This document shows positions 1 through 64,000 of a DNA stretch of 64,000 nucleotides, piece by piece. The translations under genes were made by a program, and so were the position numbers. The notes beneath the pieces were generated by a model. It worked only from the letters and a program-made list of their open reading frames with translations, did not search any database and was not told the DNA's origin. Numbering within the stretch: the first letter of the stretch is position 1; each line of letters opens with the position of its first letter. The DNA lies in NCBI GenBank assembly GCA_934086395.1, contig CAKOIE010000003.1, positions 1,163 to 65,162 of the forward strand, given 5' to 3'. The DNA is from an uncultured Bacilli bacterium (GTDB taxonomy: Bacteria; Bacillota_I; Bacilli_A; RF39; UBA660).

Positions 1-1592
1 TTACTACGAACATTTAAAACACTAAACTGGTCACCTGAGTAAGGAGACAATGTCCAATACCAATTTAATTTATGCAACCAATTATCTATTTTACATTTCA
101 CATTTGTATAATCAAATTGTTGACTTATAGAATTATACTCTATGCCAGCCCTTAAATTTTCTCTACATTCACTATTTGTTGAGGCATATCCATAATCACT
201 TACATAAATTAGTCCAACCTTACCAGTCCATTTAGTAGGGCGACTATTTTGATAGGTTATTGTTCCTCTTTCTTTACTATATTGATCAAGAAGAGGTAAT
301 CCATATGGTAGAGTATTTGGATTATTCCATGCATTTCCACCTATACTCCATACACTTTCACTTATCATATTTTGATAAGTGCCTTTTATAACTTTAGTAT
401 AATCAAATTCTCCTGTTTGGCGAAGTACTGGTTTATTAGCACTTGAATCATAATATGAATTATACCAATTTGTCTTGTTTGAAGTTAGGTTTGTATTTAA
501 ATAATCACCATTTAACTCTTTCATTAAATCAGCCTTTGTCCAATCATTAATTCCATAGTTATTATTTTTAGTAGCATCCCATGAATAATAACCTAGCTGT
601 TCGTCTCTTACTAATTTTAGTTTTTTGCTTGTTACTCCACTAGAATCTTTTATATTAAATACTCCAATTATTCTCCATGTTTCATTATTAAACTCAACAT
701 AATTTCTAGGTTCTGCTCCTGTATATCTTAAGTTTACATCACTTGTATTATCTATAAATAATCCATTTTCATTATTTATATCTTTTTGTTGCAAAGTTGT
801 TACATATTCTACAGCATTTACACCAGTACTTTCAAAATTTACTACTAACTTATTTGGCAATGACGAAATATTATCTACTGTATATGACCATTTTCCAGTT
901 GCATAATTGCAACTGAAACCTACTGTACTATCTTTTAACTCAGTATTATTTTTATAAGCAGTTGATATAGCACTGTAAAAACAAGTTGTAGGTAATTCTT
1001 TTACTTCTACTCCATCTACGTACGCTACTATATCTATATCTTTATTTAAATAATTAATATATTTTATCTGATTTGCTAGTTCTAAATCATTCCATATATA
1101 TCCTGCATTTAAATTAAGTTTTATATAATAATCATTATTACTTTTATTATTTGTTAAGATAGTTAATGACTTAGTTTTACTTGAATTTATAGTTCCACTT
1201 ACTTCACTAGATTCATATTCTTTAGATACACTTATATCACTTGGTATATTATTATTTGTTTCTGTACAATTTTGATTATTACATAATTCATAAGTAAATT
1301 CATACTTAACATCTATTTTATTTAAATTAGTTAATATTATATTAAATTGTTCAATCTTACCTGCTTGTAAATGTAATATTCTATCATTTGTTTCACCACT
1401 ATTTGTTGTTATATTAAATGATAAATCATTAACCTTTATATTAGCAATCTTTTTATTTTGACTACTTGTAAACATCGATAATGAATAACCTAAAGTAAAT
1501 ATAAATAATAGTATAATTCCCATTATAGTTAATATCTTTGCTTGTTTATCTTTTTTTATTAAATTAAAAAATTTGATAAGTTTAGTTTTCAT
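1..1592 (-). CDS. secreted surface protein, paralog of 30818..32542 (3' end outside the window)
   Basis: The minus-strand frame is open from the window edge to the ATG at 1590-1592. It is absent from the ORF track because there is no stop inside the window. Nt ~1080-1660 are almost identical to ~32030-32610, and the remainder aligns with divergence. The N-terminus is the same: TM plus ...LGYSLSMFTSS, a signal-like segment. Confidence 0.8.
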   Translation of the reverse strand, partial: MKTKLIKFFNLIKKDKQAKILTIMGIILLFIFTLGYSLSMFTSSQNKKIANIKVNDLSFNITTNSGETNDRILHLQAGKIEQFNIILTNLNKIDVKYEFTYELCNNQNCTETNNNIPSDISVSKEYESSEVSGTINSSKTKSLTILTNNKSNNDYYIKLNLNAGYIWNDLELANQIKYINYLNKDIDIVAYVDGVEVKELPTTCFYSAISTAYKNNTELKDSTVGFSCNYATGKWSYTVDNISSLPNKLVVNFESTGVNAVEYVTTLQQKDINNENGLFIDNTSDVNLRYTGAEPRNYVEFNNETWRIIGVFNIKDSSGVTSKKLKLVRDEQLGYYSWDATKNNNYGINDWTKADLMKELNGDYLNTNLTSNKTNWYNSYYDSSANKPVLRQTGEFDYTKVIKGTYQNMISESVWSIGGNAWNNPNTLPYGLPLLDQYSKERGTITYQNSRPTKWTGKVGLIYVSDYGYASTNSECRENLRAGIEYNSISQQFDYTNVKCKIDNWLHKLNWYWTLSPYSGDQFSVLNVRS

Positions 1593-1617
1593 ATTTTTAA
1601 GCTCCTATTCTTATCAA

Positions 1618-1645
1618 ATTATATTACTAAAAGCCCCCCCGTCAA
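1618..1645 (-). promoter_or_regulatory. sigma-A-type promoter TTGACG-16-TATAAT with a G7 tract in the spacer
   Basis: The reverse complement reads cgcTTGACGggggggcttttagtaaTATAATttg. The C7 run on the plus strand is 1634-1640. The promoter lies about 25 nt upstream of the RBS/ATG of the 1..1592 gene. Confidence 0.55.
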
Positions 1646-1663
1646 GCGAAAATTTGTTCTATT

Positions 1664-2656
1664 TTACAAATCTATATCCATATATTCTTTATATTTAGGT
1701 ATTAATCCAATATGTTCTTTAGATAAACTTGGTTTAGGTTGAAATACCCCAGGAAAAGAATTTCCTTCAATTATTACTGGTCCATCATTACTAATTGCAA
1801 CATCCCACCCAATATATCTTATACTAGGAACCAATTTAGCTGCTTCTATAACCATATCACAAGCATCTTTATATAAAGGCACTTTAAACCCAATAATCTT
1901 CTTATATGTAATTGGATGTTCTTCATAAATATTATCAGCTTGATCAATAGCTGGAACTATTACAATTCCTCTTTCATTAACAAAAGTATACATCGATCCA
2001 CTAGAAAAATTATCAGTACATCCTCCATTACCTATTTTAAAAACACTATTTAAAACATAAGCATTATTTCCATCATAATAAGTAAATAATCTCAAAGTGT
2101 TAACAGAACCATCATATAACTTATTTATTTCATCATGTTGTTTAATTACCTCTTCAACTAAATTTTGTTTTAATCCCATAATAGCTTTATAAAGTTCATC
2201 TATATTATCATCTACTTCATATTTCATAACTCCTTTACCACCTTCACCATTAATTGGTTTAGCAATAAATTCCTTATGTTTATCCGTAAACTTTTTAAAA
2301 TCATCAAAATTATCAACTTTTAAATAATCCCTTTTAATATAATCTTTAAATTTTTCATTAAATAATACTTTATCATCTAACAAATTAAAATCATTTTTAT
2401 TATTATATTTTCTAATAATCATATTATTTTTAGTTCTAGTTAAATAAGTTTTTCTTTCATCTTTATTAAGTAAATAAAATTCAAACTCTTGATAATCATA
2501 ATAACCAGCACCATATTTAAACCCACAATAAATCATATCTATTAATATAAATAAAGTTAATTTATGTTCTTTTTTAGCTATCTTTTTAGCTATTTTAATC
2601 ATATTCTTATAATCTAATGTTCTTATACATTTAAGTATATATTTTAATTTATTCAT
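1664..2656 (-). CDS. sugar-transfer-associated ATP-grasp family protein
   Basis: 330 aa. The N-terminal segment ...LFILIDMIYCGFKYGAGYYDYQEFEFY... and the C-terminal GWDVAI...GPVIIEGN are typical of the ATP-grasp family linked to polysaccharide loci. Confidence 0.6.
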   Translation of the reverse strand: MNKLKYILKCIRTLDYKNMIKIAKKIAKKEHKLTLFILIDMIYCGFKYGAGYYDYQEFEFYLLNKDERKTYLTRTKNNMIIRKYNNKNDFNLLDDKVLFNEKFKDYIKRDYLKVDNFDDFKKFTDKHKEFIAKPINGEGGKGVMKYEVDDNIDELYKAIMGLKQNLVEEVIKQHDEINKLYDGSVNTLRLFTYYDGNNAYVLNSVFKIGNGGCTDNFSSGSMYTFVNERGIVIVPAIDQADNIYEEHPITYKKIIGFKVPLYKDACDMVIEAAKLVPSIRYIGWDVAISNDGPVIIEGNSFPGVFQPKPSLSKEHIGLIPKYKEYMDIDL

Positions 2657-2689
2657 CTATTCATCACTATTTAATCTTACCATATTACT

Positions 2690-3028
2690 TTAACTAAATA
2701 AAGTTCTAATTATTTTAAGAAAGAAATCAATACTTTTATTAACTCCTTTATCAATCGCAGTGGATATTCCAAGTCCTAAAGAAGAATATTTATTATTATA
2801 TTCTTTAACACTTGTATCAATATAATTATTTATATCAACTTCTTTACCTTCAGCTACATCTTTTTCAAATCTTTCTATTGCTTCTTTAGTTAAATTAGTT
2901 TTACTTTGTAATCTAGATTCATAATATCCTGTTTGATTAGCAAAATACAGCGTTATAAATAATATAACTAACAAATAAAATATTCTTTTAACTTTCTTAT
3001 TAATCTTACTTTTAGGTTTATCTTCCAT
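2690..3028 (-). CDS. small membrane-anchored hypothetical protein
   Basis: 112 aa with a basic N-terminus and one TM. It directly abuts the spoIIP stop. Confidence 0.5.
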   Translation of the reverse strand: MEDKPKSKINKKVKRIFYLLVILFITLYFANQTGYYESRLQSKTNLTKEAIERFEKDVAEGKEVDINNYIDTSVKEYNNKYSSLGLGISTAIDKGVNKSIDFFLKIIRTLFS

Positions 3029-3853
3029 TTAATTATCACTTCCTATCACATTACCAATGATTTCAGCTAATGCTAGCACTGAATTATACACCTCATTAAA
3101 ATTATTATTATTTCCTCCTACTTCTATTAAAAAGACATTACCACTAAAATCTTGATTAAAAATATTTTTTTTAGCATATAGAATATCTCTTGAAAGTCCC
3201 GGATATTTTTCTTTAGTATATTCATTTAATTTAACCATTAATGCTTCATTTTTCTCATATCCATCATAATTCATACCTAACACATACATAATTCTTGCAT
3301 AACTTTTATTATTAATGTTAGCAGTTAATGAAACACTATCTCTATGTAAATCAAGATAATATTTAATTGTAGGATATCTTTCCTTAGTTCGCTCTAACCA
3401 TAACCTACTAGCACTATAAGAATCTTTATAAACCCAACCATGTTCATTTAAAACTGTTTTAATATTTTCATCTTCAACAACTGAATAAATATTATATTTT
3501 TCAAGTTCTTGCTTTAAAATATTTCCTGCCATATATACAGTTGGAGTTATATTATAATTTGCTAAACTACTACTAACATATTCCTCCGTCTGATGCGTAT
3601 TATAAATATAAAGTATTGGTTCTTTCTTAGTATCATTTATTTTATCATTATTTTCTTTATTATCTCCATTATCACTATAAACTTTTTTAATATTCTCAGC
3701 CATTTCTATACCTGAAAATGTACTCTTTAAAATAGTCTCTGGCCCCGATAAATTAAAATTAATTATATCTAAAAAAGATAAATCATTACTATAATTTAAA
3801 GAATCACTTATTAAATTATTAGCAATATCAATATTAGTACCATTTTTAAACAT
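3029..3853 (-). CDS. spoIIP: stage II sporulation protein P (SpoIIP) amidase; the true start is probably further upstream (to 3952)
   Basis: Motifs YIYNTHQTEEY, YLDLHRDS and FLIEVGG. The frame stays open upstream and encodes a TM segment (see findings). Confidence 0.8.
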   Translation of the reverse strand: MFKNGTNIDIANNLISDSLNYSNDLSFLDIINFNLSGPETILKSTFSGIEMAENIKKVYSDNGDNKENNDKINDTKKEPILYIYNTHQTEEYVSSSLANYNITPTVYMAGNILKQELEKYNIYSVVEDENIKTVLNEHGWVYKDSYSASRLWLERTKERYPTIKYYLDLHRDSVSLTANINNKSYARIMYVLGMNYDGYEKNEALMVKLNEYTKEKYPGLSRDILYAKKNIFNQDFSGNVFLIEVGGNNNNFNEVYNSVLALAEIIGNVIGSDN

Positions 3854-4043
3854 TTTTAATGATAATATTAATGATAATAAAATAATTAATAATAAAACAA
3901 TAACTTTAAAACCATAATAATTAACCTTCTTTCTCGCAATAAATCTTTTTATCTAAATCACCTCAAGTCTAATATATAATATTTAAATTAAAATAAATGT
4001 AGAATAAAAGAAAAAGACAAGAATTTTCTTATCTTATTATAAA

Positions 4044-4391
4044 TTATCCCTCAACTAAATCTAGTTTTACTTCAACTAAATTATTATCAATAATACAACC
4101 ACCATTTTTACTTATAAATATATTATTTATAATATTTTCTAATTCTTCTTCACTAGATTTTTGTATTTCTATTAAAAGATTATTATTAGGTTTTATTTTA
4201 TATAAATTATTATCATTATCATAAATAATTTCATAAGTATATAATTTATTATTTAAATTACAATTAAGTGTAACTATTATATTATCATTATTATTATAAC
4301 TATTATTATTTCTAAATCCAATTATTAGAAAAATTAATAATAAAGGTAAACTAACAATAAATAATTTTCCATTTTTCATTTCTACCACCAA
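4044..4391 (-). CDS. hypothetical membrane-anchored protein
   Basis: 115 aa with an N-terminal TM. The start is ambiguous: TTG at 4391 or ATG at 4379. Confidence 0.45.
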   Translation of the reverse strand: MVVEMKNGKLFIVSLPLLLIFLIIGFRNNNSYNNNDNIIVTLNCNLNNKLYTYEIIYDNDNNLYKIKPNNNLLIEIQKSSEEELENIINNIFISKNGGCIIDNNLVEVKLDLVEG

Positions 4392-4451
4392 TTTGTAAAA
4401 TCTATAATATCATATTATTTTTTAATATCAAGAAAAAATAGAGATTTCTCT

Positions 4452-4859
4452 CTATTTTAACTTAATTTCTAATACAGCGTCTACCTTATTTACAACATCA
4501 ACTGATGTTGTATCAGCAAGTATTGTAAAATTCTCAGTTTTTGTTGTAACTTTAACGCTTACCTTAGGTGGTGCTTCATATATATCATAAAATTTAATAT
4601 TATAAGTTTTATTTATATTTACTGTTTCTGAAAATCTTCTTGTAAAGTCTTCAACAAATTTTTCTTTAACGATTCTCATTTCTCCATATTTTCTAAAATG
4701 AGACCAATCAATTGCATCTGCCATAGCAGCTTCTGTTACTTCTCTAATAAGTATTGCATCTTGTTCATTAGTGGTTGTGTAATTATTAAATAACATCATA
4801 ATGGTTATAACAAATAATCCTAAAATTATTAGCCAATAACCCCATAAACTTTCTTTCAT
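4452..4859 (-). CDS. N-terminally anchored small protein (resembles the DUF5411 family from memory)
   Basis: 135 aa, MKESLWGYWLIILGLFVITIMMLFNNYTTTNEQD..EVTEAAMADAIDW. The RBS GGAGG lies 11 nt after the stop of the 1098-aa gene. Confidence 0.55.
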   Translation of the reverse strand: MKESLWGYWLIILGLFVITIMMLFNNYTTTNEQDAILIREVTEAAMADAIDWSHFRKYGEMRIVKEKFVEDFTRRFSETVNINKTYNIKFYDIYEAPPKVSVKVTTKTENFTILADTTSVDVVNKVDAVLEIKLK

Positions 4860-4870
4860 TTATTTACCTC

Positions 4871-7800
4871 CTATGGCCAGTTTTTATATCTTTCTAAGAA
4901 TTGTTTAGGAAATAACGGATCTGGATATTTTCCATCTTCCACATAATCAAGTCCTTTTATACATGTACTTATTGTTCCAATGCAATATCTTCCATCAACA
5001 TAATATTTCCACTTACTTCTTCCACTTGTATCACTAAAGAATGTACTAACAAATGAACTTTCACACTCTTTCATATCACTATTACACTTAAAGCAATATT
5101 GAGAATCTAGATCCTTACTATTAGGAACTATACCCGCACACATATTCATTTCTGAATATTTAAAATATGACTTTGCAGAATTTTTCTTAATTAATTGTAA
5201 ATCTTTGGTTGTTAATGTAACTTCATATTCCAAATAATCTCTCGAAACATCATCATAAATATCATGTTTACCAGTACCAGAGCTATCTGCAAGATATGTA
5301 GCCGCATCACCACTACTATTTTTAGTATTTACTTTCGATGTATTAAGAGCGATATAATCACTTGTTTCACTACTATCAAGTGAAGCAGATCCACTGCCAA
5401 GTTCTATTAAAGCCTTAGCCGCATTTCCCTTATTATCTGACCAATTTGTTTCCCCATCTTTTCTCTCATTAGGAGTAACATCAGAAAGAGATATACTTCG
5501 GTAATAGAACTGAGGTAAATATTCAAATCCTTCACCATCGCCATCACCGCCATCATCCTCACAAGACTCACAAATACGATTAAATGCCATTTCCATATTA
5601 CAATAATTACATGTACTTTCAAAATTAGTAATATTATTATTTCTTATATATGCATCAATTAGTTCTTGAACTTTTTGTTTTCCAGTAGAATAACTAGCAC
5701 CAATATTATTCATTTTAAAACTTGTAGTATACTCCCCAGCATATGATGTAAGTTCTATATTATAAACATATCCAATCTCTAAACCATTAATATCTGTAAC
5801 AGCTGAATTAGATGTATAATTTAAAGTTTTATATTCTCCAGAATTCATTAAAGAAAATGAATTATTTGGTGGTCTATAATAATAAATTTTACTAATCTTT
5901 TCTTCACCCTCAATAACTATATTAGTATCACTTGAACTATAAGGAATCGTTCCATCACTTGCTAATTGCATAGAATTAAAAGATAAATTATCAAAATCAT
6001 ATGAAACACAAGGTTTAGGACTATTAGCAGTAGGTTTACAATTATCATGTTTTCCGTCAGGCCAATTATAATTATCAGTTTCTCCTGTTATAGCATTTTT
6101 AAGAACAACACCTTTATTTTGTCTAGTTGCAGCATCAGAATATGGCTTATTAGCAACTCCAGCAAGACTATTAGCACTAGAACTTGGATTTTTTCCTTGA
6201 GAGTTTAAGCCAGAATAATTAAGACCCAAATAAGATGAGATTCCCGAATTAGATGTTACATTAGGCCAATATTTTACAGCCTCAGTATTATTAACCATAT
6301 TAATAGTATATTCTTTATTTCCCTCAGTTTTAGAATTTTGTTTATAAGTAAAATCTACTTGCGGTACACTATTAAAACTTACTCCTGGATTAGAATATTT
6401 CTTTAAAGCATTAACACATGTTTCACGTTCAGTTTCTTTAGCAAGCCTAGCTGCAATAGCAGATTTATATGCTTGTTGAGTCTGTGGTTCTGTTACTACA
6501 TAAGATTCTTTATATGCTTTAAGTGCTGATTCATAGGCTTCTGTTGCATTTTTTAGATTGTTATTACAAGTTTCACTATCATAACCATCGTCTTCCCACT
6601 CAACTTTTCCATTTTTATATCTATGTTCCCTATAAAATCTACACGATTCATTATCAACTGCACTTTGTGCTTCATCTTTAACTTTTTCAGCTTCAATCTT
6701 AGCATCATATTTTACTTTAACATCTTTAACAGCATCTTGCCAATTATCATATGCATTAATTTCAGCCCAAGCAGCAGCTGTATAATCACTAAGCCATTGT
6801 TTATAATGAAAGAAAAATGTCGATTTAACTCTTTCAACTATAAATGGTTGTCTAAAATATCCATTAACATTATTATAATCATTACTTGTATAGCTATCAA
6901 ACACAAAGAATTGTCCAGATACAGATGCAGCAGTAGCTGGTGTATACATATCAACACTTTCAGTAGTAAAAGTACCACAATAATTATTAACAGTTGAATC
7001 TAAATATTCAGAATATTTACTATCAGTGCCAATAAAACCTCCATTAGAGTTAGCACCTTCATTATCTAAATCTTGCATTAAATATTTCATATTACGCATT
7101 CTAACATAAGAATGATTAAACGCTTTATATGAACTATCTCCATCACAAGAACTCTTTCCACAACTTTGTTCTAAATGAACAATAGGTCCACATTTCTTAA
7201 TATAATCATCTTCCTCTTTAGATCCCTGAACCAATGTAGAAACATCTATGTTAGCACATGTATTAGGAACATCTATATAAATAGAAGCACTACCATTTTG
7301 TTTAAAATCACTACTAATTAATTTTATAAATCTTTGAAAAGGTCCATTAAAATAACTTGAACAATTCCCCATACTTTCATCACATGTATATAATTTAACC
7401 TCATTAATTAACCCATTTCCAGTATTACCTTCAATATTAATATCTACTTTAATTGAATTTTTATTAGCAACATTACCTTTTACGATTATTTTATAATTAT
7501 TAGATCCACTACTATCTTTAGAAATATTACAACTTAATCCATCAGATGAACAACCACTTACAACCACATTTCCACCACTGTTTTGATTAACAATACTTAC
7601 AACTGCTGTAGCATAACCGTTATCCCCATCATAAGTATTACTCAATTTTGTAACCTTAAAACTACCAACATTTCCAGTACTTGATGGAAGATACTTGCTT
7701 TCTTCATCTTTACATGTTCCATCATAAACACAAGTTCCAATCTTAACCATTTTACCTATTGCATCATCTGAATTATAATTAAGCATATTATTTATAATTC

Positions 7801-8167
7801 CATCATTTAATGAACCACTTAGGCTAGCCCCTTTACGATTCTTTTTTAATGTATAAATACGAAACGCATGAGCTTGAGTCATGTTATCAACATTATTAGT
7901 TTTAGCATAATTTGCCATTGCAATTAACCCTTTAGCAAAAGAACCACTTTTAACATTTAAAGTTTCCACACTATTTACATGAGATGGATTATATAAATTT
8001 GCATCAACACATGTAGCAAGTTCTCCTCCAATACGATACTCAAATCCAAGATGAGATGGCTCACTATATGATCCTAATCCACTCATAGTAAAAGATTCAC
8101 TTGTACTTTCAGCATTAGCAACAAAAGGAATAAACATTAAACCTAATAATAAAAACAATTTTTTCAT
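4871..8167 (-). CDS. large Cys-rich secreted protein
   Basis: 1098 aa with a signal peptide MKKLFLLLGLMFIPFVANA, about 27 Cys by my count, a central Ala/Lys/Glu coiled-coil-like segment and an acidic DDGGDGDGEG patch. Its start overlaps the stop of the upstream gene (TAATG). Confidence 0.7.
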   Translation of the reverse strand: MKKLFLLLGLMFIPFVANAESTSESFTMSGLGSYSEPSHLGFEYRIGGELATCVDANLYNPSHVNSVETLNVKSGSFAKGLIAMANYAKTNNVDNMTQAHAFRIYTLKKNRKGASLSGSLNDGIINNMLNYNSDDAIGKMVKIGTCVYDGTCKDEESKYLPSSTGNVGSFKVTKLSNTYDGDNGYATAVVSIVNQNSGGNVVVSGCSSDGLSCNISKDSSGSNNYKIIVKGNVANKNSIKVDINIEGNTGNGLINEVKLYTCDESMGNCSSYFNGPFQRFIKLISSDFKQNGSASIYIDVPNTCANIDVSTLVQGSKEEDDYIKKCGPIVHLEQSCGKSSCDGDSSYKAFNHSYVRMRNMKYLMQDLDNEGANSNGGFIGTDSKYSEYLDSTVNNYCGTFTTESVDMYTPATAASVSGQFFVFDSYTSNDYNNVNGYFRQPFIVERVKSTFFFHYKQWLSDYTAAAWAEINAYDNWQDAVKDVKVKYDAKIEAEKVKDEAQSAVDNESCRFYREHRYKNGKVEWEDDGYDSETCNNNLKNATEAYESALKAYKESYVVTEPQTQQAYKSAIAARLAKETERETCVNALKKYSNPGVSFNSVPQVDFTYKQNSKTEGNKEYTINMVNNTEAVKYWPNVTSNSGISSYLGLNYSGLNSQGKNPSSSANSLAGVANKPYSDAATRQNKGVVLKNAITGETDNYNWPDGKHDNCKPTANSPKPCVSYDFDNLSFNSMQLASDGTIPYSSSDTNIVIEGEEKISKIYYYRPPNNSFSLMNSGEYKTLNYTSNSAVTDINGLEIGYVYNIELTSYAGEYTTSFKMNNIGASYSTGKQKVQELIDAYIRNNNITNFESTCNYCNMEMAFNRICESCEDDGGDGDGEGFEYLPQFYYRSISLSDVTPNERKDGETNWSDNKGNAAKALIELGSGSASLDSSETSDYIALNTSKVNTKNSSGDAATYLADSSGTGKHDIYDDVSRDYLEYEVTLTTKDLQLIKKNSAKSYFKYSEMNMCAGIVPNSKDLDSQYCFKCNSDMKECESSFVSTFFSDTSGRSKWKYYVDGRYCIGTISTCIKGLDYVEDGKYPDPLFPKQFLERYKNWP

Positions 8168-8859
8168 TAAATTTCACTCCTTTTTTTATTAATATAAATC
8201 CAAGTTCCAACACCTGAAATAACTAAAACACATCCACCAGCTATAATATAAATATAATATTTTTGCCAAAAATTCTTCTTAATTTCATTCCCGTTATCAT
8301 CAGTATCAGATTTATTTCCTTTATTTTCCTTAATAGCCTCATCTAAACCAATTCCCATATTATATATTAATTTAGAATTAGTTATAAATTTCTTACATAT
8401 ATTAACTGTCGGATTTTCTTCACATACTTGATAATAATAATTAGGATTTAACATTGGCTTAGTATAATTAATAGTTTTAACCAAATACATATCACAATCA
8501 TTATTATAAACCTCAATTTTATACTTAATAATTCTATTATAATTATAATCTTTAAAAGTATATTTACCATCTTTTACCATTGAATTAATAACGGTTAACT
8601 TATCATTATTATAATCATTGGATATTTGTAAAGAAAAATTATTAGTCAAATTGTAAAGTGAAACTTCAAGCCATAATTTTTCTGCATCAAATTCTTCCCC
8701 ATTCTCATTAACATGAACAACTTCACTTTTTTCTTCATAATCAATTTTAATCGCATTTGCTTCTTTAAGTAAACTAGATTTAGTCTTACTATCACATGTA
8801 TCAGCATAAACACCTAAATATGTAAATAAACTAAACATAAATAACACAATATATTTCAC
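8167..8859 (-). CDS. secreted protein with a C-terminal TM anchor
   Basis: 230 aa with a signal peptide, conserved Cys residues and a C-terminal hydrophobic helix plus KKRSEI. It is translationally coupled to the 1098-aa gene. Confidence 0.6.
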   Translation of the reverse strand: MKYIVLFMFSLFTYLGVYADTCDSKTKSSLLKEANAIKIDYEEKSEVVHVNENGEEFDAEKLWLEVSLYNLTNNFSLQISNDYNNDKLTVINSMVKDGKYTFKDYNYNRIIKYKIEVYNNDCDMYLVKTINYTKPMLNPNYYYQVCEENPTVNICKKFITNSKLIYNMGIGLDEAIKENKGNKSDTDDNGNEIKKNFWQKYYIYIIAGGCVLVISGVGTWIYINKKRSEI

Positions 8860-8958
8860 TTAATCACTCTCTATCCTTTAACAAGTATATCATACAAATT
8901 ATATAATTTTCAACAGACTCATATTTATTTTTTATTAAAAATAAGATAAAATTAACAT

Positions 8959-9585
8959 GTGATTAAAATGAATTATAAAAATATCTTAAAAACTTTTTTT
9001 ACTTATTTTATATGTATTGTCTTAATGGATTTTTTAACTAACACATATAAGAATAACGTTTTATTATATACAATCTCACAATTAATATTTTTAACTATAA
9101 CTTTATTTATAATATTAAAAATAAATAAAATAAAACTTAAATCTATTAAGAAACTATCAAAAAAAGATTATCTTACAACCATTATAATCTTTTCTATATT
9201 TACCACATTAACTTTATTATCTACTTATATTATTAATAAATTCATTTCTATACCTTTAAATGAAGAATTAATAAGAAAAGAATTTATTAAATATCCTATT
9301 TTATCTATAATAAGTTCTTGTTTAATTACTCCAATTATTGAAGAACTACTATTTAGATATAATTTTAAAGATATCAAAAATAAATATTTATACATAATAA
9401 TTACAACAATATTTTTTAGCTTATTACACCTTAGTTCATTAAATGAAATATTATATCTTATTCCCTACTCATTTATGGGAATTATGTTTAGTTATTCTTA
9501 CATTAAAACTAATAATTTATTATCACCAATTATATGCCATATATTATACAACATTATAAATGTTATTATATTATTTTATTTTTAG
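8959..9585 (+). CDS. CPBP family intramembrane glutamic endopeptidase (CAAX protease-like)
   Basis: Motifs PIIEELLFRY, FSLLHL and HILYN in a polytopic membrane protein. Confidence 0.8.
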   Translation: MIKMNYKNILKTFFTYFICIVLMDFLTNTYKNNVLLYTISQLIFLTITLFIILKINKIKLKSIKKLSKKDYLTTIIIFSIFTTLTLLSTYIINKFISIPLNEELIRKEFIKYPILSIISSCLITPIIEELLFRYNFKDIKNKYLYIIITTIFFSLLHLSSLNEILYLIPYSFMGIMFSYSYIKTNNLLSPIICHILYNIINVIILFYF

Positions 9586-9594
9586 GAGAGTCAT

Positions 9595-10380
9595 ATGAAA
9601 AAAACAATTATATTTATAATTTTATTATTATCTTTAACTTTTTTATATAGTAAATATATAGAACCAAATAAATTTAAAGTAAGAGAATATAGTGTTATAT
9701 CATCATCTATACCAGAAAGTTTTAATGGTTATAAAATAGTTCATTTAACTGATATTTATTATTTAGATAAAGATTTAACTAGTATTATCAATAAAATAAA
9801 TGAATTAGCACCTGACTTAGTTGTATTTACCGGGAACTTATTACACGCAAACTTTAATAAAGAAAATAAAGATAAATTAATAAACTATTTAAACTCAATT
9901 AATTCTAAATATGGAATATATTACGTACTAGGAGATACTGATCAAAATGATACATTTAAAGAAATAATAAGTAGTACTAATATCAAAGTTTTAACTAATG
10001 AATATACTCTTTTATATAACAATAATTATACACCCATAATGCTAATTGGACTTGATAATAATTTAGATATTGATAAAGCTTTTAACTATGAAGAAAATAA
10101 TTACTATAAAATAGTACTATCTCATAAATCAGATAACTTTGATTTAATTGAAAATAAAAATATAAATTTATTCTTAGCTGGTAATTCTCTAAATGGTCAA
10201 ATTAGACTTCCATTTATTGGAGCTATTATCAAAAAAGAAGGATCAAAAAAATATTATGATGAAAAATATTACATTAATAACACCAATATATTTGTATCTA
10301 ATGGCTTAGGTAATCCTAAATATGATATTAGATTTTTAAATACTCCTTCAATTAATTTTTATAGATTATATAGCAAATAA
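9595..10380 (+). CDS. YkuE-like metallophosphoesterase homolog with degenerate metal-binding motifs
   Basis: The signal anchor and fold-defining blocks are present, but they read HLTDIYY, TGNLLH, LGDTDQ and AGNSLNGQIRLP instead of DxH, GD, GNH(D/E) and GHxHGGQ. Confidence 0.65.
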   Translation: MKKTIIFIILLLSLTFLYSKYIEPNKFKVREYSVISSSIPESFNGYKIVHLTDIYYLDKDLTSIINKINELAPDLVVFTGNLLHANFNKENKDKLINYLNSINSKYGIYYVLGDTDQNDTFKEIISSTNIKVLTNEYTLLYNNNYTPIMLIGLDNNLDIDKAFNYEENNYYKIVLSHKSDNFDLIENKNINLFLAGNSLNGQIRLPFIGAIIKKEGSKKYYDEKYYINNTNIFVSNGLGNPKYDIRFLNTPSINFYRLYSK

Positions 10381-10420
10381 AACTCCTTATCATAAAATAA
10401 AAAAGAAAGGAGTTTTTCTT

Positions 10421-10642
10421 ATGCAAAATTATCCATATTATCAGTATGATCAAAATAGAGGTTTTTGGGTACCATTAATTTTAGGTGGGCTTGGAGGAGC
10501 AGCTATAGTTGGTGCATCACGTCCTAGGCCAGTTTATGTAAATCCAAATCAAAATTATGTGCCATATCAAACTATACCTTCATATGGTTATAATTATTAT
10601 GGTGGCTATAACTATAGTCCTTATTACCCATATTATAGATAA
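10421..10642 (+). CDS. Tyr/Pro/Gly/Asn-rich small membrane protein
   Basis: 73 aa. The RBS AAAGGAG lies 8 nt upstream of the ATG. There is a central GGLGGAAIVGA hydrophobic segment and YPYY-type termini. The 3' end overlaps the convergent ftsW-like gene by 71 nt. Confidence 0.5.
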   Translation: MQNYPYYQYDQNRGFWVPLILGGLGGAAIVGASRPRPVYVNPNQNYVPYQTIPSYGYNYYGGYNYSPYYPYYR

Positions 10643-11663
10643 TACTTAAAAGTATAATTATTGATAAACTAGAACTACCACCATAACTTAGTAATGGATA
10701 AGTTATACCAATAATAGGAAATAACCCTATATTCATTAAAATATTAATTATACACTGTATAACAATAAAATTAACACATGGTTTAACTATATACTTATCT
10801 TTACTTATTTTACCTAAATTAATAATAAATATTAAAAATATTATCATATAAATAATAAAACCAACTAAACCAAAATTAGCAATTAAAAGAGTTATTGCAA
10901 AATCAGTTACTGCTTCAGGAAAATAAACTCTTTTTTTAATACCAAAAAAACTAGATAACGAAATACTTTTTATAGCTGTTTCTATTTGATAACCTTCTCT
11001 ATTAATGAAATTAGTTATTCTATCCATACGATAAAAGAAATTAGTTCCAAATAAATTAATAAATAAATCATTATCAAAAGAATATAAATATATGAAAGAA
11101 ATAATAATAACTAATGTAATTGATACTCCAAATATGTAATACCACTTATTTAATTTTTTTAAAAATAAGAAAGTAATTAATATAACTATATAACTAATTA
11201 TAGGCCCTGTATCAGGTTCTAAAAACACAAGTACGCTAGGAATTAAAGTTATAATTAAACAAACTAAAACATATTTAAAATCATTTAAATCATAATTAAT
11301 AGTAATATATCTTAAATAAAGAATTAAACCTATTTTCATAAATTCACTAGCTTGAAAAGAAATACCAAATATTTTAATCCAAGATGTGCTTCCATTTACA
11401 TTTACTCCAAATAACAAAGTAACAACTAAAAGTATTATTCCAATTAAATAAATATATAAACTATTATCTAATATAAAATTTATATTAATTACAGATAATA
11501 AATAAAAAATTACAAAGCCTAAACTAAACCAAATAATTTCCTTAATAAAATAATTGCTATAACTATCTAAATAATATTTTCCATAATAACTATTAACTAT
11601 ACTAATAATAATTAATAAAATAAAAGACATTATAAATTTCTTTTTCATATTAATATTTTGCAT
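10572..11663 (-). CDS. FtsW/RodA/SpoVE family peptidoglycan glycosyltransferase
   Basis: Motifs GSTSWIKIFGISFQASEFMKI, TDFAITLL and PLLSYGGSS in a polytopic protein. Confidence 0.85.
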   Translation of the reverse strand: MQNINMKKKFIMSFILLIIISIVNSYYGKYYLDSYSNYFIKEIIWFSLGFVIFYLLSVININFILDNSLYIYLIGIILLVVTLLFGVNVNGSTSWIKIFGISFQASEFMKIGLILYLRYITINYDLNDFKYVLVCLIITLIPSVLVFLEPDTGPIISYIVILITFLFLKKLNKWYYIFGVSITLVIIISFIYLYSFDNDLFINLFGTNFFYRMDRITNFINREGYQIETAIKSISLSSFFGIKKRVYFPEAVTDFAITLLIANFGLVGFIIYMIIFLIFIINLGKISKDKYIVKPCVNFIVIQCIINILMNIGLFPIIGITYPLLSYGGSSSLSIIILLSIIYNMGNKDYSYSHHNNYNHMKV

Positions 11664-11709
11664 ATTATTTTTATATTTATTACATATAATTTACTATAAG
11701 GAGGAACTT

Positions 11710-11940
11710 ATGGAGTTACCAGAAATCTTTAAAAACAAAATTAATATAAACAAAGATGATAAATATTATAGAGGTTCTTTTGAAAAAGAAAACGAATTAA
11801 AATTGCCGGCTAAAGTAAAAATTAGATATCAAAATCATGAATTTACTACAACTATTGTTAATATGACCAATAACTATTATATAACCAAAGATGGTAACGT
11901 TCTTTATAAAGAAGATGTTGCTATAATTAGTCAAAATTAA
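11710..11940 (+). CDS. hypothetical small protein
   Basis: 76 aa with RBS AAGGAGG upstream. It is followed by the hairpin AACTCCaattaaGGAGTT plus a T-rich tail. Confidence 0.45.
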   Translation: MELPEIFKNKININKDDKYYRGSFEKENELKLPAKVKIRYQNHEFTTTIVNMTNNYYITKDGNVLYKEDVAIISQN

Positions 11941-11962
11941 AACTCCAATTAAGGAGTTTATT

Positions 11963-13240
11963 TTAGTTTTTCAAGGCAGTAATTGGTACAATATATACAC
12001 CATCTGGCCTTTTATATGCAGCTGTAGTAAGCCCACAAATAACGCATAATGTGCTCGGTGCTTTACCATTATCTTTTAATATAGAATCTCTTATATTTAT
12101 TAAATTCTTAGCCGCATTATCAATTTGATTAGCACCTAATTTTATTTCAAATGCACACCATGAACCATCTTCTAGTTCAATTACTTGATCAATTTCTTTA
12201 TTTTGATAATCTTGATAATGATAACATTTTGCGTTAAAACTATCAGCATATACTTTTAAATCGTGTATAACTAATGATTCAAATAGAAAACCAAAAGTTT
12301 CTAAATCATTAATAAGTTTATCTTCAGTTATATTAAGAAGAGCACAGGCCATAGATGGATCAGCAAAATGTCTTTTTTCAGCTTGTTTAACTCTTACACT
12401 AGATCTTATATTTGTACTAAATGGCTCATCATTATCAAGTAAGAATAATCTATCGAACGCATCTAAATATGAAGATAAAGTATCAACATCAATGTCTTCA
12501 TTATCTATTTCTTTAATATCATTTTTTAATGTACTATTAGTTACAGTCGTACTTTCATTTCTAGCCAAAGATTTAAGTAACAACTTTACCTTATGTTTAT
12601 CCCTACTAATACCATCCAATCTATATAAATCATCATTTATTATTAAATTTATATACTCATTAACTATTTCTTTTGCATCACTAGCAGAATAATTTATATT
12701 TCCAGGAAAGCCACCACGAATAATTAATCTGGCAAGATTTCTAAGTTCTACTTTACCAGTTGCTTTATCTATAAATTTTCCTTTGCAAATATCTTTTAAT
12801 GATATATCACCAGTTGAATCACCAGTTTCATAAAGTGACATAGTTCTCATATTAATTTTCCCGAATCTTCCGGCTCCACTATGTGAAATACCTTCTCTTT
12901 TAGGAGTACTTGACCCTGTTAAAATATATTGTCCTTTTAATCCTGTTCTATCGACATCATATCTTATTTCATCCCAAAGATTTGTAGCTTCTTGCCACTC
13001 ATCAATCAGTTTTGGTTTTTCTCCCTCAAGAATTACCTGAGGTGACATTTTAGCAAGTTCTAACTCATTGGCTCCAGCTGCCGTATTAACATATAGCAAA
13101 GATTCACTTTTTGCATGATATCTAGCAGTCCATGTTTTGCCTGAATATTTCGGTCCTTCTAAGCATATTGCACCAAAAAGTCTTAAATATCTTTCAATTT
13201 TTTCATCAATTATTCTTTTTTTATAATTCTTTATTTCCAT
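11963..13240 (-). CDS. AAA-type ATPase with a DUF4143-like C-terminal domain
   Basis: 425 aa with P-loop GPKYSGKT. Its overall layout is that of the widespread 'ATP-binding protein' family. Confidence 0.7.
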   Translation of the reverse strand: MEIKNYKKRIIDEKIERYLRLFGAICLEGPKYSGKTWTARYHAKSESLLYVNTAAGANELELAKMSPQVILEGEKPKLIDEWQEATNLWDEIRYDVDRTGLKGQYILTGSSTPKREGISHSGAGRFGKINMRTMSLYETGDSTGDISLKDICKGKFIDKATGKVELRNLARLIIRGGFPGNINYSASDAKEIVNEYINLIINDDLYRLDGISRDKHKVKLLLKSLARNESTTVTNSTLKNDIKEIDNEDIDVDTLSSYLDAFDRLFLLDNDEPFSTNIRSSVRVKQAEKRHFADPSMACALLNITEDKLINDLETFGFLFESLVIHDLKVYADSFNAKCYHYQDYQNKEIDQVIELEDGSWCAFEIKLGANQIDNAAKNLINIRDSILKDNGKAPSTLCVICGLTTAAYKRPDGVYIVPITALKN

Positions 13241-13297
13241 GACAAGCTCCTTTAAACATAATTAGATTATACAACATTTTTATTAATCATTCAATCA

Positions 13298-13366
13298 CAT
13301 TCCGTGAGATTTTATATTTTCATTCCGTGAGATTTTGCATTTTCATTCCGTAAGATTTTAAATTTC
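13298..13366. repeat. three perfect-period 23-bp direct repeats (CATTCCGTGAGATTTTnnATTTT)
   Basis: Units at 13298-13320, 13321-13343 and 13344-13366, read directly from the sequence. Confidence 0.9.
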
Positions 13367-13497
13367 AACTACATCTTCTTTTAAAATAGTTTCTAATCTT
13401 TCTTTATCATTTACATCTTTGCAGTTACTAGCATGCTTAATAATACACTTTTCATATAAATTTCTAGCATACCTTGCATTACCAAAATTATCATCAT
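13362..13497 (-). pseudogene. duplicated 3' fragment of the AAA+ gene 14115..15644
   Basis: The 136 bp match 14122-14257 with about 5 mismatches. The track ORF 13358..13561 ends in DDNFGNARYARNLYEKCIIKHASNCKDVNDKERLETILKEDVVEI, which copies the AAA+ C-terminus. Confidence 0.8.
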
Positions 13498-13545
13498 TAA
13501 ATGAATAACTTATGGAATAACTAAAACTATAAAATAGATAGGATA

Positions 13546-14046
13546 CTACTTCTTGCAACAATTATATTCATGTCGTTTCACTTTATTGATTTGATCGACA
13601 TCCTCATGATATTCTTCAATACCTAAAAAAATGATATTTTCATCAGCTAAAATAGAAACATCTTGTTGTTCTACCTCAAATTCATCTTCATCAACCAAAT
13701 AACAATTAGAATTAATTTTATTTTTAACTATATTTTGATTATATATCCTTTCTTTTTCATCAATATAATTTCCAGTAAAAAATCCTCCAACTACAGCTGC
13801 AAACGAAGAAACAATAATGGTCGAATTTATATCAATATCTTTCCAAATTTCTTCAATACTATAGTCAAATGATTTCTCATGATTTTTATAGGATTCAGAA
13901 AAATTTTTAAATACTTGAAAAATTGTAAGTGATGAAGGAACTATTGTTCCGCTAATTATAAAAGCTGCAATTTTTTTAGCTAATAATAATTTTTGTCTTC
14001 TTCTTTTTAATTCAATAATTTCTAATTCTCTAATTAATGGATTCAT
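13546..14046 (-). CDS. hypothetical membrane protein
   Basis: 166 aa with two hydrophobic segments and an acidic tail. It lies between the two 136-bp repeats. Confidence 0.45.
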   Translation of the reverse strand: MNPLIRELEIIELKRRRQKLLLAKKIAAFIISGTIVPSSLTIFQVFKNFSESYKNHEKSFDYSIEEIWKDIDINSTIIVSSFAAVVGGFFTGNYIDEKERIYNQNIVKNKINSNCYLVDEDEFEVEQQDVSILADENIIFLGIEEYHEDVDQINKVKRHEYNCCKK

Positions 14047-14114
14047 TTATATTTTCCTTTCTTTTTCAACTATTCCATTATTTTATATTAATAAATAATT
14101 ATTTTCAAGATTAA

Positions 14115-15644
14115 TTATAATATTTCAACTATATCTTCTTTTAAAATAGTTTCTAATCTTTCTTTATCGCTTACATCTTTACAGTTACTAGCATGCTTAA
14201 TAATACACTTTTCATATAAATTTCTAGCATACCTTGCATTACCAAAATTATCATCATCAATATGTTTTTTAAATATATTCTCTACCTTACTTAAAGCATC
14301 ATCATCTATTTTAAAGTTAGACTTTCCAACAAATAACTTAAATATTTCTAATAATTCACTACTTGTATAATTTGGAAAATTAAAAGTATAACCAATTCTT
14401 GATTTAATACCTGAATTAGATTCTAAAAATGGTGTCATCTCTTTAGTATAACCAGCAAATATAACTACAAAATCTCCTCGATAATCTTCCATAGCCTTAA
14501 TTAATGTTGCTATTGCCTCTTCATTATAACTATTATTTTTACTATATAAAGTATATGCCTCATCTATAAATAATACTCCACCCATAGCCTTATTAATAAC
14601 CATACTTGTTTTAGGACCAGTTTGACCAACATATTCACCAACTAAATCCTTAGCAGTTACTTCAACTAATTTATTATACTTAATATATTTTAAATCATAT
14701 AAAATATTAGCAAGTATTCTAGCAACAGTTGTCTTACCAGTTCCTGGATTACCTAAAAAGACCATATGTAAATTAACATCATTTATTTTAACATTCCCAT
14801 AAGTCTTCTTCTTTAAAGAAATTAAATCTATTAACTCATAAATTGTTTTCTTAATATCATCTAATCCAATTAAACTATTTAATTCTTTTAATATATCATC
14901 AATATTTTTTTCTTTATTTAAAATAGGAACATCCTTATTAAAAGCAATATAACTAACTAAATTATCTCTGAAAGTAGGATAATCTAAACTACTTTTATTA
15001 AAACTATTATTTATATAATCTTCTAATTTTTTATTATCTATTTCTTTATTTAATCTATTCTTAATATCATTAATTATATACTCAGTATCAGGTAATACTT
15101 CATTTAAATGATAACTAAAATAACCATTTTCTAATTCATTATCATTTTTAATAAAATCTTTTAATACATCATCTCTATCATTTAATATAACAATATTTTT
15201 ATTCTTACTATTATCCTTTAAAATATGAATTAATTTATTTATATCATTATTATTTAACCCTAAAAAATTACTAATAACAACAATACCAGATTTATAATAA
15301 TCTCTTAACTTAATAATATTATCTAATTCGTTTAAAGAAACATAACTTACATTATTATTTATTAAATATTTTGAACTAACACTTTTTATCAAATCAACAA
15401 TATTATCTAATGTCTCCTTATTATTTCCATATAACAACATATTAAAATTAATATATACACCATCTTTATAACTATTAATATAAGTAATTATTTTCTTTAA
15501 TAATTCTTTTGAATCATCTTCAAGTAACATATTATCTATTTGATTTATATCTACTTTTTGTTCTTCTTTTTGTTCTATATTAGTTAACGCTTTATCTCCA
15601 AAGAAATCTTTATAAACATCATCTAACAATCTTCTATTATCCAT
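14115..15644 (-). CDS. AAA+ ATPase, SpoVK/CbbX-like
   Basis: Walker A GNPGTGKTTVA, Walker B VLFIDEAY, plus GDFVVIFAGY. Confidence 0.8.
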   Translation of the reverse strand: MDNRRLLDDVYKDFFGDKALTNIEQKEEQKVDINQIDNMLLEDDSKELLKKIITYINSYKDGVYINFNMLLYGNNKETLDNIVDLIKSVSSKYLINNNVSYVSLNELDNIIKLRDYYKSGIVVISNFLGLNNNDINKLIHILKDNSKNKNIVILNDRDDVLKDFIKNDNELENGYFSYHLNEVLPDTEYIINDIKNRLNKEIDNKKLEDYINNSFNKSSLDYPTFRDNLVSYIAFNKDVPILNKEKNIDDILKELNSLIGLDDIKKTIYELIDLISLKKKTYGNVKINDVNLHMVFLGNPGTGKTTVARILANILYDLKYIKYNKLVEVTAKDLVGEYVGQTGPKTSMVINKAMGGVLFIDEAYTLYSKNNSYNEEAIATLIKAMEDYRGDFVVIFAGYTKEMTPFLESNSGIKSRIGYTFNFPNYTSSELLEIFKLFVGKSNFKIDDDALSKVENIFKKHIDDDNFGNARYARNLYEKCIIKHASNCKDVSDKERLETILKEDIVEIL

Positions 15645-15680
15645 TTATTCTTCCTCCAATTACGAAAAAAGCATAACAAT

Positions 15681-16829
15681 TTATGCTTTAGGTATATTTA
15701 TTTCAATTAATTTATTCTTTAATTCTTTTTCAATATTTTCAAGTTCAGCTTCTGCTTCCATTCTCTTTGTATGTCCTTCTTCATGAATTTTTATAACACT
15801 ATCAATAGTTTCAATTAAATCTTGATTAGTTTTCTTAAGAGTTTCAATATCAATAATAGATTTTTCTGCTTCAGATGCAATATCTATTGATCCTTGTTTT
15901 AAAGTTTCACTATTTTTCATAAGCATCTCATTTGTAAGATTAGAAACTGCTTGTTGTTCTTGTAAAGCCTTCTTAGAATTATTAATACCTAACGCTAAAA
16001 CCATTTGATTTTTCCATAATGGAATTGTATTAGTAATTGAACTTTGAATTTTTTCAACTAATTCAGCATCATTATTTTGTAATAATCTAATTTGAGGTGC
16101 CATTTGAATTGAAATAATTCTAGTTGTTTTTAAATCATATAATTTCTTTTCAAAACGATTAATTTTACTTTCTAAATCTTGAACTTTTTGAGCATCTAAT
16201 TGATCATGAGTTTCACTATATTTCTTTTGAGCTTCAATTAAAGTAACATTCTTAAGTTCCTCTAATTTTTTCTCACCAGCAATAATATATAAAGAAATTT
16301 CTTTAAAGTATTCTAAATTCTTTTCATACATAGTATCAAAAATAGTAATATCTTTAAGTAATTGTACTTTGTTTTTCTCTAAATCTTTTTCAATTAAATC
16401 AACATTTTTTTCTATCTTATTATATTTAGCAATAACTGTATCAATTTCTTTCTTAGCACTACTAAATAATTTAAATATACCTTTCTTTTCACTTCCAATA
16501 GATGAATTAAATGATTTAATTTCACCTACTAAATTAGCTAGCAAAGCCCCAGTATCTCCAATATCCTTAGTTTTAACATCTTCAAGTACTGTATCTGAAA
16601 AAGTACTTATTTTATTTTGAGCCTTAGCACCATATTGAAGAACTAAATTTTGATCCATAACATCTATTTTAGTAATAAATTCATCAACTGCTTTTTTCTC
16701 ACTATCAGATAATGCATCATAATTTAAAGATTTTTCAATTGCTTTATCTGTTATTTCTTTACCTGATTCTGTTATCTTACTAACATTTTCACTATTTAAT
16801 TTATCTTCTACTTTTAATTCTATATTCAT
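15681..16829 (-). CDS. telA: TelA/YaaN toxic-anion-resistance family protein
   Basis: 382 aa, all-helical, with the characteristic N-terminal segment ..LSDSEKKAVDEFITKIDV.D...VLQYGAKAQ. Confidence 0.75.
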   Translation of the reverse strand: MNIELKVEDKLNSENVSKITESGKEITDKAIEKSLNYDALSDSEKKAVDEFITKIDVMDQNLVLQYGAKAQNKISTFSDTVLEDVKTKDIGDTGALLANLVGEIKSFNSSIGSEKKGIFKLFSSAKKEIDTVIAKYNKIEKNVDLIEKDLEKNKVQLLKDITIFDTMYEKNLEYFKEISLYIIAGEKKLEELKNVTLIEAQKKYSETHDQLDAQKVQDLESKINRFEKKLYDLKTTRIISIQMAPQIRLLQNNDAELVEKIQSSITNTIPLWKNQMVLALGINNSKKALQEQQAVSNLTNEMLMKNSETLKQGSIDIASEAEKSIIDIETLKKTNQDLIETIDSVIKIHEEGHTKRMEAEAELENIEKELKNKLIEINIPKA

Positions 16830-16837
16830 ATTTTCTC

Positions 16838-18025
16838 CTACTTACTTAAATATTCTATTAATTCATTATAATAATTCATTTTTAAACTTGTAACTGTACT
16901 AGTTATTTTACTAGGAATGCCTATTCCTAATTCATTTACACTTACACTTGTTCCAGTAACACCTGTTCTAAATCCATATTTTTCCCAAGCAATTTTACTT
17001 ATTTCTTCATCTTCAAATGCTTGTAATAACTTTTTACCATTTTCACTAAAAATAGTTAAACAATGAGAATTCCAAATAGTTGGTTTAGGATATAAAACTA
17101 CAATATCATCTTTTACCTGATTGAATCCCGTTGGATTAGAGTTAGCAAAATCAATAATACTCTTTTCATAATCAACTATCATAGGTTCACCACCCATACC
17201 AGTTTTTAAATATCTCTCAAATAAATCAGCTGGTGTATTATTCATATAACCACTCTTTTGATAAAATACTTTTAATTTCTTTAAATTAGCTTCAATTGTA
17301 GCATCATTAATTTCTCCACCACTTAAAATGGATAATAATAGTCCATAGTATGTAGCACCAGGAGATGATGACACAGGATCAGTAGATGCTATATTAATAT
17401 TTCCATATAAATCTTTAAGTCCAATATCTTTCCATTTTTTACCATTTAATATATAATCAATTAATTTATTCATATCAGTTATATAATAAACTCCATCTTC
17501 ATTAGTAACAATTTTCTCTTTTATTAAAGCATTAACAACTTCCTTCCAACTATATATAACAATTGGCGTATTAAGAGTTAAACCACCATCTAATACATAA
17601 TAACGATCAGCTTCGTTCTTAGATTTATCCGGAGATAACTTATAATAATCATAAAATCTTTGATCAGATGTAAATAATGCATCATACTTACTAACATCCT
17701 CACTATTAATACTAATACTTTCACCATTTTTAATTTTAGTTATAACTTCACTATTACCTAAATTAACACTTTCTCTTATTAAAGGTTTACTAATTGTTTT
17801 TCCATTACTCCAATTATCATAAACAACTTTAATTTTATATTTCTTTAAAAGAATATTAGCAACTTCACTATCAGCAATAAAATCTTCTTTACCACCACCT
17901 GTTGCTACATATATAGTTGTAATGTTTGTGCTTCCACCACCATTTTTATCACCTATAAACTTAATTCCTACTATTAACCCTATAAGTAATATAAAAATTC
18001 CAATTCCTATATATTTTTTATTCAT
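16838..18025 (-). CDS. membrane-anchored extracellular solute-binding-like protein
   Basis: 395 aa with an N-terminal TM. It resembles the N-terminal half of the adjacent vWA protein. Confidence 0.45.
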   Translation of the reverse strand: MNKKYIGIGIFILLIGLIVGIKFIGDKNGGGSTNITTIYVATGGGKEDFIADSEVANILLKKYKIKVVYDNWSNGKTISKPLIRESVNLGNSEVITKIKNGESISINSEDVSKYDALFTSDQRFYDYYKLSPDKSKNEADRYYVLDGGLTLNTPIVIYSWKEVVNALIKEKIVTNEDGVYYITDMNKLIDYILNGKKWKDIGLKDLYGNINIASTDPVSSSPGATYYGLLLSILSGGEINDATIEANLKKLKVFYQKSGYMNNTPADLFERYLKTGMGGEPMIVDYEKSIIDFANSNPTGFNQVKDDIVVLYPKPTIWNSHCLTIFSENGKKLLQAFEDEEISKIAWEKYGFRTGVTGTSVSVNELGIGIPSKITSTVTSLKMNYYNELIEYLSK

Positions 18026-18641
18026 TGTTATCCTCCTTAATTATTTCTTCATCATCAAAACCATCCGCTTTAAGCATTGTATTAAATACTTTCATATCTG
18101 CATCTATATTTATAATATCATTTTGATATAAACTATCTAATATTTTAGCAAAAGCATCATTAGCAGTTTTAAGCATTTCTTTAGTATTTTTAGTAAATTC
18201 CTTCATTTCTTTAGAAGATAAATCTTGATTTTCTATTTCATCATATCTTTTAATTATACTAAGTGTAACTGGTAAATAATAATCAAAAAAATTATTAATA
18301 TTCCTAATCTTTTTATTATCTTTTTCAATTGTATTAATTATCTTATTCGCACTATCACATATTTCACTTATATATTTAACTATATCACTATCATCTATCT
18401 TTTTACGCATATCATATATTGCTTTAGCATCACTTTTAGCAATATCTATTTTTTTATCTACATTTTCATAAACTATTTTTTCACCTTTATTATCAGAAGT
18501 AAGTAATAACTCACCAGCAGTAAATGCAGCTGCTCCAATTAGTAAAGATGGAACAAATGGAACAGTAAGTGCTAAATAAGGAACTGCAAAGAAAGCACTA
18601 CCAGCAATAGCCGAAATAACCTCTTTATTTTTAACACTCAT
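18018..18641 (-). CDS. xpaC: XpaC-like (5-bromo-4-chloroindolyl phosphate hydrolysis family) membrane protein
   Basis: 207 aa with two N-terminal TM helices and a helical C-terminus. Its position next to telA matches the B. subtilis xpaC-yaaN arrangement. Confidence 0.55.
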   Translation of the reverse strand: MSVKNKEVISAIAGSAFFAVPYLALTVPFVPSLLIGAAAFTAGELLLTSDNKGEKIVYENVDKKIDIAKSDAKAIYDMRKKIDDSDIVKYISEICDSANKIINTIEKDNKKIRNINNFFDYYLPVTLSIIKRYDEIENQDLSSKEMKEFTKNTKEMLKTANDAFAKILDSLYQNDIINIDADMKVFNTMLKADGFDDEEIIKEDNNE

Positions 18642-18642
18642 T

Positions 18643-20220
18643 TTAATTATAACTCCTTACTTCTTTAAAAGCTTCTAACAAATTTTCAGTTCCATCAAAC
18701 ACCTTTGCATTAGTTAGTTTAGCAATATTATTAAGTTGTTTTAGACTAGCCATACCAAACGTTATACTATAAACTGGCACCTCTTTATTTAACTTTTTGT
18801 AATATTTAGATAGTGTATTAAAGCTTCCCTCATTAGCGTATCCATCAGTCATAGCAATTATCGTAGTTGTATAATCATCACTTTCATTTTTTAATACTTC
18901 TAACCCTTTTTCAATTGCATCATATAAAGCCGTAGATCCTCCAACTTTATAATTATTAATATTTTCAATTAAAGCACTTGTATTACTTCCTAATGAACTC
19001 CAAACATTCGTAACACTACTACTAAAAGTTATAACAGTAATTTTATCATTTTTCGAAAATTGTAACCTATCCTTAGAAGATTCTTCACTATCTAAAATAT
19101 AATTCATCGCATTTCTTAACTCTTCTATCCCCTCACCAGCCATACTACCTGAATAGTCTAAACAAAAAACTGTATGAGTAGGTTTTCTTAAACTTTCTAT
19201 ATATACATTTATAGCTTTTGTAATAACTTTTTTAGATGGAAAATTAGTTACATTTAAATATTTACTAGTATCAATTCCCCAATCAGGATTAAATACTTCA
19301 GCATCAACATCATTATTTATTCCACCATACCAAGTTCGATACCCATTATCTTGTAATAATTCTTGTCCTTTTTCACTTAATAAAAATCTTTGAAATCCTA
19401 AAAAATCTTTTTCTTTACTTTTATCAGTACTTATATAAGCAAGAGTCATATCATTTATTGATACCCCATCTTTAGGATAAAATAAATATAATTCTTCTTT
19501 ATTATCTTTTTTTAACTGTTTATTTATATCTATTAAAGATGCTTCATCAGTTATTATTGCTTCATAATCATCATTATTTAAAAACATCTCTTTTAGATAA
19601 TCTTCATCACCACTAACTCTCAAAGTACCTGAAAATAAATTTTTAAGTTCAGTAACTAACTTAGTATTATCTAAATCTTTTTCTAATAAAACTTCCGGGT
19701 TACCTGCAAGTGAATTAAGAAATCCAATATATGCAGTAGCTCCTGTATTAGTACTTGTTACTGATGGCATAACATATTTAATTTTCTTATTTTTAACAAG
19801 TTCAACAATATCATTATTAGTAATTTCCTTATCAATTAGGCCCAACTTCTTTGCCTTACTCTTTTTAATTCCAAGAACTATAGGACTAATAGCAATTGAT
19901 TTAGAATTACTTGTTAAATACTGATTATCTAGCATATATAACCACATTGAATTAGATATCCATACTCCATCATACTTATCAGCATTATTATTAAGTTCAT
20001 CTACTATATCAATATCCCCCATATATGTAAAATTAATATCATATCCTTTTTTATATATTTTACTTTCTAAATGTTTATTACTAGCTGATGCTAAAATATT
20101 TAATCTTTTACTATCAACTACTTCTATCATCTTATTACTAAGTGAATTTCCCATTATTATTACAAACAAGAAAGTAGCAAATAAGATTACAAAAAAACTT
20201 TTATTTTTATTACTCATCAC
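18643..20220 (-). CDS. membrane-anchored solute-binding domain plus von Willebrand A domain protein
   Basis: MIDAS-type motif LDYSGSM ... GGSTALYDAI ... IAMTDGYANEG in the C-terminal half. Confidence 0.75.
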   Translation of the reverse strand: MMSNKNKSFFVILFATFLFVIIMGNSLSNKMIEVVDSKRLNILASASNKHLESKIYKKGYDINFTYMGDIDIVDELNNNADKYDGVWISNSMWLYMLDNQYLTSNSKSIAISPIVLGIKKSKAKKLGLIDKEITNNDIVELVKNKKIKYVMPSVTSTNTGATAYIGFLNSLAGNPEVLLEKDLDNTKLVTELKNLFSGTLRVSGDEDYLKEMFLNNDDYEAIITDEASLIDINKQLKKDNKEELYLFYPKDGVSINDMTLAYISTDKSKEKDFLGFQRFLLSEKGQELLQDNGYRTWYGGINNDVDAEVFNPDWGIDTSKYLNVTNFPSKKVITKAINVYIESLRKPTHTVFCLDYSGSMAGEGIEELRNAMNYILDSEESSKDRLQFSKNDKITVITFSSSVTNVWSSLGSNTSALIENINNYKVGGSTALYDAIEKGLEVLKNESDDYTTTIIAMTDGYANEGSFNTLSKYYKKLNKEVPVYSITFGMASLKQLNNIAKLTNAKVFDGTENLLEAFKEVRSYN

Positions 20221-20353
20221 ATATCCATCCTCTAATCAAAAGTATATCATTATAAGATTTAAAACTCAATTAAAATCACGCCTACACTTACACCTAAATC
20301 CCACAATTCCTACATTTATTAATTAAAATCTTATTTTTATCGAACTATTTTCC

Positions 20354-20378
20354 CACAAAAAAAGCCTTTAATAGGCTC
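20354..20378 (-). terminator. rho-independent terminator downstream of tRNA-Leu
   Basis: The minus strand reads AGCCTattaaAGGCT followed by T7. Confidence 0.6.
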
Positions 20379-20393
20379 ATAAACTTTATAAAA

Positions 20394-20481
20394 TGGTGCT
20401 CGCACTCGGACTTGAACCGAGACTTCTTCATCAGAAAATAGATTTTGAGTCTATCGCGTCTACCAATTTCGCCATGCGAGC
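20394..20481 (-). tRNA. tRNA-Leu (anticodon CAA), class II with a long variable arm and encoded CCA
   Basis: The reverse complement is GCTCGCATGGCGAAATTGGTAGACGCGATAGACTCAAAATCTATTTTCTGATGAAGAAGTCTCGGTTCAAGTCCGAGTGCGAGCACCA. It has a 7-bp acceptor stem, anticodon loop CUCAAAA and a GTTCAAGTC T-loop. Confidence 0.9.
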
Positions 20482-20531
20482 AAGAACAAATTAATTATAA
20501 CACATAATATCTAAAAAATGTTAAAATTAAT

Positions 20532-21104
20532 TTATTTTTCTTCTTCTTCATTATATTTAGTTAAATACAAATCTAATTCTTCATCATTTTCACTATTGTT
20601 AAATTTAGGTAAATCATTAATAGTAGCAAGTCCAAAATAATCTAAAAAGTTATTAGTAACTTCATATAAATTAGGTTTACCAGGTAATGTACTTTTCCCA
20701 CTTACTTTAATTAACTCTTTAGCAAGTAATTTTCTAATTACAAATACAGTAGAAACACCTCTAAGTTCATCAATCTCTACTCTAGTAATTGGACCATTAT
20801 AAGCAATTATTGCAAGAGTTTCCAAAGCAGCAGGAGATAAAGTATTACTTTCAGGTTTTTTAACTAATTTTTCATAAATTTCTTTATGCTCTGGTTTAGT
20901 AGTTAACTTAAAAGCATCTCCTAAATAACTTATTCTTATTCCTCTATCTTCTTCTTCGTAATTCTTTTTTAATATAGAAAGTAAATTCTTAACCTCTGTT
21001 TCACTTTTAGACATAATATCGCATAAATTATCTAAAGTAATTCCCTCATCACCAACCACAAACAATATTCCTTCTAAAATCCCAACATCTCTCATAACTA
21101 ACAT
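20532..21104 (-). CDS. scpB: segregation and condensation protein B
   Basis: EGILFVVGDEGITL..., two winged-helix repeats, and position downstream of scpA. Confidence 0.85.
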   Translation of the reverse strand: MLVMRDVGILEGILFVVGDEGITLDNLCDIMSKSETEVKNLLSILKKNYEEEDRGIRISYLGDAFKLTTKPEHKEIYEKLVKKPESNTLSPAALETLAIIAYNGPITRVEIDELRGVSTVFVIRKLLAKELIKVSGKSTLPGKPNLYEVTNNFLDYFGLATINDLPKFNNSENDEELDLYLTKYNEEEEK

Positions 21105-21805
21105 CCTTCTAAATAAATATCCCCAAAGTTTTTATCTTGAGTTATAACTATTTCCCTTTTCTTAGATAAATCAAGTATACTTAAAAAAGTAACAATAACA
21201 TATGGTTTAGAAAAATCATCAAATAAATCTAAAAAATTAACTTTACCTCTTTCTTTAATAATATTTCTAATCATTATACTTCTACTTTCTAAGCTTATTT
21301 CTTTCTTCGTCACTGTAGTAGTCTTAGGTTCTTGTAATTTTTGTCTCTTTAAAAATTCTTCAAAAGCATTCAATAAATCATCTAAAGAAATATTTGTATT
21401 TAATTTAGTTTCATTTCTAAATTCATTTAAATTACTAGGTAACTTAGTATAAACATAACTTCTCTTTTCTTCAAGAACTCTAAAATCCCCAGCCATATCT
21501 TTAATTTTTTGATACTCTAATAATCTTTCTCTTAATTCATCTTCACTATTAATTTCATATTCATCATCATTATCTTCATTATCCCTATGTAATAACAATT
21601 TACTTTTTAAATGAATAAGTTCAGAAGCCATAACTAAATATTCACTACAAGCATCTATTGTTAAATTTTTATTATTATTTATATAATCTATATATTCTTT
21701 AGTAATTAATTCTATATCTATATCATAAATATCCATCTTGTTAGACCTAATTAAATGCAGTAGCAAATCTAATGGTCCATTAAAATTATTAATTTCTACA
21801 TTCAT
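21098..21805 (-). CDS. scpA: segregation and condensation protein A
   Basis: N-terminal FNGPLDLLLHLIRSNKMDIYDIDIELIT. Confidence 0.85.
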   Translation of the reverse strand: MNVEINNFNGPLDLLLHLIRSNKMDIYDIDIELITKEYIDYINNNKNLTIDACSEYLVMASELIHLKSKLLLHRDNEDNDDEYEINSEDELRERLLEYQKIKDMAGDFRVLEEKRSYVYTKLPSNLNEFRNETKLNTNISLDDLLNAFEEFLKRQKLQEPKTTTVTKKEISLESRSIMIRNIIKERGKVNFLDLFDDFSKPYVIVTFLSILDLSKKREIVITQDKNFGDIYLEGC

Positions 21806-22425
21806 TTACAATCAAAACCTTTTTTTATTAACTCAGAACTTATTATATCATACTTAGTATTTAATAGATAATAATTTATATCTATATCCCTAAAATTAGC
21901 ATCATTATCTATAATAGCAGTATATTTAAAATTATTATCACTTGTAACTATAGTGCTTTTTCCACCTAAAGAATTAACATTATTACTTTTAATTTTATAG
22001 TTTAACAATATATCATTATATATAGATTCATTTTCATTAGAATATGTATAATTATTTTCTATTTTCATTAAATTATTCTCATTATCAAAAGTATAAATAT
22101 ATTCATAATTGCGATATACACATGTTAAAATATTACTGTTATTATTTACAGTTGTAGTACTTGTTGTTGTAGACGTTGATGAAGATACAATTGTTGTCGT
22201 AGTAGATGTTGTAACTACAGGACTAGTCGTATTATTATTATTTTTATTATTTTTATTTAATAAATCATCTAAAGTAAAATCATCTCCAATAAGTGCTTTA
22301 ATATATGGAAACGCTAAGCAAGTACCAATTAAAAATACAAATACAAAAATAACAAATACTGGTTTACTTGATTTTTCTTTTTTTAAAGTACCTAACACTA
22401 TAGCATCTTTATTATCATTGTTCAT
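21802..22425 (-). CDS. membrane-anchored hypothetical protein with a Thr/Ser-rich linker
   Basis: 207 aa with one TM and then TTSPVVTTSTTTTIVSSSTSTTTSTTT. Confidence 0.5.
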   Translation of the reverse strand: MNNDNKDAIVLGTLKKEKSSKPVFVIFVFVFLIGTCLAFPYIKALIGDDFTLDDLLNKNNKNNNNTTSPVVTTSTTTTIVSSSTSTTTSTTTVNNNSNILTCVYRNYEYIYTFDNENNLMKIENNYTYSNENESIYNDILLNYKIKSNNVNSLGGKSTIVTSDNNFKYTAIIDNDANFRDIDINYYLLNTKYDIISSELIKKGFDCK

Positions 22426-22574
22426 ATTAACTAGCCTCCAACTATAACAAGTATAGCAAAATTTTTAATAAAAGAAAACAAAAAAGGACAAGAAATTATC
22501 TCATCCTAATCTATTTAAACACTATAAAATAGTGGTCAATATATCTTATTCTAATATTCTAAAAAATTACCAAT

Positions 22575-24809
22575 TTATTCATCTTTTTGTAATTTTACAA
22601 TAACTTCTCGTGGTTTAGAGCCATTTTGAGGTCCAATTATACCTCTTTCTTCAAGTAAATCTACAATTCTAGCGGCTCTTGAAAAACCAACTCTAAATCT
22701 TCTTTGAATTAAAGAAGCACTTATTTTACCTGTTGTAATTGCAAAATCAACTACATCGTTATATAAAGGATCATCATATTCTTCAGTACCACTATTTGCA
22801 CCAGCCATGTGATTATCAGGTATTTCAGTTAAACTATTATCATAACTTGCTACTTGTTCTTTAGATACGTAATCAATTAATCTTTGAGTTTCTTCATCAG
22901 ATATAAAGTTACCTTGAATTCTAATTGGTGTATTTTCACCCATTGGTAAATATAACATATCACCTTTACCAAGTAATTTTTCTGCTCCGCTTCGATCAAG
23001 TATAGTTCTTGAATCTATTTGAGAAGCAACCGCAAATGAAATACGTGATGGTATATTTGCTTTAACTACACCTGTAATTACATCAGTTGAAGGTCTTTGA
23101 GTTGCAACAATTAAGTGAATTCCAGCGGCTCTTGCCATTTGAGTTATACGCATAATTGAATCTTCTACCTCTTTAGCCGCAACAAGCATTAAATCAGCAA
23201 GTTCATCTATTATAACTAAAATATAAGGCATCTTAGGGACATCAGTATTATTCTTTTTATTACTCTTTTCAATCATTTCGTTATATCCAGAAATATTTTT
23301 AACATTATTATCAGCAAATTTTTGATATCTATTTTCCATTTCAGCAACTATTTTTTGAAGTACTACATTTGCTTTCTTAGGATCAGTAACAACTGGACAT
23401 AATAAATGCGGTATTCCATTATAATTAGATAACTCGACCTTTTTAGGATCAACTAAAACTAACTTTATATCATTCGGATTCATTCTCATTAAAATTGATG
23501 CAATAAAACTATTTATACAAACTGATTTACCTGAACCAGTAGAACCGGCAACAAGTAAGTGTGGCATTTTTGATAAATCAGCACAGCATGTTCTACCCAT
23601 TAAATCCTTACCAAGAGCAACTAATATCTTAGCATCATTCATTGATTTTGGAACTGTGCTAAGAACCTCTCTAATTGGAACACTAGCAACATTTCTATTA
23701 GGTATTTCAACTCCAACAGTACTTTTTCCCGGAATAGGTGCTTCAATTCTAACGTCCTTAGCAGCAAGTGCTAGCGCTATTTCTTTACTAATACTTGTAA
23801 TTCTATTAACTTTAGTGCCAGCTTTAATCTCAACCTCAAACTGAGTTACAGCAGGACCCTCATGTATTTCAACTACTTTACCAGTAATTTGAAAATCTCT
23901 TAAAACCTTCTCAAGTGCAAGTCTATTTTGATTTAAGAAATCACTATTATTAACCTTTTTAGTTTTAGCCGAAGGATTTAATATATCAAGTGGAGGTAAA
24001 TGATATTCTCCATTTGAACTATTTTGAATAGTTATAGGAGCACTACTAGTTGTTTTTTCTTCTTTATTATTATCATAATTTTCATTATGAAATCTACTCA
24101 TTTCTTCACTAGAAGTAATCATAACTTTGTTGTTTACAGGACTTACTTGTTCTTCCTCCTCATCATCGTCATCATCTTCTTCATCAGATTCACTTAATTT
24201 TAAAGCCTTACTAGATTTAACTCCATCTCCAAGTCCTTTAAAGACTTTAATAATTTTAACTACAATATCAGCAAGTGATACATTAAGAGCCATTACTACT
24301 CCAAACAAGGCAAAGACAGCTAAAATAATATAAGTACCAGTCAAATCAAATAAATTAACAAATCCCCATGAGAAAAATGCTCCAATTATTCCTCCACCAG
24401 TCTGACTTAAATTTATAAAATTTTCACTATTTATTGTATTCATAAAATTATCTATGGTATTTTGAAATATATCATTATTTTTAAGTACTGCACTATCAGC
24501 AATATAGTTAATATGACTAAGAGCAAGTAACGCAATTAACAAAAGATATAACCCAATTAATCTCGAATTAAAAAACTTAGGTAAATCTCCCTTAATTATC
24601 ATATACATTCCTAAAATAATTAATAATAAAACAAAAATAGCCCACCAAGTCCCCATTAAAAATATACAAAAAGATTTAATAAGATGTCCTACTGGACCAA
24701 ACGCTCCTATTCCAATTATTCCAACAAGTACAAGTAATAAACCAATTAGTTCTGAAGAAAATTTAGTTTTACTAGCACTTTCACCTTTTCTTTTTTTCTT
24801 TTTAGCCAT
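22575..24809 (-). CDS. ftsK: DNA translocase FtsK/SpoIIIE
   Basis: N-terminal TM helices, an acidic linker, Walker A GSTGSGKS, and a gamma domain at the C-terminus. Confidence 0.9.
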   Translation of the reverse strand: MAKKKKRKGESASKTKFSSELIGLLLVLVGIIGIGAFGPVGHLIKSFCIFLMGTWWAIFVLLLIILGMYMIIKGDLPKFFNSRLIGLYLLLIALLALSHINYIADSAVLKNNDIFQNTIDNFMNTINSENFINLSQTGGGIIGAFFSWGFVNLFDLTGTYIILAVFALFGVVMALNVSLADIVVKIIKVFKGLGDGVKSSKALKLSESDEEDDDDDEEEEQVSPVNNKVMITSSEEMSRFHNENYDNNKEEKTTSSAPITIQNSSNGEYHLPPLDILNPSAKTKKVNNSDFLNQNRLALEKVLRDFQITGKVVEIHEGPAVTQFEVEIKAGTKVNRITSISKEIALALAAKDVRIEAPIPGKSTVGVEIPNRNVASVPIREVLSTVPKSMNDAKILVALGKDLMGRTCCADLSKMPHLLVAGSTGSGKSVCINSFIASILMRMNPNDIKLVLVDPKKVELSNYNGIPHLLCPVVTDPKKANVVLQKIVAEMENRYQKFADNNVKNISGYNEMIEKSNKKNNTDVPKMPYILVIIDELADLMLVAAKEVEDSIMRITQMARAAGIHLIVATQRPSTDVITGVVKANIPSRISFAVASQIDSRTILDRSGAEKLLGKGDMLYLPMGENTPIRIQGNFISDEETQRLIDYVSKEQVASYDNSLTEIPDNHMAGANSGTEEYDDPLYNDVVDFAITTGKISASLIQRRFRVGFSRAARIVDLLEERGIIGPQNGSKPREVIVKLQKDE

Positions 24810-25030
24810 ATACTATCAACTCCATTATAATTATAAACCATATATAAATTTAATGCAAAAAGAAACTGTAAAGTTACATTAATAATAGTTACTTAATTTA
24901 TATTAATATTTTCACTTGTTCGCTTGTTTATATATTAAACTAATTGTATAATACCAACTAAGGAACAATTAGTTGCTGGGTGTCTATCCTCACTTTTTTA
25001 TAATATCAAAAAGATGAGGAGGTGCTACAT

Positions 25031-25123
25031 ATGAGTAAAAGAAAATTTATTATTAAATTTCTAAGATACGTATGTTTCATTATTTTATGTATATCTGTTT
25101 TAGTATACATAGTAAAAAAATAG
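25031..25123 (+). CDS. putative type I toxin peptide (30 aa), copy 1
   Basis: SD GAGGAGG lies 8 nt upstream. The peptide is MSKRKFIIKFLRYVCFIILCISVLVYIVKK. See findings. Confidence 0.55.
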   Translation: MSKRKFIIKFLRYVCFIILCISVLVYIVKK

Positions 25124-25238
25124 ACACTTAATTACCAAGAAAGATAATTAAATGTCTTTACCAAATTAAATTTAGGATAGACATTCAGCATTGCAAAACT
25201 AAATGTTCCTTTTTTATTTTATGTAAGTCTTCCTTACA
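25114..25238 (-). ncRNA. putative antisense antitoxin RNA, copy 1 (approximate ends)
   Basis: Minus-strand promoter TTGATA(25267-25272)-17-TGcTATTAT(25244-25249). On the minus strand, hairpin 25122-25158 is followed by T7 (25114-25120). Confidence 0.45.
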
Positions 25239-25410
25239 CATTCATAATAGCATATTTTATTTTATTTATCAAATTAGTTTTTTATATATTTTCACTTGTT
25301 TGCTTGTTTATATATTAAACTAATTGTATAATACCAACTAAGGAACAATTAGTTGCTGGGTGTCTATCCTCACTTTTTTATAATATCAAAAAGATGAGGA
25401 GGTGCTACAT

Positions 25411-25503
25411 ATGAGTAAAAGAATATTTATTATTAAATTTCTAAGATACGTATGTTTCATTATTCTATGTATATCAATTTTGGTATACATGGTAAAAAAA
25501 TAG
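25411..25503 (+). CDS. putative type I toxin peptide (30 aa), copy 2
   Basis: Same layout 380 nt downstream. The peptide is MSKRIFIIKFLRYVCFIILCISILVYMVKK. Confidence 0.55.
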   Translation: MSKRIFIIKFLRYVCFIILCISILVYMVKK

Positions 25504-25615
25504 ACACTTAATTATCAAGAAAGATAATTAAATGTCGACACTTTATTTTAAAGGATAGACATTCAGCGTAGCAAACTAAATGTTCCTTTTTTATTTTATG
25601 TAAGTTTCCCTTACA
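25494..25615 (-). ncRNA. putative antisense antitoxin RNA, copy 2 (approximate ends)
   Basis: Promoter TTGATA(25644-25649)-17-TATTAT(25621-25626) on the minus strand, with a terminator hairpin plus T7 at 25494-25538. Confidence 0.45.
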
Positions 25616-25664
25616 TATTCATAATAGCATGTTTTATTTTATTTATCAAATTAATCAAAAATTT

Positions 25665-26543
25665 TTACCTCATGTTAGTAAATTTTCTAATTGTATCCAT
25701 TGGTCCATCACTATTTAAGATTTCATTTTCTAATTCTTTGCGATTATATCTAACCAAAACTTTTTGAACATCAAACCCTTGATTATTTCTTTTTTCTTTT
25801 AAGATAACATAAGATGCTGTATCAACTGGATCATTTCCATAAGCCATACCAACAGCTCTTAAAGTATAAAATGATGTATTTTCTCCTCTTTCAAACATTT
25901 CAAAATGAACATGTCCTTGAAATATAGAATCATAATCAGTTACTTTTTTTCCATTAAATAATGGTTCATTCATTGCTGATATTATTCCTTTAGCTTCTTC
26001 ACTATTTTCTCCTAAAAATTTAATCTTATTTGCCATATCAAGTTTTTGTTCTTGACTATTAGTATATAAAAATTGTTTATATGCATCTATGCCGTTTTTA
26101 TAATTAGCCTGATAAGACCACGTACTATTTTTAGTATAATCAAATCTACAATCATTTGCGAAATGACATAATGCGATTTTCTTACCGCCCAAACATAAAT
26201 CAATAAAATGAGGATATAAATTTATTATTCCTATTTCATAACTATTTAAATTAGATAACGTCCATAAATAGCTTTCTTCTTTTTCTTCTGTAAAATAGCT
26301 TTTAAAAGGATCTATTCCAAGAGTAATATAATCTTCACTATTACCAGCTATTGATTTAACATTATATTCGTCAAATAACTCCATTATTTTCTTAGGACTA
26401 GGTCCAACTCCAACATTATCCCCTAAAGAATATATTTCTGTTATTCCTTTATTTTTCATATCTTTTAAACATGCCATAGTTGGCACTAACAAACTATGTG
26501 CATCGGTGATAATTCCGATACATCTACCTGTATATTCATTCAT
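25665..26543 (-). CDS. metallophosphoesterase family protein
   Basis: Motifs IGIITDAHS, LGDNVGVGP, AGNSEDY and QGHVHF. Confidence 0.75.
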   Translation of the reverse strand: MNEYTGRCIGIITDAHSLLVPTMACLKDMKNKGITEIYSLGDNVGVGPSPKKIMELFDEYNVKSIAGNSEDYITLGIDPFKSYFTEEKEESYLWTLSNLNSYEIGIINLYPHFIDLCLGGKKIALCHFANDCRFDYTKNSTWSYQANYKNGIDAYKQFLYTNSQEQKLDMANKIKFLGENSEEAKGIISAMNEPLFNGKKVTDYDSIFQGHVHFEMFERGENTSFYTLRAVGMAYGNDPVDTASYVILKEKRNNQGFDVQKVLVRYNRKELENEILNSDGPMDTIRKFTNMR

Positions 26544-26544
26544 T

Positions 26545-27399
26545 TTATTTATCTCCTTCCAAATACATAATTATCTTTTTATAAGTATCATCATAACTTT
26601 TATCTAACTTAAACCATTTAACATCCATTTGATTCTTAAACCAAGTATATTGTCTTTTAGCATAATGTCTACTATTTTTCTTAATTAAATCTAAAGCTTC
26701 ATCCAAACTTATTTTACCATCAAAATACCTATATAATTCCTTATAACCAATACAAGTCATTACAGCCTTTGAATAAATATGTTCATCATACAACTTTCTT
26801 GCTTCTTCAATTAATCCAGCTTTAACCATAATATCAACACGTCTATTAATTCGATCATATAAAACATCCCTATCCAAATCAATAGCGATAAACTTAGCAT
26901 CATATAATAATTCATTACCTTTATTATCATAATCTTCTTTTTTATTAAGTGCTCTTATTAATCTCTTTCGATTATTTACATGTATATCAATATTAGGATA
27001 TTTTTCTTTAACTTTCTCATATAATTCTTCATTAGAAATATCATTATAAGTATCATAAGAAGTATCATCTTCAAACACATAATTATATAACCCAGCTTTA
27101 ATATATAAACCAGTACCACCAACAATTATAATATTTTTATCCTTATTATTATCTAATATATTTCTTAAATCTTTTTGATAATCATAAACTGTATACATAT
27201 CATTTTTATCTACTATATCAAATAAATAATGAGGAATTCCCTCTTTTTCTTCTTCTTTTATTTTCGCAGTTGCAATATCAAGTTCTTTATAAACTTGTAA
27301 AGAATCTGCATTAACTACTATTCCGTTATATCTTTTAGCCAAATCAACACTTAATCTTGTTTTATAACTAGCCGTTGCCCCACATACTACTATAATCAT
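26545..27399 (-). CDS. miaA: tRNA dimethylallyltransferase
   Basis: Length and blocks are typical of MiaA (LQVYKELDIATAK, GGTGLYI, YAKRQYTWF). The P-loop reads GATASYKT rather than GPTASGKT. Confidence 0.85.
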   Translation of the reverse strand: MIIVVCGATASYKTRLSVDLAKRYNGIVVNADSLQVYKELDIATAKIKEEEKEGIPHYLFDIVDKNDMYTVYDYQKDLRNILDNNKDKNIIIVGGTGLYIKAGLYNYVFEDDTSYDTYNDISNEELYEKVKEKYPNIDIHVNNRKRLIRALNKKEDYDNKGNELLYDAKFIAIDLDRDVLYDRINRRVDIMVKAGLIEEARKLYDEHIYSKAVMTCIGYKELYRYFDGKISLDEALDLIKKNSRHYAKRQYTWFKNQMDVKWFKLDKSYDDTYKKIIMYLEGDK

Positions 27400-27400
27400 T

Positions 27401-29185
27401 TTAATTCATTACCCTCTTAAATAATCTTTCTAATTCATATTTAGTAAATGTAATAATTGTTGGTCTTCCATGCGGACAATTATAAGGATTATCACATTTA
27501 ACTAATTGATTTAATATACTTTCAGCTTCTTCCATTGTAATTGAAGTATTACCTTTAACACTCATCTTACAAGCACAAGTAGCAGAAATATTATCAATAA
27601 ATCTTACTCTATCAAAATCTTTAGGCATCTCTAAAACATACTCAATAATTCTTCTTATATTTTCTTCTTCATAACCTGAAATTAACCAAGTTGGATGGGT
27701 TTTAATAATAATCGTATTTATTCCAAAATCATCAATAACAAAACCTAAATCAGTTAACACCTTTTTATTATCTTGTAACTTTAAATAATCACTAGGAGAT
27801 AGTTCAATACTTATGGGAATAAGTAAATCTGTTGTTTTAATTTTATCATCATATAATGCATTTCTAATCTTTTCATAATTAATTCTTTCTTGAGCAGCAT
27901 GTTGATCTATTAAATACATCGCATTATCATTTTGCGCAATTATATAAGTTCCCATAACTAATCCACAAGGATAAAACTCAATCTTTTTAATTTCTTCATT
28001 CTTTTCATTAACCTTAAAATCCATAGTTACTTGTTCTTTTTCACTTAGATTATCATTAATAGAATCATTAATAAATAAAGGAGTTTCCTCTATAACATAA
28101 TCTTCTTCACTATCATTATTAAAAGATTTATCAACCTCACTTACTGTTTGAATAGGAATATTTATTTGTTTACTTTCTTTAACTTCTACATTTGGCACTA
28201 ATAAGCTTTTATATAAAGCGTCTTTAATAGTGCTAGTAATTAAACTAGTTAAACTATCTATCTTACTAAATTTAATATCTTGTTTAGTTGGATGAATATT
28301 TACATCTATTAAAGTAGGATCAGTTTCAATCTTTAAAACTACCACCGGATATTTAATATCAGGTTTATATGTATAATAAGCATCATTAATGGTTTTATTT
28401 ACCTCAGCATTTTTAACTACTCTACCATTAACTATTGTAATCATAAAATTACGATTAGACTTTAATACACATGGTTTACAAATATATCCAGAAATATCAT
28501 AATCATCATTACTAGCGTTTATCTTAACCATATTTTTACTGATATTTGCCCCAAATAATTCATGTATTACTTTAAGTAAATTATTACTACCAGTTGTTTC
28601 TATTAATGTATTTCCATTATTCATAAGTTTAAATGATATATTAGGATAACTAAGTGCTAATTTCTCCACATAATTAGTTATATAACTAAGTTCAGTAACC
28701 TCACTCTTTAAATATTTAAGTCTAGCAGGAGTATTATAAAATAAATCTCTTATTTTAATAATAGTACCCTTTCTTAAATCACATGATGAAGTATTTTCTA
28801 ACTTACCACCATTTATTTCTAAATAAGTTCCTTCTTTTCCATCACTAGTTCTTAAACTAACTTTAGAAACAGATGCAATTGATGGAAGTGCTTCACCTCT
28901 AAAACCTAGTGAATTAATAAAGAATAAATCTTCTAATTTATATATTTTACTTGTTGCATGTCTTTTAAACGCAAGCATAGCATCTTCATGATTCATTCCA
29001 ATACCATCATCAGTAATCATTATCTCTTTTAAACCGGAATTAATTAGTTCTATTTTAATTGATTTACTCTGAGCATCTATAGAATTTTCAACTAATTCCT
29101 TAACCACATTAGCTGCTTTTTCTACTACCTCTCCAGCTGCTATTTTATTGGATAAATCTTCATCCATTACTTTAATTCTTGTCAT
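27401..29185 (-). CDS. mutL: DNA mismatch repair protein MutL
   Basis: IAAGEVVEKAANVVKELVENSIDA, GFRGEALPSI, and C-terminal CPHGRPT. Confidence 0.92.
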   Translation of the reverse strand: MTRIKVMDEDLSNKIAAGEVVEKAANVVKELVENSIDAQSKSIKIELINSGLKEIMITDDGIGMNHEDAMLAFKRHATSKIYKLEDLFFINSLGFRGEALPSIASVSKVSLRTSDGKEGTYLEINGGKLENTSSCDLRKGTIIKIRDLFYNTPARLKYLKSEVTELSYITNYVEKLALSYPNISFKLMNNGNTLIETTGSNNLLKVIHELFGANISKNMVKINASNDDYDISGYICKPCVLKSNRNFMITIVNGRVVKNAEVNKTINDAYYTYKPDIKYPVVVLKIETDPTLIDVNIHPTKQDIKFSKIDSLTSLITSTIKDALYKSLLVPNVEVKESKQINIPIQTVSEVDKSFNNDSEEDYVIEETPLFINDSINDNLSEKEQVTMDFKVNEKNEEIKKIEFYPCGLVMGTYIIAQNDNAMYLIDQHAAQERINYEKIRNALYDDKIKTTDLLIPISIELSPSDYLKLQDNKKVLTDLGFVIDDFGINTIIIKTHPTWLISGYEEENIRRIIEYVLEMPKDFDRVRFIDNISATCACKMSVKGNTSITMEEAESILNQLVKCDNPYNCPHGRPTIITFTKYELERLFKRVMN

Positions 29186-29188
29186 ATA

Positions 29189-30142
29189 CTACTTAAACAC
29201 ACTTTCTCTAAACTCTAATAAACTACTATCTATATTAGATAAGCCAACATTACCCTCATTTTTAACATTTATAAAACCTAACCCATATATAACAATATCA
29301 CTATTAGAATTAATTTTCTGATTATATGTAAAACTTATATCATCTTTATAATACTTTTTAATCTCTAAATCATAACAAGAATAAACAGTTATACTTGTAG
29401 CATAATCAAACCTAATATAAAACTTATCTATCTTAAGAACTTCCCCATCTTTCATTTGGTATGTTAATGGTTTAATAACCTTCTTTAAAGTACAATTTGC
29501 CTCATAACTATCAGTTACAAACCCCGGTGAATCAATTATAGTTAAATTATTATTAATATTTAATCTTATAAAATCTAGTGTAGTATTTTTACTATTACTT
29601 ATAGTAGTTTTAGTTAGTTTAGAATCAAAAGCATCCAATATATTATTTATTAAGGTACTTTTACCTGAATTGGTTTCTCCTAAAATGTAACTTTCCCTAA
29701 TATTATTAGTTATTAAATAATTAATTAAAGAATCTATTCCATAACCATTAACACTACTAACAAACCTAACATTATTTACTTTATAATTATTCATTATATA
29801 TTTTCTAATATTATCAATTTTAATATCTTTAGGAATTACATCTATTTTAGATAATAACAACAATTTTTTCCCTTTAATCTTATTATATATATTAATTATT
29901 TTATCTGATAAAGATAAAAAATCACACATAAATATTGTAAATTTATCATCACTATTAACTAAATACAATATCTCTTCAACCTTTTTAGGAACTGTATCAT
30001 TAATATTCACTCCATAATGCATTAATTTAAAACATCTCATACAATATTTAGCATCATTTAATTTATTTTCTGGAACATATCCTTTAGCATCTTTATTACT
30101 ATATTGTAATTTAGCCCCACATCCAAAACATATTTTACTCAT
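29189..30142 (-). CDS. yqeH: ribosome biogenesis GTPase YqeH
   Basis: N-terminal zinc knuckle CFGCGAKLQ..CMRCF. Circularly permuted G motifs (LSKIDV ... GETNSGKSTLIN ... DSPG). Confidence 0.8.
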   Translation of the reverse strand: MSKICFGCGAKLQYSNKDAKGYVPENKLNDAKYCMRCFKLMHYGVNINDTVPKKVEEILYLVNSDDKFTIFMCDFLSLSDKIINIYNKIKGKKLLLLSKIDVIPKDIKIDNIRKYIMNNYKVNNVRFVSSVNGYGIDSLINYLITNNIRESYILGETNSGKSTLINNILDAFDSKLTKTTISNSKNTTLDFIRLNINNNLTIIDSPGFVTDSYEANCTLKKVIKPLTYQMKDGEVLKIDKFYIRFDYATSITVYSCYDLEIKKYYKDDISFTYNQKINSNSDIVIYGLGFINVKNEGNVGLSNIDSSLLEFRESVFK

Positions 30143-30659
30143 AATATTCTCCTTTTTTTAATAATTCTTTTTTCTCTAACTTATTATAAATGAATGGCTC
30201 AATAAACCTATTAAACTTAGTTAAAACATAATCAGTTTTACCTATTGGATTAACTAAAATACTTAATAGTTCTAATCTATTAGCCCCATAAATATCAGTT
30301 AATAATTGATCACCTACGCATGCTATTTGAGTAGTTTTAAGTCTATATAAACTCATAACTTTTTTATACTTTTTACTAAATGGTTTTCCAGCAAAATAAG
30401 CAGAATCAACATTTAATATTTCTTTAAAAGGTTCTACTCTTTTCTTATTAGAATTAGATATAATTAATATTTTTAAATTTAATTCTTTAATATCTTCTAT
30501 TAAATCTTTTAACTTCTTAGAAGGTTTATTCATATTTAAAGGAGCAAGTGTATTATCTAAATCAAAAATAACACATTTAATTCCTTTCTTTTTTAATTTA
30601 TTATAATCTATATCATAAACACTTTTATAATACATATCAGGTACAAACTTATCTAACAT
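30135..30659 (-). CDS. yqeG: YqeG family HAD-IIIA phosphatase
   Basis: VIFDLDNTL, ISNSN and VGDQLLTDI. It sits upstream of yqeH, as in Bacillus. Confidence 0.8.
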   Translation of the reverse strand: MLDKFVPDMYYKSVYDIDYNKLKKKGIKCVIFDLDNTLAPLNMNKPSKKLKDLIEDIKELNLKILIISNSNKKRVEPFKEILNVDSAYFAGKPFSKKYKKVMSLYRLKTTQIACVGDQLLTDIYGANRLELLSILVNPIGKTDYVLTKFNRFIEPFIYNKLEKKELLKKGEYYE

Positions 30660-30817
30660 AATATCCCTCGATTTCTTATATCAAAATTGTATCAAATTTA
30701 CTTAATAAAGAAAAGAATTTAAATGCATATAGAAAAAAATGGATATAATTCCATTTCCAAAAATAAATAAATTTTAATCTAATTTATACAAAGACACAGT
30801 TAATTGAACGGACTCCA

Positions 30818-32542
30818 TTAAATAGATAATTTATAAGGATCAACTTTTTCACCATTTCCACTAGCTATCAAGATATCAGATTTCAAGAAAACGGCCGGCC
30901 AAACCGCGTAGGAATCATACGCGAAGCCGTAGTCGAAAGCACCGTCCCCAAGCACAACGAACACGCTATGCGAGTAACCAGAGTAAGGCGATAACGTCCA
31001 ATACCAAGAGTTTTTAAATAACCAGTTATCTGTCTTACATTTTCCGTTTGTGTAATCCCATTTATCACTTTCTTTATCATATGTTACACCTGCTCTTAGG
31101 TTTTCATGACATTCTGCAAGTGTTGATGCATATCCATAATCACTGGCATAAATTAGTCCAACCTTACCTGTCCACTCAGTAGGGCGATTATTTTGATATG
31201 TTATTGTTCCTCTTTCTTTATTATATTGATCTAATAGAGGCAATCCATATGGTGGAGTATTTGGATTATTCCAGGTATTTCCTCCTATGTTCCATACACT
31301 TTCACTTATCATATTTTGATAATTACTTTTTATAACTTTAGTATAATCAAATTCTCCAGTTTGGCGAAGTACTGGTTTCTTAGTTGTTGAATCATAATAT
31401 GAATTATACCAATTATTCTTGTTTGCTGTTAATGCTGTATTTAAATAATCACCATTTAATTCATTTTTTAAGTCTGCTTCTGTCCAATTATTAAATCCAT
31501 AATCATTATTTCCAGTTGCATCCCATGAATAATTACCTAATGATTCATTTCTAACTAATTTAATCTTTCTTTCAATTTTACCAATTGAATCTTTTACATT
31601 AAAAACTCCAACTATTCTCCATAATTCTCCTGTGTTTGCAAACTCAACATAATTTCTAGGCTCAGCACCTGTATATCTTACATTTTTATCTACGGTTGGA
31701 TCGATAAATAATCCATGTTTATTGTTACTATCTAGTTCTTGAACTTTACTTACATATTCTACTGCATTTATTCCTTTACTTTCAAAGTTTACTACTAACT
31801 TATTTGGTATATTATCTAAATTTGAAACATTAATATCCCATTTTCCGGTTGCATAATTACAGTTAAAACTTACTGGGCTATCTTTTAACTCAGTATTATT
31901 TTTATAAGCAGTTGATACGGCACTATAAAAACAAGTAGTAGGTAATTCTTTTACTTCTACTCCATCTACATACGCTACTATATCTATATCTTTATTAATA
32001 CCTTTAATATATTTTATCTGATTTGCTAGTTCTAAATCATTCCATATATATCCAGCATTTAAATTAAGTTTTATATAATAATCATTATTACTTTTATTAT
32101 TTGTTAAGATAGTTAATGACTTAGTTTTACTTGAATTTATAGTTCCACTTACTTCACTAGATTCATATTCTTTAGATACACTTATATCACTTGGTATATT
32201 ATTATTTGTTTCTGTACAATTTTGATTATTACATAATTCATAAGTAAATTCATACTTAACATCTATTTTATTTAAATTAGTTAATATTATATTAAATTGT
32301 TCAATCTTACCTGCTTGTAAATGTAATATTCTATCATTTGTTTCACCACTATTTGTTGTTATATTAAATGATAAATCATTAACCTTTATATTAGCAATCT
32401 TTTTATTTTGACTACTTGTAAACATCGATAATGAATAACCTAAAGTAAATATAAATAATAGTATAATTCCCATTATAGTTAATATCTTTGCTTGTTTATC
32501 TTTTTTTATTAAATTAAAAAATTTGATAAGTTTAGTTTTCAT
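30818..32542 (-). CDS. secreted surface protein with a DUF1566/DUF6273-like C-terminal module
   Basis: 574 aa with an N-terminal TM/signal segment. The C-terminus is ..NSWYWTLSPYSG....AVWPAVFLKS. It is a paralog of 1..1592 and of the split gene 34760..36063. Confidence 0.75.
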   Translation of the reverse strand: MKTKLIKFFNLIKKDKQAKILTIMGIILLFIFTLGYSLSMFTSSQNKKIANIKVNDLSFNITTNSGETNDRILHLQAGKIEQFNIILTNLNKIDVKYEFTYELCNNQNCTETNNNIPSDISVSKEYESSEVSGTINSSKTKSLTILTNNKSNNDYYIKLNLNAGYIWNDLELANQIKYIKGINKDIDIVAYVDGVEVKELPTTCFYSAVSTAYKNNTELKDSPVSFNCNYATGKWDINVSNLDNIPNKLVVNFESKGINAVEYVSKVQELDSNNKHGLFIDPTVDKNVRYTGAEPRNYVEFANTGELWRIVGVFNVKDSIGKIERKIKLVRNESLGNYSWDATGNNDYGFNNWTEADLKNELNGDYLNTALTANKNNWYNSYYDSTTKKPVLRQTGEFDYTKVIKSNYQNMISESVWNIGGNTWNNPNTPPYGLPLLDQYNKERGTITYQNNRPTEWTGKVGLIYASDYGYASTLAECHENLRAGVTYDKESDKWDYTNGKCKTDNWLFKNSWYWTLSPYSGYSHSVFVVLGDGAFDYGFAYDSYAVWPAVFLKSDILIASGNGEKVDPYKLSI

Positions 32543-32567
32543 ATTTTTAAGCTCCTATTCTTATCAA

Positions 32568-32595
32568 ATTATAATACTAAACACCCCCCCGTCAA
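32568..32595 (-). promoter_or_regulatory. sigma-A-type promoter TTGACG-16-TATAAT with a G7 tract in the spacer
   Basis: The reverse complement reads cgcTTGACGggggggtgtttagtatTATAATttg. The C7 run on the plus strand is 32584-32590. Confidence 0.55.
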
Positions 32596-32637
32596 GCGAA
32601 AAAGTGTTTGTTTATTATTTATATTATAAATTATATA

Positions 32638-33087
32638 TTAAATAAATGTTTTGGTATGTTCTTTTGAATATTTATTTTTAAATTCTTCTACGGTTGTATC
32701 TATGTCTATATGTGAAAGCATCCAATCTATACGATTTGCACGATCATTAAAATATGATACTTTTTCCGTATTTATATCCTCATTTAAAGTAGATAAAACT
32801 TCATTAATTCTTTTTCCTAATACAATATCTACTGCTGCCATTTGAATAGGAATACTTGCCTTAATTTGAGTTTCTGTATTATATTTTTCTACTAAATGCA
32901 TATTAACAAATTGCATATAATCATCAAAATTATCAATTACATAAACAAGTTGTTCTTTTCTCTTAAGGATATGTTCCTTAAATTCATTTGGATCAATTAA
33001 ACTTCTTTTTTTAGACACTTCATTATAAAACTTATCTATCACATTTAGAATAACATTTTTTATTTCTTCATTATAATAATCTTTCAT
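32638..33087 (-). CDS. hypothetical protein
   Basis: 149 aa, helical and soluble-looking. I recognise no motif. Confidence 0.45.
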   Translation of the reverse strand: MKDYYNEEIKNVILNVIDKFYNEVSKKRSLIDPNEFKEHILKRKEQLVYVIDNFDDYMQFVNMHLVEKYNTETQIKASIPIQMAAVDIVLGKRINEVLSTLNEDINTEKVSYFNDRANRIDWMLSHIDIDTTVEEFKNKYSKEHTKTFI

Positions 33088-33334
33088 ATCTTCTCCTTAT
33101 AGTTAAATTTTACCATAAAAGTAATAAAAATTAAAATGGATTTTTAAGTATTAATAATTAATATTAATTTAGTAATTTTAGTTTTCATCTTTATTTCTAT
33201 TTCAGCTTCTAGTTATTTTTAATATATGATTAAAATAATAACTACTGAGCACTACTTTTAGTATACTTTAAATTAACTTTTTCTTAAGTTTAAAATTTAA
33301 TACAAAAAACTATTAGCTATTTAAAACTAATAGT

Positions 33335-34588
33335 TTACTTTTTTAAATCATTTATTTTAATACTTCTTGTATGTTTTATTGCTTCCCATTTATCATATTT
33401 TTTTATAAATACAGAAATATTTATTGGAATCCAGCTTAATAAAAATATAGAAAATAATATAATAGTTGCTGTCATGCCTTTAAGATCTTTTTTCTTATAT
33501 AATAAAGCAAATATTTCTATAGCAATACCCATAGCAAGTAAAACACAGAAAAATACAATATTTGTTGCAAAAAAGTAAGAAAATATATCATGTAATTGTA
33601 TTCCAACTATTTTAAAGACAATTAATAATACAAAATTAAAGAAGGAAATAACTTGCATAAGTGGTCCTAAATATACTAAGGACATATCTAAACTTGCTAA
33701 TCTTCCTGTTTTAAGGAAATTTTTAAATAATTTAACACTGTATCTATTCATACACTGAATAATACCAGCGCTCCATCTTTTTCTTTGTTTCCATGATGCT
33801 CCAAAGTTAATTGGATATTCATCATAAGTTATAGCTTCTTCTACAAAAGCAATTTGTTCGTTTTTTAATGCACATTGTCCGGTAAACTCTACATCTTCTG
33901 TTAATGTGTAAGTTTCAAATCCATCTCGATCAATAATGTCCTTACTAATCATAAAACCTGTACCATTAATAGATGCAGATGAGTCAAATGCCATTCTTGA
34001 TTGATTGAAAAAAATATTTTGAAATAAATAAAATATTGTATAACTACCACTAATCCAGTTATCTTTTGGATTCTTGCTATCACGATATCCTTCTGCTACT
34101 TTGTATCCGGAATTATAGCAATCGTTCATATGTTTTAAGAAATCATTATGAACCACGTTATCAGCATCAAAAATAATATATGCATCTATTTCTTTGTTAT
34201 CTTTTAATTTTTCAAACGCTACTTTAAGAACATCACCTTTAGTTTTAGTAGGCTTGTTACATTCAATAACTGATGCACCAGCATCAAGAGCAACCTTGGC
34301 AGTGTTATCAATACAGTTATTTGGAATAACAAAAATTCCATACTTATCTTTTGGATAGTTTAATTGTTTTAAACTTTCAATTAAATTACCAATAACTTGT
34401 TCTTCATTTCTAGCAGCAACTATAATTGCAAAAAAATTCTTCTTTTTACTTTTTTTAAATTTTACTTTACTTTTTTTAATTATTCCTAAAAAACCACTTA
34501 CGGCAAAGTATAAGCCATAAATTAGTGTTATATAGAATAATATGTAATAAATTATTTTCATGATAATTATCATACTTCTCACACCCAA
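33335..34588 (-). CDS. family 2 glycosyltransferase, processive (PgaC/IcaA/cellulose-synthase-like)
   Basis: AARNEEQVIGNLIESL, FDADN, TEDVEF and QRKRWSAG (QxxRW), flanked by TM helices. Confidence 0.8.
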   Translation of the reverse strand: MGVRSMIIIMKIIYYILFYITLIYGLYFAVSGFLGIIKKSKVKFKKSKKKNFFAIIVAARNEEQVIGNLIESLKQLNYPKDKYGIFVIPNNCIDNTAKVALDAGASVIECNKPTKTKGDVLKVAFEKLKDNKEIDAYIIFDADNVVHNDFLKHMNDCYNSGYKVAEGYRDSKNPKDNWISGSYTIFYLFQNIFFNQSRMAFDSSASINGTGFMISKDIIDRDGFETYTLTEDVEFTGQCALKNEQIAFVEEAITYDEYPINFGASWKQRKRWSAGIIQCMNRYSVKLFKNFLKTGRLASLDMSLVYLGPLMQVISFFNFVLLIVFKIVGIQLHDIFSYFFATNIVFFCVLLAMGIAIEIFALLYKKKDLKGMTATIILFSIFLLSWIPINISVFIKKYDKWEAIKHTRSIKINDLKK

Positions 34589-34759
34589 ATCATTATATAA
34601 TATTTTTTTATTTATCTCTACTATTTATTTCGTAAAATTTTATAAGAATACCATCTATCTCCCTTTGATATAATAAATATCATATTTATTATATCATGGA
34701 TATAATTAATTTATAGTATTTTTTTGTAATTTTGTTAATTTTAATTTTTCACCTATATT

Positions 34760-36063
34760 TTACATAATTCTAAATGCCGGTGATATTCCTTGTTTTGTAT
34801 TTGAAGCAAGACTTCTATACCAATCTCCCGAAACATTAATATATACAAAAGTACTATTAGTTGAATTACGTAACCACCAAAAACTATTTGTTCCATCATA
34901 TTTTTTTATTAATAAACCAAAATTATCAGTAGTAACATTATTTATAGAATAATAATCTAACTGCCTACTTAAATTATATGCGCTATCTGTAGGAGAAATA
35001 TGATTAGATTTACCGTCTTTAAATATTTCTCTAGCGCTTAATAAATATATTTTATCTTCAGTACTAAAATTTGTACTATCACTTGAACCATAGCCTGAAA
35101 TAACATTTGTTGAAATAATGCTATTTTGTAAACCCGTGGGCAATTTAGTAAAAAAAGAATTATTTAAATAAGTTCTTATTTCCGATTTTTCCCATCCACC
35201 TGTATTAGTTGCTGTAAGATTCATCTCCTTTAATTCTACGATATCCACAAATTCTAAAACAAATCCACAAGCTGTCTTTGAAAATCCCTGTTTACTGCAT
35301 TCTTCAGGTGTTGTATTATTTGCAACTCTAACTTTATGTACTTGATTATCAATCATTACCTCTTTTTCAGAACCAACTGCATATGTTGTTAAATAACCAT
35401 CTTTAACAATATTAGCTATTCTTTCCCATGAATCAGTACTAAATGATCCTTCATAGTTAACAACTATCTTTCCAGCGAAACTTTTTCCTTTTTCACTATC
35501 TTGATTTTCATTATTATCTGGAAATTGTAGTTTTAAATTAAATGTAATTGTTTGATTTGTGGTATTTGTTTTAAAATCTCCTGTTGCGAGTTCTAGGTAT
35601 CTATTCCATTTTTTAAAGTTCCATGAGTATAGCCTGTTTCTGAGGTATTTCCAGGTATTGTTTGATTTGCTGTTCCAACTAAATTACTTGTTACATTATT
35701 ATTTGTATTAGTTCTTTTTATATAATAATGAATCATTCCATCACTAAACTCTGATACATAATCTAGGCCTACTTTATATGGCATAGCTAAACCATTTGTC
35801 GTATTTGTTCCTGTTAATTTAAATGTTTTATTAACTATAATGTCATTACTTGGCACAATATTTTTACTAGTTAACAAATCACTTGATCCATCAGAATAAC
35901 TTATGGTCATCTTACCTCCTGTTACTTCTACTATTGATGTACTTCCATTATTGTTTGTTGATGTAAAAAAAGCATATGTTATTCCTGAAAACATCATTAA
36001 TAATATTAATAATGTTCCAATCATTACATATACTTTTGCTCTTTCATTCTTAACATTATTCAT
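34760..36063 (-). pseudogene. secreted protein of the same family, split by a frameshift at an A6 tract (track ORFs 35593..36063 and 34760..35356)
   Basis: The upstream ORF carries a camelysin/TasA-type signal (..FSGITYAFFTST). The downstream frame is open from ~35650 and ends in WWLRNS...GISPAFRIM. One extra A at 35609-35614 fuses them into 434 codons. Confidence 0.7.
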
Positions 36064-36088
36064 TTTATTTCACCTAACCTACAGTGAA

Positions 36089-36118
36089 ATTATATTACTA
36101 AAAGTTCTTTCCAGTCAA
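36089..36118 (-). promoter_or_regulatory. promoter TTGACT-18-TATAAT, homologous to the two G7-tract promoters
   Basis: The reverse complement reads acTTGACTggaaagaacttttagtaaTATAATttc. It shares CTTTTAGTAATATAAT with 1618..1645, but GGAAAGAA replaces the G-run. Confidence 0.5.
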
Positions 36119-36160
36119 GTAAATGTTTGTTCTAGTTATAATTTATTCTATATGTAACTA

Positions 36161-36565
36161 TTATCTTGTTCTTCTTGAACGTAGTTCATTTGTTGAATTT
36201 TGTTGCATTTTTTTAAGTTCTATTTTTTTAATTTCTTGCACTAAAACCCTAATATTTCGCATATAATAATTAAGTTCAGTTTTACTAAAATAATCTGCAT
36301 ATAAATTAAATATCATATTACTTAAGTTACTTAACTCAGTTAAAATAAGAGTTCCATCAGTATCGTTTCCCTCATTATCAATAAAAATTAATATTTTAGA
36401 AACTAATTTAGAAAAATCAAAATTAATATTATATTTTATAAATATTTTAATTATTTTTTCATCTACGATAGATACTTCCATATTATTTAATGTAATAGGA
36501 TAACTAAAGAAATCAAATGATTCTTTAAATTTATATTTTTTCTTATTTTTATATAATTTATACAT
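36161..36565 (-). CDS. hypothetical protein
   Basis: 134 aa, immediately downstream of trmD. Confidence 0.45.
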   Translation of the reverse strand: MYKLYKNKKKYKFKESFDFFSYPITLNNMEVSIVDEKIIKIFIKYNINFDFSKLVSKILIFIDNEGNDTDGTLILTELSNLSNMIFNLYADYFSKTELNYYMRNIRVLVQEIKKIELKKMQQNSTNELRSRRTR

Positions 36566-36568
36566 AAT

Positions 36569-37234
36569 TTAATCCCCCATTAAATCATTTCTTTTTTCCC
36601 TTGTTACTCTTATTTTCTCACTTTTACGATACTCATCTATTTTTTGATGATTACCAGAAAGTAAAATGCTTGGAACTTTCATTCCTCTATATTCTTCTGG
36701 CTTTGTATATGTTGGATAATCTAATAAATTATCATTAAAACTTTCACTTTCTAAACTCTCTTTATTGATAACTCCGCTAATTAATCTAACAATAGAATCA
36801 GTTATCATCATGGCAGGTAATTCTCCGCCTGTTAAAACGAAATCACCAATACTGATTACTTCATCGGCTAAGAGTTTTATTCTTTCATCAAAACCTTCAT
36901 AATGTCCACAAATTATTATTAGATGTTTTTTAGTGCTTAGTTCTTTAGCTTTTGCTTGTTTATAAGTTGTGCCAGTTGGATCCATAATAATTATATAAGA
37001 ATCTTTTGTTTTAATAGCATCTATTGCTTCATAAATAGGTTCACATCTTAAAACCATTCCTGCTCCTCCACCATATGGAGTATCATCAACCATTTTATTA
37101 TTTAAAGGTGAGTAATCACGAAAATTTATTATTTCTATTTCTACTTTTTTATCATTAATAGCTCTTTTAATAATAGATTCAGTTAGAAAACCATCAAACA
37201 TATTAGGAAATAAACTTAATATACTGATTTTCAT
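36569..37234 (-). CDS. trmD: tRNA (guanine37-N1)-methyltransferase
   Basis: LSLFPNMFDGF, DDTPYGGGAGMVL and ICGHYEGFDERI. Confidence 0.92.
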   Translation of the reverse strand: MKISILSLFPNMFDGFLTESIIKRAINDKKVEIEIINFRDYSPLNNKMVDDTPYGGGAGMVLRCEPIYEAIDAIKTKDSYIIIMDPTGTTYKQAKAKELSTKKHLIIICGHYEGFDERIKLLADEVISIGDFVLTGGELPAMMITDSIVRLISGVINKESLESESFNDNLLDYPTYTKPEEYRGMKVPSILLSGNHQKIDEYRKSEKIRVTREKRNDLMGD

Positions 37235-37716
37235 ACCATTAACCCACTAACATCTTTAACATAAAACTTTTTATTTAATTTATCTATTTTTTTATAAAAA
37301 CCTTTAAGAGGAATATAAAATTTATCATTTACTTTAATTAAAGGATTAATTTTATTATCATCATAATCAGTTATTATACCTATTTCCTTATTATTAGATA
37401 TTACTTTATAATTAACTAATTCACTTATAAGATATTCTTCATCTAGTAAGTTTAAATCTTCTTTAGCAAAATATACATCATTACCAATTAAATATTCTAT
37501 ATCATTAATGTCTTTGATATTATCAAGTTCTACTAAATAGTTATTTTTATGAAAACGCACACCTGTTATTTCATAGTTTTTATCTTTAATTATAAGATGG
37601 TTATGAACTTGAAATACCCTTTTTGGCATTTCGAACTTGGATACTATTTTAAGTTCACCTTTAATTCCAAATGTATTAACTATTTTACCTACATATATTT
37701 TTTCCAACTTTATCAC
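37231..37716 (-). CDS. rimM: 16S rRNA processing protein RimM
   Basis: VGKIVNTFGIKGELKI. It overlaps the trmD start. Confidence 0.8.
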   Translation of the reverse strand: MIKLEKIYVGKIVNTFGIKGELKIVSKFEMPKRVFQVHNHLIIKDKNYEITGVRFHKNNYLVELDNIKDINDIEYLIGNDVYFAKEDLNLLDEEYLISELVNYKVISNNKEIGIITDYDDNKINPLIKVNDKFYIPLKGFYKKIDKLNKKFYVKDVSGLMV

Positions 37717-38384
37717 CTACTTGTTATCCCAACATAATTATCTATTATTAAGGAATCAAACATATTATTATATTTTTTTAAACTGTTTTTATTATTAACG
37801 TAATAGCCAATAACAATATTTTCTTCTCTTAATTTATTTAATTTTATTTTATCATAATATTCTATATTGTAGCTTTTAAAGTCTGATTTAATAAAATAGA
37901 ATCCTAGATTAAAGCCCTTATGCTTAGTTACAGCTTCTCCTACAATATAACTTTCACGATGCTTATTTAGCCACATTATTATTTTAATATCAGTTGATAA
38001 TAGAGCAAATTTACCAGAATAATTATCCAATAAATTAAATAATTCTTCATTTTTAGTATGTATTTTTAAGCTTAAAATAATAGGAATGTCTTTGGTTAGT
38101 TCTAAGATTTCCGATAATTTAGGAATATGATAAAAAGACAAATATGATATTTCATCGTATGTCATATCTTTAATATTATCTTTTTGATTTTGAATTCTGG
38201 TTAAACAATCATTTTCACAAATAATTAATTCTTTATCTTTGGTTTCACATACGGTTAAATAAATAGCTTTATTTTTACGGATTGCTACTTTTATTGCCTC
38301 TAAAGTATTTTCATAAACATTTTTATTATCATATATTCCTTTATAAACAAAATAACGAGATTTTAAAAACGATAGATCTTTCAT
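37713..38384 (-). CDS. glycerophosphodiester phosphodiesterase-like protein (divergent)
   Basis: The GDPD-like block reads VYKGIYDNKNVYENTLEAIKVAIRKNKAIYLTVCETKDKELIICENDCLTRI. The canonical HRG, E.D and HD positions are substituted. Confidence 0.45.
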   Translation of the reverse strand: MKDLSFLKSRYFVYKGIYDNKNVYENTLEAIKVAIRKNKAIYLTVCETKDKELIICENDCLTRIQNQKDNIKDMTYDEISYLSFYHIPKLSEILELTKDIPIILSLKIHTKNEELFNLLDNYSGKFALLSTDIKIIMWLNKHRESYIVGEAVTKHKGFNLGFYFIKSDFKSYNIEYYDKIKLNKLREENIVIGYYVNNKNSLKKYNNMFDSLIIDNYVGITSR

Positions 38385-39103
38385 CTTTTACCACCAAGTT
38401 CATACATTAGGATGCTAGCAGATACCCCGGCATTTAAGCTTTCACATAAGGGATTCATAGGAAGTTTTAAATTTTGATCGGCAAGGGCTTTAACACTATC
38501 TTTAACACCACTAGCTTCTGAGCCAATAATTATAGCATGCTTATTATTTTCTTTTTGAGGACTAACTCCAGTAACTACATCTGTTGAATATATTTTATAA
38601 CCATTATTTTTTAGGATATAAATATTTTTTTCAATATCATCTATTATTATGTTTATGTTAAAAAGCATTCCTTCACTTGATCTTATAACTTTTCCGTTAT
38701 ACACATCAACACATTCTTTTGATAAGATAATAGTTTGATAATTAAAAGCAACTGCTGAACGAATTATTGTACCTAAATTTCCAGGATCTTTTATGTTATC
38801 TAGTATAACTACATTGCCAACTATTTCATTATTATTTTCAATTTTACAAACTGCTAGTTCTTTAGGACTACTTGTTTGATCTGATAATTTTTTCATAACT
38901 TTTTCGGATACATAAGTAGCATCAAATCCATAGGTATTTGGCGTTCCTTCAAGCAAAAATAATTCTAAAACTAAGTTCTTTTTTAAGGCTTCTTCAACTA
39001 AATGTTTTCCTACAGCAAGAAACTTGTTATTAATTTTACGGTATTTTTTATCATGTAATTTAGCTATTTCTTTTACTCTTTCATTATTTACTGATTCAAT
39101 CAT
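38381..39103 (-). CDS. TrmH/SpoU family RNA 2'-O-methyltransferase (RlmB-like)
   Basis: DNIKDPGNLGTIIRSAVAFN, IIGSEASGV and ESLNAGVSASILMYE. Confidence 0.8.
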   Translation of the reverse strand: MIESVNNERVKEIAKLHDKKYRKINNKFLAVGKHLVEEALKKNLVLELFLLEGTPNTYGFDATYVSEKVMKKLSDQTSSPKELAVCKIENNNEIVGNVVILDNIKDPGNLGTIIRSAVAFNYQTIILSKECVDVYNGKVIRSSEGMLFNINIIIDDIEKNIYILKNNGYKIYSTDVVTGVSPQKENNKHAIIIGSEASGVKDSVKALADQNLKLPMNPLCESLNAGVSASILMYELGGKR

Positions 39104-39741
39104 TTATTATTTAACTCCTTTCTTGCTTGTTTGTAATAGGGATAATATTTAGCTACTTCATTCCAAAATGCGGGTGAATGATCCATATGTTTAAAGTGAC
39201 ATAATTCATGAACTATTACATAATCGATTAAATTAACATCTTTAGTAATTAGTTCGGTATTTAAGGTTACAGTCATACTACTTTTATTACATACTCCCCA
39301 TCTAGTTTTCATTTTACGAACTTTTAATGTGAACTTTGGTAGATTATCAAACATATTCATTATTCGATCTAATCTAACTTTAAAAACATCATAACATAGA
39401 CTATAAATATAATTTATAGCGTCTTCTTCACTTTTAGCATAAATATAATTATTATCTATAAATGTTTTATCACTTTCTATTAGTGATAATTCATCACCTA
39501 AATACATTATTTTATTAGGTTTTAATTTATTTGCTTTAAGTTTATTATTAGCTTTAATTATAAAGGCTTTATTATCATTTATTATTTTTAATATTTCTTT
39601 ATTAGTTGTATAAAGATTAGCTGATACCTCTATTTTATTTTCTTCTTTTACTCTTAAGTATAAGTTTTTTATTCTTTTACGATTAACAATTATTTCGAAT
39701 GCTTCATTATCAATTATAATTTTATTATTCATCATCGCCAC
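39100..39741 (-). CDS. YgjP-like M48/DUF45 metallopeptidase
   Basis: VIVHELCHFKHMDHSPAFW (HExxH), plus RWGVC. Confidence 0.75.
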   Translation of the reverse strand: MAMMNNKIIIDNEAFEIIVNRKRIKNLYLRVKEENKIEVSANLYTTNKEILKIINDNKAFIIKANNKLKANKLKPNKIMYLGDELSLIESDKTFIDNNYIYAKSEEDAINYIYSLCYDVFKVRLDRIMNMFDNLPKFTLKVRKMKTRWGVCNKSSMTVTLNTELITKDVNLIDYVIVHELCHFKHMDHSPAFWNEVAKYYPYYKQARKELNNK

Positions 39742-41041
39742 TACGATTAGTAAATTTAAAGATTATAGGGGTGCCAGTAAAATCAAAGTTTTCTCTTATT
39801 TGATTTTCTAAATATCTTTCATAACTAAAGTGTACTAGATTTTTATTGTTAACAGAAAATTCAAATTTAGGTGGTTTTGTTCCTGTTTGATGAACAAAGT
39901 ATATTTTCAAACGTTTTCCTTTATAAGAAGGTGGTTCATGAATTAGAACTGCTTCTCTTATTACATCATTTAAAACACTAGTTTTAACACTTCTAGTTAA
40001 GCCTTCATATGCTTTAATTACTTCTGGCATTAATGTATGAATTCTTGATTTTGTTTTACTTGATAAAAATACAATAGGTGCATATGGAGCAAATTGAAAG
40101 TTATTTCTAATTAATTTTGTCCATGTTTTAATAGCTTCATCTTTATTATCTATTAAATCCCATTTATTTACGCATATTACAAGAGCTTTACCTGCATCAA
40201 TAGCGTATGATGCTATATGTTTATCATGTTCAATTATTCCTTCTTCGGCATTTAGAACAAGAACACAGACATCTGATCTTTCAATTGCTTTAAGACTTCT
40301 AAGCAAACTGTATTTTTCAATATTCTCATAAATCTTACCTTTTTTACGCATACCAGCTGTATCAATTACAATATAGTCATTTTTTTCATATGTAAAACGA
40401 GAATCAATAGCATCACGGGTAGTCCCAGCAACGTTTGAGACTATTGAACGTTCTTCATTTAATAAGGCGTTTACTAAACTACTTTTTCCAACATTAGGTC
40501 TTCCAATAAGGGAAAATTTTAAAGTAGCATCATCTTCTTCGGTTGTATATGGATTAAAATCCTTAGTAATTGCATTTAATAATTCTTTAATTCCTTTATT
40601 ATGTTCAGCAGATACGGGATAATAAGCATCAAATCCAAGTTCATAATAGTTGTAAATATTGTTATTCATATGTTTTTCATCTAATTTATTTACAGCAACA
40701 ATTACTTCTTTATTACTCTTTTTAAGAAGACTTGATATTAATAAATCATTACTTGTTAAATCTTCTTTACCATCTATAACAAATACGATTAAATCTGATT
40801 CATCAATAGCAAGTTCGGCTTGCATTTTAATATTTTCATTAAATGTTGCTTTTTCTAAATCAATTCCACCAGTATCTATTAAATTAAAACTTTTATCTTC
40901 ATAGTTAACTATTCCATAGATACGATCTCTAGTAACACCGGCTTGATCATCAATTATAGATTTTTTTTCATTTATTAATCTATTAAATAATGAACTTTTT
41001 CCAGTATTTGGTCTTCCAATTAAGGATACTGTTTTTCGCAT
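39725..41041 (-). CDS. der: ribosome-associated GTPase Der (EngA)
   Basis: Two G domains (GRPNTGKSSLFN and GRPNVGKSSLVN) plus a KH-like C-terminus. Confidence 0.92.
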   Translation of the reverse strand: MRKTVSLIGRPNTGKSSLFNRLINEKKSIIDDQAGVTRDRIYGIVNYEDKSFNLIDTGGIDLEKATFNENIKMQAELAIDESDLIVFVIDGKEDLTSNDLLISSLLKKSNKEVIVAVNKLDEKHMNNNIYNYYELGFDAYYPVSAEHNKGIKELLNAITKDFNPYTTEEDDATLKFSLIGRPNVGKSSLVNALLNEERSIVSNVAGTTRDAIDSRFTYEKNDYIVIDTAGMRKKGKIYENIEKYSLLRSLKAIERSDVCVLVLNAEEGIIEHDKHIASYAIDAGKALVICVNKWDLIDNKDEAIKTWTKLIRNNFQFAPYAPIVFLSSKTKSRIHTLMPEVIKAYEGLTRSVKTSVLNDVIREAVLIHEPPSYKGKRLKIYFVHQTGTKPPKFEFSVNNKNLVHFSYERYLENQIRENFDFTGTPIIFKFTNRSGDDE

Positions 41042-41130
41042 AATTAATCACTTCTTTTTCTAATCCATATATTATCATAAAATAGGCAAAATAAAAAGTA
41101 AGTTTTGTTTGCTTACTTTGAATTTAATTC

Positions 41131-41535
41131 TTATCTTATAGTTTTCATTTTTTTATCTTCTGCTGTAACTTTATCAACTACTATGTTAAATACTTCAGTT
41201 AAATTTAAAGCTTCACATATTTCTTTAGCATAAAATTTAGCTATTTCGGTAGATACACCTTTGTTTATTTCATAGTTACATAAATACTCTTCAATAACTT
41301 CTCTTTCTCTACCATTGATATAATTTTTTATTTTGCTTACAGGCCATTTTAAATTTTTTAATTGTTTTTCTACTTGTAATAAAATTATTATGTATAAATT
41401 GGAAAGTAATTCAAATAATTCTGTGTTATTTGAAAACTCTTCTACTTTATCAAGTGTAAAAAAACTTACAACAGTACGTACTTTAAGATAATTTTTTAAT
41501 TCTTCATAGGTTATAATTAAATTTTCTTTTTCCAT
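41131..41535 (-). CDS. hypothetical protein
   Basis: 134 aa. It has RBS GGGGG and the promoter-like sequence TGCTATAAT upstream. Confidence 0.45.
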   Translation of the reverse strand: MEKENLIITYEELKNYLKVRTVVSFFTLDKVEEFSNNTELFELLSNLYIIILLQVEKQLKNLKWPVSKIKNYINGREREVIEEYLCNYEINKGVSTEIAKFYAKEICEALNLTEVFNIVVDKVTAEDKKMKTIR

Positions 41536-41733
41536 TTTCTAATCCCCCTGATTGCCTGTATTATAGCATATTTTTAGAAATAATTGCAACTATTTGTTTA
41601 ATAATATATTTTTATGGAATTTCGGTTGTTTTACGTTGACTATATCATACTCTGTTTGTTATAGAATCACTTAGGAATATTTAATTAATAGGGTGATTGC
41701 CTTTTTCAAACTATTATGAAAGAATGTGATATT

Positions 41734-41811
41734 ATGAGCAAAAAAGATTATTTAATTTTTATCTTACTTATAATTATAATATTGTTAATTGTAGTTATTT
41801 TATCTAAATAG
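41734..41811 (+). CDS. putative type I toxin peptide (25 aa; 31 aa from the in-frame ATG at 41716), copy 3
   Basis: The peptide is MSKKDYLIFILLIIIILLIVVILSK. The SD is weak or absent, so this copy is possibly decaying. Confidence 0.4.
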   Translation: MSKKDYLIFILLIIIILLIVVILSK

Positions 41812-41814
41812 CTA

Positions 41815-41927
41815 TTAAAAACAAAAAATCACCTCAACAGGGAGTTTTGGTGATTTCTACCTATATAAGGTAATCATCTAACTATCCAAATAGATGTTCC
41901 TTTTATTTTATGTAAGTATTCCTTACA
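41815..41927 (-). ncRNA. putative antisense antitoxin RNA, copy 3 (approximate ends)
   Basis: Minus-strand promoter TTGAAT(41956-41961)-17-TGcTAATAT(41933-41938). Hairpin AAATCACC/GGTGATTT (41826-41856) is followed by a T-run on the minus strand. Confidence 0.4.
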
Positions 41928-42089
41928 TATTCATATTAGCAAATTTTCAAAATTTATTCAAGCACAGCAAATACGATTATTCGTAATTTTTTTATTGACT
42001 TTATTCTTACGAAACTATATATTTATTTATAGGAACAACTAATTAGTTGGGTGATCGCCTTGCTTCATAACGAAGGGAGGTAGATAATT

Positions 42090-42173
42090 ATGAACAAAAG
42101 AGATATATTAATTTTCTTTTTATTAATTTTTATCCTTCTTTTAATTATTCTATTATATATAGTATTAATATAA
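42090..42173 (+). CDS. putative type I toxin peptide (27 aa), copy 4
   Basis: SD GGGAGG lies 9 nt upstream. The peptide is MNKRDILIFFLLIFILLLIILLYIVLI. Confidence 0.5.
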   Translation: MNKRDILIFFLLIFILLLIILLYIVLI

Positions 42174-42281
42174 AGAAAATCACCTAACTCAGCAATGAAT
42201 TAGGTGAGAACAAAACATTGGTAATCACCCAACATGCGAAATTGGATGTTCCTTTTTTATTTTATGTAAGTATTCCTTACA
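42172..42281 (-). ncRNA. putative antisense antitoxin RNA, copy 4 (approximate ends)
   Basis: Minus-strand promoter TTGCAC(42310-42315)-17-TGaTAATAT(42287-42292). Hairpin TCACCTAA/TTAGGTGA (42180-42207) is followed by TTTTCTTT on the minus strand. Confidence 0.4.
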
Positions 42282-42359
42282 TATTCATATTATCAAATTT
42301 TATATGTTTGTGCAAGTATCTAATAACGACAATTCGTAATAAAAAATTTTAAAAAATAG

Positions 42360-42836
42360 TTAGGCAACACTAACTATTTTAATTTGATAACTTCCAGTAG
42401 GAGATGAAATTTCTACTGTATCTCCTTCACTTTTATTAATAATTGCTTTACCAATAGGTGATTCGTTAGAAATCTTATTTTCAAATGGATCTGCTTCCAT
42501 TCTTCCTACGATATGATAAACTTCTTCTTCGTCATCATCAACATATTTAATTGTAACTGTTGAACCAACATCAACTATATGAGAATTTTTCTTTTCAATA
42601 ATAGTTGCATTAGCAAGCATAAATTCAAGTTCTTTAATTCTTCCCTCAACTTCAGCTTGTTCATTTCTTGCAGCATCATAGTCGGCATTTTCAGATAAGT
42701 CCCCTTGGCTTCTAGCATCTTTAATTGCTTCGATAACCTTTGGTCTTCTCACATTTTTTAATTCATTTAATTCTTCTTCAAGTTCTAAAAAACCATCACT
42801 TGTTAATAATATATCTTTCTTTGACATTAATATCAA
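42360..42836 (-). CDS. greA: transcription elongation factor GreA
   Basis: The coiled-coil N-terminus contains DLSENADYDAAR. The C-terminus reads SPIGKAIINKSEGDTVEI. Confidence 0.92.
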   Translation of the reverse strand: MILMSKKDILLTSDGFLELEEELNELKNVRRPKVIEAIKDARSQGDLSENADYDAARNEQAEVEGRIKELEFMLANATIIEKKNSHIVDVGSTVTIKYVDDDEEEVYHIVGRMEADPFENKISNESPIGKAIINKSEGDTVEISSPTGSYQIKIVSVA

Positions 42837-42869
42837 ATCTCCTTCAAAATTTACAATAACAAGAATATA

Positions 42870-44072
42870 CTACAAAATAGACTCTTTGTCAATTGTTTTT
42901 AATCTCATGATATCGTCTTTACATAGAGGAATGTCTGTTTTAAATTTAACAATCATTTGAGCATGATTTGCTTCTTCTATTAAATTCATATCCTCATCAT
43001 AAATATCTTCTATAGTATACTCAGTTTCTTCAAAATTAGGACTAATAAATTCAACTATAGTACCTTTTTTAAAATAATTTCTTTGTTCTAAGGTAATTAA
43101 TCCATTATCATTACTTAATACTACTCCTAAAAAATCTTGATTAGATACTTCTTTATTACCATTATAATATTGATCTTTATAATTAGGTAATTCTTTAAAA
43201 AATTGAGGATTACTTTCTCTATTAGCACATCTATTTAATACTTTAAGATAATAATTAATAGTTTTATCATTTATACGATTATTTATAACATCATCTATAA
43301 TTTTACGATAACTTGAAATTACAGTTGCTATATAATAAATACTACGCATTCTTCCTTCAATTTTAAAAGAATTAACACCAGCATCTATCATATCTTTAAT
43401 GTAAATAGCCATATTTAAATCTTTAGGACACATTTGATAGTTTTCTCCTAATTCGTTACCATTTATATCACCAATTGCAAAATTCCAACGACATACTTGA
43501 GCACATCCTCCACGATTAGCATCTCTATTTGTTGCATAATTACTCATAATGCATCTACCACTAATTGATGTACACATTGCACCATGAATAAATGCTTCTA
43601 AATCTAATCCAGTATATTCTTTTATTTCTTTTATATCTTCTTCACTAGCTTCCCTAGCTAAAACTACTCTACTAGCTCCTAACTCTTTATAAAAAAGTGC
43701 GGTTTCTTTATTTAAAGTACTAGCTTGTGTTGATATATGAAGTTCCATTTTTAAGTGTAATTCTTTCCATAAATTCATTATATAGTAATCACTTACAATA
43801 ATTGCATCTACATTTACCCTATCCAAAAATAATAGATATTCTTTTAAACCATCTATATTTTCATCATGTAATACGATATTTACTGTAACATATACTTTTT
43901 TATTTAAATTATGAGCATAAATTACGGCATCTTTTATTTCTTCATTAGTAAAATTTTTAGCATTAGCTCTTAATGAATAATTTTTGCCACCTATATAAAC
44001 CGCATCAGCACCATATCTTAAAGCAAACTTTAATCTTTCAAAATCACCAGCTGGGCTTAATAACTCTATCAT
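42870..44072 (-). CDS. U32 family peptidase-like protein (YrrO/TrhP-type)
   Basis: ELLSPAGDFERLKFALRYGADAVYIGG and the Cys cluster CTSISGRCIMSNY...GGCAQVCR. Confidence 0.8.
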   Translation of the reverse strand: MIELLSPAGDFERLKFALRYGADAVYIGGKNYSLRANAKNFTNEEIKDAVIYAHNLNKKVYVTVNIVLHDENIDGLKEYLLFLDRVNVDAIIVSDYYIMNLWKELHLKMELHISTQASTLNKETALFYKELGASRVVLAREASEEDIKEIKEYTGLDLEAFIHGAMCTSISGRCIMSNYATNRDANRGGCAQVCRWNFAIGDINGNELGENYQMCPKDLNMAIYIKDMIDAGVNSFKIEGRMRSIYYIATVISSYRKIIDDVINNRINDKTINYYLKVLNRCANRESNPQFFKELPNYKDQYYNGNKEVSNQDFLGVVLSNDNGLITLEQRNYFKKGTIVEFISPNFEETEYTIEDIYDEDMNLIEEANHAQMIVKFKTDIPLCKDDIMRLKTIDKESIL

Positions 44073-44872
44073 TTTAAATCACTCACTTTATATACAGTTT
44101 TATTTTCATAGAACTTATTATCATAATCTATTTTTTTACCATTTAAAATAGCAATAACATCTTTATATGTTAATCCATTAGGATTAATATAATACATAAG
44201 AATTTTATCATCATTAATATTTTTTAACTCTGGTATTAAATTAAAATATTTATTATAGAATAAAACTGTTCCGTATTTATTTTCTTTAGCTAAAAATTCT
44301 ACAGCGTCATTTTTTAAAATGGCAACATCTGTATATTCAGTTTTAAAAGTATCACTATAAAATTTTAATAAAGTTCTTCTTGAATACATAGCCATATTAA
44401 GTCCTAAAATAGGTAATATTACTTTTTTATTAACATTTTCTAAAACTGTTTTTAATTCATTTTTTTCTAATTCATTAGCAAGCATACAAGATATAATATT
44501 ATCCTTAGATAACCAGTAATTGATTGAATGATAATTAACCGCAAAATGGGCTTGATTCCAAATTAAATTTATATTAGTGTCTTTAAGCATTTGATATATA
44601 GCGATATCTTCATAAATTATTCCATTTACAAAACTTAATTTAGGAATAATTAATTTAAAGTTATTACAGTCTTTATTATCTAACACTCTATTAACAAGTA
44701 AATAAACATTTATATTGTATTTTTCTTTAATACTTTTCATCTCATCTAAATTAAAAGTATTATAACCAATACTATAATATGATAAAGGAAAAAGAAAGTT
44801 TGTTATACCTTCTTTATAATATTCTTCAATTTCTAATAAATTATTTATTCTTATTAATAGTTTATTTTTCAT
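44069..44872 (-). CDS. U32 family protein (YrrN-type partner)
   Basis: It is a shorter U32-like paralog that overlaps both neighbours. The gene order of methyltransferase then two U32 genes matches B. subtilis yrrM-yrrN-yrrO. Confidence 0.6.
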   Translation of the reverse strand: MKNKLLIRINNLLEIEEYYKEGITNFLFPLSYYSIGYNTFNLDEMKSIKEKYNINVYLLVNRVLDNKDCNNFKLIIPKLSFVNGIIYEDIAIYQMLKDTNINLIWNQAHFAVNYHSINYWLSKDNIISCMLANELEKNELKTVLENVNKKVILPILGLNMAMYSRRTLLKFYSDTFKTEYTDVAILKNDAVEFLAKENKYGTVLFYNKYFNLIPELKNINDDKILMYYINPNGLTYKDVIAILNGKKIDYDNKFYENKTVYKVSDLK

Positions 44873-45467
44873 TATTCTTTTTAAAGCTTACTGATAAGCC
44901 ATCTCCAATATCATAAAATTTAGTAACATAATCTTTATTATTATTTAAAAATTCAATATAATTTTCTATTTTAGTAACTATTCCTCTAACATTTTTACTT
45001 TTAATAGATGCCTTATCTTTAACTAAACCATGAAATTTTAAGTTATCTGTTATTATTACTCCACCTGGATTTAAATAATTACAAAATCTTTCAAAGTATT
45101 TAATATATCCACCTTTAGCAGCATCAATAAAGATTAAATCATATTTACGTCCTGTTAAACTTACTTCTAATGCATCATTATATACTATTTCAATTCTTTT
45201 ATCTAAACCACAAGCATTAACATTTTTAACTGCTTCACGATATCTTTTCTCGTCTTTTTCAATAGTTGTAATTTCAACTGTATCGGTTGCATTAGCCATA
45301 AGTATTGCTGAATAACCTATTGCGGTACCTATTTCTAAAACTGTTTTAACATTATTAAGTTTAATATATTTCATAATAAATTTAATAGAATCAAGTTCAA
45401 TAATAGGAATATTATTTGCTTCAGCATATCTTTCCATTTCTAATATTGTCTCTTTCACAGGGAACAC
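44862..45467 (-). CDS. SAM-dependent O-methyltransferase (YrrM/TrmR-like)
   Basis: VLEIGTAIGYSAILMA, IFIDAAKG and ITDN. Confidence 0.75.
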   Translation of the reverse strand: MFPVKETILEMERYAEANNIPIIELDSIKFIMKYIKLNNVKTVLEIGTAIGYSAILMANATDTVEITTIEKDEKRYREAVKNVNACGLDKRIEIVYNDALEVSLTGRKYDLIFIDAAKGGYIKYFERFCNYLNPGGVIITDNLKFHGLVKDKASIKSKNVRGIVTKIENYIEFLNNNKDYVTKFYDIGDGLSVSFKKNNEK

Positions 45468-45529
45468 TTCCTTACGAACTAGATTATATCATAGGTTATT
45501 TAAAAAATGCAAAAAAATAAGAAAAGGAA

Positions 45530-46165
45530 CTATTTTGTAGTTCCATCATGATCAAAAATTATTTTTTTAATTTTTGCTGGTAATTGAAAATTAGTACTCA
45601 ATATTTCTTCATTTGTTCTTTCAGGATAATTTACAACAGCAAGTTTTACCATTGCTTCATTTGTTAGTTCATCCTCATTATAGTTACTTTTTTCTTTTAA
45701 ATTCTTAAGTTCTTCTTCTAAACTTTTAATTTTATCCTCTGATTTTTCTATTCCTTTAGACAATTCTTTTATGTTAAATTTATTTTCTTTATATGTTCCT
45801 AATAGAGAATATGATACAAATTGAATAAAAATTGTAATAGCGGTAGCTGCAAATAATATTCCAAATAATGTTTTATAAAAACCAATCTCACTTAATAATA
45901 TATCTCGACCCATAAAAATAATTATAAAGATCCAAAATATGTTTAGGAAAAAAAATTTATTTTTCGTTTTAATATTATTTTTAGATTTTTTTAATTGTTC
46001 TTTTAACATACTTACATAATTATTTTCTCTCTCTATTTTATTTTGTAAAGATAAAATTTTAACTGTATCTTCATTTTCACTAGATTCTACTCTTTTTAAT
46101 TTATTTTCATCATCTTCTACTACCCCAACTTTAGCTGTTTCATTCAAATATAACTCTTTATTCAT
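45530..46165 (-). CDS. tandem-paralog membrane/coiled-coil protein 1
   Basis: 211 aa with a conserved N-terminus MNKELYLNET.., a variable double-TM core and a conserved C-terminus ..EEELKNLKEK.NYNEDELTNE...PAKIKKI.F.H.GTTK. Confidence 0.65.
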   Translation of the reverse strand: MNKELYLNETAKVGVVEDDENKLKRVESSENEDTVKILSLQNKIERENNYVSMLKEQLKKSKNNIKTKNKFFFLNIFWIFIIIFMGRDILLSEIGFYKTLFGILFAATAITIFIQFVSYSLLGTYKENKFNIKELSKGIEKSEDKIKSLEEELKNLKEKSNYNEDELTNEAMVKLAVVNYPERTNEEILSTNFQLPAKIKKIIFDHDGTTK

Positions 46166-46198
46166 ATTATTTTTTCCTCTTTCTTTAATTTAAATCGT

Positions 46199-46227
46199 AT
46201 TATAGCAAACATTTGTTACTTTGTCAA
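46199..46227 (-). promoter_or_regulatory. consensus promoter TTGACA-17-TGcTATAAT for 45530..46165
   Basis: The reverse complement reads gaTTGACAaagtaacaaatgtttgcTATAATacg. A sister copy at 46959-46987 has TACAAT. Confidence 0.65.
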
Positions 46228-46310
46228 TCGAAACATCTGATGTGTAAATTATCTATATTAAAATTAATGTTAATAAAACCTGTGCGATATTTAAAAAATA
46301 AGAAAAGGAA

Positions 46311-46925
46311 CTATTTTGTAGTTCCATTATGATTAAAAGTTATTTTTTTAATTTTTGCTGGTATTTGAATATCGCTAACTAATGTTTCATCGCTTGTTCT
46401 TTCAGGATAATTTACTGTTGCAAATTTTATCACTTCTTCATTTGTTAGTTCATCCTCATTATAATTACATTTTTCTTTTAAATTTTTAAGTTCTTCTTCT
46501 AAAACCTTAATTTTATCATCAGATTTTTCTATTTCATTAGGTAATTCTTTCATAATTAGTCTATTTTCCTTAAATGATCCAAAATATTTTTTGCCTAAAA
46601 TTTGAATTATAGACATCGTAACGCCAACCATTGTTGTTATAAGGAACTGAATAATATTAAAATCATTAAATAAATTAAATGCCAAAATAATTATAGGCTC
46701 CCAAAACATTAAGTTTATACATTTTAAAATTATACGAACTTTAGCGTCAGATAATACTTTTTGCATCCTTACTACACTTTTATTTTCTCTTTCTATTTCA
46801 TTTTGCAATTCTAAAATTTTAACTGTATCTTCATTTTCACTAGATTCTACTCTTTTTAATTTCTTTTCATCATCTACTACTAGTCCAACATTTGTTGTTT
46901 CATTTAAATATAACTCTTTATTCAT
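46311..46925 (-). CDS. tandem-paralog membrane/coiled-coil protein 2
   Basis: 204 aa, same family. A terminator hairpin GGAACTAcaaaaTAGTTCC spans its stop codon. Confidence 0.65.
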   Translation of the reverse strand: MNKELYLNETTNVGLVVDDEKKLKRVESSENEDTVKILELQNEIERENKSVVRMQKVLSDAKVRIILKCINLMFWEPIIILAFNLFNDFNIIQFLITTMVGVTMSIIQILGKKYFGSFKENRLIMKELPNEIEKSDDKIKVLEEELKNLKEKCNYNEDELTNEEVIKFATVNYPERTSDETLVSDIQIPAKIKKITFNHNGTTK

Positions 46926-47068
46926 ATTATTTTTTCCTCTTTCTTTAATTTAAATCGTATTGTAGCAAACATTTGTTACTTTGTCAATCGAAACATCTGA
47001 TGTAAATTATCTATATTAAAATTCATATTAATAAAACCTGTGTGATATTTAAAAAATAAGAAAAGGAA

Positions 47069-47695
47069 CTATTTTGTAGTTCCATTATGATTAAAAGTTA
47101 TTTTTTTAATTTTGGCTGGTATCTGAATATCGCTAACTAATGTTTCATCACTTGCTCTTTCAGGATAATTTACTGTTGCAAGTTTTATCACATCTTCATT
47201 TGTTAGTTCATCCTCATTATAGTTACTTTTTTCTTTTAAATTCTTAAGTTCTTCTTCTAAACTTTTAATTTTATCCTCTGATTTTTCTATTCCTTTAGGC
47301 AATTCTTTTATGTAAAATTTATTTTCTTTATATGTTCCAAATAAATATTTTAAATACATTTGTACAATTATACTAGTTCCACCAAATAAAATTAGAAAAC
47401 CGATTAGTTTAGCAATTGTACTGTTCATTACAATTAATACTGGAATAAAAAACGGAGCCGGTGCTAATAAACATATAAGTGAAAGTATATTTTTACATTT
47501 AATATTATCTTTGGATTGTTCTAATTGTTCTTTAAACATTGTTACATATTTGTTTTCTCTCTCTATTTCATTTTGTAATGACAAAATTTTAACTGTATCT
47601 TCATTTTCATTAGATTCTACTCTTTTTAATTTTTTTTCATAATCTACTACTAATCCAACATTTGTTGTTTCATTTAAATATAATTCTTTATTCAT
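47069..47695 (-). CDS. tandem-paralog membrane/coiled-coil protein 3
   Basis: 208 aa, a mosaic of paralogs 1 and 2. Confidence 0.65.
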   Translation of the reverse strand: MNKELYLNETTNVGLVVDYEKKLKRVESNENEDTVKILSLQNEIERENKYVTMFKEQLEQSKDNIKCKNILSLICLLAPAPFFIPVLIVMNSTIAKLIGFLILFGGTSIIVQMYLKYLFGTYKENKFYIKELPKGIEKSEDKIKSLEEELKNLKEKSNYNEDELTNEDVIKLATVNYPERASDETLVSDIQIPAKIKKITFNHNGTTK

Positions 47696-47714
47696 ATTCT
47701 TTTTTCCTCTTTCT

Positions 47715-48392
47715 TTAATTTATATTAAAATCATAATTTTTAATTTTAATGTTACTTAATTCCGAATCTCTATTTTTTTCTTTTAAGCTATTAGAATAAT
47801 TAATTCTTGATAAATCTATTTCATCAATATTTAAGTTATTAGTTTTACTAAACTTAGCTTGTTTTTTCATATCATCTAATTCTTTTTGCAAAAGACTTAT
47901 TTTATCTATATTATTTTTAATTAAATTTGGAAGCACTTCTTTTTTTAATCGATAATTTTCTTTAAATGATTTATTGATTAATTCAAATACTGTAGTAACT
48001 AATATATTTATAGAACTTAATATAATACCTACAATTGTAAGTGAAATAATATTATTGGGTGTAACTAATAAATTAATAACAAATAGCAAACAAAATTCAA
48101 AAACAACACTAATAATTATTCCATTATATTTATCTTTAATATTTTTTTCAATTAAATCTAATGTATCGATATTCTCACTTAAATTATGTTGTTCAATCTC
48201 CAAATTATTTTCTTTTATCATTATTTCATTTACTTCTTTAGGCATATTTTTAGAATCTACAATATAATTTTTTTCTTCTCCATCATATATAATTCCTATA
48301 CCAGTTGTTTCATTTAATAATGTTCCTTCATCCACTTGATAATCACTTCCGTTTGTATAGAATATATTATTAAAATATACTTTAAAAGTCAA
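47715..48392 (-). CDS. distant member of the same paralog family
   Basis: 225 aa with the same architecture (LNETTGIG.., double TM, SFKENY, coiled coil) but low identity. Confidence 0.55.
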   Translation of the reverse strand: MTFKVYFNNIFYTNGSDYQVDEGTLLNETTGIGIIYDGEEKNYIVDSKNMPKEVNEIMIKENNLEIEQHNLSENIDTLDLIEKNIKDKYNGIIISVVFEFCLLFVINLLVTPNNIISLTIVGIILSSINILVTTVFELINKSFKENYRLKKEVLPNLIKNNIDKISLLQKELDDMKKQAKFSKTNNLNIDEIDLSRINYSNSLKEKNRDSELSNIKIKNYDFNIN

Positions 48393-48410
48393 TTCGAAAT
48401 TTATTTTAAT

Positions 48411-49559
48411 TTAACAATCTTTATAAATATCATAAAGATATTCTAAATCCATTTGTTGTAATACTTGTTTTAGATAGTCTTTATTTTTAGGGCTTCTTAA
48501 ATCAATATTACTTTGATAAACTTTGTTTTTCCAATAATTACTATTATCTTTATCTAAATATGTCTCTTTTAATAATTTTTCATTCAAATTTATATCATAA
48601 CCTATACCATGATTTTTAAAATCAGCATCATTATATCGTGATTCATTGTTATTTTTAATTAAATTGTTATTATATTCGATTTCCTTATAAACTTCGCCAC
48701 ATTGAAACATTATCTTGTTGGGGTCTATTCCTGAAATACTTTTACCATACATTATAGGATATTTAATATTTTTTGGAAGTTCATCATGACCAATAATTTG
48801 ATAATCACCATAATATATATTATTATCCATAATATGTTGTGATGGATATGTTGGTAATGTTTTAAGTTTATCTATAGAAACATTTTTATCTTCAGTTAAT
48901 ATATGAAATATTTCTATTATTAAAGGTCTTCCCATAAGTATATCCCAGTATTTAAAGCCTTTCTTAGTTCTTTTATATACATCCATTAATATTCTTCCAT
49001 AAGTATAACTATGTTTTCCAACCTTTACTCTAAAATAATCTCCCTCTTTATAGTTGATGTGGGTACGTTTTTCATTAATAAATAAATTTAATTCTTCTAA
49101 GTCATCAGTTGTTAAATCGTTAATATAGTTATTTAACCATTCATTTAACGAGTCTAAATCACTAATTTTCTCATCAAAATATTCTTTTAAGAATGTTTTT
49201 TGAGTTGTATAGTTTCCTATTATGTAATATCCTTCTTTTTCTTTTGATTTAGATATATAAAAGTAGGCCCCATAACCACTTAAATTCTCAATTACTGAAA
49301 AAGTTATTTTTTTAGGTTTACCTCTATTTGTTTTGTGAAGTATTATTTGGTGATTATTAGTTGTATCATAATCTACATCTTTCTCTTTTAAAGAAAAATA
49401 CTTATCAGTAACATATAAATTAATTATTTTAACTATTTTATCTTTATCAAAATAAACAAGTATTTTAACACAGCCATCCTCATATATTTCACATTTATAA
49501 TTATCTTTAAGTGGCTTTACACCTAAATATTTACGATATTTATTACTATATATTTCCAT
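48411..49559 (-). CDS. hypothetical protein
   Basis: 382 aa with no TM and no motif I can name. Confidence 0.5.
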   Translation of the reverse strand: MEIYSNKYRKYLGVKPLKDNYKCEIYEDGCVKILVYFDKDKIVKIINLYVTDKYFSLKEKDVDYDTTNNHQIILHKTNRGKPKKITFSVIENLSGYGAYFYISKSKEKEGYYIIGNYTTQKTFLKEYFDEKISDLDSLNEWLNNYINDLTTDDLEELNLFINEKRTHINYKEGDYFRVKVGKHSYTYGRILMDVYKRTKKGFKYWDILMGRPLIIEIFHILTEDKNVSIDKLKTLPTYPSQHIMDNNIYYGDYQIIGHDELPKNIKYPIMYGKSISGIDPNKIMFQCGEVYKEIEYNNNLIKNNNESRYNDADFKNHGIGYDINLNEKLLKETYLDKDNSNYWKNKVYQSNIDLRSPKNKDYLKQVLQQMDLEYLYDIYKDC

Positions 49560-49590
49560 AAATTTTCCTTTAACTATTTTAATTATTATT

Positions 49591-49688
49591 TTCTTCTAAC
49601 ATTTTTTCTTTTATTTTATCAACATCGGTAAAGAATAAATTTGTTCATTGATTTTTCATAGCAAGTAATGAGTTAAAGTTATATGATA
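49591..49688 (-). pseudogene. 3' remnant of a ToxN/AbiQ-like toxin gene
   Basis: It aligns with 50686-50783 of the intact gene. The translation is NFNSLLAMKNQ*TNLFFTDVDKIKEKMLEE, against NFNSLLAMKRQGINLFFTDIDKIKEKMLNE in the intact copy. Confidence 0.75.
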
Positions 49689-49718
49689 TCTAGATCTTTG
49701 ATGAAGCTTTACATATTT

Positions 49719-49767
49719 TCGATTGGAATCATTTATAACCCGCACCATCCATAAGCGGCTAACATTT
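49719..49767 (-). ncRNA. single orphan copy of the type III antitoxin repeat, with its promoter at 49797-49824
   Basis: TGGAATCATTTATAACCCGCACCATCCATAAGCGGCTAACATTT is identical to the units at 51216-51259 and 51266-51309. The promoter is TTGATT-16-TATACT. Confidence 0.6.
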
Positions 49768-49846
49768 ACCTCAAGTACTATCTTAAGTACAAAGAAAGTA
49801 TACTATAATTTTAAAAAAAATCAAATAGTTCTAGTAACACTAACGA

Positions 49847-50512
49847 TTATCTCTTTACCAATCTTTTTCCTTTATTTTTATTATACATATATTCATCTAT
49901 CGAAACTTGATGTTTTATATCTTTAACATCATCAACCAATTGTAACTTATTAAATAAACGCATAAACATAACATTAAAAGGAGCATAATAACTACCAGAA
50001 TTACAAAATTTAATTGTTACTCTTCCAATATTTGAACTACCATTTATAAATCCTGGCAAAATAGATTTAGGTATAAATTCAAGTTCGAATTCATCATCTA
50101 TTTTTCTTATCTTTAAAATGTTAGCATTATCGTGATTAAATTCATCACTACACCAAGTAATAGCCTTATTTTCTATATCATACAATTCAGAATAATGATA
50201 AAAATCATATTTAAAAGCTTTCTCACGATATATTTTATTATATTTTTCAGCCTCATAATTATTAAAAATATCATCATCCAAAATACAAACATTTACATTT
50301 TCTATATCCGCAAATAAATCTTGAAATGATGAATATACTGCACCATTTTCTCTAGTGATAGTAAAAAACATATTTTTAATTAATTTACTATCATCCATTA
50401 TTGTCCAGTACAAATCACCATTTCCATAAATCGACATAATAAGCCTAACATTTCCATCAATTAATGTGATATCTTTAAATCCATTATTAATTCCACTAAT
50501 AACAATTTCCAT
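49847..50512 (-). CDS. hypothetical protein
   Basis: The track ORF extends to 50533, but GGAGG plus 6 nt precedes the ATG at 50510-50512 (MEIVISG..). Confidence 0.5.
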   Translation of the reverse strand: MEIVISGINNGFKDITLIDGNVRLIMSIYGNGDLYWTIMDDSKLIKNMFFTITRENGAVYSSFQDLFADIENVNVCILDDDIFNNYEAEKYNKIYREKAFKYDFYHYSELYDIENKAITWCSDEFNHDNANILKIRKIDDEFELEFIPKSILPGFINGSSNIGRVTIKFCNSGSYYAPFNVMFMRLFNKLQLVDDVKDIKHQVSIDEYMYNKNKGKRLVKR

Positions 50513-50647
50513 TTTAAACCTCCAAACATACAATATACTACCTCAAAATAACACTTGGCACAAAATTATTTTCATATTTGTCATAATATTATTTACTTAA
50601 TTTTTTGAATCAACTTTCCATCAAAGATATTAATATGAAACACTTTT

Positions 50648-51142
50648 TTATTTATGTAATTTATCATTTTCTAACTCATTTAACATTTTTTCTTTTATTT
50701 TATCAATATCTGTAAAAAATAAATTTATTCCTTGCCTCTTCATAGCAAGTAATGAATTGAAGTTATATAATATTTCATTTTTAAGGTTATCTGCAACTCT
50801 AACTGGTGCACCATTTTCGGTATGAATATGATCAATATATTTTTCTAAAGTAGGAAATGCATTTTGAATTAATATAACAGATTTTTTATTAGCAATTTCA
50901 CTTATCATTATAGATTTACAACTACCATATTTTTTTATTTTCTTTTCAATAATTGGCTTATATTTGGATACGTTGCTACTTAAAGGTATAAACCATAAAA
51001 TATCTCCATCTTTAATAGTAAAATAGGTTGGTCTAGACTTCCCATTTTCATGATTAATCATCAATCCCTTGTCATTTTTTTTATCAAAAAAAGTATCTTT
51101 AATATGATAAATGTATCCAGTTTTAATTTCCAAAACAATCAC
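50648..51142 (-). CDS. type III toxin-antitoxin system toxin, ToxN/AbiQ/CptN-like endoribonuclease
   Basis: GKSRPTYFTIKDGDILWFIPLSSNVSKYK matches the family hallmark RP...(x)n..aPLSSpK. Size is ~160 aa, with tandem RNA repeats upstream. The start may be the TTG at 51131-51133, after AAGGGTGA. Confidence 0.7.
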   Translation of the reverse strand: MIVLEIKTGYIYHIKDTFFDKKNDKGLMINHENGKSRPTYFTIKDGDILWFIPLSSNVSKYKPIIEKKIKKYGSCKSIMISEIANKKSVILIQNAFPTLEKYIDHIHTENGAPVRVADNLKNEILYNFNSLLAMKRQGINLFFTDIDKIKEKMLNELENDKLHK

Positions 51143-51169
51143 CCTTTCAATGAGAATATATCATAAACC

Positions 51170-51198
51170 AAAATAAAACTCCATCATTATTGATGAAG
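51170..51198 (-). terminator. hairpin plus U-run between the antitoxin repeats and the toxin ORF
   Basis: The minus strand reads CTTCATCAataaTGATGGAG followed by TTTTATTTT. Confidence 0.6.
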
Positions 51199-51202
51199 CT
51201 TT

Positions 51203-51309
51203 ACACATTTTCGAGTGGAATCATTTATAACCCGCACCATCCATAAGCGGCTAACATTTCGCGATTGGAATCATTTATAACCCGCACCATCCATAAGCGG
51301 CTAACATTT
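51203..51309 (-). ncRNA. type III antitoxin RNA: 2.2 tandem 50-nt direct repeats
   Basis: The 44-nt cores at 51216-51259 and 51266-51309 are identical, with 6-nt linkers and a partial unit at 51203-51210. Confidence 0.7.
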
Positions 51310-51338
51310 ACCTCGAATACTATCTCAAGTACATAAAA

Positions 51339-51367
51339 AGTATACTATAATTTTAACGAAAAGTCAA
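51339..51367 (-). promoter_or_regulatory. promoter TTGACT-17-TATACT driving the repeats and toxin
   Basis: The reverse complement reads atTTGACTtttcgttaaaattatagTATACTttt. Confidence 0.6.
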
Positions 51368-51884
51368 ATAACTCTAGTAGCATACATTATATTATATGTT
51401 CTTTTTCTAAAATTAAACATAAAGACTTTCTATTCACATTTATATGGTGATTCGGCATAGTTATCTTTAATTTTATCTAAAGTTAGAGTTGTTAAATATT
51501 CACTGGCAGTCTTGCAAATAAAAATAAACTTCACCACTAATGATGAAGTTTATAAATTAATTATCTCTTTTCAAAACCAACTGTTTAGTTTTCATATAAT
51601 CATCTCTTTTAATATCTTTTTTCTTTGCAATATTTATCTCTCCTACCATTCTTACTATCATAAGTATATTATTTGAAATTTTAAAAATCAATAAATCAGT
51701 TAATAAATATTAAACTATTTTTTACATATGTTAATTTCAATATAAAATTGATGTTGTTTGATCAAATAATAATATAATTTTTTACACATTTTTATATTAG
51801 TACTAACATATAACATGAACCGATTTTCACAACGGGCAATCTTAAAAACACACATAATATTTTATCTATGTTCCACTACTCCCA

Positions 51885-52808
51885 TTATTCCTCATATCTA
51901 ACCTCATTCATATAATTAAATCCGCTTAAGTAATAATCATCTGAATATTCCCTTACTCTGTTTTCCATAACATCATTTATAGGTATAAGTGTATAATCTT
52001 TTAATACTACATATTTATATGTAAATGTTAATATTTCATCATAATATCTAGTTAACATATTAATTTTTACAGTAGTAATAATTCTTTTATTTAAATCATT
52101 ATCAAAGTAACTCATTAATTCATAAAAACCTTTATCTGTTTTAACTATTCTTTCATTATATATTCTAATTACTTTTTCACCTTCATAATTGCCACTTATT
52201 TTTTGGGTAGTTGGATATTTATCATTTCCATAATCTTTACTATATAAAATATTATCCTTTACATAAGCATATTCGGACATAAAATCATAATCAATCTTTT
52301 TTCCAAGAAATTCTGTTGAGTATTCCCATTTAAGATAATCACTTAAATTATAATTAGCATTTAAATACATATCATAACTATCTGTAACTTTATTATCGGT
52401 ATTATCATCATGTAAGGTATATATTATATCATTATAATCGTAAAATTTTATGTCTGCTCCTGAGTTTGGAGCAATATTCATAACCTTAATATTTTTGTCT
52501 ATATCATATACTTTTTTATAAACAAACTCTCCATTATCTAACTTTTGTGGATTAAAAATATATATAGAATTATTAGCTATAAATGAGTATTTACTAAATG
52601 ATGTATCTTCAGTTAATATTTCTCCACCATTTAGTTTTTGATATTCTTTATCTGAATATTTTTTCTTAAGTGCATCCAATATTGAATTTGCCTCTGGTGG
52701 TGTATGATCATTTAATTCCTGTTTTCCATTTTTAATAATGGCTATAGAAATAATGCTTATTAATACGATAGATACAATAACAACATAAATTATTTTTTTA
52801 CTATTCAT
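51885..52808 (-). CDS. membrane-anchored extracellular hypothetical protein
   Basis: 307 aa with an N-terminal TM. Confidence 0.5.
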   Translation of the reverse strand: MNSKKIIYVVIVSIVLISIISIAIIKNGKQELNDHTPPEANSILDALKKKYSDKEYQKLNGGEILTEDTSFSKYSFIANNSIYIFNPQKLDNGEFVYKKVYDIDKNIKVMNIAPNSGADIKFYDYNDIIYTLHDDNTDNKVTDSYDMYLNANYNLSDYLKWEYSTEFLGKKIDYDFMSEYAYVKDNILYSKDYGNDKYPTTQKISGNYEGEKVIRIYNERIVKTDKGFYELMSYFDNDLNKRIITTVKINMLTRYYDEILTFTYKYVVLKDYTLIPINDVMENRVREYSDDYYLSGFNYMNEVRYEE

Positions 52809-52815
52809 ATCACAC

Positions 52816-53898
52816 CTATTTTTCTATATATCCACTCGTTTTTTGCGTGTACATATCATTAGTTATAGCTTTATATCTTTTCCCATCATAATCATCTGTG
52901 AATCCATTATAAGCTTTATATATTTCATTAGTTTCCGTATCATATACTCTTTCATAACCAAGAGTTGCATCACTTTGTTTTTGACTCATAATATCAAATG
53001 ATTTATTTCGCTTATTCCAAGAATCCATTATCCCATCACTTATTTGATTACCTATAGCTCTAATTTGTTGGAAGTTTTTCATGACTGCATCTTGTTGTTG
53101 ATTAAATCCATTTATAAAGGTATCTGTGAATTCTAGTGAAGAACAAATAGTATTTAACGTATCTTGCCAATCAATAAATTCGTCTTTAGGCGCAGTAATA
53201 AAAATAGTATCATAAACATTTAAATATTGTATATCTATTTTTTTGCCCGAAATTATATTTTCTGACACATAATAAGAACCCACATCATACACATAAGCCG
53301 TAAATATTCCTTCTCCTTCTTTACCATTTGCATCTTTAAATGTTGCCCTTAACATATCTCCACCTAAACTGCCTTTACCTAAATTATCAATTACTGTAAA
53401 TTCAGTTAATGTTGGAAATGTAAATGTACTAGTATTATTTAAAGTACCTAAGTCATTAAATATTTTATAAAAACCTAAAGTATCTTTAGTAGCTATTACA
53501 CTAGTTTTAGCAAACATATTATTAGGATAATATTTTTGTTGCCATCTTTTCGCATCTTCTGATTTGTTATAACCCTCAGTTTTCATATTAAAGAAAAACT
53601 GATAATTAGGATTTTCTGGATTATATACTTTAATTGTATAATGAATATAATCACCTAATGTATCAACTTTCCATCCTTTTGGTTTTTTAATAGAAAACTC
53701 ATTTGTAGTATAATCTTCTAGTTCTATTTTACTAGCTTCTGACTTAACTATTTTTATATTAGAATCAGGATTATAAAATAATCCTTTACCATTTCTGCCC
53801 CCTTTAATAAGCAAAATAATTTCCCCTATAATAACAAGAACAACAACACCTATTATAATAAAATTTTTTTTAGAAATATTTAGTTTATCAAGTTTCAT
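52816..53898 (-). CDS. membrane-anchored extracellular hypothetical protein
   Basis: The track ORF reaches 53955, but AAGGAGG precedes the ATG at 53896-53898 (MKLDKLN.., then a TM). Confidence 0.5.
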   Translation of the reverse strand: MKLDKLNISKKNFIIIGVVVLVIIGEIILLIKGGRNGKGLFYNPDSNIKIVKSEASKIELEDYTTNEFSIKKPKGWKVDTLGDYIHYTIKVYNPENPNYQFFFNMKTEGYNKSEDAKRWQQKYYPNNMFAKTSVIATKDTLGFYKIFNDLGTLNNTSTFTFPTLTEFTVIDNLGKGSLGGDMLRATFKDANGKEGEGIFTAYVYDVGSYYVSENIISGKKIDIQYLNVYDTIFITAPKDEFIDWQDTLNTICSSLEFTDTFINGFNQQQDAVMKNFQQIRAIGNQISDGIMDSWNKRNKSFDIMSQKQSDATLGYERVYDTETNEIYKAYNGFTDDYDGKRYKAITNDMYTQKTSGYIEK

Positions 53899-54047
53899 AA
53901 TATCAAATTCCTCCTTTATATTTAAAATTATAATTTGAAACAATTCAAAGAGCAACTAACTTGCCACAAAAATCAATGTTTTTAATGGAAAGTTATTTTA
54001 GCATAAATTAAAATATAGTATAATAATAATTAAGGAAGTGATAATCT

Positions 54048-55775
54048 ATGAAATTTAATGAAATATTAAATAGATATCTAAAAGAATTAAATTGTTCTTC
54101 TAAAAAATTATCTACGAAATCAGGATTATCAGAGTCTGTTATAAGTAGATATCGTAGTGGTGAAAGAACTCCTTTAATGAAAAGTGAGCAATTAAATAAA
54201 TTAACAACAGCACTTTTTAATATTGCCCAAGAAAATGAACAAAATCAATATTCACTAGATAAAATTCAAAAAGATTTTAATGCTACATTAGCGAATAATA
54301 ACTTTAATTTTACAACATTTAGCAATAATTTAAACACATTAATAAATACACTTAATATTAATATAAATGAAATGGCAAAATATATTGTATTTGATGCATC
54401 ACATATTTCAAGAATAAAAAATGGTAAAGCTAAACCATCTAATCCAATAGAGTTTTCTAATAAAATATGTTCATATATTTTTTCAAGGTATAAAAGTGCA
54501 GAAGATATATGCAATTTACAAACAATAATTGGATGTAAAAAAAGTGATCTTTCTGTCAATAATTATTACAATACTTTATTTTCTTGGTTAACTAGTGAAG
54601 CAACATCTATTAAAAATCAAGCATCAGATTTTCTATATAATCTTGATTCATTCAATTTAGATGACTATATAAAAGTAATAAAGTTTAATGAATTAAAAGT
54701 TCCAAATATTCCATTTTATAAAGCTAAAACTAAACACTATTACGGATTAGAAGAAATGAAAAAAGGAGAATTAAACTTTTTTAAAGCAACTGTTCTCTCT
54801 AAATCAAAAGAAGATATTTTTATGTGTAGTGATATGCCAATGGAAGACATGGCAGAAGATATTGACTTTGGTAAAAAATGGATGTTTGCAATCGCAATGT
54901 GTTTAAAAAAAGGGCATCACTTAAACATTATTCACAATTTAGATAGACCATTTAATGAAATGATGTTAGGACTTGAAAGTTGGATTCCAATTTATATGAC
55001 TGGACAAATTTCTCCTTACTATCTAAAAGATAATAAAAATAATACATATAATCATTTCAATTATGTTTCAGGAACAGTTGCACTAACTGGAGAGTGCATT
55101 AAAGGACATCATAATAAAGGAATGTACTACTTAACCACAAACAAAAATGAAATTGAGTATTATAAAGAAAAAAGTGAATTACTTCTAAAAAAAGCTAAAC
55201 CACTTATGGAAATATATAGAGAAAACAATTCAAAAGAATACGAACTATTTTTAAGAAAAGATGAAAACATAATATGTGATAGAACAAGATATCTTTCATC
55301 ACTACCTCTATTTACTATCTCTAATGAATTACTTATTAAAATATTAAAAAGAAATAAAATAAATACCCAAGATATTGATAAAATAATCAAATATAAAAAT
55401 GATGAACTAAAATACATAAAAAATATTACCAAAAATAGTAAAATTAATGATTATATCTATATAATTAAAGAGGATGATTTTAAAAAAGATTCACCTTCCC
55501 TTTTATTAAATAATTTATTTTATAATAAAAAAATTAACTATACCTACAAAGAATATATGGAACATTTAAAATTAACAAAAGATTATGTAAAAAGCGAAAA
55601 GAATTATGAGATAAATTATGTAAAGGAAAAAACATTTAAAAATATTACTATATCAATCCTTAAAAATAATTATGTAATTATTTCAAAAAGTTCTAATCCT
55701 ACTATACATTTTGTTATAAAACACCCTAAATTAATTGAATCAATTGAAAATTTTAATCCAATTGTAAAGGAATAA
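54048..55775 (+). CDS. large regulator with two XRE-type helix-turn-helix motifs
   Basis: SSKKLSTKSGLSESVISRYRSGERTP, plus a second INEMAKYIVFDASHISRIKNGKAKP. Confidence 0.6.
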   Translation: MKFNEILNRYLKELNCSSKKLSTKSGLSESVISRYRSGERTPLMKSEQLNKLTTALFNIAQENEQNQYSLDKIQKDFNATLANNNFNFTTFSNNLNTLINTLNININEMAKYIVFDASHISRIKNGKAKPSNPIEFSNKICSYIFSRYKSAEDICNLQTIIGCKKSDLSVNNYYNTLFSWLTSEATSIKNQASDFLYNLDSFNLDDYIKVIKFNELKVPNIPFYKAKTKHYYGLEEMKKGELNFFKATVLSKSKEDIFMCSDMPMEDMAEDIDFGKKWMFAIAMCLKKGHHLNIIHNLDRPFNEMMLGLESWIPIYMTGQISPYYLKDNKNNTYNHFNYVSGTVALTGECIKGHHNKGMYYLTTNKNEIEYYKEKSELLLKKAKPLMEIYRENNSKEYELFLRKDENIICDRTRYLSSLPLFTISNELLIKILKRNKINTQDIDKIIKYKNDELKYIKNITKNSKINDYIYIIKEDDFKKDSPSLLLNNLFYNKKINYTYKEYMEHLKLTKDYVKSEKNYEINYVKEKTFKNITISILKNNYVIISKSSNPTIHFVIKHPKLIESIENFNPIVKE

Positions 55776-55779
55776 ATAT

Positions 55780-56607
55780 ATGAAAAAAAGAAAAATAAAA
55801 ATCAAATGGAAAAATATAGTACTTATTCTAATAATTATTACATCTACTATAACATTATTAATATCCATATTTAATATAATTAAATGGAAAATAGATTCAA
55901 ATAAAACGAATTACGAAATAACTAATATTCAAGAAAATATAAATGTAGAAGAAATACAAGACACCGAAAACACTGAAATAATAGAACCAGTAATAGAAGT
56001 TTCAAAAGAAAATCCTTATTGGGATTATATAAATATGAATATGATAAATGTTAATTTTAGTGATTTAAAAAGAACTAATCCAGATGTTGTTGGTTGGTTA
56101 AAGGTAAATGGTACAAATATAAATTATCCTTTTGTTCAAAGTAGTGACAATGATTACTATCTAACACATAGTTTTAATAAATCTTATAACGGAGGTGGAT
56201 GGGTGTTTTTAGATTATAGAAACAATTCAACTAATAACAAAAACACTATTATCTATGCTCATGGAAGATCCGATAAAACTATGTTTGGAACATTAAAAAA
56301 CGTTTTAAATAACGGATGGCTTAACAATACAAATAATTATGTTATCAAAATATCTACAGAAACAGAAAATAGTTTATGGCAAGTATTTAGTGTTTATCGC
56401 ATACCAACTACTAGTGATTACTTACAAACAAATTTTAATGATGATATAGAATATCAAAACTTTTTAGATATGATTAAAGATAGAAGCGGTCATAACTTTG
56501 ATACAAATGTTGCATCTACTGACAATATACTTACTTTATCAACTTGCTATAATAATAGTGATAAAATAGTCGTTCATGCTAAACTTATTAAAAAAGAAAA
56601 CAAATAA
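55780..56607 (+). CDS. srtB: class B sortase
   Basis: It has a signal anchor and the motifs VGWLKVNGTNINYPFVQSSDNDYYLTH, IIYAHG and LTLSTC. Confidence 0.85.
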   Translation: MKKRKIKIKWKNIVLILIIITSTITLLISIFNIIKWKIDSNKTNYEITNIQENINVEEIQDTENTEIIEPVIEVSKENPYWDYINMNMINVNFSDLKRTNPDVVGWLKVNGTNINYPFVQSSDNDYYLTHSFNKSYNGGGWVFLDYRNNSTNNKNTIIYAHGRSDKTMFGTLKNVLNNGWLNNTNNYVIKISTETENSLWQVFSVYRIPTTSDYLQTNFNDDIEYQNFLDMIKDRSGHNFDTNVASTDNILTLSTCYNNSDKIVVHAKLIKKENK

Positions 56608-56660
56608 ATAATAGCTAGGATAAACATATATCTTAGCTATTTTATAAAATAAATTTACTA

Positions 56661-57275
56661 TTAACTGTTATTATCTAATTCAAATATTGGATATGCATTA
56701 TATCCTTCATATTCATAACTAGAATCTATTTCCTTCATAAAAACCTGTCTATCATTAATTTTAACAGTTAAGGCATTTTGAAGTAATAATCTAATTTCTA
56801 AATCTTTAACTGAGCTTCTTTCCATAGCAAGTAAATAATCTTCTTTATTAACCTTGCTCCAATCAATTACTTTATTTAACTTTTTTCTTAATATTAAATC
56901 TAACCAGATACGAGTACTTCTGCCATTTCCTTCTCTAAATGGATGAGCTATATTCATTTCTACATATTTTTTTATAATATTTTCAAAAGTATCTTGAGGC
57001 ATATTATCTATTTTATGTAAAATATCTTCTAAATACATACAAGATGCAAACCTAAAATTTCCTTTAGCAATATTTTCTTTTCTTATTTTACCAGCAAATG
57101 AATATATATCATCAAATAAATATTTATGAATACAAGCTAATCCTTTAAATGTTCCTATTTCAAATTCATCTCTTTTATTCGTGTCAAATAATTCTAATGC
57201 TTTTAGTTTAGAAATTCTTTCTTCTTCATGAGCAAGATCTACTAAATTTATAATTCCTAATTTATTTTCTAACAT
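56661..57275 (-). CDS. Fic family protein, class III (C-terminal inhibitory motif)
   Basis: Fic motif HPFREGNGRSTR. The C-terminal SYEYEG fits (S/T)xxxE(G/N). Confidence 0.8.
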   Translation of the reverse strand: MLENKLGIINLVDLAHEEERISKLKALELFDTNKRDEFEIGTFKGLACIHKYLFDDIYSFAGKIRKENIAKGNFRFASCMYLEDILHKIDNMPQDTFENIIKKYVEMNIAHPFREGNGRSTRIWLDLILRKKLNKVIDWSKVNKEDYLLAMERSSVKDLEIRLLLQNALTVKINDRQVFMKEIDSSYEYEGYNAYPIFELDNNS

Positions 57276-57351
57276 TATATACCTCCAATGTTATATAAAA
57301 AATATCGTCTTAAAGTACTGTTTAACATATTTAAAACAACTCATTATCTAC

Positions 57352-58221
57352 TTACTTTTTTACTAAAACCTTTTTAAATTCATTTTTCTTTTCAATTTTA
57401 TTATTAATAAAGGAATAATGTACGACCACTATGTTATCATCAAATATTTCAGCAGTTAAAAATCCAGGTCTAGTAGCATTTTTATCAAGTTCTGCATTTG
57501 ATAAATTTATAACTGGATCATCACACATAGCCGGAATAAATATTCTTTCTCCCTTGTCGCCAGTTTTTACTTTTATATGATAATAATGTGAATGTCCTTT
57601 AAAACACAAACATTCAATAGTATAAGGAAGTCTTAATTTATATGAATCTATAGTATGTTGTAAACTAATTATATTTCCATCCCAATTTATAAATGATTTT
57701 TTTAAATCTAAAATATTTATATCGTCTCTTGATGATATAATTTCTCTTACAAATGGATGCTTATTTATTGCTCTATAATCATGGTTTCCAAGTAATGCAT
57801 ATGTTTTAATATTTTCATCAAAAGGATATTCATTAATAAAATATTCTGCCTGTTGTAGAACATTTAAATCATTTCTTGGCTTAACATCTCCTTCAATAAT
57901 ATCTCCACCATTTAAAATAACATTAAACCCATTTGCAATAGCAAAATCAAACATACCATATGTATAATTCATATTTTCATAAATTGAACAATAATGTGCA
58001 TCACTATTAATTAATATTTTTTTATTACTAATACTTGTTTTACATAAAAGTTTATTTACTTCTTTATCATATTCACCAGTAGAATATAAAATACTTAATA
58101 AAATATTATTTTCTAAATAATTAAACTTTTCCTTTAAATAATCAAAATCATGGTACTTTTCATAGCAATTACATATTTGTCTCTTTAAATCTTTATTTAT
58201 GTCTTTTAAACTTTTTATCAT
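57352..58221 (-). CDS. metallophosphoesterase family protein
   Basis: Motifs NSDAHY, GGDIIEG, LLGNHD and KGHSHYYH. Confidence 0.7.
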   Translation of the reverse strand: MIKSLKDINKDLKRQICNCYEKYHDFDYLKEKFNYLENNILLSILYSTGEYDKEVNKLLCKTSISNKKILINSDAHYCSIYENMNYTYGMFDFAIANGFNVILNGGDIIEGDVKPRNDLNVLQQAEYFINEYPFDENIKTYALLGNHDYRAINKHPFVREIISSRDDINILDLKKSFINWDGNIISLQHTIDSYKLRLPYTIECLCFKGHSHYYHIKVKTGDKGERIFIPAMCDDPVINLSNAELDKNATRPGFLTAEIFDDNIVVVHYSFINNKIEKKNEFKKVLVKK

Positions 58222-58294
58222 GATATATAACTTCTTTCTTAGAATTTATAATAACAAATAATAACAGGTATAATCAAGCAAAAAAATTTTTAAA

Positions 58295-58786
58295 TTAAGA
58301 TTCAAAATCAATAAATTTTTTATATTTCTTTCCACAATTATTGCAAGTAAGTGATATAGTTATCCAAGTAAATGCATTAGATATATCTTTAAATCCAAGT
58401 TCTTTTAATTCTTCTTTATCAGGATATTCATATTTTATAGATATAGAAAAATTATTATCCTTACAACGACTACAATTAAAAGGTTTACCTTTAATATTAT
58501 TTTTATTAATTGTTCTTAAAGTATTATCATCTTCACAATTAGCATCATAACCATCAAAGTGACTATTAAATATTTTAATTAAGCGACCACACTTTAAACA
58601 TTTTGCAGTTAAAGATATTGAATCATTATCTTCGCTTAAATATGTGCCAAGAATAATATTCTTTTCAATCTCACCATTATAATAAATATTAAATTCATTT
58701 GTTTCACAACAATTAACTCTTCCTGAAGTAATATCATTTTTAATGTAATCAATTTTAAAAAAAGGTTTTATTTTAGCTGGTATCAT
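58295..58786 (-). CDS. Cys-rich (zinc-ribbon-like) hypothetical protein
   Basis: CxxC pairs CLKCGR, CSRCKD and CNNCGK. It has a 4-nt overlap with the upstream gene. Confidence 0.5.
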   Translation of the reverse strand: MIPAKIKPFFKIDYIKNDITSGRVNCCETNEFNIYYNGEIEKNIILGTYLSEDNDSISLTAKCLKCGRLIKIFNSHFDGYDANCEDDNTLRTINKNNIKGKPFNCSRCKDNNFSISIKYEYPDKEELKELGFKDISNAFTWITISLTCNNCGKKYKKFIDFES

Positions 58787-60210
58787 TTTAATTTCTCCTT
58801 TAATTCATTTTTATTTATTATAATCTTTTTATCACAGTTTTTATTATAAATATTAAAAGCCGCAATAATCATTATTGGAACTGTTGCTGGTATAAAATAT
58901 CTTGGAGATACTTCTACTAATAAATGAGATAATATTAGTCCTATTTCTAATATCATCATAAATAATATATCATCTATATTTTTGTTTTTTCTTAAGAATG
59001 TATAAATATTTGATAAAAGTAAAATAAACCAAAAAATATATAATATAATTCTTATTATACTTTTATTTATATATGTACCAATTGTATTTTCATAAGTATA
59101 AAATGATAAATTAGATGTTAGTATTGAATATTTTTTAGCATATAATTTTATTATTTTTAAAATATTATAACTTTTATAGTTTTCTATTGCTTTATTTTTA
59201 AAATATTTATGTATGTCTGATGGATTAAAGTTATCGCTAACCATTAATTCATTATATTCATCTGATGAAAACCATGCACCATTACTTTCAAAATTTGATC
59301 CAAGATACAAAGTCCAACCACTACTACTATCTATTTTATATTTTGTTTTGTTACTTACTATTTTTGTATATGAATTATTAATACCTATAAAGCATAATAG
59401 TATTAAAATAAAACTAATTAATTTATTTTTATAATTAGATTTAAGAAAAATAATTAAATATAAATAGTATAAAAATAACGCTATTACTAATATTATAAAT
59501 ATTGGTCTAAATGAATTACTTATACCTAAATTTATTCCTAATAAGATACTTAGTAAAATAATATTTATAATTTTATTTTGTTTTATTAAACATGCAAATA
59601 TATATAACGAAACAATAAAACATAAGTTAACTACAGTAATTGGTAACGCTTTCATACACCATAATATTTGAAATGGATTTAATAACCAAATTATCATTAA
59701 TAATATGCCGAATTCTTTATTTTTAATTTTTTTACCAAATAGATAGGCAAAGTAAGATGCAGTTATGTCCATTATTATGTTTAACATTACTACATTAATA
59801 AATTTAGTAGTAAAAATTTTCATAATGTTTCCTAGTAAAAATATATAAGAATATAAATATGGGAACATTGCTATATATCTGTTATTTAAAGGATGATGTA
59901 AACTTAAATTTATAGCATTACTATAAAATGTTGCTTCATCGCTAAATACTTCTCCATAATTAAACAATAACAATAAAATTCTTAGAATTATACCTATAGA
60001 TATTAAAAATATTATCGATTTTTTATTTTTTAAAATATGCTTTATAATTGAATACTTTTTTTCTATAAAGAATAAGAAAGTTATAAGTAGTAATGATATT
60101 ATAAATAATGGTAAATCATTTTTTAATCCACTTAATATCCCTACTATTAAAATTAAAAACATTAGTATTAAATATATATTTTTTATTATATTTGTTATTA
60201 TTTTTTTCAT
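58783..60210 (-). CDS. GT-C fold (family 39/83-like) membrane glycosyltransferase
   Basis: About 12 TM helices. The first loop reads GEVFSDEATFYSNA (DE motif). The likely start is the ATG at 60208-60210, after AGAGG; the track gives a GTG at 60216. Confidence 0.6.
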   Translation of the reverse strand: MKKIITNIIKNIYLILMFLILIVGILSGLKNDLPLFIISLLLITFLFFIEKKYSIIKHILKNKKSIIFLISIGIILRILLLLFNYGEVFSDEATFYSNAINLSLHHPLNNRYIAMFPYLYSYIFLLGNIMKIFTTKFINVVMLNIIMDITASYFAYLFGKKIKNKEFGILLMIIWLLNPFQILWCMKALPITVVNLCFIVSLYIFACLIKQNKIINIILLSILLGINLGISNSFRPIFIILVIALFLYYLYLIIFLKSNYKNKLISFILILLCFIGINNSYTKIVSNKTKYKIDSSSGWTLYLGSNFESNGAWFSSDEYNELMVSDNFNPSDIHKYFKNKAIENYKSYNILKIIKLYAKKYSILTSNLSFYTYENTIGTYINKSIIRIILYIFWFILLLSNIYTFLRKNKNIDDILFMMILEIGLILSHLLVEVSPRYFIPATVPIMIIAAFNIYNKNCDKKIIINKNELKEKLK

Positions 60211-60400
60211 ACACACCTCTTAGCATAGATAATAAATTTATATTATTTTTTTACTTTCTATAATATTAAAAAAAATAGGGTTCTATCCAAAAATAGACCC
60301 CCCCTGCAAAAATAATTTAACATTTTTCCTTACATATTCATACTATCATAAATATTTGCATGCGTAAACTACTAAATCAAATCTTGCTATTTTAATTATT

Positions 60401-60538
60401 TCACCTAATTTTTTTATATTTAATTCGCCTCTCTTCCTCTCTATTACTCTTACTAGATATTTTTAATGCACAAAATAAAAAAAGTGATAGTCCTAAAACT
60501 AACACTATAAATACTAACCATTTCCAAAATGGCATCAT
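60401..60538 (-). CDS. small membrane peptide (45 aa)
   Basis: GAGGTGAT RBS. The peptide is MMPFWKWLVFIVLVLGLSLFLFCALKISSKSNREEERRIKYKKIR. It is below the ORF-track size cut-off. Confidence 0.35.
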   Translation of the reverse strand: MMPFWKWLVFIVLVLGLSLFLFCALKISSKSNREEERRIKYKKIR

Positions 60539-60593
60539 ATCACCTCATTTCCAAAATAAAAAAGAATAGAAATTCTATTAGAAAATCTATTCT

Positions 60594-60949
60594 TTATTTA
60601 ACTTTATTAGCAAGTTTTATAACTGCTTTAGTATATTTCATAAGTTCTTTTTTATTTTTGAATCCACAAGTCATTGCATAATAATCAGTATAACTATCAT
60701 CTTCTTTTACTAACTTTAATTGTAAAGATTTATTTATATTATAATTCTCTTTAGCTGATAAGTTAGATAGTTTAGAATAGTCTTTAACTGTTATATTATA
60801 AAGTGGATCATTACTTTTAAATTTATCATATATTTCATTTGATATTATACAATTATCAAAATGATTAGTATAACAATTAGAAGAATACTTGAAATAATGA
60901 TAATTTGTTTTTTAGATAGTTTCTTTATCTTTAATTTTGTCTTTTTCAC
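60594..60949 (-). pseudogene. small exported protein apparently split by a frameshift
   Basis: GAGGGA plus 8 nt precedes a GTG at 60947-60949, giving VKKTKLKIKKLSKKQIIIISSILLIVILIILIIV*. A second frame stays open for ~100 codons to the stop at 60594-60596 (..NHFDNCIISNEIYDKF...AVIKLANKVK) without a start codon. Confidence 0.4.
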
Positions 60950-61007
60950 ATTACCATCCCTCAATTTTTATATTAAAAAGGAGTTAGAGAAAACTCTAAC
61001 TCACAGT

Positions 61008-64000
61008 TTAATTTGTATGTTTTCTTCTATAAAAGATTCCAGCTCCAGCAAGTCCTACGATTGATAAGATTCCACTTATTAAATAGAATCCAATATTATC
61101 TCCAGTTTGTGGATTGTCAGTAGGCACTATAACTTTTGCTACATTAAATGTTGTAATTGCTTCTCCACCATCATTGAATAATACTTTTAAAGTATGTTCT
61201 CCAACTGATAATGTATCAACAAATTCTTTCTTTAATGTAATTATTGTGCTTCCACTTTCTGCTGTATAATTTTTAGGATCAACTAATTCATTATCAACAT
61301 ATACCTTACCATCATCAAATAATCTAAAGTCAGCATTTATTTTAAATTTAGCTTCATTATTTTTAGTAATTGTATATTTTTGATTAGCTCCTTCAGTTAC
61401 TTCATAAACTATTTTTTCAACTACAACTTCTAAATTGATATTAGATGTTATATTTGTAAGTTTTAAAGTATCTCCAACCATATCAGCAGTTTTATCAGTT
61501 CCATCAACTAGAACTTTAACTAACTTATATCCACTATTAGCAGTTATAGTAAATTCTTGTGTCTCACCGTAACTTACTGCAACAGCACCGTTTGGAGTAA
61601 TGGTAGCACCATCTACATCTTTAACAGTTACAGTAAATGGTATTTTTTTATAACTTACTTTAACATCTTTTTCTTCGTTTACTGTAAGTTCTATTTTATT
61701 ACCAATTACAGTAGTTTCTACTGTATTTACTAATACTTTATCAATCATATATCCAGTATCTGGTGTAAATGTTATTTCAACTTTAGTTCCTTCAACAACA
61801 CCTATTTTACTTGGTGTAATTGTTCCGTTTCCACCAGGAACTGATGTTATTACATTAAACTTATCTTTAACATTAACTTCAATATCAATATCAGTTATTG
61901 TTTTATAATTTGTAGTATCAGCTGGAGTATATGTAGCTTTATAAGTATGTGTTCCAACTGTTAATACTGTACTTGCATCATTCCAAGTAAATCTATCAGG
62001 AAGAAGAATATCATTTAATGTATCTCCTTTTAAACCAGTAAGACCAGTTGGTACTGTATAATCTGGTGTTGCTTGAGTGATAGACCAATTTAAAACTAAA
62101 TCTGTAGTTGTACCATCTTTCCACTCATAATTATCTTTATCTTTTAAGGATACTGTAATGCTATAATTTCCAACATTAGTAGCCTTAATATCGCCAGAAA
62201 AATTCATCTTATTTGGATCAAAATTACTTTCTTCTGAAACTATTTCATCACCTGTATATTCAAAAGTATCTTTAACTAAAGTTAATTTATCAAGTTGAGC
62301 TTTTTTAATAGTGAATGCTACACTAAATGTTCCAGTGTAATTTGCATTAGTATCAGGAACTTTATATGTTACTGTATAAGTACCGGCATTTGTAGGTGCT
62401 GTAGCACTACTATAAGATGTAGAACCAGTTCCTTCATATAATACTTCTAGATCACTAACATTTACTGTTCCAACATTAACACTAATTGTTCCTGTTGGCT
62501 TTTTAGGATTTCCATCATAAGTAAATGTTTCATTATTAGAAAGTCCTGAAATATTTACATCAGTTTTATTTACAACATGAACTGTAAAGTCTTTTGTTGT
62601 TTCTTTCCATTCAGGAGTATTATCGCCACCAAGATCCATTTTTGCTGCTGTAACAGTCATTACAACATCTCCTTCAGTAGCTCCTGCTACATATTCATCA
62701 TTTGTAGCATCATATGTAAGTGCTGTTCCTGATTTGATAGTAAAATCAATGTTTCCTACATTTCCAGTTACTGATTGTTCTAAATAACCTTTTGATATAG
62801 AACCATTAACTTTTACATATTGATCTGCGATTGCTAAAGGTTGATCTGCACTTGTTACTTCAAGCACACCATTTACATGTGTTCCAAATGTATAGTTACC
62901 AGTAATATCTTCACCATTTCTCATTACTTTAACATTACTTACAGTATTATTTGAAGTACCTACAAATTTTTGGCTACCAGTAATTGTAGCTTCTAACATA
63001 TCACCAGATAGTAATACACCATCAGTATATGTATAATTATTTTTTGTTAATTCAGTACCATTATATACCTTAGTATCTGAACCAGCTGTTACAACTATTG
63101 GTGTTGTAATTGGGTTTACTGTTAATTTACCAGCAGCCTTTACTTTATTAGAGTAACAATTAGTTACATCAACACCTTCTGCATTTGTTATTGTAATTTT
63201 TCCTATTGTATTATTTTCAAGAGCTGTATCTTTAACATCTCTTACTTTACCAGTAATTTCTGCAGTAACTTTATCACCATTAGGTAATTTATTATCAGTT
63301 ACTGGGCTAGCATTATTTGCCCATAATACATCATAAGCATTTTTTGTATGTTCTGTTCCATCATAAGTAAATGTATCATCATAGCTTTTTACTTTTACTT
63401 CTGTAGTAATTGGTTTAATTTCAAAATCAACATTACTTTCACTTTCAATATAGTTTGCGCTTGTGATTTTTACATTTACTTTATATTTACCTACTAATAT
63501 AGGTAATGTCTTTCCTATATTTTCATAATTTCCAGAAGTTGTTTCTTTTGAATAATAAACTTCATATTCATTACTTTCTAAAGATTCTAATCCTGTTATA
63601 CTTAAAGTTGGATTACTATTATATATCCAATTGCTTGGATAATGAATTGTTACTCCCTCATAATTTTTCTTTTCAACTTTTAATGTAACTGTTGCTGTAT
63701 ATGTTTTACTATTTTCATCTGTTACAGTAATTGTAGCTGTGTAAATTCCAACAGGAAGTCCTTCTTTTGCCTTAATTTTATAATCTCTGTTTGTTGCACC
63801 AACGCTAATTATTGGTGATGAACTAGGACCTTCAACAATAAAATTAGAACTATTTACTGTTACATTTTTAATTTGTAAATCATTATCACTTATATTTTTA
63901 ATTGGTATACCAGTAAGACTAGGTGTTTGCTTATAAGTTTCATTTATTGCTACATTATTTATTTCAAAGCCATTAACTTTTTTTATAATAATGTAAGGAT
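61008..64000 (-). CDS. giant MBG/Ig-like-repeat cell-wall-anchored adhesin (5' end outside the window) with an NPQTG sorting signal
   Basis: I checked codon by codon that the frame has no stop from 62999 to 64000. It has repeated ..KVYDGT/YTG..LV.GD-type MBG units. The C-terminus is NPQTGD plus a hydrophobic helix plus RRKHTN. Confidence 0.85.
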   Translation of the reverse strand, partial: PYIIIKKVNGFEINNVAINETYKQTPSLTGIPIKNISDNDLQIKNVTVNSSNFIVEGPSSSPIISVGATNRDYKIKAKEGLPVGIYTATITVTDENSKTYTATVTLKVEKKNYEGVTIHYPSNWIYNSNPTLSITGLESLESNEYEVYYSKETTSGNYENIGKTLPILVGKYKVNVKITSANYIESESNVDFEIKPITTEVKVKSYDDTFTYDGTEHTKNAYDVLWANNASPVTDNKLPNGDKVTAEITGKVRDVKDTALENNTIGKITITNAEGVDVTNCYSNKVKAAGKLTVNPITTPIVVTAGSDTKVYNGTELTKNNYTYTDGVLLSGDMLEATITGSQKFVGTSNNTVSNVKVMRNGEDITGNYTFGTHVNGVLEVTSADQPLAIADQYVKVNGSISKGYLEQSVTGNVGNIDFTIKSGTALTYDATNDEYVAGATEGDVVMTVTAAKMDLGGDNTPEWKETTKDFTVHVVNKTDVNISGLSNNETFTYDGNPKKPTGTISVNVGTVNVSDLEVLYEGTGSTSYSSATAPTNAGTYTVTYKVPDTNANYTGTFSVAFTIKKAQLDKLTLVKDTFEYTGDEIVSEESNFDPNKMNFSGDIKATNVGNYSITVSLKDKDNYEWKDGTTTDLVLNWSITQATPDYTVPTGLTGLKGDTLNDILLPDRFTWNDASTVLTVGTHTYKATYTPADTTNYKTITDIDIEVNVKDKFNVITSVPGGNGTITPSKIGVVEGTKVEITFTPDTGYMIDKVLVNTVETTVIGNKIELTVNEEKDVKVSYKKIPFTVTVKDVDGATITPNGAVAVSYGETQEFTITANSGYKLVKVLVDGTDKTADMVGDTLKLTNITSNINLEVVVEKIVYEVTEGANQKYTITKNNEAKFKINADFRLFDDGKVYVDNELVDPKNYTAESGSTIITLKKEFVDTLSVGEHTLKVLFNDGGEAITTFNVAKVIVPTDNPQTGDNIGFYLISGILSIVGLAGAGIFYRRKHTN

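What the first reader, a model, noticed from the sequence alone, without database searches (positions are those of the whole stretch)
30891..30998. GC-rich, adenine-depleted 108-nt patch at the 3' end of a surface-protein gene: candidate DGR variable region
This patch lies inside 30818..32542, in DNA that is otherwise well under 30% G+C.
- By my hand count it is ~56% G+C (61/108), and only ~11% A on the coding strand (12/108).
- About 23 of its 36 codons end in G or C, including 13 NNC codons (TAC, AGC, TTC, GAC, GGC, TCC, GCC...). NNC is the pattern expected when AAC codons of a template repeat are mutagenised at adenines by a diversity-generating retroelement.
- The patch encodes YSHSVFVVLGDGAFDYGFAYDSYAVW, between the conserved WYWTLSPYSG and PAVFL elements of a DUF1566/DUF6273-like (lectin-like) C-terminal module. 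That is a fold class known to host DGR variable regions.
- It ends in the GC-only palindrome GGCCGGCC (30894-30901), comparable to the GC-rich IMH boundary of DGR targets.
- Where the truncated paralog at nt 1-60 overlaps the patch, it uses ordinary AT-rich codons and different residues (SGDQFSVLNVRS). So this is a local replacement and not a family property.

No reverse transcriptase or template repeat is present in this window.
Basis: partly seen in the sequence, partly recalled or inferred. Interest (0 to 1): 0.7.

Follow-up and report, generated by a model that had tools for sequence, protein, structure and literature searches.

The report
Retroelement-written variable patch in adhesin gene
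The GC-rich, adenine-poor patch is almost certainly the variable region of a surface-protein gene that a diversity-generating retroelement rewrites at template adenines, but the reverse transcriptase and template repeat could not be found in any sequence I could search.

Summary
Window 30891-30998 has 56.5% G+C and 11% A on the coding strand, in a window of 24.6% G+C. It is the only 108-nt stretch of the window, on either strand, with 13% A or less.

Comparison with ten homologous patches from relatives shows the signature of a diversity-generating retroelement (DGR):
- The 103-nt tract 30893-30995 has 45 invariant columns and none of them is A.
- It has 31 hypervariable columns, 30 of them at codon positions 1 and 2 (NNC/NNT, as expected from AAC/AAT template codons).
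- It ends in a 27-nt boundary that is conserved in all 11 patches apart from three variable columns. Nearly all of its adenines never vary, as in an IMH.
- The C-terminal domain is DUF6273-like, a published C-type-lectin-like DGR target domain.
- A sister strain differs at 19 positions inside the patch, against about 11 scattered substitutions elsewhere in 4 kb.

The gene belongs to a family of paralogs scattered among housekeeping genes. No reverse transcriptase or template repeat was found in the window, next to 13 target loci, in three related MAGs, in IMG/VR, in JGI metagenomes, or in phage and plasmid records. Most alleles keep one patch sequence across samples.

Verdict: this is a remote, or possibly orphaned, DGR target. 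It is a new member of a known kind.

The parts
30818..32542 (-). Target gene of 574 aa. It has an N-terminal hydrophobic anchor, beta-rich middle domains and a C-terminal DUF6273-like domain that carries the variable patch.
   Evidence: ORF. The database search gave 942 homologs. The Pfam DUF6273 hit on residues 493-555 is weak (E = 0.0028, below the curated cut-off), but 18 of 60 family members hit DUF6273, best E = 3.7e-19.
32423..32485 (-). Predicted membrane anchor or signal helix, about residues 20-40 (ILTIMGIILLFIFTLGYSLSM).
   Evidence: The sequence is hydrophobic, and the AF2 model has a helix at residues 16-39 at low confidence. This is inferred, not tested.
30893..30995 (-). Adenine-mutagenised tract, the variable region proper (103 nt, roughly codons 516-550).
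   Evidence: Alignment of 11 homologous patches. There are 45 invariant columns (T20, G15, C10, A0) and 31 hypervariable columns that include A, 15 at codon position 1, 15 at position 2 and 1 at position 3. The remaining 27 variable columns are mostly single deviations, chiefly C/T or G/A changes.
30872..30898 (-). IMH-like 3' boundary, CCGGCCGTTTTCTTGAAATCTGATATC: a short GC run followed by a segment that is conserved even though it contains adenines.
   Evidence: From the fixed CCG codon onward the segment matches in all 11 patches apart from the NCC codon (GCC, ACC, ACA or GTC), a TTT for GTT in L007, and GTC for ATC in L007 and L009. Paralogs without the GC-rich patch have a different sequence here: L003 has CCATCAGTTTATCTTAAATCTAATGTC and P0175 has CCATCACTTTATCTAAAATCTAATGTT.
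30790..30811 (-). Conserved 22-nt motif CCGTTCAATTAACTGTGTCTTT just after the stop codon. Its role is unknown.
   Evidence: It occurs once in the window, with 0 expected by chance. It is also present after the orthologs L014 and L017 and after the non-orthologous paralog L006.
31200..31299 (-). A second mosaic patch in the same gene, probably a gene-conversion tract from a paralog.
   Evidence: It holds 12 of the 42 substitutions against the sister strain L017.
1..1592 (-). Paralog P0025 (572 aa), which runs off the window start. It has an AT-rich equivalent of the patch and is not a current target.
   Evidence: The VR profile scores only 21 bits here, against 120 bits at the patch.
34760..36063 (-). 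Two ORFs (34760-35356, a DUF6273 domain; 35593-36063, an N-terminal anchor fragment). They look like split remnants of another family member, and both are AT-rich.
   Evidence: Pfam DUF6273 E = 9.6e-20. Their layout resembles the fused 790-aa relative P0041.

Best explanation
The patch is the variable region (VR) of a DGR target gene.

Proposed mechanism:
- An RNA copy of a template repeat (TR) is reverse-transcribed by a DGR-type reverse transcriptase that misincorporates opposite template adenines.
- The cDNA replaces the 103-nt tract 30893-30995 of this surface-protein gene. The replacement stops at the conserved IMH-like boundary 30872-30898.
- The TR inferred from 11 patches is roughly TCT GGT AAC TCG AAT AAC GTG TTC AAT GTG AAT GGG GAC GGT GCT GTC AAY AAC AAC AAC GCG TAT AAY TCC AAC AAN GTT ... 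CCG ACC.
- Scaffold residues are encoded without adenine, which explains the adenine depletion and the G+C richness in a 25% G+C genome.
- About 12 AAY codons and about 8 single adenines are randomised. This diversifies about 20 residues of a DUF6273 (C-type-lectin-like) ligand-binding surface.

The gene is one of many dispersed paralogs, several of which carry the same scaffold and boundary, so it is a remote (trans) target. The RT/TR cassette lies outside the window and was not found.

What is shown and what is inferred:
- Shown: the composition, the position-specific pattern across patches, the conserved boundary, and the rewriting of the patch between sister strains.
- Inferred: the TR sequence, the involvement of an RT, and whether the system is still active.
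For: 1. Composition: the figures in the observation check.
2. Eleven patch DNAs from different loci and genomes were aligned.
   - 0 of 45 invariant columns is A. Among invariant columns upstream in the same genes, 42% are A. Binomial p = 2e-11.
   - There are 31 hypervariable columns, 15 at codon position 1, 15 at position 2 and 1 at position 3. All four bases occur there (A 42%, G 30%, T 15%, C 13%), which is unlike the AT-rich background.
3. The boundary CCG-NCC-GTTTTCTTGAAATCTGATATC is conserved in all 11 patches apart from three variable columns. It is absent from AT-rich paralogs.
4. The orthologous locus in MAG CAKOJQ01 (L014) has the same downstream gene but a completely different patch.
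5. The sister-strain contig L017 differs from the window by 42 substitutions over about 4 kb. Nineteen fall in 30900-30999 and 15 of those are at inferred template-adenine columns.
6. Four of 10 clusters at 90% identity contain alleles with a wholly different patch.
7. The domain is DUF6273-like. Published work describes DUF6273 as a C-type-lectin-like DGR target with the VR at its C-terminal end (PMC10743442, PMC11792537).
8. [quoted passage not shown] Remote targets are known and are missed by standard detection pipelines (PMC8144416).
Against: No TR or RT was found anywhere I could search.
- Window: blastn with word size 7, an nhmmer VR profile, an RT motif regex, and Pfam on 40 ORFs.
- About 257 kb of DNA around 13 target loci.
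- The GTDB representative genomes. A pattern compatible with both TR and VR found 6 VRs in three Bacilli MAGs but no TR.
- JGI metagenomes and IMG/VR.
- Phage and plasmid records.
- A protein search with the six-frame translation of the inferred TR.

The patch is identical in P0001, P0002 and P0003. In most allele clusters the patch is more conserved than the rest of the protein. For example, 14 of 15 P0004 alleles share it while differing at 8-36 other residues. Diversification is therefore rare or has stopped.

The patches also carry ordinary substitutions at scaffold positions, chiefly C/T and G/A changes, and some are frameshifted.

No hairpin lies downstream of the boundary. The structure models were too poor to confirm the fold.
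Confidence: 0.8

Rival explanations
1. Relic variable region. The patch was written by a DGR, but the RT/TR cassette has since been lost from this lineage, or was carried only transiently on a mobile element. The patch is now a frozen, slowly decaying sequence. Differences among strains arise from gene conversion between paralog patches. This reading is nested within the DGR-origin explanation and differs only on present activity.
For: - The three related MAGs hold 6 VRs between them, 4 in CAKOJQ01 alone, but no TR.
- Patch sequences are stable across samples within most allele clusters.
- Scaffold positions carry single-base deviations, chiefly C/T and G/A changes.
- There is a half-decayed patch that has lost its boundary (P0175), and frameshifted patches exist (P0028, P0179).
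- A clear gene-conversion patch lies elsewhere in the same gene (31200-31299).
Against: - The patch was replaced between strains whose flanks differ by only about 0.3%.
- Neither of the two patch sequences was seen in any other of the 176 family proteins then in hand, so no donor paralog is known.
- The boundary is still conserved in all 11 patches apart from three variable columns, which suggests continued constraint for homing.
- MAGs routinely lose short or repeat-flanked contigs, so absence of a TR from MAGs is weak evidence.
Confidence: 0.3
2. The patch has no retroelement origin. It came by horizontal transfer or gene conversion from a GC-richer homolog. Ordinary diversifying selection on binding-site residues then produced the variable columns.
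For: - The patch is compositionally foreign.
- No RT or TR was found (the calls listed under the best explanation).
- Gene conversion does occur in this family.
Against: - It does not explain why none of the 45 invariant bases is A.
- It does not explain why variability is confined to codon positions 1 and 2 with position 3 fixed as C or T.
- It does not explain why all four bases occur at those columns (A 42%, G 30%, T 15%, C 13%) in a 25% G+C genome, or why a boundary containing adenines is conserved nearly base for base.
- No GC-rich donor was found in any collection searched.
Confidence: 0.06
3. Cassette-type antigenic variation. Silent partial copies recombine into the expression locus, as in pilin or Vls-type systems.
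For: - The family is multi-copy, with mosaic blocks among alleles.
- A second mosaic patch lies in the same gene.
Against: - Every patch found lies in a family gene that continues through the conserved C-terminal tail to a stop codon. No silent partial cassettes were seen.
- The variable columns look like independent draws rather than shared mosaic segments.
- Adenine avoidance would remain unexplained.
Confidence: 0.04

Closest known systems
Treponema denticola DGR and its TvpA-family targets (from my own knowledge; Le Coq & Ghosh 2011 is cited in PMC8144416)
   Same: Both are cellular DGRs serving several dispersed target genes that encode surface proteins. In both, a C-terminal C-type-lectin-fold variable region is written at template adenines. 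Most targets are remote from the RT.
   Different: In Treponema the RT/TR cassette is known and lies next to one target. Here no cassette was found. The domain here is DUF6273-like rather than of the FGE-sulfatase/TvpA type, and the host is a 25% G+C uncultured gut Bacilli lineage.
DUF6273-domain DGR targets of Faecalibacterium prophages and of phages nd4/nd12 ('tentaclins') (PMC11792537, PMC10743442)
   Same: They share the Pfam family. DUF6273 is described as C-type-lectin-like, and in the Faecalibacterium prophage targets the variable region maps to its C-terminal end.
   Different: Those are phage receptor-binding or tail proteins with the RT and TR in the same cassette. The window gene is chromosomal, lies among housekeeping genes, and has no phage context. 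It has no detectable relative in IMG/VR or INPHARED.
Bordetella phage BPP-1 Mtd/Brt, the DGR prototype (from my own knowledge; cited in PMC8144416)
   Same: Both have a variable tract of roughly 100-130 nt at the 3' end of the ORF. In both, AAC-type codons are randomised and a GC-rich element plus a conserved segment (IMH) marks the 3' boundary.
   Different: The GC run here is only about 7 nt, against 14 in BPP-1. No downstream hairpin or cruciform was detected. The RT, Avd and TR were not located.
Legionella pneumophila LdtA DGR (from my own knowledge; Arambula 2013 is cited in PMC8144416)
   Same: Both diversify a surface-displayed bacterial protein in a C-terminal C-Lec domain.
   Different: LdtA is a single lipoprotein target adjacent to its cassette on a genomic island. 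Here there are many paralogous anchored proteins and no cassette is seen.

Membership tests
Diversity-generating retroelement (target / variable region) | Variability is confined to positions that are adenine in the template; non-adenine positions are copied faithfully. | tested here: met
   Tested indirectly by comparing patches, because no TR is available. In 11 patches, 0 of 45 invariant columns is A, against 42% A among invariant columns upstream. There are 31 hypervariable columns that retain A in 42% of cells, and 30 of the 31 are at codon positions 1 or 2. A direct TR-VR comparison was not possible.
Diversity-generating retroelement (target / variable region) | The variable region lies at the 3' end of the target ORF, within a C-type-lectin-fold domain. 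| tested here: inconclusive
   Position: met, since the tract ends 24 codons before the stop. Fold: the Pfam DUF6273 hit is below the cut-off for this protein (18 bits against 23.5), although 18 of 60 family members match, best E = 3.7e-19. DUF6273 is described as C-Lec-like in PMC10743442. My AF2 models had pLDDT of 63 and 59, and the Foldseek matches were meaningless.
Diversity-generating retroelement (target / variable region) | A conserved 3' boundary element (IMH): a GC-rich stretch plus a conserved segment that is not mutagenised. | tested here: met
   CCG-NCC-GTTTTCTTGAAATCTGATATC is conserved in all 11 patches apart from three variable columns, and nearly all of its adenines never vary. 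It is absent from the AT-rich paralogs. Its function was not tested.
Diversity-generating retroelement (complete system) | [quoted passage not shown] | tested here: not met
   Not found in the window, in 25 fetched loci totalling about 257 kb, or in the three related MAGs scanned with a TR-compatible pattern. Also not found in JGI metagenomes, IMG/VR, or phage and plasmid records. The complete source genome could not be searched, so absence from the organism is not shown.
Diversity-generating retroelement (complete system) | A DGR-clade reverse transcriptase, usually with an Avd-like accessory gene, near the TR. | tested here: not met
   No RVT or Avd Pfam hit in the 40 window ORFs scanned. 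No RT motif in six-frame translations of the window or of any locus. No RVT family among the called genes within 10 kb of the target loci.
Diversity-generating retroelement (target / variable region) | A DNA hairpin or cruciform just downstream of the VR. This is described for BPP-1 and is not universal. | tested here: not met
   A DNA fold of 30780-30905 gives -3.2 kcal/mol, with z = +1.1 against shuffles.
Diversity-generating retroelement (target / variable region) | The VR sequence differs among closely related strains or within populations. | tested here: inconclusive
   It was rewritten between the window and sister strain L017 (19 of 42 substitutions fall in the patch), and in 4 of 10 allele clusters. 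It is identical across samples in most clusters, including P0001-P0003. Read-level data are not available.

The most novel reading that the evidence does not exclude
Reading 1: one RT/TR cassette services a whole dispersed family of housekeeping-embedded adhesin genes, at least 4-5 VR-bearing paralogs per genome. The cassette would sit on an unbinned mobile element or phage and act in trans on host chromosomal genes. The host is an uncultured 25% G+C spore-forming gut Bacilli lineage where no DGR is described.

Reading 2, more radical: the template is not a conventional stand-alone TR next to an RT.

Reading 1 would explain why three MAGs hold VRs but no TR. It would also give a visible life cycle of targets, from competent (boundary intact, GC-rich), through half-decayed, to fully AT-ameliorated paralogs.
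Probability: 0.15. Interest if true: 0.7.

Novelty: new member of a known kind. Interest (0 to 1): 0.45.

Why it matters
- It shows that a DGR target can be recognised from composition alone in a very AT-rich genome. The need to encode scaffold residues without adenine leaves a sharp GC-rich, A-poor island. This gives a way to find remote targets, which RT-anchored pipelines miss (PMC8144416 states that its approach would not detect remote targets).
- It points to programmed diversification of a large surface-protein family in an uncultured human and animal gut Bacilli lineage. These proteins are likely adhesins or ligand-binding proteins involved in host, phage or neighbour interactions.
- The family contains intact, half-decayed and fully ameliorated patches. 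It therefore offers a natural series for studying how DGR targets are gained, serviced and abandoned.

Tried and rejected
Searches for the TR or RT, all negative:
- Exact-pattern scans. The TR/VR-compatible pattern found only VRs in genome contigs, and two Planctomycetota hits there were chance matches. It found nothing in metagenome contigs. A TR-specific pattern with AAY codons found nothing. Four patterns found nothing in IMG/VR.
- blastn of the patch against INPHARED phages and PLSDB plasmids, and tblastn of a TR-like C-terminal domain against phages.
- The search for related loci with a C-terminal alignment in IMG/VR.
- A protein search with six-frame translations of the inferred TR.
- A search with a TR-like 70-aa peptide, which returned only three gene fragments. 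Two were looked up and are contig-end or frameshifted targets; the third is on a 723-nt contig and was not examined.
One found nothing on record. The other eleven showed target or paralog loci embedded among gyrB, mutS, mutL, relA, nrdD, uvrB, Tad/T2SS and similar genes, with no RVT family nearby.

Other attempts:
- Rfam found only a tRNA.
- Structure prediction of the full protein and of the C-terminal 304 aa gave low confidence (pLDDT 63 and 59), and the Foldseek hits were meaningless. A profile search of PDB sequences gave nothing.
- A test of synonymous-codon conservation in the patch against the flanks was not significant (10/14 against 54/104, p = 0.25), because the paralogs are similar at the DNA level everywhere.
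- The GC-rich element after the stop codon in L006 and L012 looked at first like a possible DGR RNA element. It is better read as a terminator hairpin followed by a T-run. This was by inspection only.

Rejected ideas:
- That the GGCCGGCC palindrome is functional: it is not conserved.
- That an AT-rich paralog could serve as the template: its scaffold codons differ.
Full report
**The observation**

The gene 30818-32542 lies on the minus strand and encodes 574 aa. On its coding strand, 30891-30998 reads T35 G33 C28 A12, which is 56.5% G+C and 11.1% A. The window as a whole is 24.6% G+C. It is the highest-G+C 100-nt stretch in the window (0.58; the next highest is 0.45). It is also the only place, on either strand, where a 108-nt window holds 13% A or less.

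Of the 37 codons that touch the patch, 24 end in G or C and 13 are NNC. In the other 537 codons of the gene the figures are 11.7% and 4.7%. The paralog at the window start is a full gene (P0025, 572 aa, start at 1592) that runs off the window. It is not a truncated one.

**What the relatives show**

A database search found 942 homologs. The closest ones, at 60-99% identity, are conserved along their length except in exactly this stretch. There, fixed residues (W-T-L-S-P, V-F, V, G, G-A-V, A, S, V, P-A-V-F-L) alternate with positions that take almost any residue.

I collected the DNA of ten further patches from different loci and genomes: L001, L005, L006, L007, L009, L010, L012, L014, L017 and L020. 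I aligned them with the window patch.

In the 103-nt tract 30893-30995:
- 45 columns are invariant and none is A (T20, G15, C10). Among invariant columns in the roughly 230 codons upstream in the same genes, 42% are A (138 of 328). The binomial probability is 2e-11.
- 31 columns are hypervariable and include A. Fifteen lie at codon position 1, fifteen at position 2 and one at position 3. The variable codons are therefore NNC or NNT.
- At those columns all four bases occur (A 42%, G 30%, T 15%, C 13%), unlike the AT-rich background.
- The other 27 variable columns are mostly single deviations. Many are C/T or G/A changes, the kind expected from ordinary mutation in a very AT-rich genome.

This is the pattern a DGR leaves. 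The template carries adenine only where variation is wanted, typically as AAC or AAT codons, and the reverse transcriptase misreads adenines (mechanism as summarised in PMC8144416). The template inferred from the patches is given in the best explanation.

**The boundary**

Right after the last variable codon comes CCG-NCC-GTTTTCTTGAAATCTGATATC (30872-30898). Apart from the NCC codon, a TTT for GTT in L007, and GTC for ATC in L007 and L009, it is identical in all 11 patches. Nearly all of its adenines never vary, so they lie outside the copied and mutagenised tract.

Paralogs whose equivalent stretch is AT-rich have a different sequence here (L003; P0175). A short GC run followed by a conserved segment that is not mutagenised is the layout of the IMH that marks DGR targets (prototype BPP-1; my own knowledge).

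I found no hairpin downstream.

**Evidence that the patch is rewritten in place**

- L014, from MAG CAKOJQ01, is the ortholog of the window gene. It has the same downstream HAD-family gene but a completely different patch.
- L017 comes from a sister strain. Over about 4 kb it differs from the window by 42 substitutions. Nineteen fall in 30900-30999, twelve in a second patch at 31200-31299, and about eleven elsewhere. Of the nineteen, fifteen are at inferred template-adenine columns.
- In ten clusters of alleles at 90% identity, four contain members with a wholly different patch.

**Evidence that rewriting is rare or has stopped**

- P0001, P0002 and P0003, from three samples at 92-100% identity, have the same patch.
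- In the P0004 cluster, 14 of 15 alleles share one patch while differing at 8-36 other residues.
- Some patches are frameshifted (P0028, P0179/L021).
- P0175 sits at the locus orthologous to the window-start paralog in the sister strain. It keeps the GC-rich scaffold in its 5' half but has lost the boundary and is AT-rich in its 3' half.

The family thus seems to hold competent, decaying and fully ameliorated versions of the same stretch.

**The protein**

- The N-terminus is a hydrophobic anchor, and the middle is beta-rich (low-confidence model).
- The C-terminal domain gives a weak DUF6273 hit in this protein (E = 0.0028, below the curated cut-off). Eighteen of 60 family members match, best E = 3.7e-19. 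A second DUF6273 ORF lies at 34760-35356 (E = 9.6e-20).
- DUF6273 is described as C-type-lectin-like and as a DGR target domain. In Faecalibacterium prophage targets the variable region maps to its C-terminal end (PMC10743442, PMC11792537).
- I could not confirm the fold. The two AlphaFold models had mean pLDDT of 63 and 59, and the Foldseek matches were meaningless.

**The missing half of the system**

I did not find a template repeat or a reverse transcriptase.
- Window: no similar copy of the patch apart from the paralog at nt 1-113 and no further hit with an nhmmer patch profile. There was no RT motif in six frames and no RVT or Avd family in 40 ORFs scanned, which are ordinary housekeeping genes.
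- Target loci: thirteen, about 257 kb in all, sit among gyrB, dnaG, mutS, mutL, relA, nrdD, uvrB, proS and Tad/T2SS genes, with no RT.
- GTDB representative genomes: a pattern that any template must match, fixed at scaffold bases and N at variable ones, found six patches in three uncultured Bacilli MAGs. Four were in CAKOJQ01, one in CAKOMY01 and one in JAGBES01. All were inside target genes. There were also two chance hits in Planctomycetota.
- Other collections: JGI metagenomes, IMG/VR, INPHARED phages and PLSDB plasmids hold neither patches nor a template.
- Protein searches with translations of the inferred template found nothing useful.

MAGs often lose short, repeat-flanked or mobile contigs, and this gene family visibly breaks assemblies. 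Many family proteins are truncated fragments, some on very short contigs. The cassette may therefore exist but be unbinned, it may sit on a mobile element, or it may have been lost.

**Conclusion**

The patch has the composition, the position-specific variability, the boundary element, the domain context and the between-strain replacement expected of a DGR variable region.

It is a remote target, one of several dispersed paralogs with the same scaffold. Remote targets are known, for example in Treponema denticola (my own knowledge), and RT-anchored surveys miss them (PMC8144416).

Two things remain open: where the RT/TR cassette is, and whether it still services this gene. I put 0.8 on a DGR origin and about 0.3 on the nested reading that the patch is now an orphaned relic. 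Non-retroelement explanations, namely a foreign GC-rich patch with diversifying selection or cassette recombination, do not account for the absence of invariant adenines, the codon-position pattern or the conserved boundary.

This is a new member of a known kind. Its practical lesson is that, in very AT-rich genomes, DGR targets stand out as A-poor GC islands.

Noticed in passing
window 30790-30811 (- strand); L006 11740-11761; L014 943-964; L017 4977-4998: A 22-nt motif, CCGTTCAATTAACTGTGTCTTT, lies just after the stop codon of the target gene. It recurs after a non-orthologous paralog (L006). L006 and L012 also carry GGTGCCGCGAAGCG immediately after the stop codon, and in L012 a GC-rich terminator-like hairpin follows. 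Its function is unknown, and it may be part of the duplicated gene unit.
   Followed up: partly
window 31200-31299: A second cluster of 12 substitutions against the sister strain L017 lies inside the same gene, in otherwise nearly identical DNA. It looks like a gene-conversion tract from a paralog. Allele clusters show similar mosaic blocks at residues 173-183 and 197-209.
   Followed up: partly
window 1-1592 (- strand) and L019 10001-11740: The paralog at the window start (P0025, with an AT-rich patch equivalent) is replaced in the sister strain, at the orthologous locus, by a different family member (P0175). Its patch is half GC-rich scaffold and half AT-rich, and its boundary is lost. This appears to be a decaying variable region.
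   Followed up: partly
window 34760-36063 (- strand): Two adjacent ORFs, an N-terminal anchor fragment of 156 aa and a DUF6273 domain of 198 aa. They resemble split pieces of a family member. The 790-aa relative P0041 has the target domains plus an extra C-terminal DUF6273 domain in one protein.
   Followed up: partly
L019 13653-18093; L022 13306-14415: Several target loci lie next to Tad/type II secretion-type ATPase and platform genes (TadE, T2SSE, T2SSF). Next to L019's target is a 578-aa protein with a prepilin-like N-terminus. This raises the possibility that the family is associated with a pilus.
   Followed up: no
window 45530-53955: A run of ORFs of 164-379 aa has no Pfam match, apart from one protein with an Imm26 immunity domain (48411-49559). 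This may be a polymorphic-toxin/immunity island or some other accessory island.
   Followed up: no
L021 167-292; P0028; P0179: Some relatives carry patches with 1-nt deletions or upstream frameshifts, so the patch is read in another frame. These are either pseudogenised targets or assembly errors in a repeat-rich family.
   Followed up: partly
L010 about 7000-7962: The least-mutated patch (L010, MAG CAKOJQ01 contig 15) retains A at 18 of the 31 template-adenine columns. About 1 kb after it the contig ends, in sequence that by eye resembles an IS66-family transposase. This was not tested.
   Followed up: no

What the first reader, a model, noticed from the sequence alone, without database searches (positions are those of the whole stretch)
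41630..42330. Second tandem pair of the same module, strongly diverged in sequence but with preserved architecture
Copies 3 and 4 lie between a hypothetical gene and greA. Copy 3 has promoter TTGACT 41636-41641 and ORF 41734-41811. Copy 4 has promoter TTGACT-17-TATATT 41995-42023 and ORF 42090-42173. Their peptides (MSKKDYLIFILLIIIILLIVVILSK; MNKRDILIFFLLIFILLLIILLYIVLI) and leaders differ from copies 1 and 2, yet each keeps these features:
- An AGGAA(C/T)A...TTA(A/G)TT...GGGTGAT 5' box.
- A 3' complement. For example, GTTGGGTGAT 42046-42055 pairs with ATCACCCAAC 42224-42233. Copy 3 pairs GGTGATTGCCTT with AAGGTAATCATC, needing only G-U wobbles.
- A post-stop hairpin that doubles as a minus-strand terminator.
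- The near-invariant block ATGTTCCTTTT..ATTTTATGTAAGTATTCCTTACATATTCATATTA, which carries the antisense promoter and 5' hairpin (TGTAAG/CTTACA).

Pairing is retained despite sequence change, which argues for a functional RNA structure rather than a chance repeat. Copy 3 has lost a recognisable SD.
Basis: partly seen in the sequence, partly recalled or inferred. Interest (0 to 1): 0.7.

Follow-up and report, generated by a model that had tools for sequence, protein, structure and literature searches.

The report
Tandem type I toxin-antitoxin-like modules

Summary
Window 41630-42330 holds two tandem modules, and 24900-25660 holds two more. Each has these parts:
- a plus-strand promoter;
- a 5' box (AGGAAYA...GGGTG);
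- a hairpin that sequesters the SD;
- a 25-30-aa hydrophobic ORF;
- a post-stop hairpin that is a minus-strand terminator;
- a 3' box complementary to the 5' box;
- a conserved block with a minus-strand extended -10 promoter and a 5' hairpin.

A genome scan found more than 100 further copies in about 7 uncultured gut Bacilli MAG species, at least 6-18 per genome. In 88 distinct copies the 5'-3' helix pairs in 97.4% of cells, against 30-50% when slid. It shows compensatory changes and has 168 G:U against 10 A:C, so it forms in the plus-strand RNA.

The ORF is intact in 86 of 88 copies and varies mostly at codon position 3. A stem in the antisense RNA also covaries, with minus-strand wobbles.

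The architecture matches the experimentally probed bsrG/SR4 system. There is no sequence match to any Rfam, Pfam or NCBIfam family, and the peptides are essentially absent from protein databases.

Verdict: a new, unannotated type I toxin-antitoxin family of a known architectural kind. Transcription and toxicity are untested.

The parts
41636..41665 (+). Copy 3 toxin promoter: TTGACT, 18-nt spacer, TGtTATAGA. The -10 ends 7 nt before the AGGAATA box.
   Evidence: Read from the sequence. Across copies the best promoter match ends 7-10 nt before the 5' box in most cases. Promoter-like matches are common in DNA this AT-rich (shuffles), so this is weak evidence on its own.
41673..41704 (+). Copy 3 5' box: the 5' strand of long-range helices P1-P3 (AGGAATATTTAATTAATAGGGTGATTGCCTT).
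   Evidence: MFE folds; alignment covariation.
41701..41726 (+). Copy 3 hairpin that sequesters the degenerate SD (UUUUUC / GAAAGA). The SD is mutated relative to orthologues: GAAGGCGA has become GAATGTGA.
41734..41811 (+). Copy 3 ORF, MSKKDYLIFILLIIIILLIVVILSK (25 aa).
   Evidence: The start codon aligns with the start in 86 of 88 copies. Codon-position variability is 27/16/55 for positions 1/2/3.
41825..41857 (.). Copy 3 post-stop hairpin. On the minus strand it is followed by a U run (to about 41816) and so acts as the terminator of the antisense RNA.
   Evidence: -12.3 kcal/mol, tail TTGTTTTTA.
41867..41901 (+). Copy 3 3' box: the 3' strand of P3-P1 (AAGGTAATCATC...ATAGATGTTCCT).
41816..41928 (-). 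Copy 3 predicted antisense (antitoxin) RNA, about 113 nt: 5' hairpin AUGUAAGgaauaCUUACAU, an A-rich linker, an internal stem, then the terminator.
   Evidence: Fold z = -3.75; promoter geometry; stem covariation. The ends are inferred, not mapped.
41933..41961 (-). Copy 3 antisense promoter: TTGAAT (41961-41956), 17-nt spacer, TGcTAATAT (-10 at 41938-41933).
   Evidence: Read from the sequence. Family consensus is TTGaaa-17-TGnTAtTAT at a fixed 5 nt from the hairpin.
41995..42023 (+). Copy 4 toxin promoter: TTGACT, 17-nt spacer, TATATT.
   Evidence: 10 of 12 matches.
42031..42062 (+). Copy 4 5' box (AGGAACAACTAATTAGTTGGGTGATCGCCTTG).
42057..42082 (+). Copy 4 SD-sequestering hairpin (GCCUUGCUUC / GAAGGGAGGU).
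42090..42173 (+). Copy 4 ORF, MNKRDILIFFLLIFILLLIILLYIVLI (27 aa).
42180..42207 (.). Copy 4 post-stop hairpin, which is the minus-strand terminator (12 bp, tail TTTTCTTTAT).
42220..42253 (+). Copy 4 3' box (GGTAATCACCCAAC...AATTGGATGTTCCT).
42171..42282 (-). Copy 4 predicted antisense (antitoxin) RNA, about 112 nt.
   Evidence: Fold z = -4.98. The ends are inferred.
42287..42315 (-). Copy 4 antisense promoter: TTGCAC (42315-42310), 17-nt spacer, TGaTAATAT (-10 at 42292-42287).
   Evidence: Read from the sequence; family consensus.
24900..25660 (+). Copies 1 and 2 of the same module, 97% identical to each other, encoding MSKRKFIIKFLRYVCFIILCISVLVYIVKK and MSKRIFIIKFLRYVCFIILCISILVYMVKK.

Best explanation
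Each module is a chromosomal type I toxin-antitoxin-like locus with the bsrG/SR4 architecture.

The plus strand gives an mRNA of about 230-260 nt. This mRNA starts within 0-3 nt of the AGGAAYA box. Its first 33 nt or so pair with a box in the 3' UTR to form a long closing helix (P1-P3). On top of that helix sit a hairpin that buries the SD, the ORF for a 25-31-aa peptide, and a post-stop hairpin. The peptide has a basic N-terminus followed by one hydrophobic helix.

The minus strand carries a well-conserved extended -10 promoter that gives an sRNA of about 110-125 nt. This sRNA has a 5' hairpin, an A-rich linker, an internal stem and a terminator. It is fully complementary to the post-stop hairpin and to the 3' half of the closing helix.

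Inferred mechanism:
1. The free toxin mRNA is stable but poorly translated, because its ends are paired and its SD and AUG are buried.
2. The antisense RNA pairs with the 3' UTR and displaces the 5' end.
3. The resulting duplex of about 110 bp is a substrate for RNase III, so the mRNA is degraded and peptide synthesis is prevented.
4. If translated, the peptide inserts into the membrane and is harmful.

What is shown in silico: the anatomy, the conservation, the strand-specific covariation and the coding constraint. What is inferred by analogy with bsrG/SR4: transcription, RNA decay and toxicity.
For: Anatomy:
- All four window copies have the full set of parts.
- There are 116 distinct copies in related strains and MAGs.

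5'-3' helix:
- It is the only RNAalifold consensus over 88 copies.
- 97.4% of cells pair, against 30-50% when slid.
- 112 double-change cells, against 26.5 in shuffles (0 of 500 reach that).
- 9 pairs carry compensatory changes, across 44 inner-helix haplotypes.
- G:U 168 against A:C 10 points to plus-strand RNA.

ORF:
- It is intact in 86 of 88 copies, with an ATG or GTG start at one aligned position.
- Variable columns by codon position are 27, 16 and 55.

Antisense RNA:
- Promoter TTGaaa-17-TGnTAtTAT lies at a fixed distance from the hairpin.
- A minus-strand hairpin plus U run directly follows the stop codon in 67 of 88 copies at -6 kcal/mol or better.
- The internal stem covaries: 53 double-change cells against 16.3 (0 of 500), with UG 20 against CA 2.

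Folding:
- z-scores are -5.9 and -7.0 for the mRNAs and -3.8 to -7.6 for the antisense RNAs.
- SD and AUG are predicted to be paired: unpaired probability 0.17 and 0.04.
- The 5' end opens from 0.22 to 0.56 unpaired when the 3' UTR is blocked.

Precedent: probed bsrG mRNA has 5' nt 1-35 paired with 3' nt 232-262, the SD in a short helix on top, and SR4 complementary to SL3, to the 3' half of P1 and to the terminator. SR4 binding frees nt 1-33 and RNase III cleaves (PMC3834814; PMC6562991).

Multicopy and tandem arrangement is typical of type I systems.
Against: - There are no transcript data, so both promoters, both RNA ends and the toxin mRNA terminator are predictions. The hairpin after P1 is AT-rich and lacks an adjacent U run.
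- Toxicity is untested.
- No known toxin or antitoxin family matches.
- The outer 7 pairs of the helix and the antisense 5' hairpin were fixed by the search pattern and by my choice of 5' box. They say nothing about conservation in the 88-copy set.
- Compensatory changes trace to a limited number of subfamily-level events. The shuffle control ignores relatedness.
- Blocking the 3' UTR hardly changes predicted SD accessibility (0.17 to 0.13), so a translational effect like that of SR4 is not supported in general.
- Some copies are decaying: ATA start codons, an SD deletion, and the mutated SD of window copy 3.
Confidence: 0.75

Rival explanations
1. The module is a gene for a small membrane peptide that is not a toxin, for example a regulatory or accessory small protein. 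Its expression is tuned by a cis-antisense RNA and by mRNA structure.
For: Everything shown in silico fits equally well: coding constraint, the antisense gene and the structured mRNA. No homology to any proven toxin was found.
Against: Several features are hallmarks of type I toxins rather than of housekeeping small proteins (PMC8594479; PMC6562991):
- very high paralogue number, at least 6-18 per genome;
- tandem arrays;
- strain-to-strain copy-number change at one locus;
- frequent decay of individual copies;
- heavy multi-layer repression, with SD and AUG buried plus a dedicated antisense RNA.
Confidence: 0.15
2. There is only a cis-acting mRNA structure. The 5'-3' helix and the downstream hairpins stabilise or terminate the small-ORF mRNA. 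The minus-strand 'promoter' and 'terminator' are incidental, so there is no functional antisense RNA.
For: Promoter-like hexamers are no commoner than chance in DNA this AT-rich. No expression data exist.
Against: - The minus-strand -35, TG and -10 elements are among the best-conserved positions of the module and sit at a fixed distance from the hairpin.
- The post-stop hairpin carries its U run on the minus strand only.
- The internal stem covaries with U:G wobbles that pair only in the minus-strand RNA: 20 against 2.
Confidence: 0.06
3. The module is a non-autonomous mobile repeat of the MITE type. Its terminal inverted repeats would be the 5' and 3' boxes, and the ORF and promoters would be fortuitous.
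For: Inverted repeats of about 33 nt flank a core of about 190 bp. There are many dispersed and tandem copies per genome.
Against: - Mismatches in the repeats are overwhelmingly G:T rather than A:C (168 against 10). That is expected for RNA pairing on one strand and not for DNA-level symmetry.
- The ORF is kept in frame and evolves like coding sequence.
- The promoters lie outside the repeats and are conserved.
- There are no matches on plasmids, phages or viral contigs.
- Target-site duplications were not looked for.
Confidence: 0.03

Closest known systems
bsrG/SR4 of Bacillus subtilis prophage SPbeta, and the structurally similar bsrE/SR5
   Same: - Convergent toxin mRNA and antisense RNA overlap at their 3' ends by about 100-140 nt.
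- The toxin mRNA is closed by a long helix between its first 35 nt or so and a 3' UTR segment.
- The SD sits in a short helix on top of that closing helix.
- The antitoxin is complementary to the post-stop stem-loop and to the 3' half of the closing helix, so binding must free the 5' end.
- The toxin is a small single-helix hydrophobic peptide (PMC3834814; PMC6562991).
   Different: - No sequence similarity is detectable: nothing in Rfam, Pfam or NCBIfam.
- The peptides are shorter (25-31 aa).
- The loci are in core chromosomal intergenic regions, not in prophages.
- There are 6-18 or more copies per genome in tandem arrays.
- The antisense RNA starts at or inside the hairpin after P1, so a separate toxin terminator is not evident.
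- The predicted SD helix does not lengthen in general when the antisense RNA binds.
txpA/RatA and yonT/SR6 (B. subtilis)
   Same: [quoted passage not shown] The toxins are hydrophobic and shorter than 60 aa (PMC6562991).
   Different: In those families the antisense RNA overlaps the ORF (PMC8594479). Here it ends at the stop codon or a few nt past it. There is no sequence similarity.
hok/Sok (plasmid R1) and aapA1/IsoA1 (Helicobacter pylori)
   Same: A 5'-3' long-distance interaction locks the full-length toxin mRNA in a poorly translated, stable form (my own knowledge; PMC6733600 and PMC9841398 listed).
   Different: In those systems the antisense RNA binds the 5' region or translation-initiation region, and activation needs 3' trimming that removes the 3' partner. 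Here the antisense RNA targets the 3' partner itself. The hosts are Gram-negative and there is no homology.
fst/RNAII (par of pAD1, Enterococcus)
   Same: Gram-positive, convergent transcripts that share a terminator region, and a small hydrophobic toxin.
   Different: RNAII pairs with the 5' end of fst mRNA through direct repeats (PMC3834814 introduction; PMC8594479). Here the antisense RNA has the same sense as the 5' box, as shown by nhmmer minus-strand hits of model positions 2-36, so it cannot pair with it. There is no Fst_toxin Pfam match.

Membership tests
Type I toxin-antitoxin system (generic) | Small ORF (under 60 aa), usually hydrophobic with a single transmembrane helix | tested here: met
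   25-31-aa peptides with a basic N-terminus and a hydrophobic core. The ORF is intact in 86 of 88 copies and shows coding-type variability.
Type I toxin-antitoxin system (generic) | A separate antisense RNA gene whose product base-pairs with the toxin mRNA | tested here: met
   In silico only. There is a conserved minus-strand extended -10 promoter, a 5' hairpin and a terminator. A stem covaries with minus-strand wobbles. Complementarity follows from the overlap.
Type I toxin-antitoxin system (generic) | The peptide is toxic when expressed, and the RNA prevents its synthesis | not testable with these tools
   Needs expression experiments.
Type I toxin-antitoxin system (generic) | Both RNAs are actually transcribed | not testable with these tools
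   No transcriptome resource was available.
BsrG/SR4 (TxpA/BsrG-type) family | Sequence homology of the toxin peptide or the RNAs to family members | tested here: not met
   No Rfam match, even at E up to 10. No Pfam or NCBIfam match at E up to 10. I did not compare directly with the bsrG or SR4 sequences.
BsrG/SR4 (TxpA/BsrG-type) family | 3'-end overlap of about 100-140 nt, and a closing helix between the 5' 35 nt or so and the 3' UTR whose 3' half is the antitoxin target | tested here: met
   The predicted overlap is about 105-125 nt. The closing helix has 24 pairs with covariation. Compared with PMC3834814.
BsrG/SR4 (TxpA/BsrG-type) family | Antitoxin binding lengthens the helix that sequesters the SD | tested here: inconclusive
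   The predicted SD unpaired probability changes from 0.17 to 0.13. The helix lengthens by about 2 bp in one class only. This is thermodynamic prediction, not probing.
Fst/RNAII | Fst-type toxin (Pfam Fst_toxin), and an antitoxin that pairs with the mRNA 5' end through direct repeats | tested here: not met
   No Pfam match. The antisense RNA carries the same sequence as the 5' box, not its complement.
hok/Sok-type | The antisense RNA targets the 5' leader or translation-initiation region, and there is a Hok/Gef peptide | tested here: not met
   The antisense gene lies wholly 3' of the ORF. No Pfam match. Only the 5'-3' fold-back principle is shared.
MITE-like repeat | Terminal inverted repeats conserved at the DNA level, non-coding, with target-site duplications | tested here: not met
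   G:T 168 against A:C 10 in the repeats. The ORF is under coding constraint. Target-site duplications were not examined.

The most novel reading that the evidence does not exclude
Across peptide classes that have otherwise diverged to about 20-50% identity, the 3' end of every toxin mRNA and the first 36 nt or so of every antisense RNA share one nearly invariant block. That block comprises UGUUCCU, a U-rich linker and the AUGUAAG...CUUACAU hairpin. With 6-18 or more paralogues per small genome, any antitoxin could then engage any toxin mRNA. The family would behave as one cross-regulated network, or depend on one shared factor that recognises the SD-like AGGAACA box. This would contrast with the insulated cognate pairs described for other multicopy type I families.
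Probability: 0.2. Interest if true: 0.55.

Novelty: new member of a known kind. Interest (0 to 1): 0.4.

Why it matters
[quoted passage not shown] They have been reported from only a few phyla (PMC12390103). Here is a complete family rich in paralogues, carried by a common but uncultured gut Bacilli lineage with 24.6% G+C. It is invisible in protein and RNA family databases: there is one mis-called ORF among 1.84 billion representatives and no exact match among 15 billion proteins.

The more than 100 natural variants amount to a ready-made mutational series for the bsrG/SR4-type fold-back architecture. They also show that this architecture exists well outside Bacillus prophages. The family could be added to T1TAdb or Rfam and used to annotate these MAGs.

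Tried and rejected
- Rfam at gathering thresholds over the whole window, and at E up to 10 over the locus: only a tRNA elsewhere and chance-level hits.
- Pfam and NCBIfam on the five peptide variants at E up to 10: nothing relevant.
- Exact-sequence look-up of 10 peptide variants: none is in the collection.
- Profile search of 1.84 billion representatives: one hit, which is an over-extended ORF call of the same module.
- Viral contigs, plasmids and phages: no match.
- Search for extra antisense-to-mRNA complementarity outside the overlap, as in fst or sprA1. The first RNAduplex script timed out. The second gave z-scores from -0.07 to -4.05 with implausibly loop-rich duplexes, so it was inconclusive and was dropped.
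- Test of a translational switch like that of SR4: predicted SD accessibility barely changes when the 3' UTR is blocked, so I do not claim it.
- The metagenome scan was not used. A pattern loose enough to reach new lineages would have been swamped by chance hits and by the same abundant species.

Full report
**What is there**

The region 41630-42330 lies between a 134-aa hypothetical gene (41131-41535, minus) and greA (42360-42836, minus). It holds two head-to-tail modules of about 355 bp.
- TTGACT at 41636-41641, followed by an 18-nt spacer and TGtTATAGA.
- ORF 41734-41811.
- TTGACT-17-TATATT at 41995-42023.
- ORF 42090-42173.
- GTTGGGTGAT 42046-42055 is the exact complement of ATCACCCAAC 42224-42233.
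- GGTGATTGCCTT and AAGGTAATCATC form 12 pairs with two G-U.

The 30-mer TATGTAAGTATTCCTTACATATTCATATTA is identical in both copies. It recurs with 3 mismatches at 25220 and 25597, with none expected by chance. Copies 1 and 2 lie there, between ftsK and a metallophosphoesterase gene. An HMM built from the family finds exactly these four copies in the window.

**Anatomy**

All four copies align part by part, although the leader, ORF and 3' UTR are strongly diverged. The parts, in order, are:
- a plus-strand promoter;
- the AGGAAYA...GGGTG 5' box, which starts 7-10 nt after the -10;
- a hairpin that buries the SD;
- a 25-30-aa ORF;
- a hairpin right after the stop codon, with its U run on the minus strand;
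- a 3' box complementary to the 5' box;
- the conserved block.

On the minus strand the block reads TTGnnn-17-TGnTAwTAT, followed 5 nt later by the hairpin AUGUAAG-loop-CUUACAU. That is an extended -10 promoter whose transcript would begin with a stabilising 5' hairpin and end about 110 nt later at the post-stop terminator.

Unconstrained MFE folds of all four plus-strand RNAs close with the 5'-3' helix. For copies 3 and 4, z = -5.85 and -6.98. The four predicted antisense RNAs fold into three stem-loops, with z from -3.75 to -7.56.

**Relatives**

The window comes from an uncultured human-gut bacterium with 24.6% G+C. Its Der protein is present in 317 blocks of the assembly collection, including Hadza samples.

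At the same greA-der locus, ten other strains carry one or two copies, and a third sequence variant appears. The locus is therefore dynamic.

A scan of one genome per species, using TGTTCCT-N(4-14)-ATGTAAG-N5-CTTACAT, returned 74 loci. Almost all come from seven MAG species labelled uncultured Bacilli, Tenericutes or Bacillales.

Together these give 116 distinct copies. Each of the seven genomes has at least 6-18 near-full-length copies, which is a lower bound. Half of the copies sit in tandem arrays. In 54 of 64 cases the toxin strand converges on the downstream gene. There are no matches on viral contigs, phages or plasmids.

**The 5'-3' helix**

Eighty-eight distinct candidate mRNAs were aligned (A2). 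RNAalifold keeps one consensus feature, the 24-pair closing helix, and 9 of its pairs show compensatory changes.

Counts on that structure:
- 97.4% of cells pair, against 30-50% when the 3' partner is slid by 1-3 columns.
- There are 112 double-change cells, against 26.5 +/- 5.8 in shuffles (0 of 500 reach that).
- The covariation score is 0.249, against 0.160.

Caveats:
- The outer seven pairs (AGGAACA/TGTTCCT) were fixed by the search pattern and by my choice of 5' box, so they carry no information.
- The signal comes from the 17 inner pairs, which occur as 44 haplotypes.
- The changes trace back to a limited number of subfamily-level events.
- The shuffle control ignores relatedness. The slid control does not.

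Non-Watson-Crick cells are 168 G:U against 10 A:C. The helix is therefore maintained in the plus-strand RNA. It is not maintained as a DNA-level inverted repeat or in the antisense RNA.

**The ORF**

At one aligned position, 86 of 88 copies have ATG (61) or GTG (25) followed by an open frame of 23-44 codons. Two copies have ATA. At least seven peptide classes exist. All have M-(S/N/R/K)-K-(K/R) followed by about 20 hydrophobic residues, often with a basic end.

Within classes, variable columns fall 27, 16 and 55 at codon positions 1, 2 and 3, which is the signature of translated sequence.

Window copy 3 has two substitutions in its SD (GAAGGCGA to GAATGTGA) relative to orthologues.

**The antisense RNA**

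- The minus-strand -35, TG and -10 positions are among the most conserved of the module, at a fixed distance from the hairpin.
- A minus-strand hairpin plus U run begins within a few nt of the stop codon in 67 of 88 copies at -6 kcal/mol or better. Its sequence differs between classes.
- In 65 aligned antisense candidates (A4), an internal stem (CAYYU/ARRUG) covaries. It has 53 double-change cells against 16.3 +/- 7.7 (0 of 500 shuffles reach that) and pairs in 99.7% of cells, against 19-51% when slid. It has 20 U:G against 2 C:A, so the wobbles pair only in the minus-strand transcript.

Both strands therefore carry their own strand-specific RNA-structure signal.

**Mechanism**

In predicted ensembles the SD and AUG are largely paired, with mean unpaired probability 0.17 and 0.04. 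This holds whether or not the 3' UTR is blocked. Blocking the 3' UTR does free the 5' end (0.22 to 0.56) and the 5' box (0.09 to 0.35).

The most likely working model:
1. The mRNA is stable and poorly translated, with both ends locked together.
2. The antisense RNA invades the 3' half of the lock, probably starting from complementary loops.
3. This exposes the 5' end and creates a duplex of about 110 bp for RNase III.

These steps are inferred by analogy. The toxin mRNA 3' end is not clear. The AT-rich hairpin after P1 has no adjacent U run, and the U run directly after P1 would need the long-range helix itself to act as the terminator stem.

**Comparison with known systems**

The architecture is that of B. 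subtilis bsrG/SR4 as determined by structure probing (PMC3834814; PMC6562991):
- 5' nt 1-35 pair with 3' nt 232-262 in helix P1.
- The SD lies in a short helix of SL1 on top of P1.
- SR4 is complementary to SL3, to the 3' half of P1 and to the terminator.
- On SR4 binding, nt 1-33 become single-stranded and RNase III cleaves.

It also fits the general Gram-positive layout, in which the antisense RNA lies on the 3' side (PMC8594479). It shares the fold-back principle with hok and aapA1 but not their antisense position. It differs from fst/RNAII because the antisense RNA mimics the 5' box rather than complementing it.

There is no sequence membership in any described family. The peptides are absent from a 15-billion-protein collection. 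One over-extended ORF call is the only hit among 1.84 billion representatives.

**Verdict**

This is a new, unannotated family of a known kind: a type I toxin-antitoxin with bsrG/SR4-like architecture, amplified in an uncultured gut Bacilli lineage. Expression and toxicity remain to be shown.

Noticed in passing
window 50648-51362 (minus strand): A 164-aa ORF (50648-51142) matches the CptN type III toxin (PDB 4RMO_A, E = 1.9e-17) but has no Pfam or PADLOC hit. Directly upstream of it lies a 50-nt tandem repeat of 2.1 copies at 94% identity (51205-51309; repeat family 51190-51362). This is a candidate CptI-like antitoxin RNA, so the locus is a likely type III cptIN system.
   Followed up: partly
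window 49592-49820: A deleted remnant of the same cptIN-like locus. An 87% copy of the toxin 3' end (49592-49689) sits next to one repeat unit (49698-49820), 1.1-1.5 kb from the intact locus (D9, D11, D12).
   Followed up: no
window 48411-49559 (minus strand): A 382-aa protein with an Imm26 immunity-protein domain (E = 4e-20) lies next to the cptIN-like locus. This suggests a small defence or conflict island.
   Followed up: no
window 45462-47773: Three tandem units of about 760-780 bp at 76-93% identity (D1, D2, D10, D16). They appear to correspond to the variable set of 186-210-aa hypothetical genes seen between the O-methyltransferase gene and yceG in other strains, and their number differs between strains.
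   Followed up: no
window 16-1279 and 30960-32229: A duplicated segment of about 1.3 kb, 31 kb apart, at 77-100% identity in pieces (D3, D4, D7, D13).
   Followed up: no
L001-L010, region between greA and der: The greA-der intergenic region is a strain-variable hot spot. It holds one or two modules, a 129-137-aa hypothetical gene that is present or absent, and in some strains inserted genes of 360-370 aa.
   Followed up: partly
64 module copies in L011-L084 and the window: There is an orientation bias. In 54 of 64 modules the gene downstream of the toxin lies on the opposite strand, and in 43 of 64 both neighbours do. The antisense RNA therefore runs with the local direction of transcription and could also receive read-through, for example from greA at 42360.
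   Followed up: partly
L013:5486-5727, L059:6078-6319, L053:4994-5199, L025:3070-3307, window 41719-41731: Individual copies are decaying. Two have ATA in place of the start codon, one has lost the whole SD hairpin, one has lost its stop codon (giving 44 aa), and window copy 3 has a mutated SD.
   Followed up: partly

Follow-up and report, generated by a model that had tools for sequence, protein, structure and literature searches.

The stretch of DNA analysed here (the window, 64,000 nt) very probably carries a chromosomal type III toxin-antitoxin (TA) locus of the CptIN family, in which pseudoknotted monomers of the repeat RNA cptI would restrain the toxin CptN in a low-GC gut bacterium. Judged from its sequence, the locus is a genuine type III TA locus of this family; the family assignment, the layout of the locus with its conservation, and the base pairs of the pseudoknot are established by the comparative analyses described below. 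All five elements listed in a preliminary description, comprising a promoter, tandem repeats, a hairpin with a U-run, and an ORF, were confirmed on the minus strand, with positions that agree with the proposed ones exactly or to within a few bases. The reading as an RNA-protein TA system was borne out by the order of promoter, tandem repeats, terminator, and toxin gene and by the affiliation of the toxin with the CptN family. Over 60 independent genomes have the same two-unit repeat array 5' of a homologous gene, which places it far beyond chance. The window has a GC content of 24.6%, and its host is a low-GC gut bacterium of the 'uncultured Bacilli/Tenericutes' kind. Toxins of this kind are already covered by a curated NCBI protein model; the added value of the present analysis is an RNA model backed by covariation together with observations at the level of the clade.

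Layout of the locus and family of the toxin

A scan of one genome per species yielded 76 related loci, nearly all of them from gut MAGs of uncultured Bacilli, Tenericutes, Erysipelotrichaceae or Clostridium sp. CAG:302/CAG:914, with toxins that are 39-95% identical to the window protein. Nearly all loci with upstream DNA share the two-unit layout of promoter, repeats, terminator, and toxin gene.

In the window, the predicted sigma-70-type promoter is located at 51339..51367 on the minus strand and consists of the -35 element TTGACT (51367..51362), a 17-nt spacer, and the -10 element TATACT (51344..51339). This is the top promoter-like match of the region, with 10 of 12 consensus positions. One match to the consensus counts for little, since the scan returned 15 promoter-like sites where 10.4 would be expected. 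Of 66 related loci, however, 59 have the motif TTGAC[A/T]-17-TATA[T/C]T at the corresponding position, which is consistent with the single promoter 5' of the repeats that characterises CptIN loci. Between promoter and unit 1 lies a short 5' leader (51310..51338, minus strand) with a weak hairpin, the fold of which is not significant by itself (-3.8 kcal/mol, z = -0.86). Relatives have small hairpins at the corresponding position of the leader (median -5.1 kcal/mol); considering its weakness in the window, the leader hairpin is not claimed as a functional part of the system.

The repeats end 62 nt before the ORF, and the space between them and the toxin gene is occupied by a predicted intrinsic terminator (51163..51204, minus strand) with a 14-bp stem, a 4-nt loop, and a U-rich tail. 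Its stem (51204..51173) has a folding energy of -15.3 kcal/mol (z = -4.58), and none of 200 shuffled sequences is as stable. A terminator scan returned two sites compared to 0.1 expected, and in each of the 59 loci measured the last unit is succeeded by a hairpin (median -14.7 kcal/mol). These data argue for a Rho-independent terminator between repeats and toxin gene, which is a further defining feature of CptIN loci.

The toxin gene cptN extends over 50648..51133 on the minus strand, with the stop codon at 50650..50648. A mechanically called ORF (51142..50648) would start with GTG and encode 164 aa. The true start is most likely the TTG at 51133, resulting in a protein of 161 aa, because the ATG of homologues aligns with this codon, which is preceded at a distance of 6 nt by a Shine-Dalgarno sequence (AAAGGGUG, 51147..51140).

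The preliminary description had quoted the peptide RPTYF...WFIPLSSNVSKYK, which is found in the ORF, as the signature of ToxN/AbiQ, and had suggested a profile search against these families. This search assigned the protein to a type III toxin family, namely CptIN, and returned nothing for ToxN/AbiQ. NCBIfam gave a single strong match to the equivalog model NF047359 ('type III toxin-antitoxin system CptIN family toxin'), with 156.8 bits against a curated cut-off of 90, an E-value of 3.4e-46, and profile positions 1-150 of 150 covered. In a phmmer search against all PDB sequences, the only match was 4RMO_A, the CptN protein of Eubacterium rectale (E 1.9e-17), spanning residues 8-153 (146 residues). 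Scans of the ORF against Pfam-A, which includes the ToxN toxin family, and against PADLOC returned 0 families at E<=1 and 0 families, respectively. Membership in ToxN/AbiQ was therefore rejected, and the signature label had to be given up. The proposal of a distinct subfamily is weak, as the toxin passes the CptIN family model comfortably, while the accompanying remark that the system is closer to CptI proved correct from both the equivalog model and the solved CptN structure.

A word-indexed search identified 2584 homologous proteins at E<=1e-3, and an exhaustive search 944 representatives at 50% clustering, 440 of which have E<=1e-10. The cptN alleles are mosaic, with one homologue (P0063) matching the C-terminal half of the window protein exactly and another (P0002) most of the N-terminal half. 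Residue conservation across the family was counted in 102 full-length, diverse CptN representatives. The near-invariant residues R34, P35, W47, P50, S52, S53, K57, Y58, L88, Q90, P94, and Y99, each of which is shared by roughly 85-100% of these representatives (S/T at position 53 and Y/F at position 58), are all present in the window protein. Among them are S52, S53, R34, and K57, which would form the ribonuclease active site, and in the alignment with 4RMO the Ser-Ser pair S52/S53 and Ser85 are conserved. Three E. rectale residues, Arg53 and the scissile-adenine contacts Asp81 and Tyr104, correspond to Asn54, Asn82, and His104 in the window. Histidine is found at position 104 in 60 of 60 clade members and in 53 of the 102 family representatives, with tyrosine in 41. 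With Asn82 and His104 replacing the two adenine contacts, the cleavage specificity may differ from that of the E. rectale enzyme.

Repeat units and pseudoknot of the antitoxin RNA

TRF detected a tandem repeat at 51205..51309 with a period of 50, 2.1 copies, 94% matches, and a score of 187. Both cptI units are on the minus strand and were found by TRF as well as by nhmmer; unit 1 (51260..51309) consists of 50 nt, AAAUGUUAGCCGCUUAUGGAUGGUGCGGGUUAUAAAUGAUUCCAAUCGCG (nhmmer 54.0 bits), and unit 2 (51211..51259) of 49 nt (53.6 bits). Read directly, the two units agree in each of their first 44 nt, and overall identity is 96%. Unit 2 is followed by a partial third repeat of 6 nt, AAAUGU (51205..51210, minus strand; read directly); in related loci, too, the last unit is followed by a similar A-rich junction. 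This third start re-creates the conserved junction and thereby presumably supplies the 3' processing site of unit 2. ORFs of at least 40 aa overlapping the repeat region are absent from either strand. Tandem direct repeats upstream of the toxin gene are a characteristic of CptIN loci, and the 2.1 copies lie within the published range of 1.9-3.4. An Rfam scan of 50000..52000 at E<=10 returned only a chance miRNA match; the cptI RNA belongs to no curated Rfam family.

Upstream of the toxin genes, TRF found a 48-52-nt repeat of about 2.1 copies in about half of the 76 related loci. By TRF alone, the remaining loci, among them the closest relatives (82-86% identical), appeared to be without repeats, but direct reading and the nhmmer unit profile revealed two diverged units that TRF misses. 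This profile revealed exactly two adjacent units in 61 loci, and L031, L052, and L073 have three or four; in every case the units lie 5' of the toxin gene at a distance of about 55-75 nt. Unit lengths among relatives are 47-53 nt, mostly 48-51. In a census from 2012, 33 cptIN loci were reported to have units of 40-48 nt (mean 44.8) in 1.9-3.4 copies (PMC3401426), so that the window units of 49-50 nt exceed this range by 1-2 nt only. A length of about 50 nt, which had been called unusually long in the preliminary description, is thus the norm of a large clade. Among the more distant loci, L063 (toxin 48% identical) has 48-nt units of the same design, and L071 (toxin 45% identical) has units of about 44 nt with an unrelated sequence.

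Most relatives have two units that differ from each other (median identity 83%, range 72-98%), and the diverged units each retain their own compensated helices. A survey from 2025 described cptI repeats as nearly identical, unlike those of tenpI (PMC12283969). The diverged unit pairs in most loci of the present clade contradict this statement, which is a small new point. In the window, unit 2 resembles the first units of other loci more closely than their second units. As both units are of the unit-1 type and share 96% identity, this indicates that the array has recently been homogenised.

The secondary structure was deduced from 109 distinct units of about 65 loci, which were aligned with MAFFT without structural input. 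A first model with a stem S1 (columns 12-16/31-35) and a stem S2 (columns 19-23/48-52) had 90.6% of cells paired, compared to at most 48% when the 3' partners were slid by 1-3 columns. In this model, eight of ten pairs were changed on both sides, and none of 500 shuffles reached its covariation score. Column pair 13:34 is free of mismatches, with 76 units having U-A and 33 having C-G; pair 20:51 is C-G in 62 and U-A in 45 units, and pair 23:48 is A-U in 64 and G-C in 44. In an unbiased mutual-information scan of all column pairs, the pairs of the model ranked at the top. [quoted passage not shown] In the extended model, 90.7% of cells are paired against at most 47% in the slid controls, nine of eleven pairs are compensatory, and again none of 500 shuffles reached the covariation score. 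RNAalifold, which is unable to predict pseudoknots, recovers S1 only, and in nested minimum free energy folding neither a single unit (z = +1.14) nor the whole precursor performs better than shuffled sequences. As these two approaches are uninformative for a pseudoknot, the structure is deduced from covariation alone. This covariation supports the view that each cptI unit forms an H-type pseudoknot with a 9-nt A-rich loop, as is characteristic of CptIN systems.

Counted from the first A of AAAUG as position 1, the predicted fold of the window units begins with a 5' tail (positions 1-7, AAAUGUU). S1 is formed by positions 8-13 with 25-31 (in unit 1, 51302..51297 with 51285..51279) and S2 by positions 17-20 with 41-44 (51293..51290 with 51269..51266), with the 3-nt loop L1 at positions 14-16. 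The linker between S2 and S1 (positions 21-24) has the nearly invariant sequence UGGU and is 6-7 nt long in some relatives. The A-rich long loop of 9 nt, AUAAAUGAU, comprises positions 32-40 (51278..51270 in unit 1), and positions 45-50 form the 3' tail. At the junction, A-U (columns 5-6) is invariant in 109 of 109 units and the following G-U-U is conserved to at least 90%, with variable bases on the 5' side (AAAU, ACAU, CAAU, UAAU, UUAU). In the E. rectale complex, CptIN(Er), each bound RNA is one repeat with a 2',3'-cyclic phosphate on A45 (PMC4627078). Cleavage by the toxin would accordingly be expected within the single-stranded junction rich in A; the simplest prediction places it 3' of the invariant A (51307, 51257, and 51208 in the window).

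The general mechanism outlined in the preliminary description was judged to be right; transcription, the processing site, stoichiometry, toxicity, and biological role are what we infer for this locus. One promoter would transcribe the short leader and the two cptI units of about 50 nt. Most transcripts would end at the intrinsic terminator, and occasional read-through would yield cptN mRNA for translation, so that, following the ToxIN/CptIN paradigm, the RNA would be in excess over the protein. CptN would be an RNase A-like endoribonuclease with the ToxN/Kid fold, which presumably releases monomers of about 50 nt by cleaving the repeat transcript at the conserved junction, a single-stranded A-rich segment (...A-A-U-G-U-U...). 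Each monomer is predicted to fold into the H-type pseudoknot with a 6-bp S1, a 4-5-bp S2, and the 9-nt loop probably placed in the minor groove of S1, and would remain bound to the toxin, occluding its active site. By homology to E. rectale CptIN (4RMO, PMC4627078), the complex is probably a ring of two proteins and two RNAs. If the supply of RNA drops, free CptN would cleave cellular RNA and cause growth arrest.

A decayed second copy, residue 54, and genomic context

A decayed copy of cptIN (49569..49824, minus strand) was detected 1.3 kb downstream of the intact locus by BLAST against locus L001 and by nhmmer. It retains a promoter, TTGATT-16-TATACT (49824..49797, minus strand), followed by a leader and one intact cptI unit (49767..49719, minus strand; nhmmer 54.3 bits). 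From promoter to unit, this stretch is 91% identical to the intact locus. The unit is followed by the first half of the terminator stem and then by a deletion of about 420 nt, after which the last 120 nt or so of cptN remain (49689..49569, minus strand; 81% identical to 50773..50647). For CptI(Er), one unit suffices for full antitoxicity (PMC4627078), so that the orphan unit could still supply antitoxin.

A more far-reaching reading can be formulated, for which the likelihood is low, namely that the CptIN clade of gut Bacilli represents a structurally distinct CptI subclass with a longer (48-52 nt) pseudoknot, a nearly invariant UGG(U) linker, a covarying loop-loop contact, and, in most genomes, two non-identical isoforms of the antitoxin that are compensated separately, and that the orphan unit buffers the toxin. 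If this were true, the two isoforms could give rise to an asymmetric complex with one of each per 2:2 ring, or to another stoichiometry; the window array would then have been homogenised to one isoform, and the orphan promoter with its cptI unit might buffer the intact toxin.

The decayed copy also has a bearing on the activity of the intact locus, as it demonstrates that such loci do decay in this genome. Asn54 (codon AAC, 50974..50972) is private to the window among the 60 locus homologues, of which 56 have Lys, two have Arg, and one has Gln; Lys is also found at this position in all of the 12 closest database proteins examined. The corresponding residue of CptN(Er) is Arg53, and a Ser-Ser/Thr-Arg triad has been described by Rao et al. 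(PMC4627078). In ToxN, which belongs to the sister family, exchange of a basic residue nearby in the active site (K55A) results in a nuclease-dead protein (PMC10853763; PMC5086642). From these observations, a decaying or attenuated module could be proposed, in which the Lys-to-Asn exchange lowers or abolishes RNase activity and toxin and antitoxin have ceased to function as a pair. This explanation is improbable, however, because a non-basic amide occurs at residue 54 in about a quarter of the 102 CptN representatives (K 54, R 22, Q 19, N 5; N or Q in 24), and both R34 and K57, which are basic and near-invariant, have been retained. Furthermore, the ORF has its full length, promoter, both units, and terminator are intact, and the two window units have been kept 96% identical. 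Asn54 was thus demoted from a mark of an inactive toxin; it probably reflects natural, tolerated variation within the family, and the CptN protein of the window is probably active.

The locus is chromosomal, as it is located near housekeeping genes including those for EngA/Der (39725..41041), GreA (42360..42836), U32 peptidases, and an O-methyltransferase; all cptIN loci of the 2012 census are chromosomal as well (PMC3401426). Accessory neighbours encode an Imm26-domain protein (48411..49559), an HTH protein, and a sortase. A downstream ORF of 228 aa (49847..50533) was considered as a part of the system and rejected, because it accompanies only the four closest loci and has no family match. 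Relatives on plasmids are restricted to 35-38% identity (14 plasmids), and neither the phage and plasmid searches nor the neighbouring genes yielded evidence for a mobile element at the locus.

The preliminary description regarded type III systems as typically abortive-infection phage defences. Among CptIN systems, this expectation is not supported by the two loci tested, which did not protect E. coli against six coliphages; CptIN(Er) stabilised a plasmid (PMC3401426, PMC4627078, PMC5086642). For the locus of the window, stabilisation (addiction) and phage defence are both possible roles, alone or combined, and phage defence by the CptIN family as a whole is possible but unproven. It is highly improbable that the locus is an abortive-infection system of the ToxIN/AbiQ family with phage defence as its main task. 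The operon layout and the general fold class are the same as for ToxN, the PLSS..K motif resembles the PLTSPK active-site segment of ToxN (PMC5086642), and a candidate defence gene encoding a Fic-domain protein (56661..57275, PADLOC candidate system PDC-S04) is located 5.5 kb from the locus. The protein, however, has CptIN as its only family match, with blank Pfam (E<=1) and PADLOC results, the immediate neighbours have no matches to defence families or models, and DNA and protein searches of 50,697 phage records retrieved 0 homologues.

The least probable of all explanations, with hardly any likelihood, is that the repeats are a cis-acting leader, i.e. an attenuator or protein-binding operator RNA, since their attenuation-type position in the 5' untranslated region directly before a terminator and the missing identification by Rfam are outweighed by a downstream gene that is a bona fide CptN toxin, by the action in trans of the repeats in characterised CptIN, where a single unit neutralises the toxin (PMC4627078), by units that are independently compensated pseudoknots with conserved single-stranded junctions, as fits processing into monomers, and by the lack of an evident alternative terminator/antiterminator pairing.

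Comparison with known type III systems

With the assignment as a chromosomal CptIN system, a hypothetical protein and a repeat that lacked annotation become a defined module, for which the RNA coordinates are exact and the base pairs have been modelled. Judging from the comparison set, CptIN is abundant in uncultured low-GC gut Bacilli, and its antitoxin RNA is a well-supported pseudoknot covered by no Rfam model. While the understanding of how type III systems work is unchanged, the findings should be useful for building an RNA family model and for studies of RNA-protein co-evolution.

The closest characterised system is CptIN from E. rectale (4RMO; PMC4627078), and the cptIN family as described in PMC3401426 shares with the window locus a chromosomal location, a toxin that is homologous over its full length, and the order of about two tandem repeats, terminator, and toxin. 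The Ser-Ser catalytic pair and other core residues of CptN(Er) are conserved. CptI(Er) comprises 45 nt and folds as an H-type pseudoknot. Its loop L2 (A27-G35) is A-rich, has a length of 9 nt, and adopts an A-minor twist with a U 'kink'; its L1 is very short, with the base stacked on the 3' end of L2, and the toxin holds the single-stranded tails (PMC4627078). According to this published description, the predicted fold of the window units has in common the H-type pseudoknot, the 9-nt A-rich loop, the single-stranded tails, and the junction A. With 49-50 nt, the window units are longer than the 45 nt of CptI(Er), and the additional 5 nt or so are placed in L1 (3 nt compared to 1 nt) and in the UGGU linker between S2 and S1. 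Since the window toxin is only distantly similar to the E. rectale protein, cross-neutralisation between the two systems is not expected.

ToxIN from Pectobacterium atrosepticum, Bacillus thuringiensis, and E. coli and AbiQ/antiQ from Lactococcus follow the same operon logic. By analogy, they would share with the window locus a repeat RNA that is self-processed into pseudoknot monomers inhibiting the endoribonuclease, as well as the core fold and the RNase A-like chemistry of the protein (PMC5086642). In contrast, profile similarity between ToxN/AbiQ and the window toxin is not detectable (0 Pfam matches). ToxI units have 34-36 nt in 2.8-5.5 copies, whereas the window has units of 49-50 nt in 2.1 copies, and ToxIN complexes are 3:3 triangles, as opposed to the 2:2 rings of CptIN. 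Abortive-infection activity has been demonstrated for ToxIN and AbiQ, but so far not for CptIN.

The third system for comparison, TenpIN from Photorhabdus luminescens, has similar repeats with a mean length of 50.9 nt, a range of 39-57 nt, and about two copies (PMC3401426, PMC12283969). The tenpI repeats are non-identical with a conserved stretch of A residues, as in the relatives of the window locus. The toxin family is a different one, as the window ORF has no TenpN-type match and is assigned to CptIN only. TenpIN is found largely in Proteobacteria, and for this system phage resistance has been shown.

Divergence and homogenisation of cptI units

The repeats of cptI, which encode the antitoxin RNA units, have been described as nearly identical (PMC12283969). 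Among the related cptIN loci L002-L075, the first and second unit are non-identical in most cases, with a median identity of 83% and a minimum of 72%. Each of these non-identical units has its own compensatory pairs, as exemplified by the two units of locus L004, at 221-319 in the 430 nt extracted upstream. Diverged two-unit arrays of this kind go undetected when Tandem Repeats Finder is run on the related loci. In contrast to most relatives, the array of the window (51211-51309) and that of the related locus L001 consist of two near-identical copies, both of the unit-1 type, which implies a recent homogenisation of these arrays.

A decayed cptIN copy and neighbouring genes

A decayed second cptIN copy is located on the minus strand at 49569-49824. 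It consists of a promoter-like TTGATT-16-TATACT element, a leader, a single intact cptI unit (49767..49719) with a core identical to that of the units in the intact array, and a truncated terminator, after which about 420 nt are deleted and only the 3' ~120 nt of cptN remain. This orphan promoter and antitoxin unit might still be expressed. The cptIN promoter is preceded, about 160 nt upstream, by another terminator-like hairpin on the minus strand (51524-51553), whose stem AAACTTCATCA...TGGTGAAGTTT is similar to the cptI terminator stem AAGCTTCATCA...TGATGGAGTTT. This hairpin may be the terminator of the upstream unit or another remnant.

Directly downstream of cptN, a minus-strand ORF of 228 aa (49847-50533), for which Pfam and PADLOC searches gave no match, is conserved with 67-96% identity only beside the four closest cptIN loci (L001, L021, L024, and L068). 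Accessory genes on the same strand flank the cptIN locus. One encodes a protein of 382 aa (48411-49559) that contains an Imm26 immunity domain (E 4e-20); the other, at 56661-57275, encodes a Fic/DOC protein of 204 aa that matches PDC-S04, a candidate defence family of PADLOC (E 2.8e-97).

Sequence variation in CptN

The protein P0063 is identical to CptN of the window (minus strand, 50648-51133) in the C-terminal half and diverged in the N-terminal half, while P0002 has the opposite pattern. The cptN alleles thus look mosaic, which suggests that recombination has occurred between them. Immediately after the catalytic Ser-Ser pair, codon 54 (AAC; 50972-50974) carries a private Lys-to-Asn exchange, unique among about 70 close relatives. 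Across 102 diverse representatives of the family, 24 have Asn or Gln at this site, so Asn54 is probably tolerated.

Loop-loop covariation in the cptI RNA

In the alignment of 109 distinct cptI units (A1), columns 18 and 45 show strong non-Watson-Crick covariation (U/G 59, C/U 28, U/A 16). In unit numbering, column 18 is position 15, in loop 1 (51295 for unit 1), and column 45 is position 38, close to where the A-rich loop ends on its 3' side (51272 for unit 1). The two bases are candidates for a tertiary contact that would resemble the G13-G35 stack of the CptI(Er) crystal structure from Eubacterium rectale.
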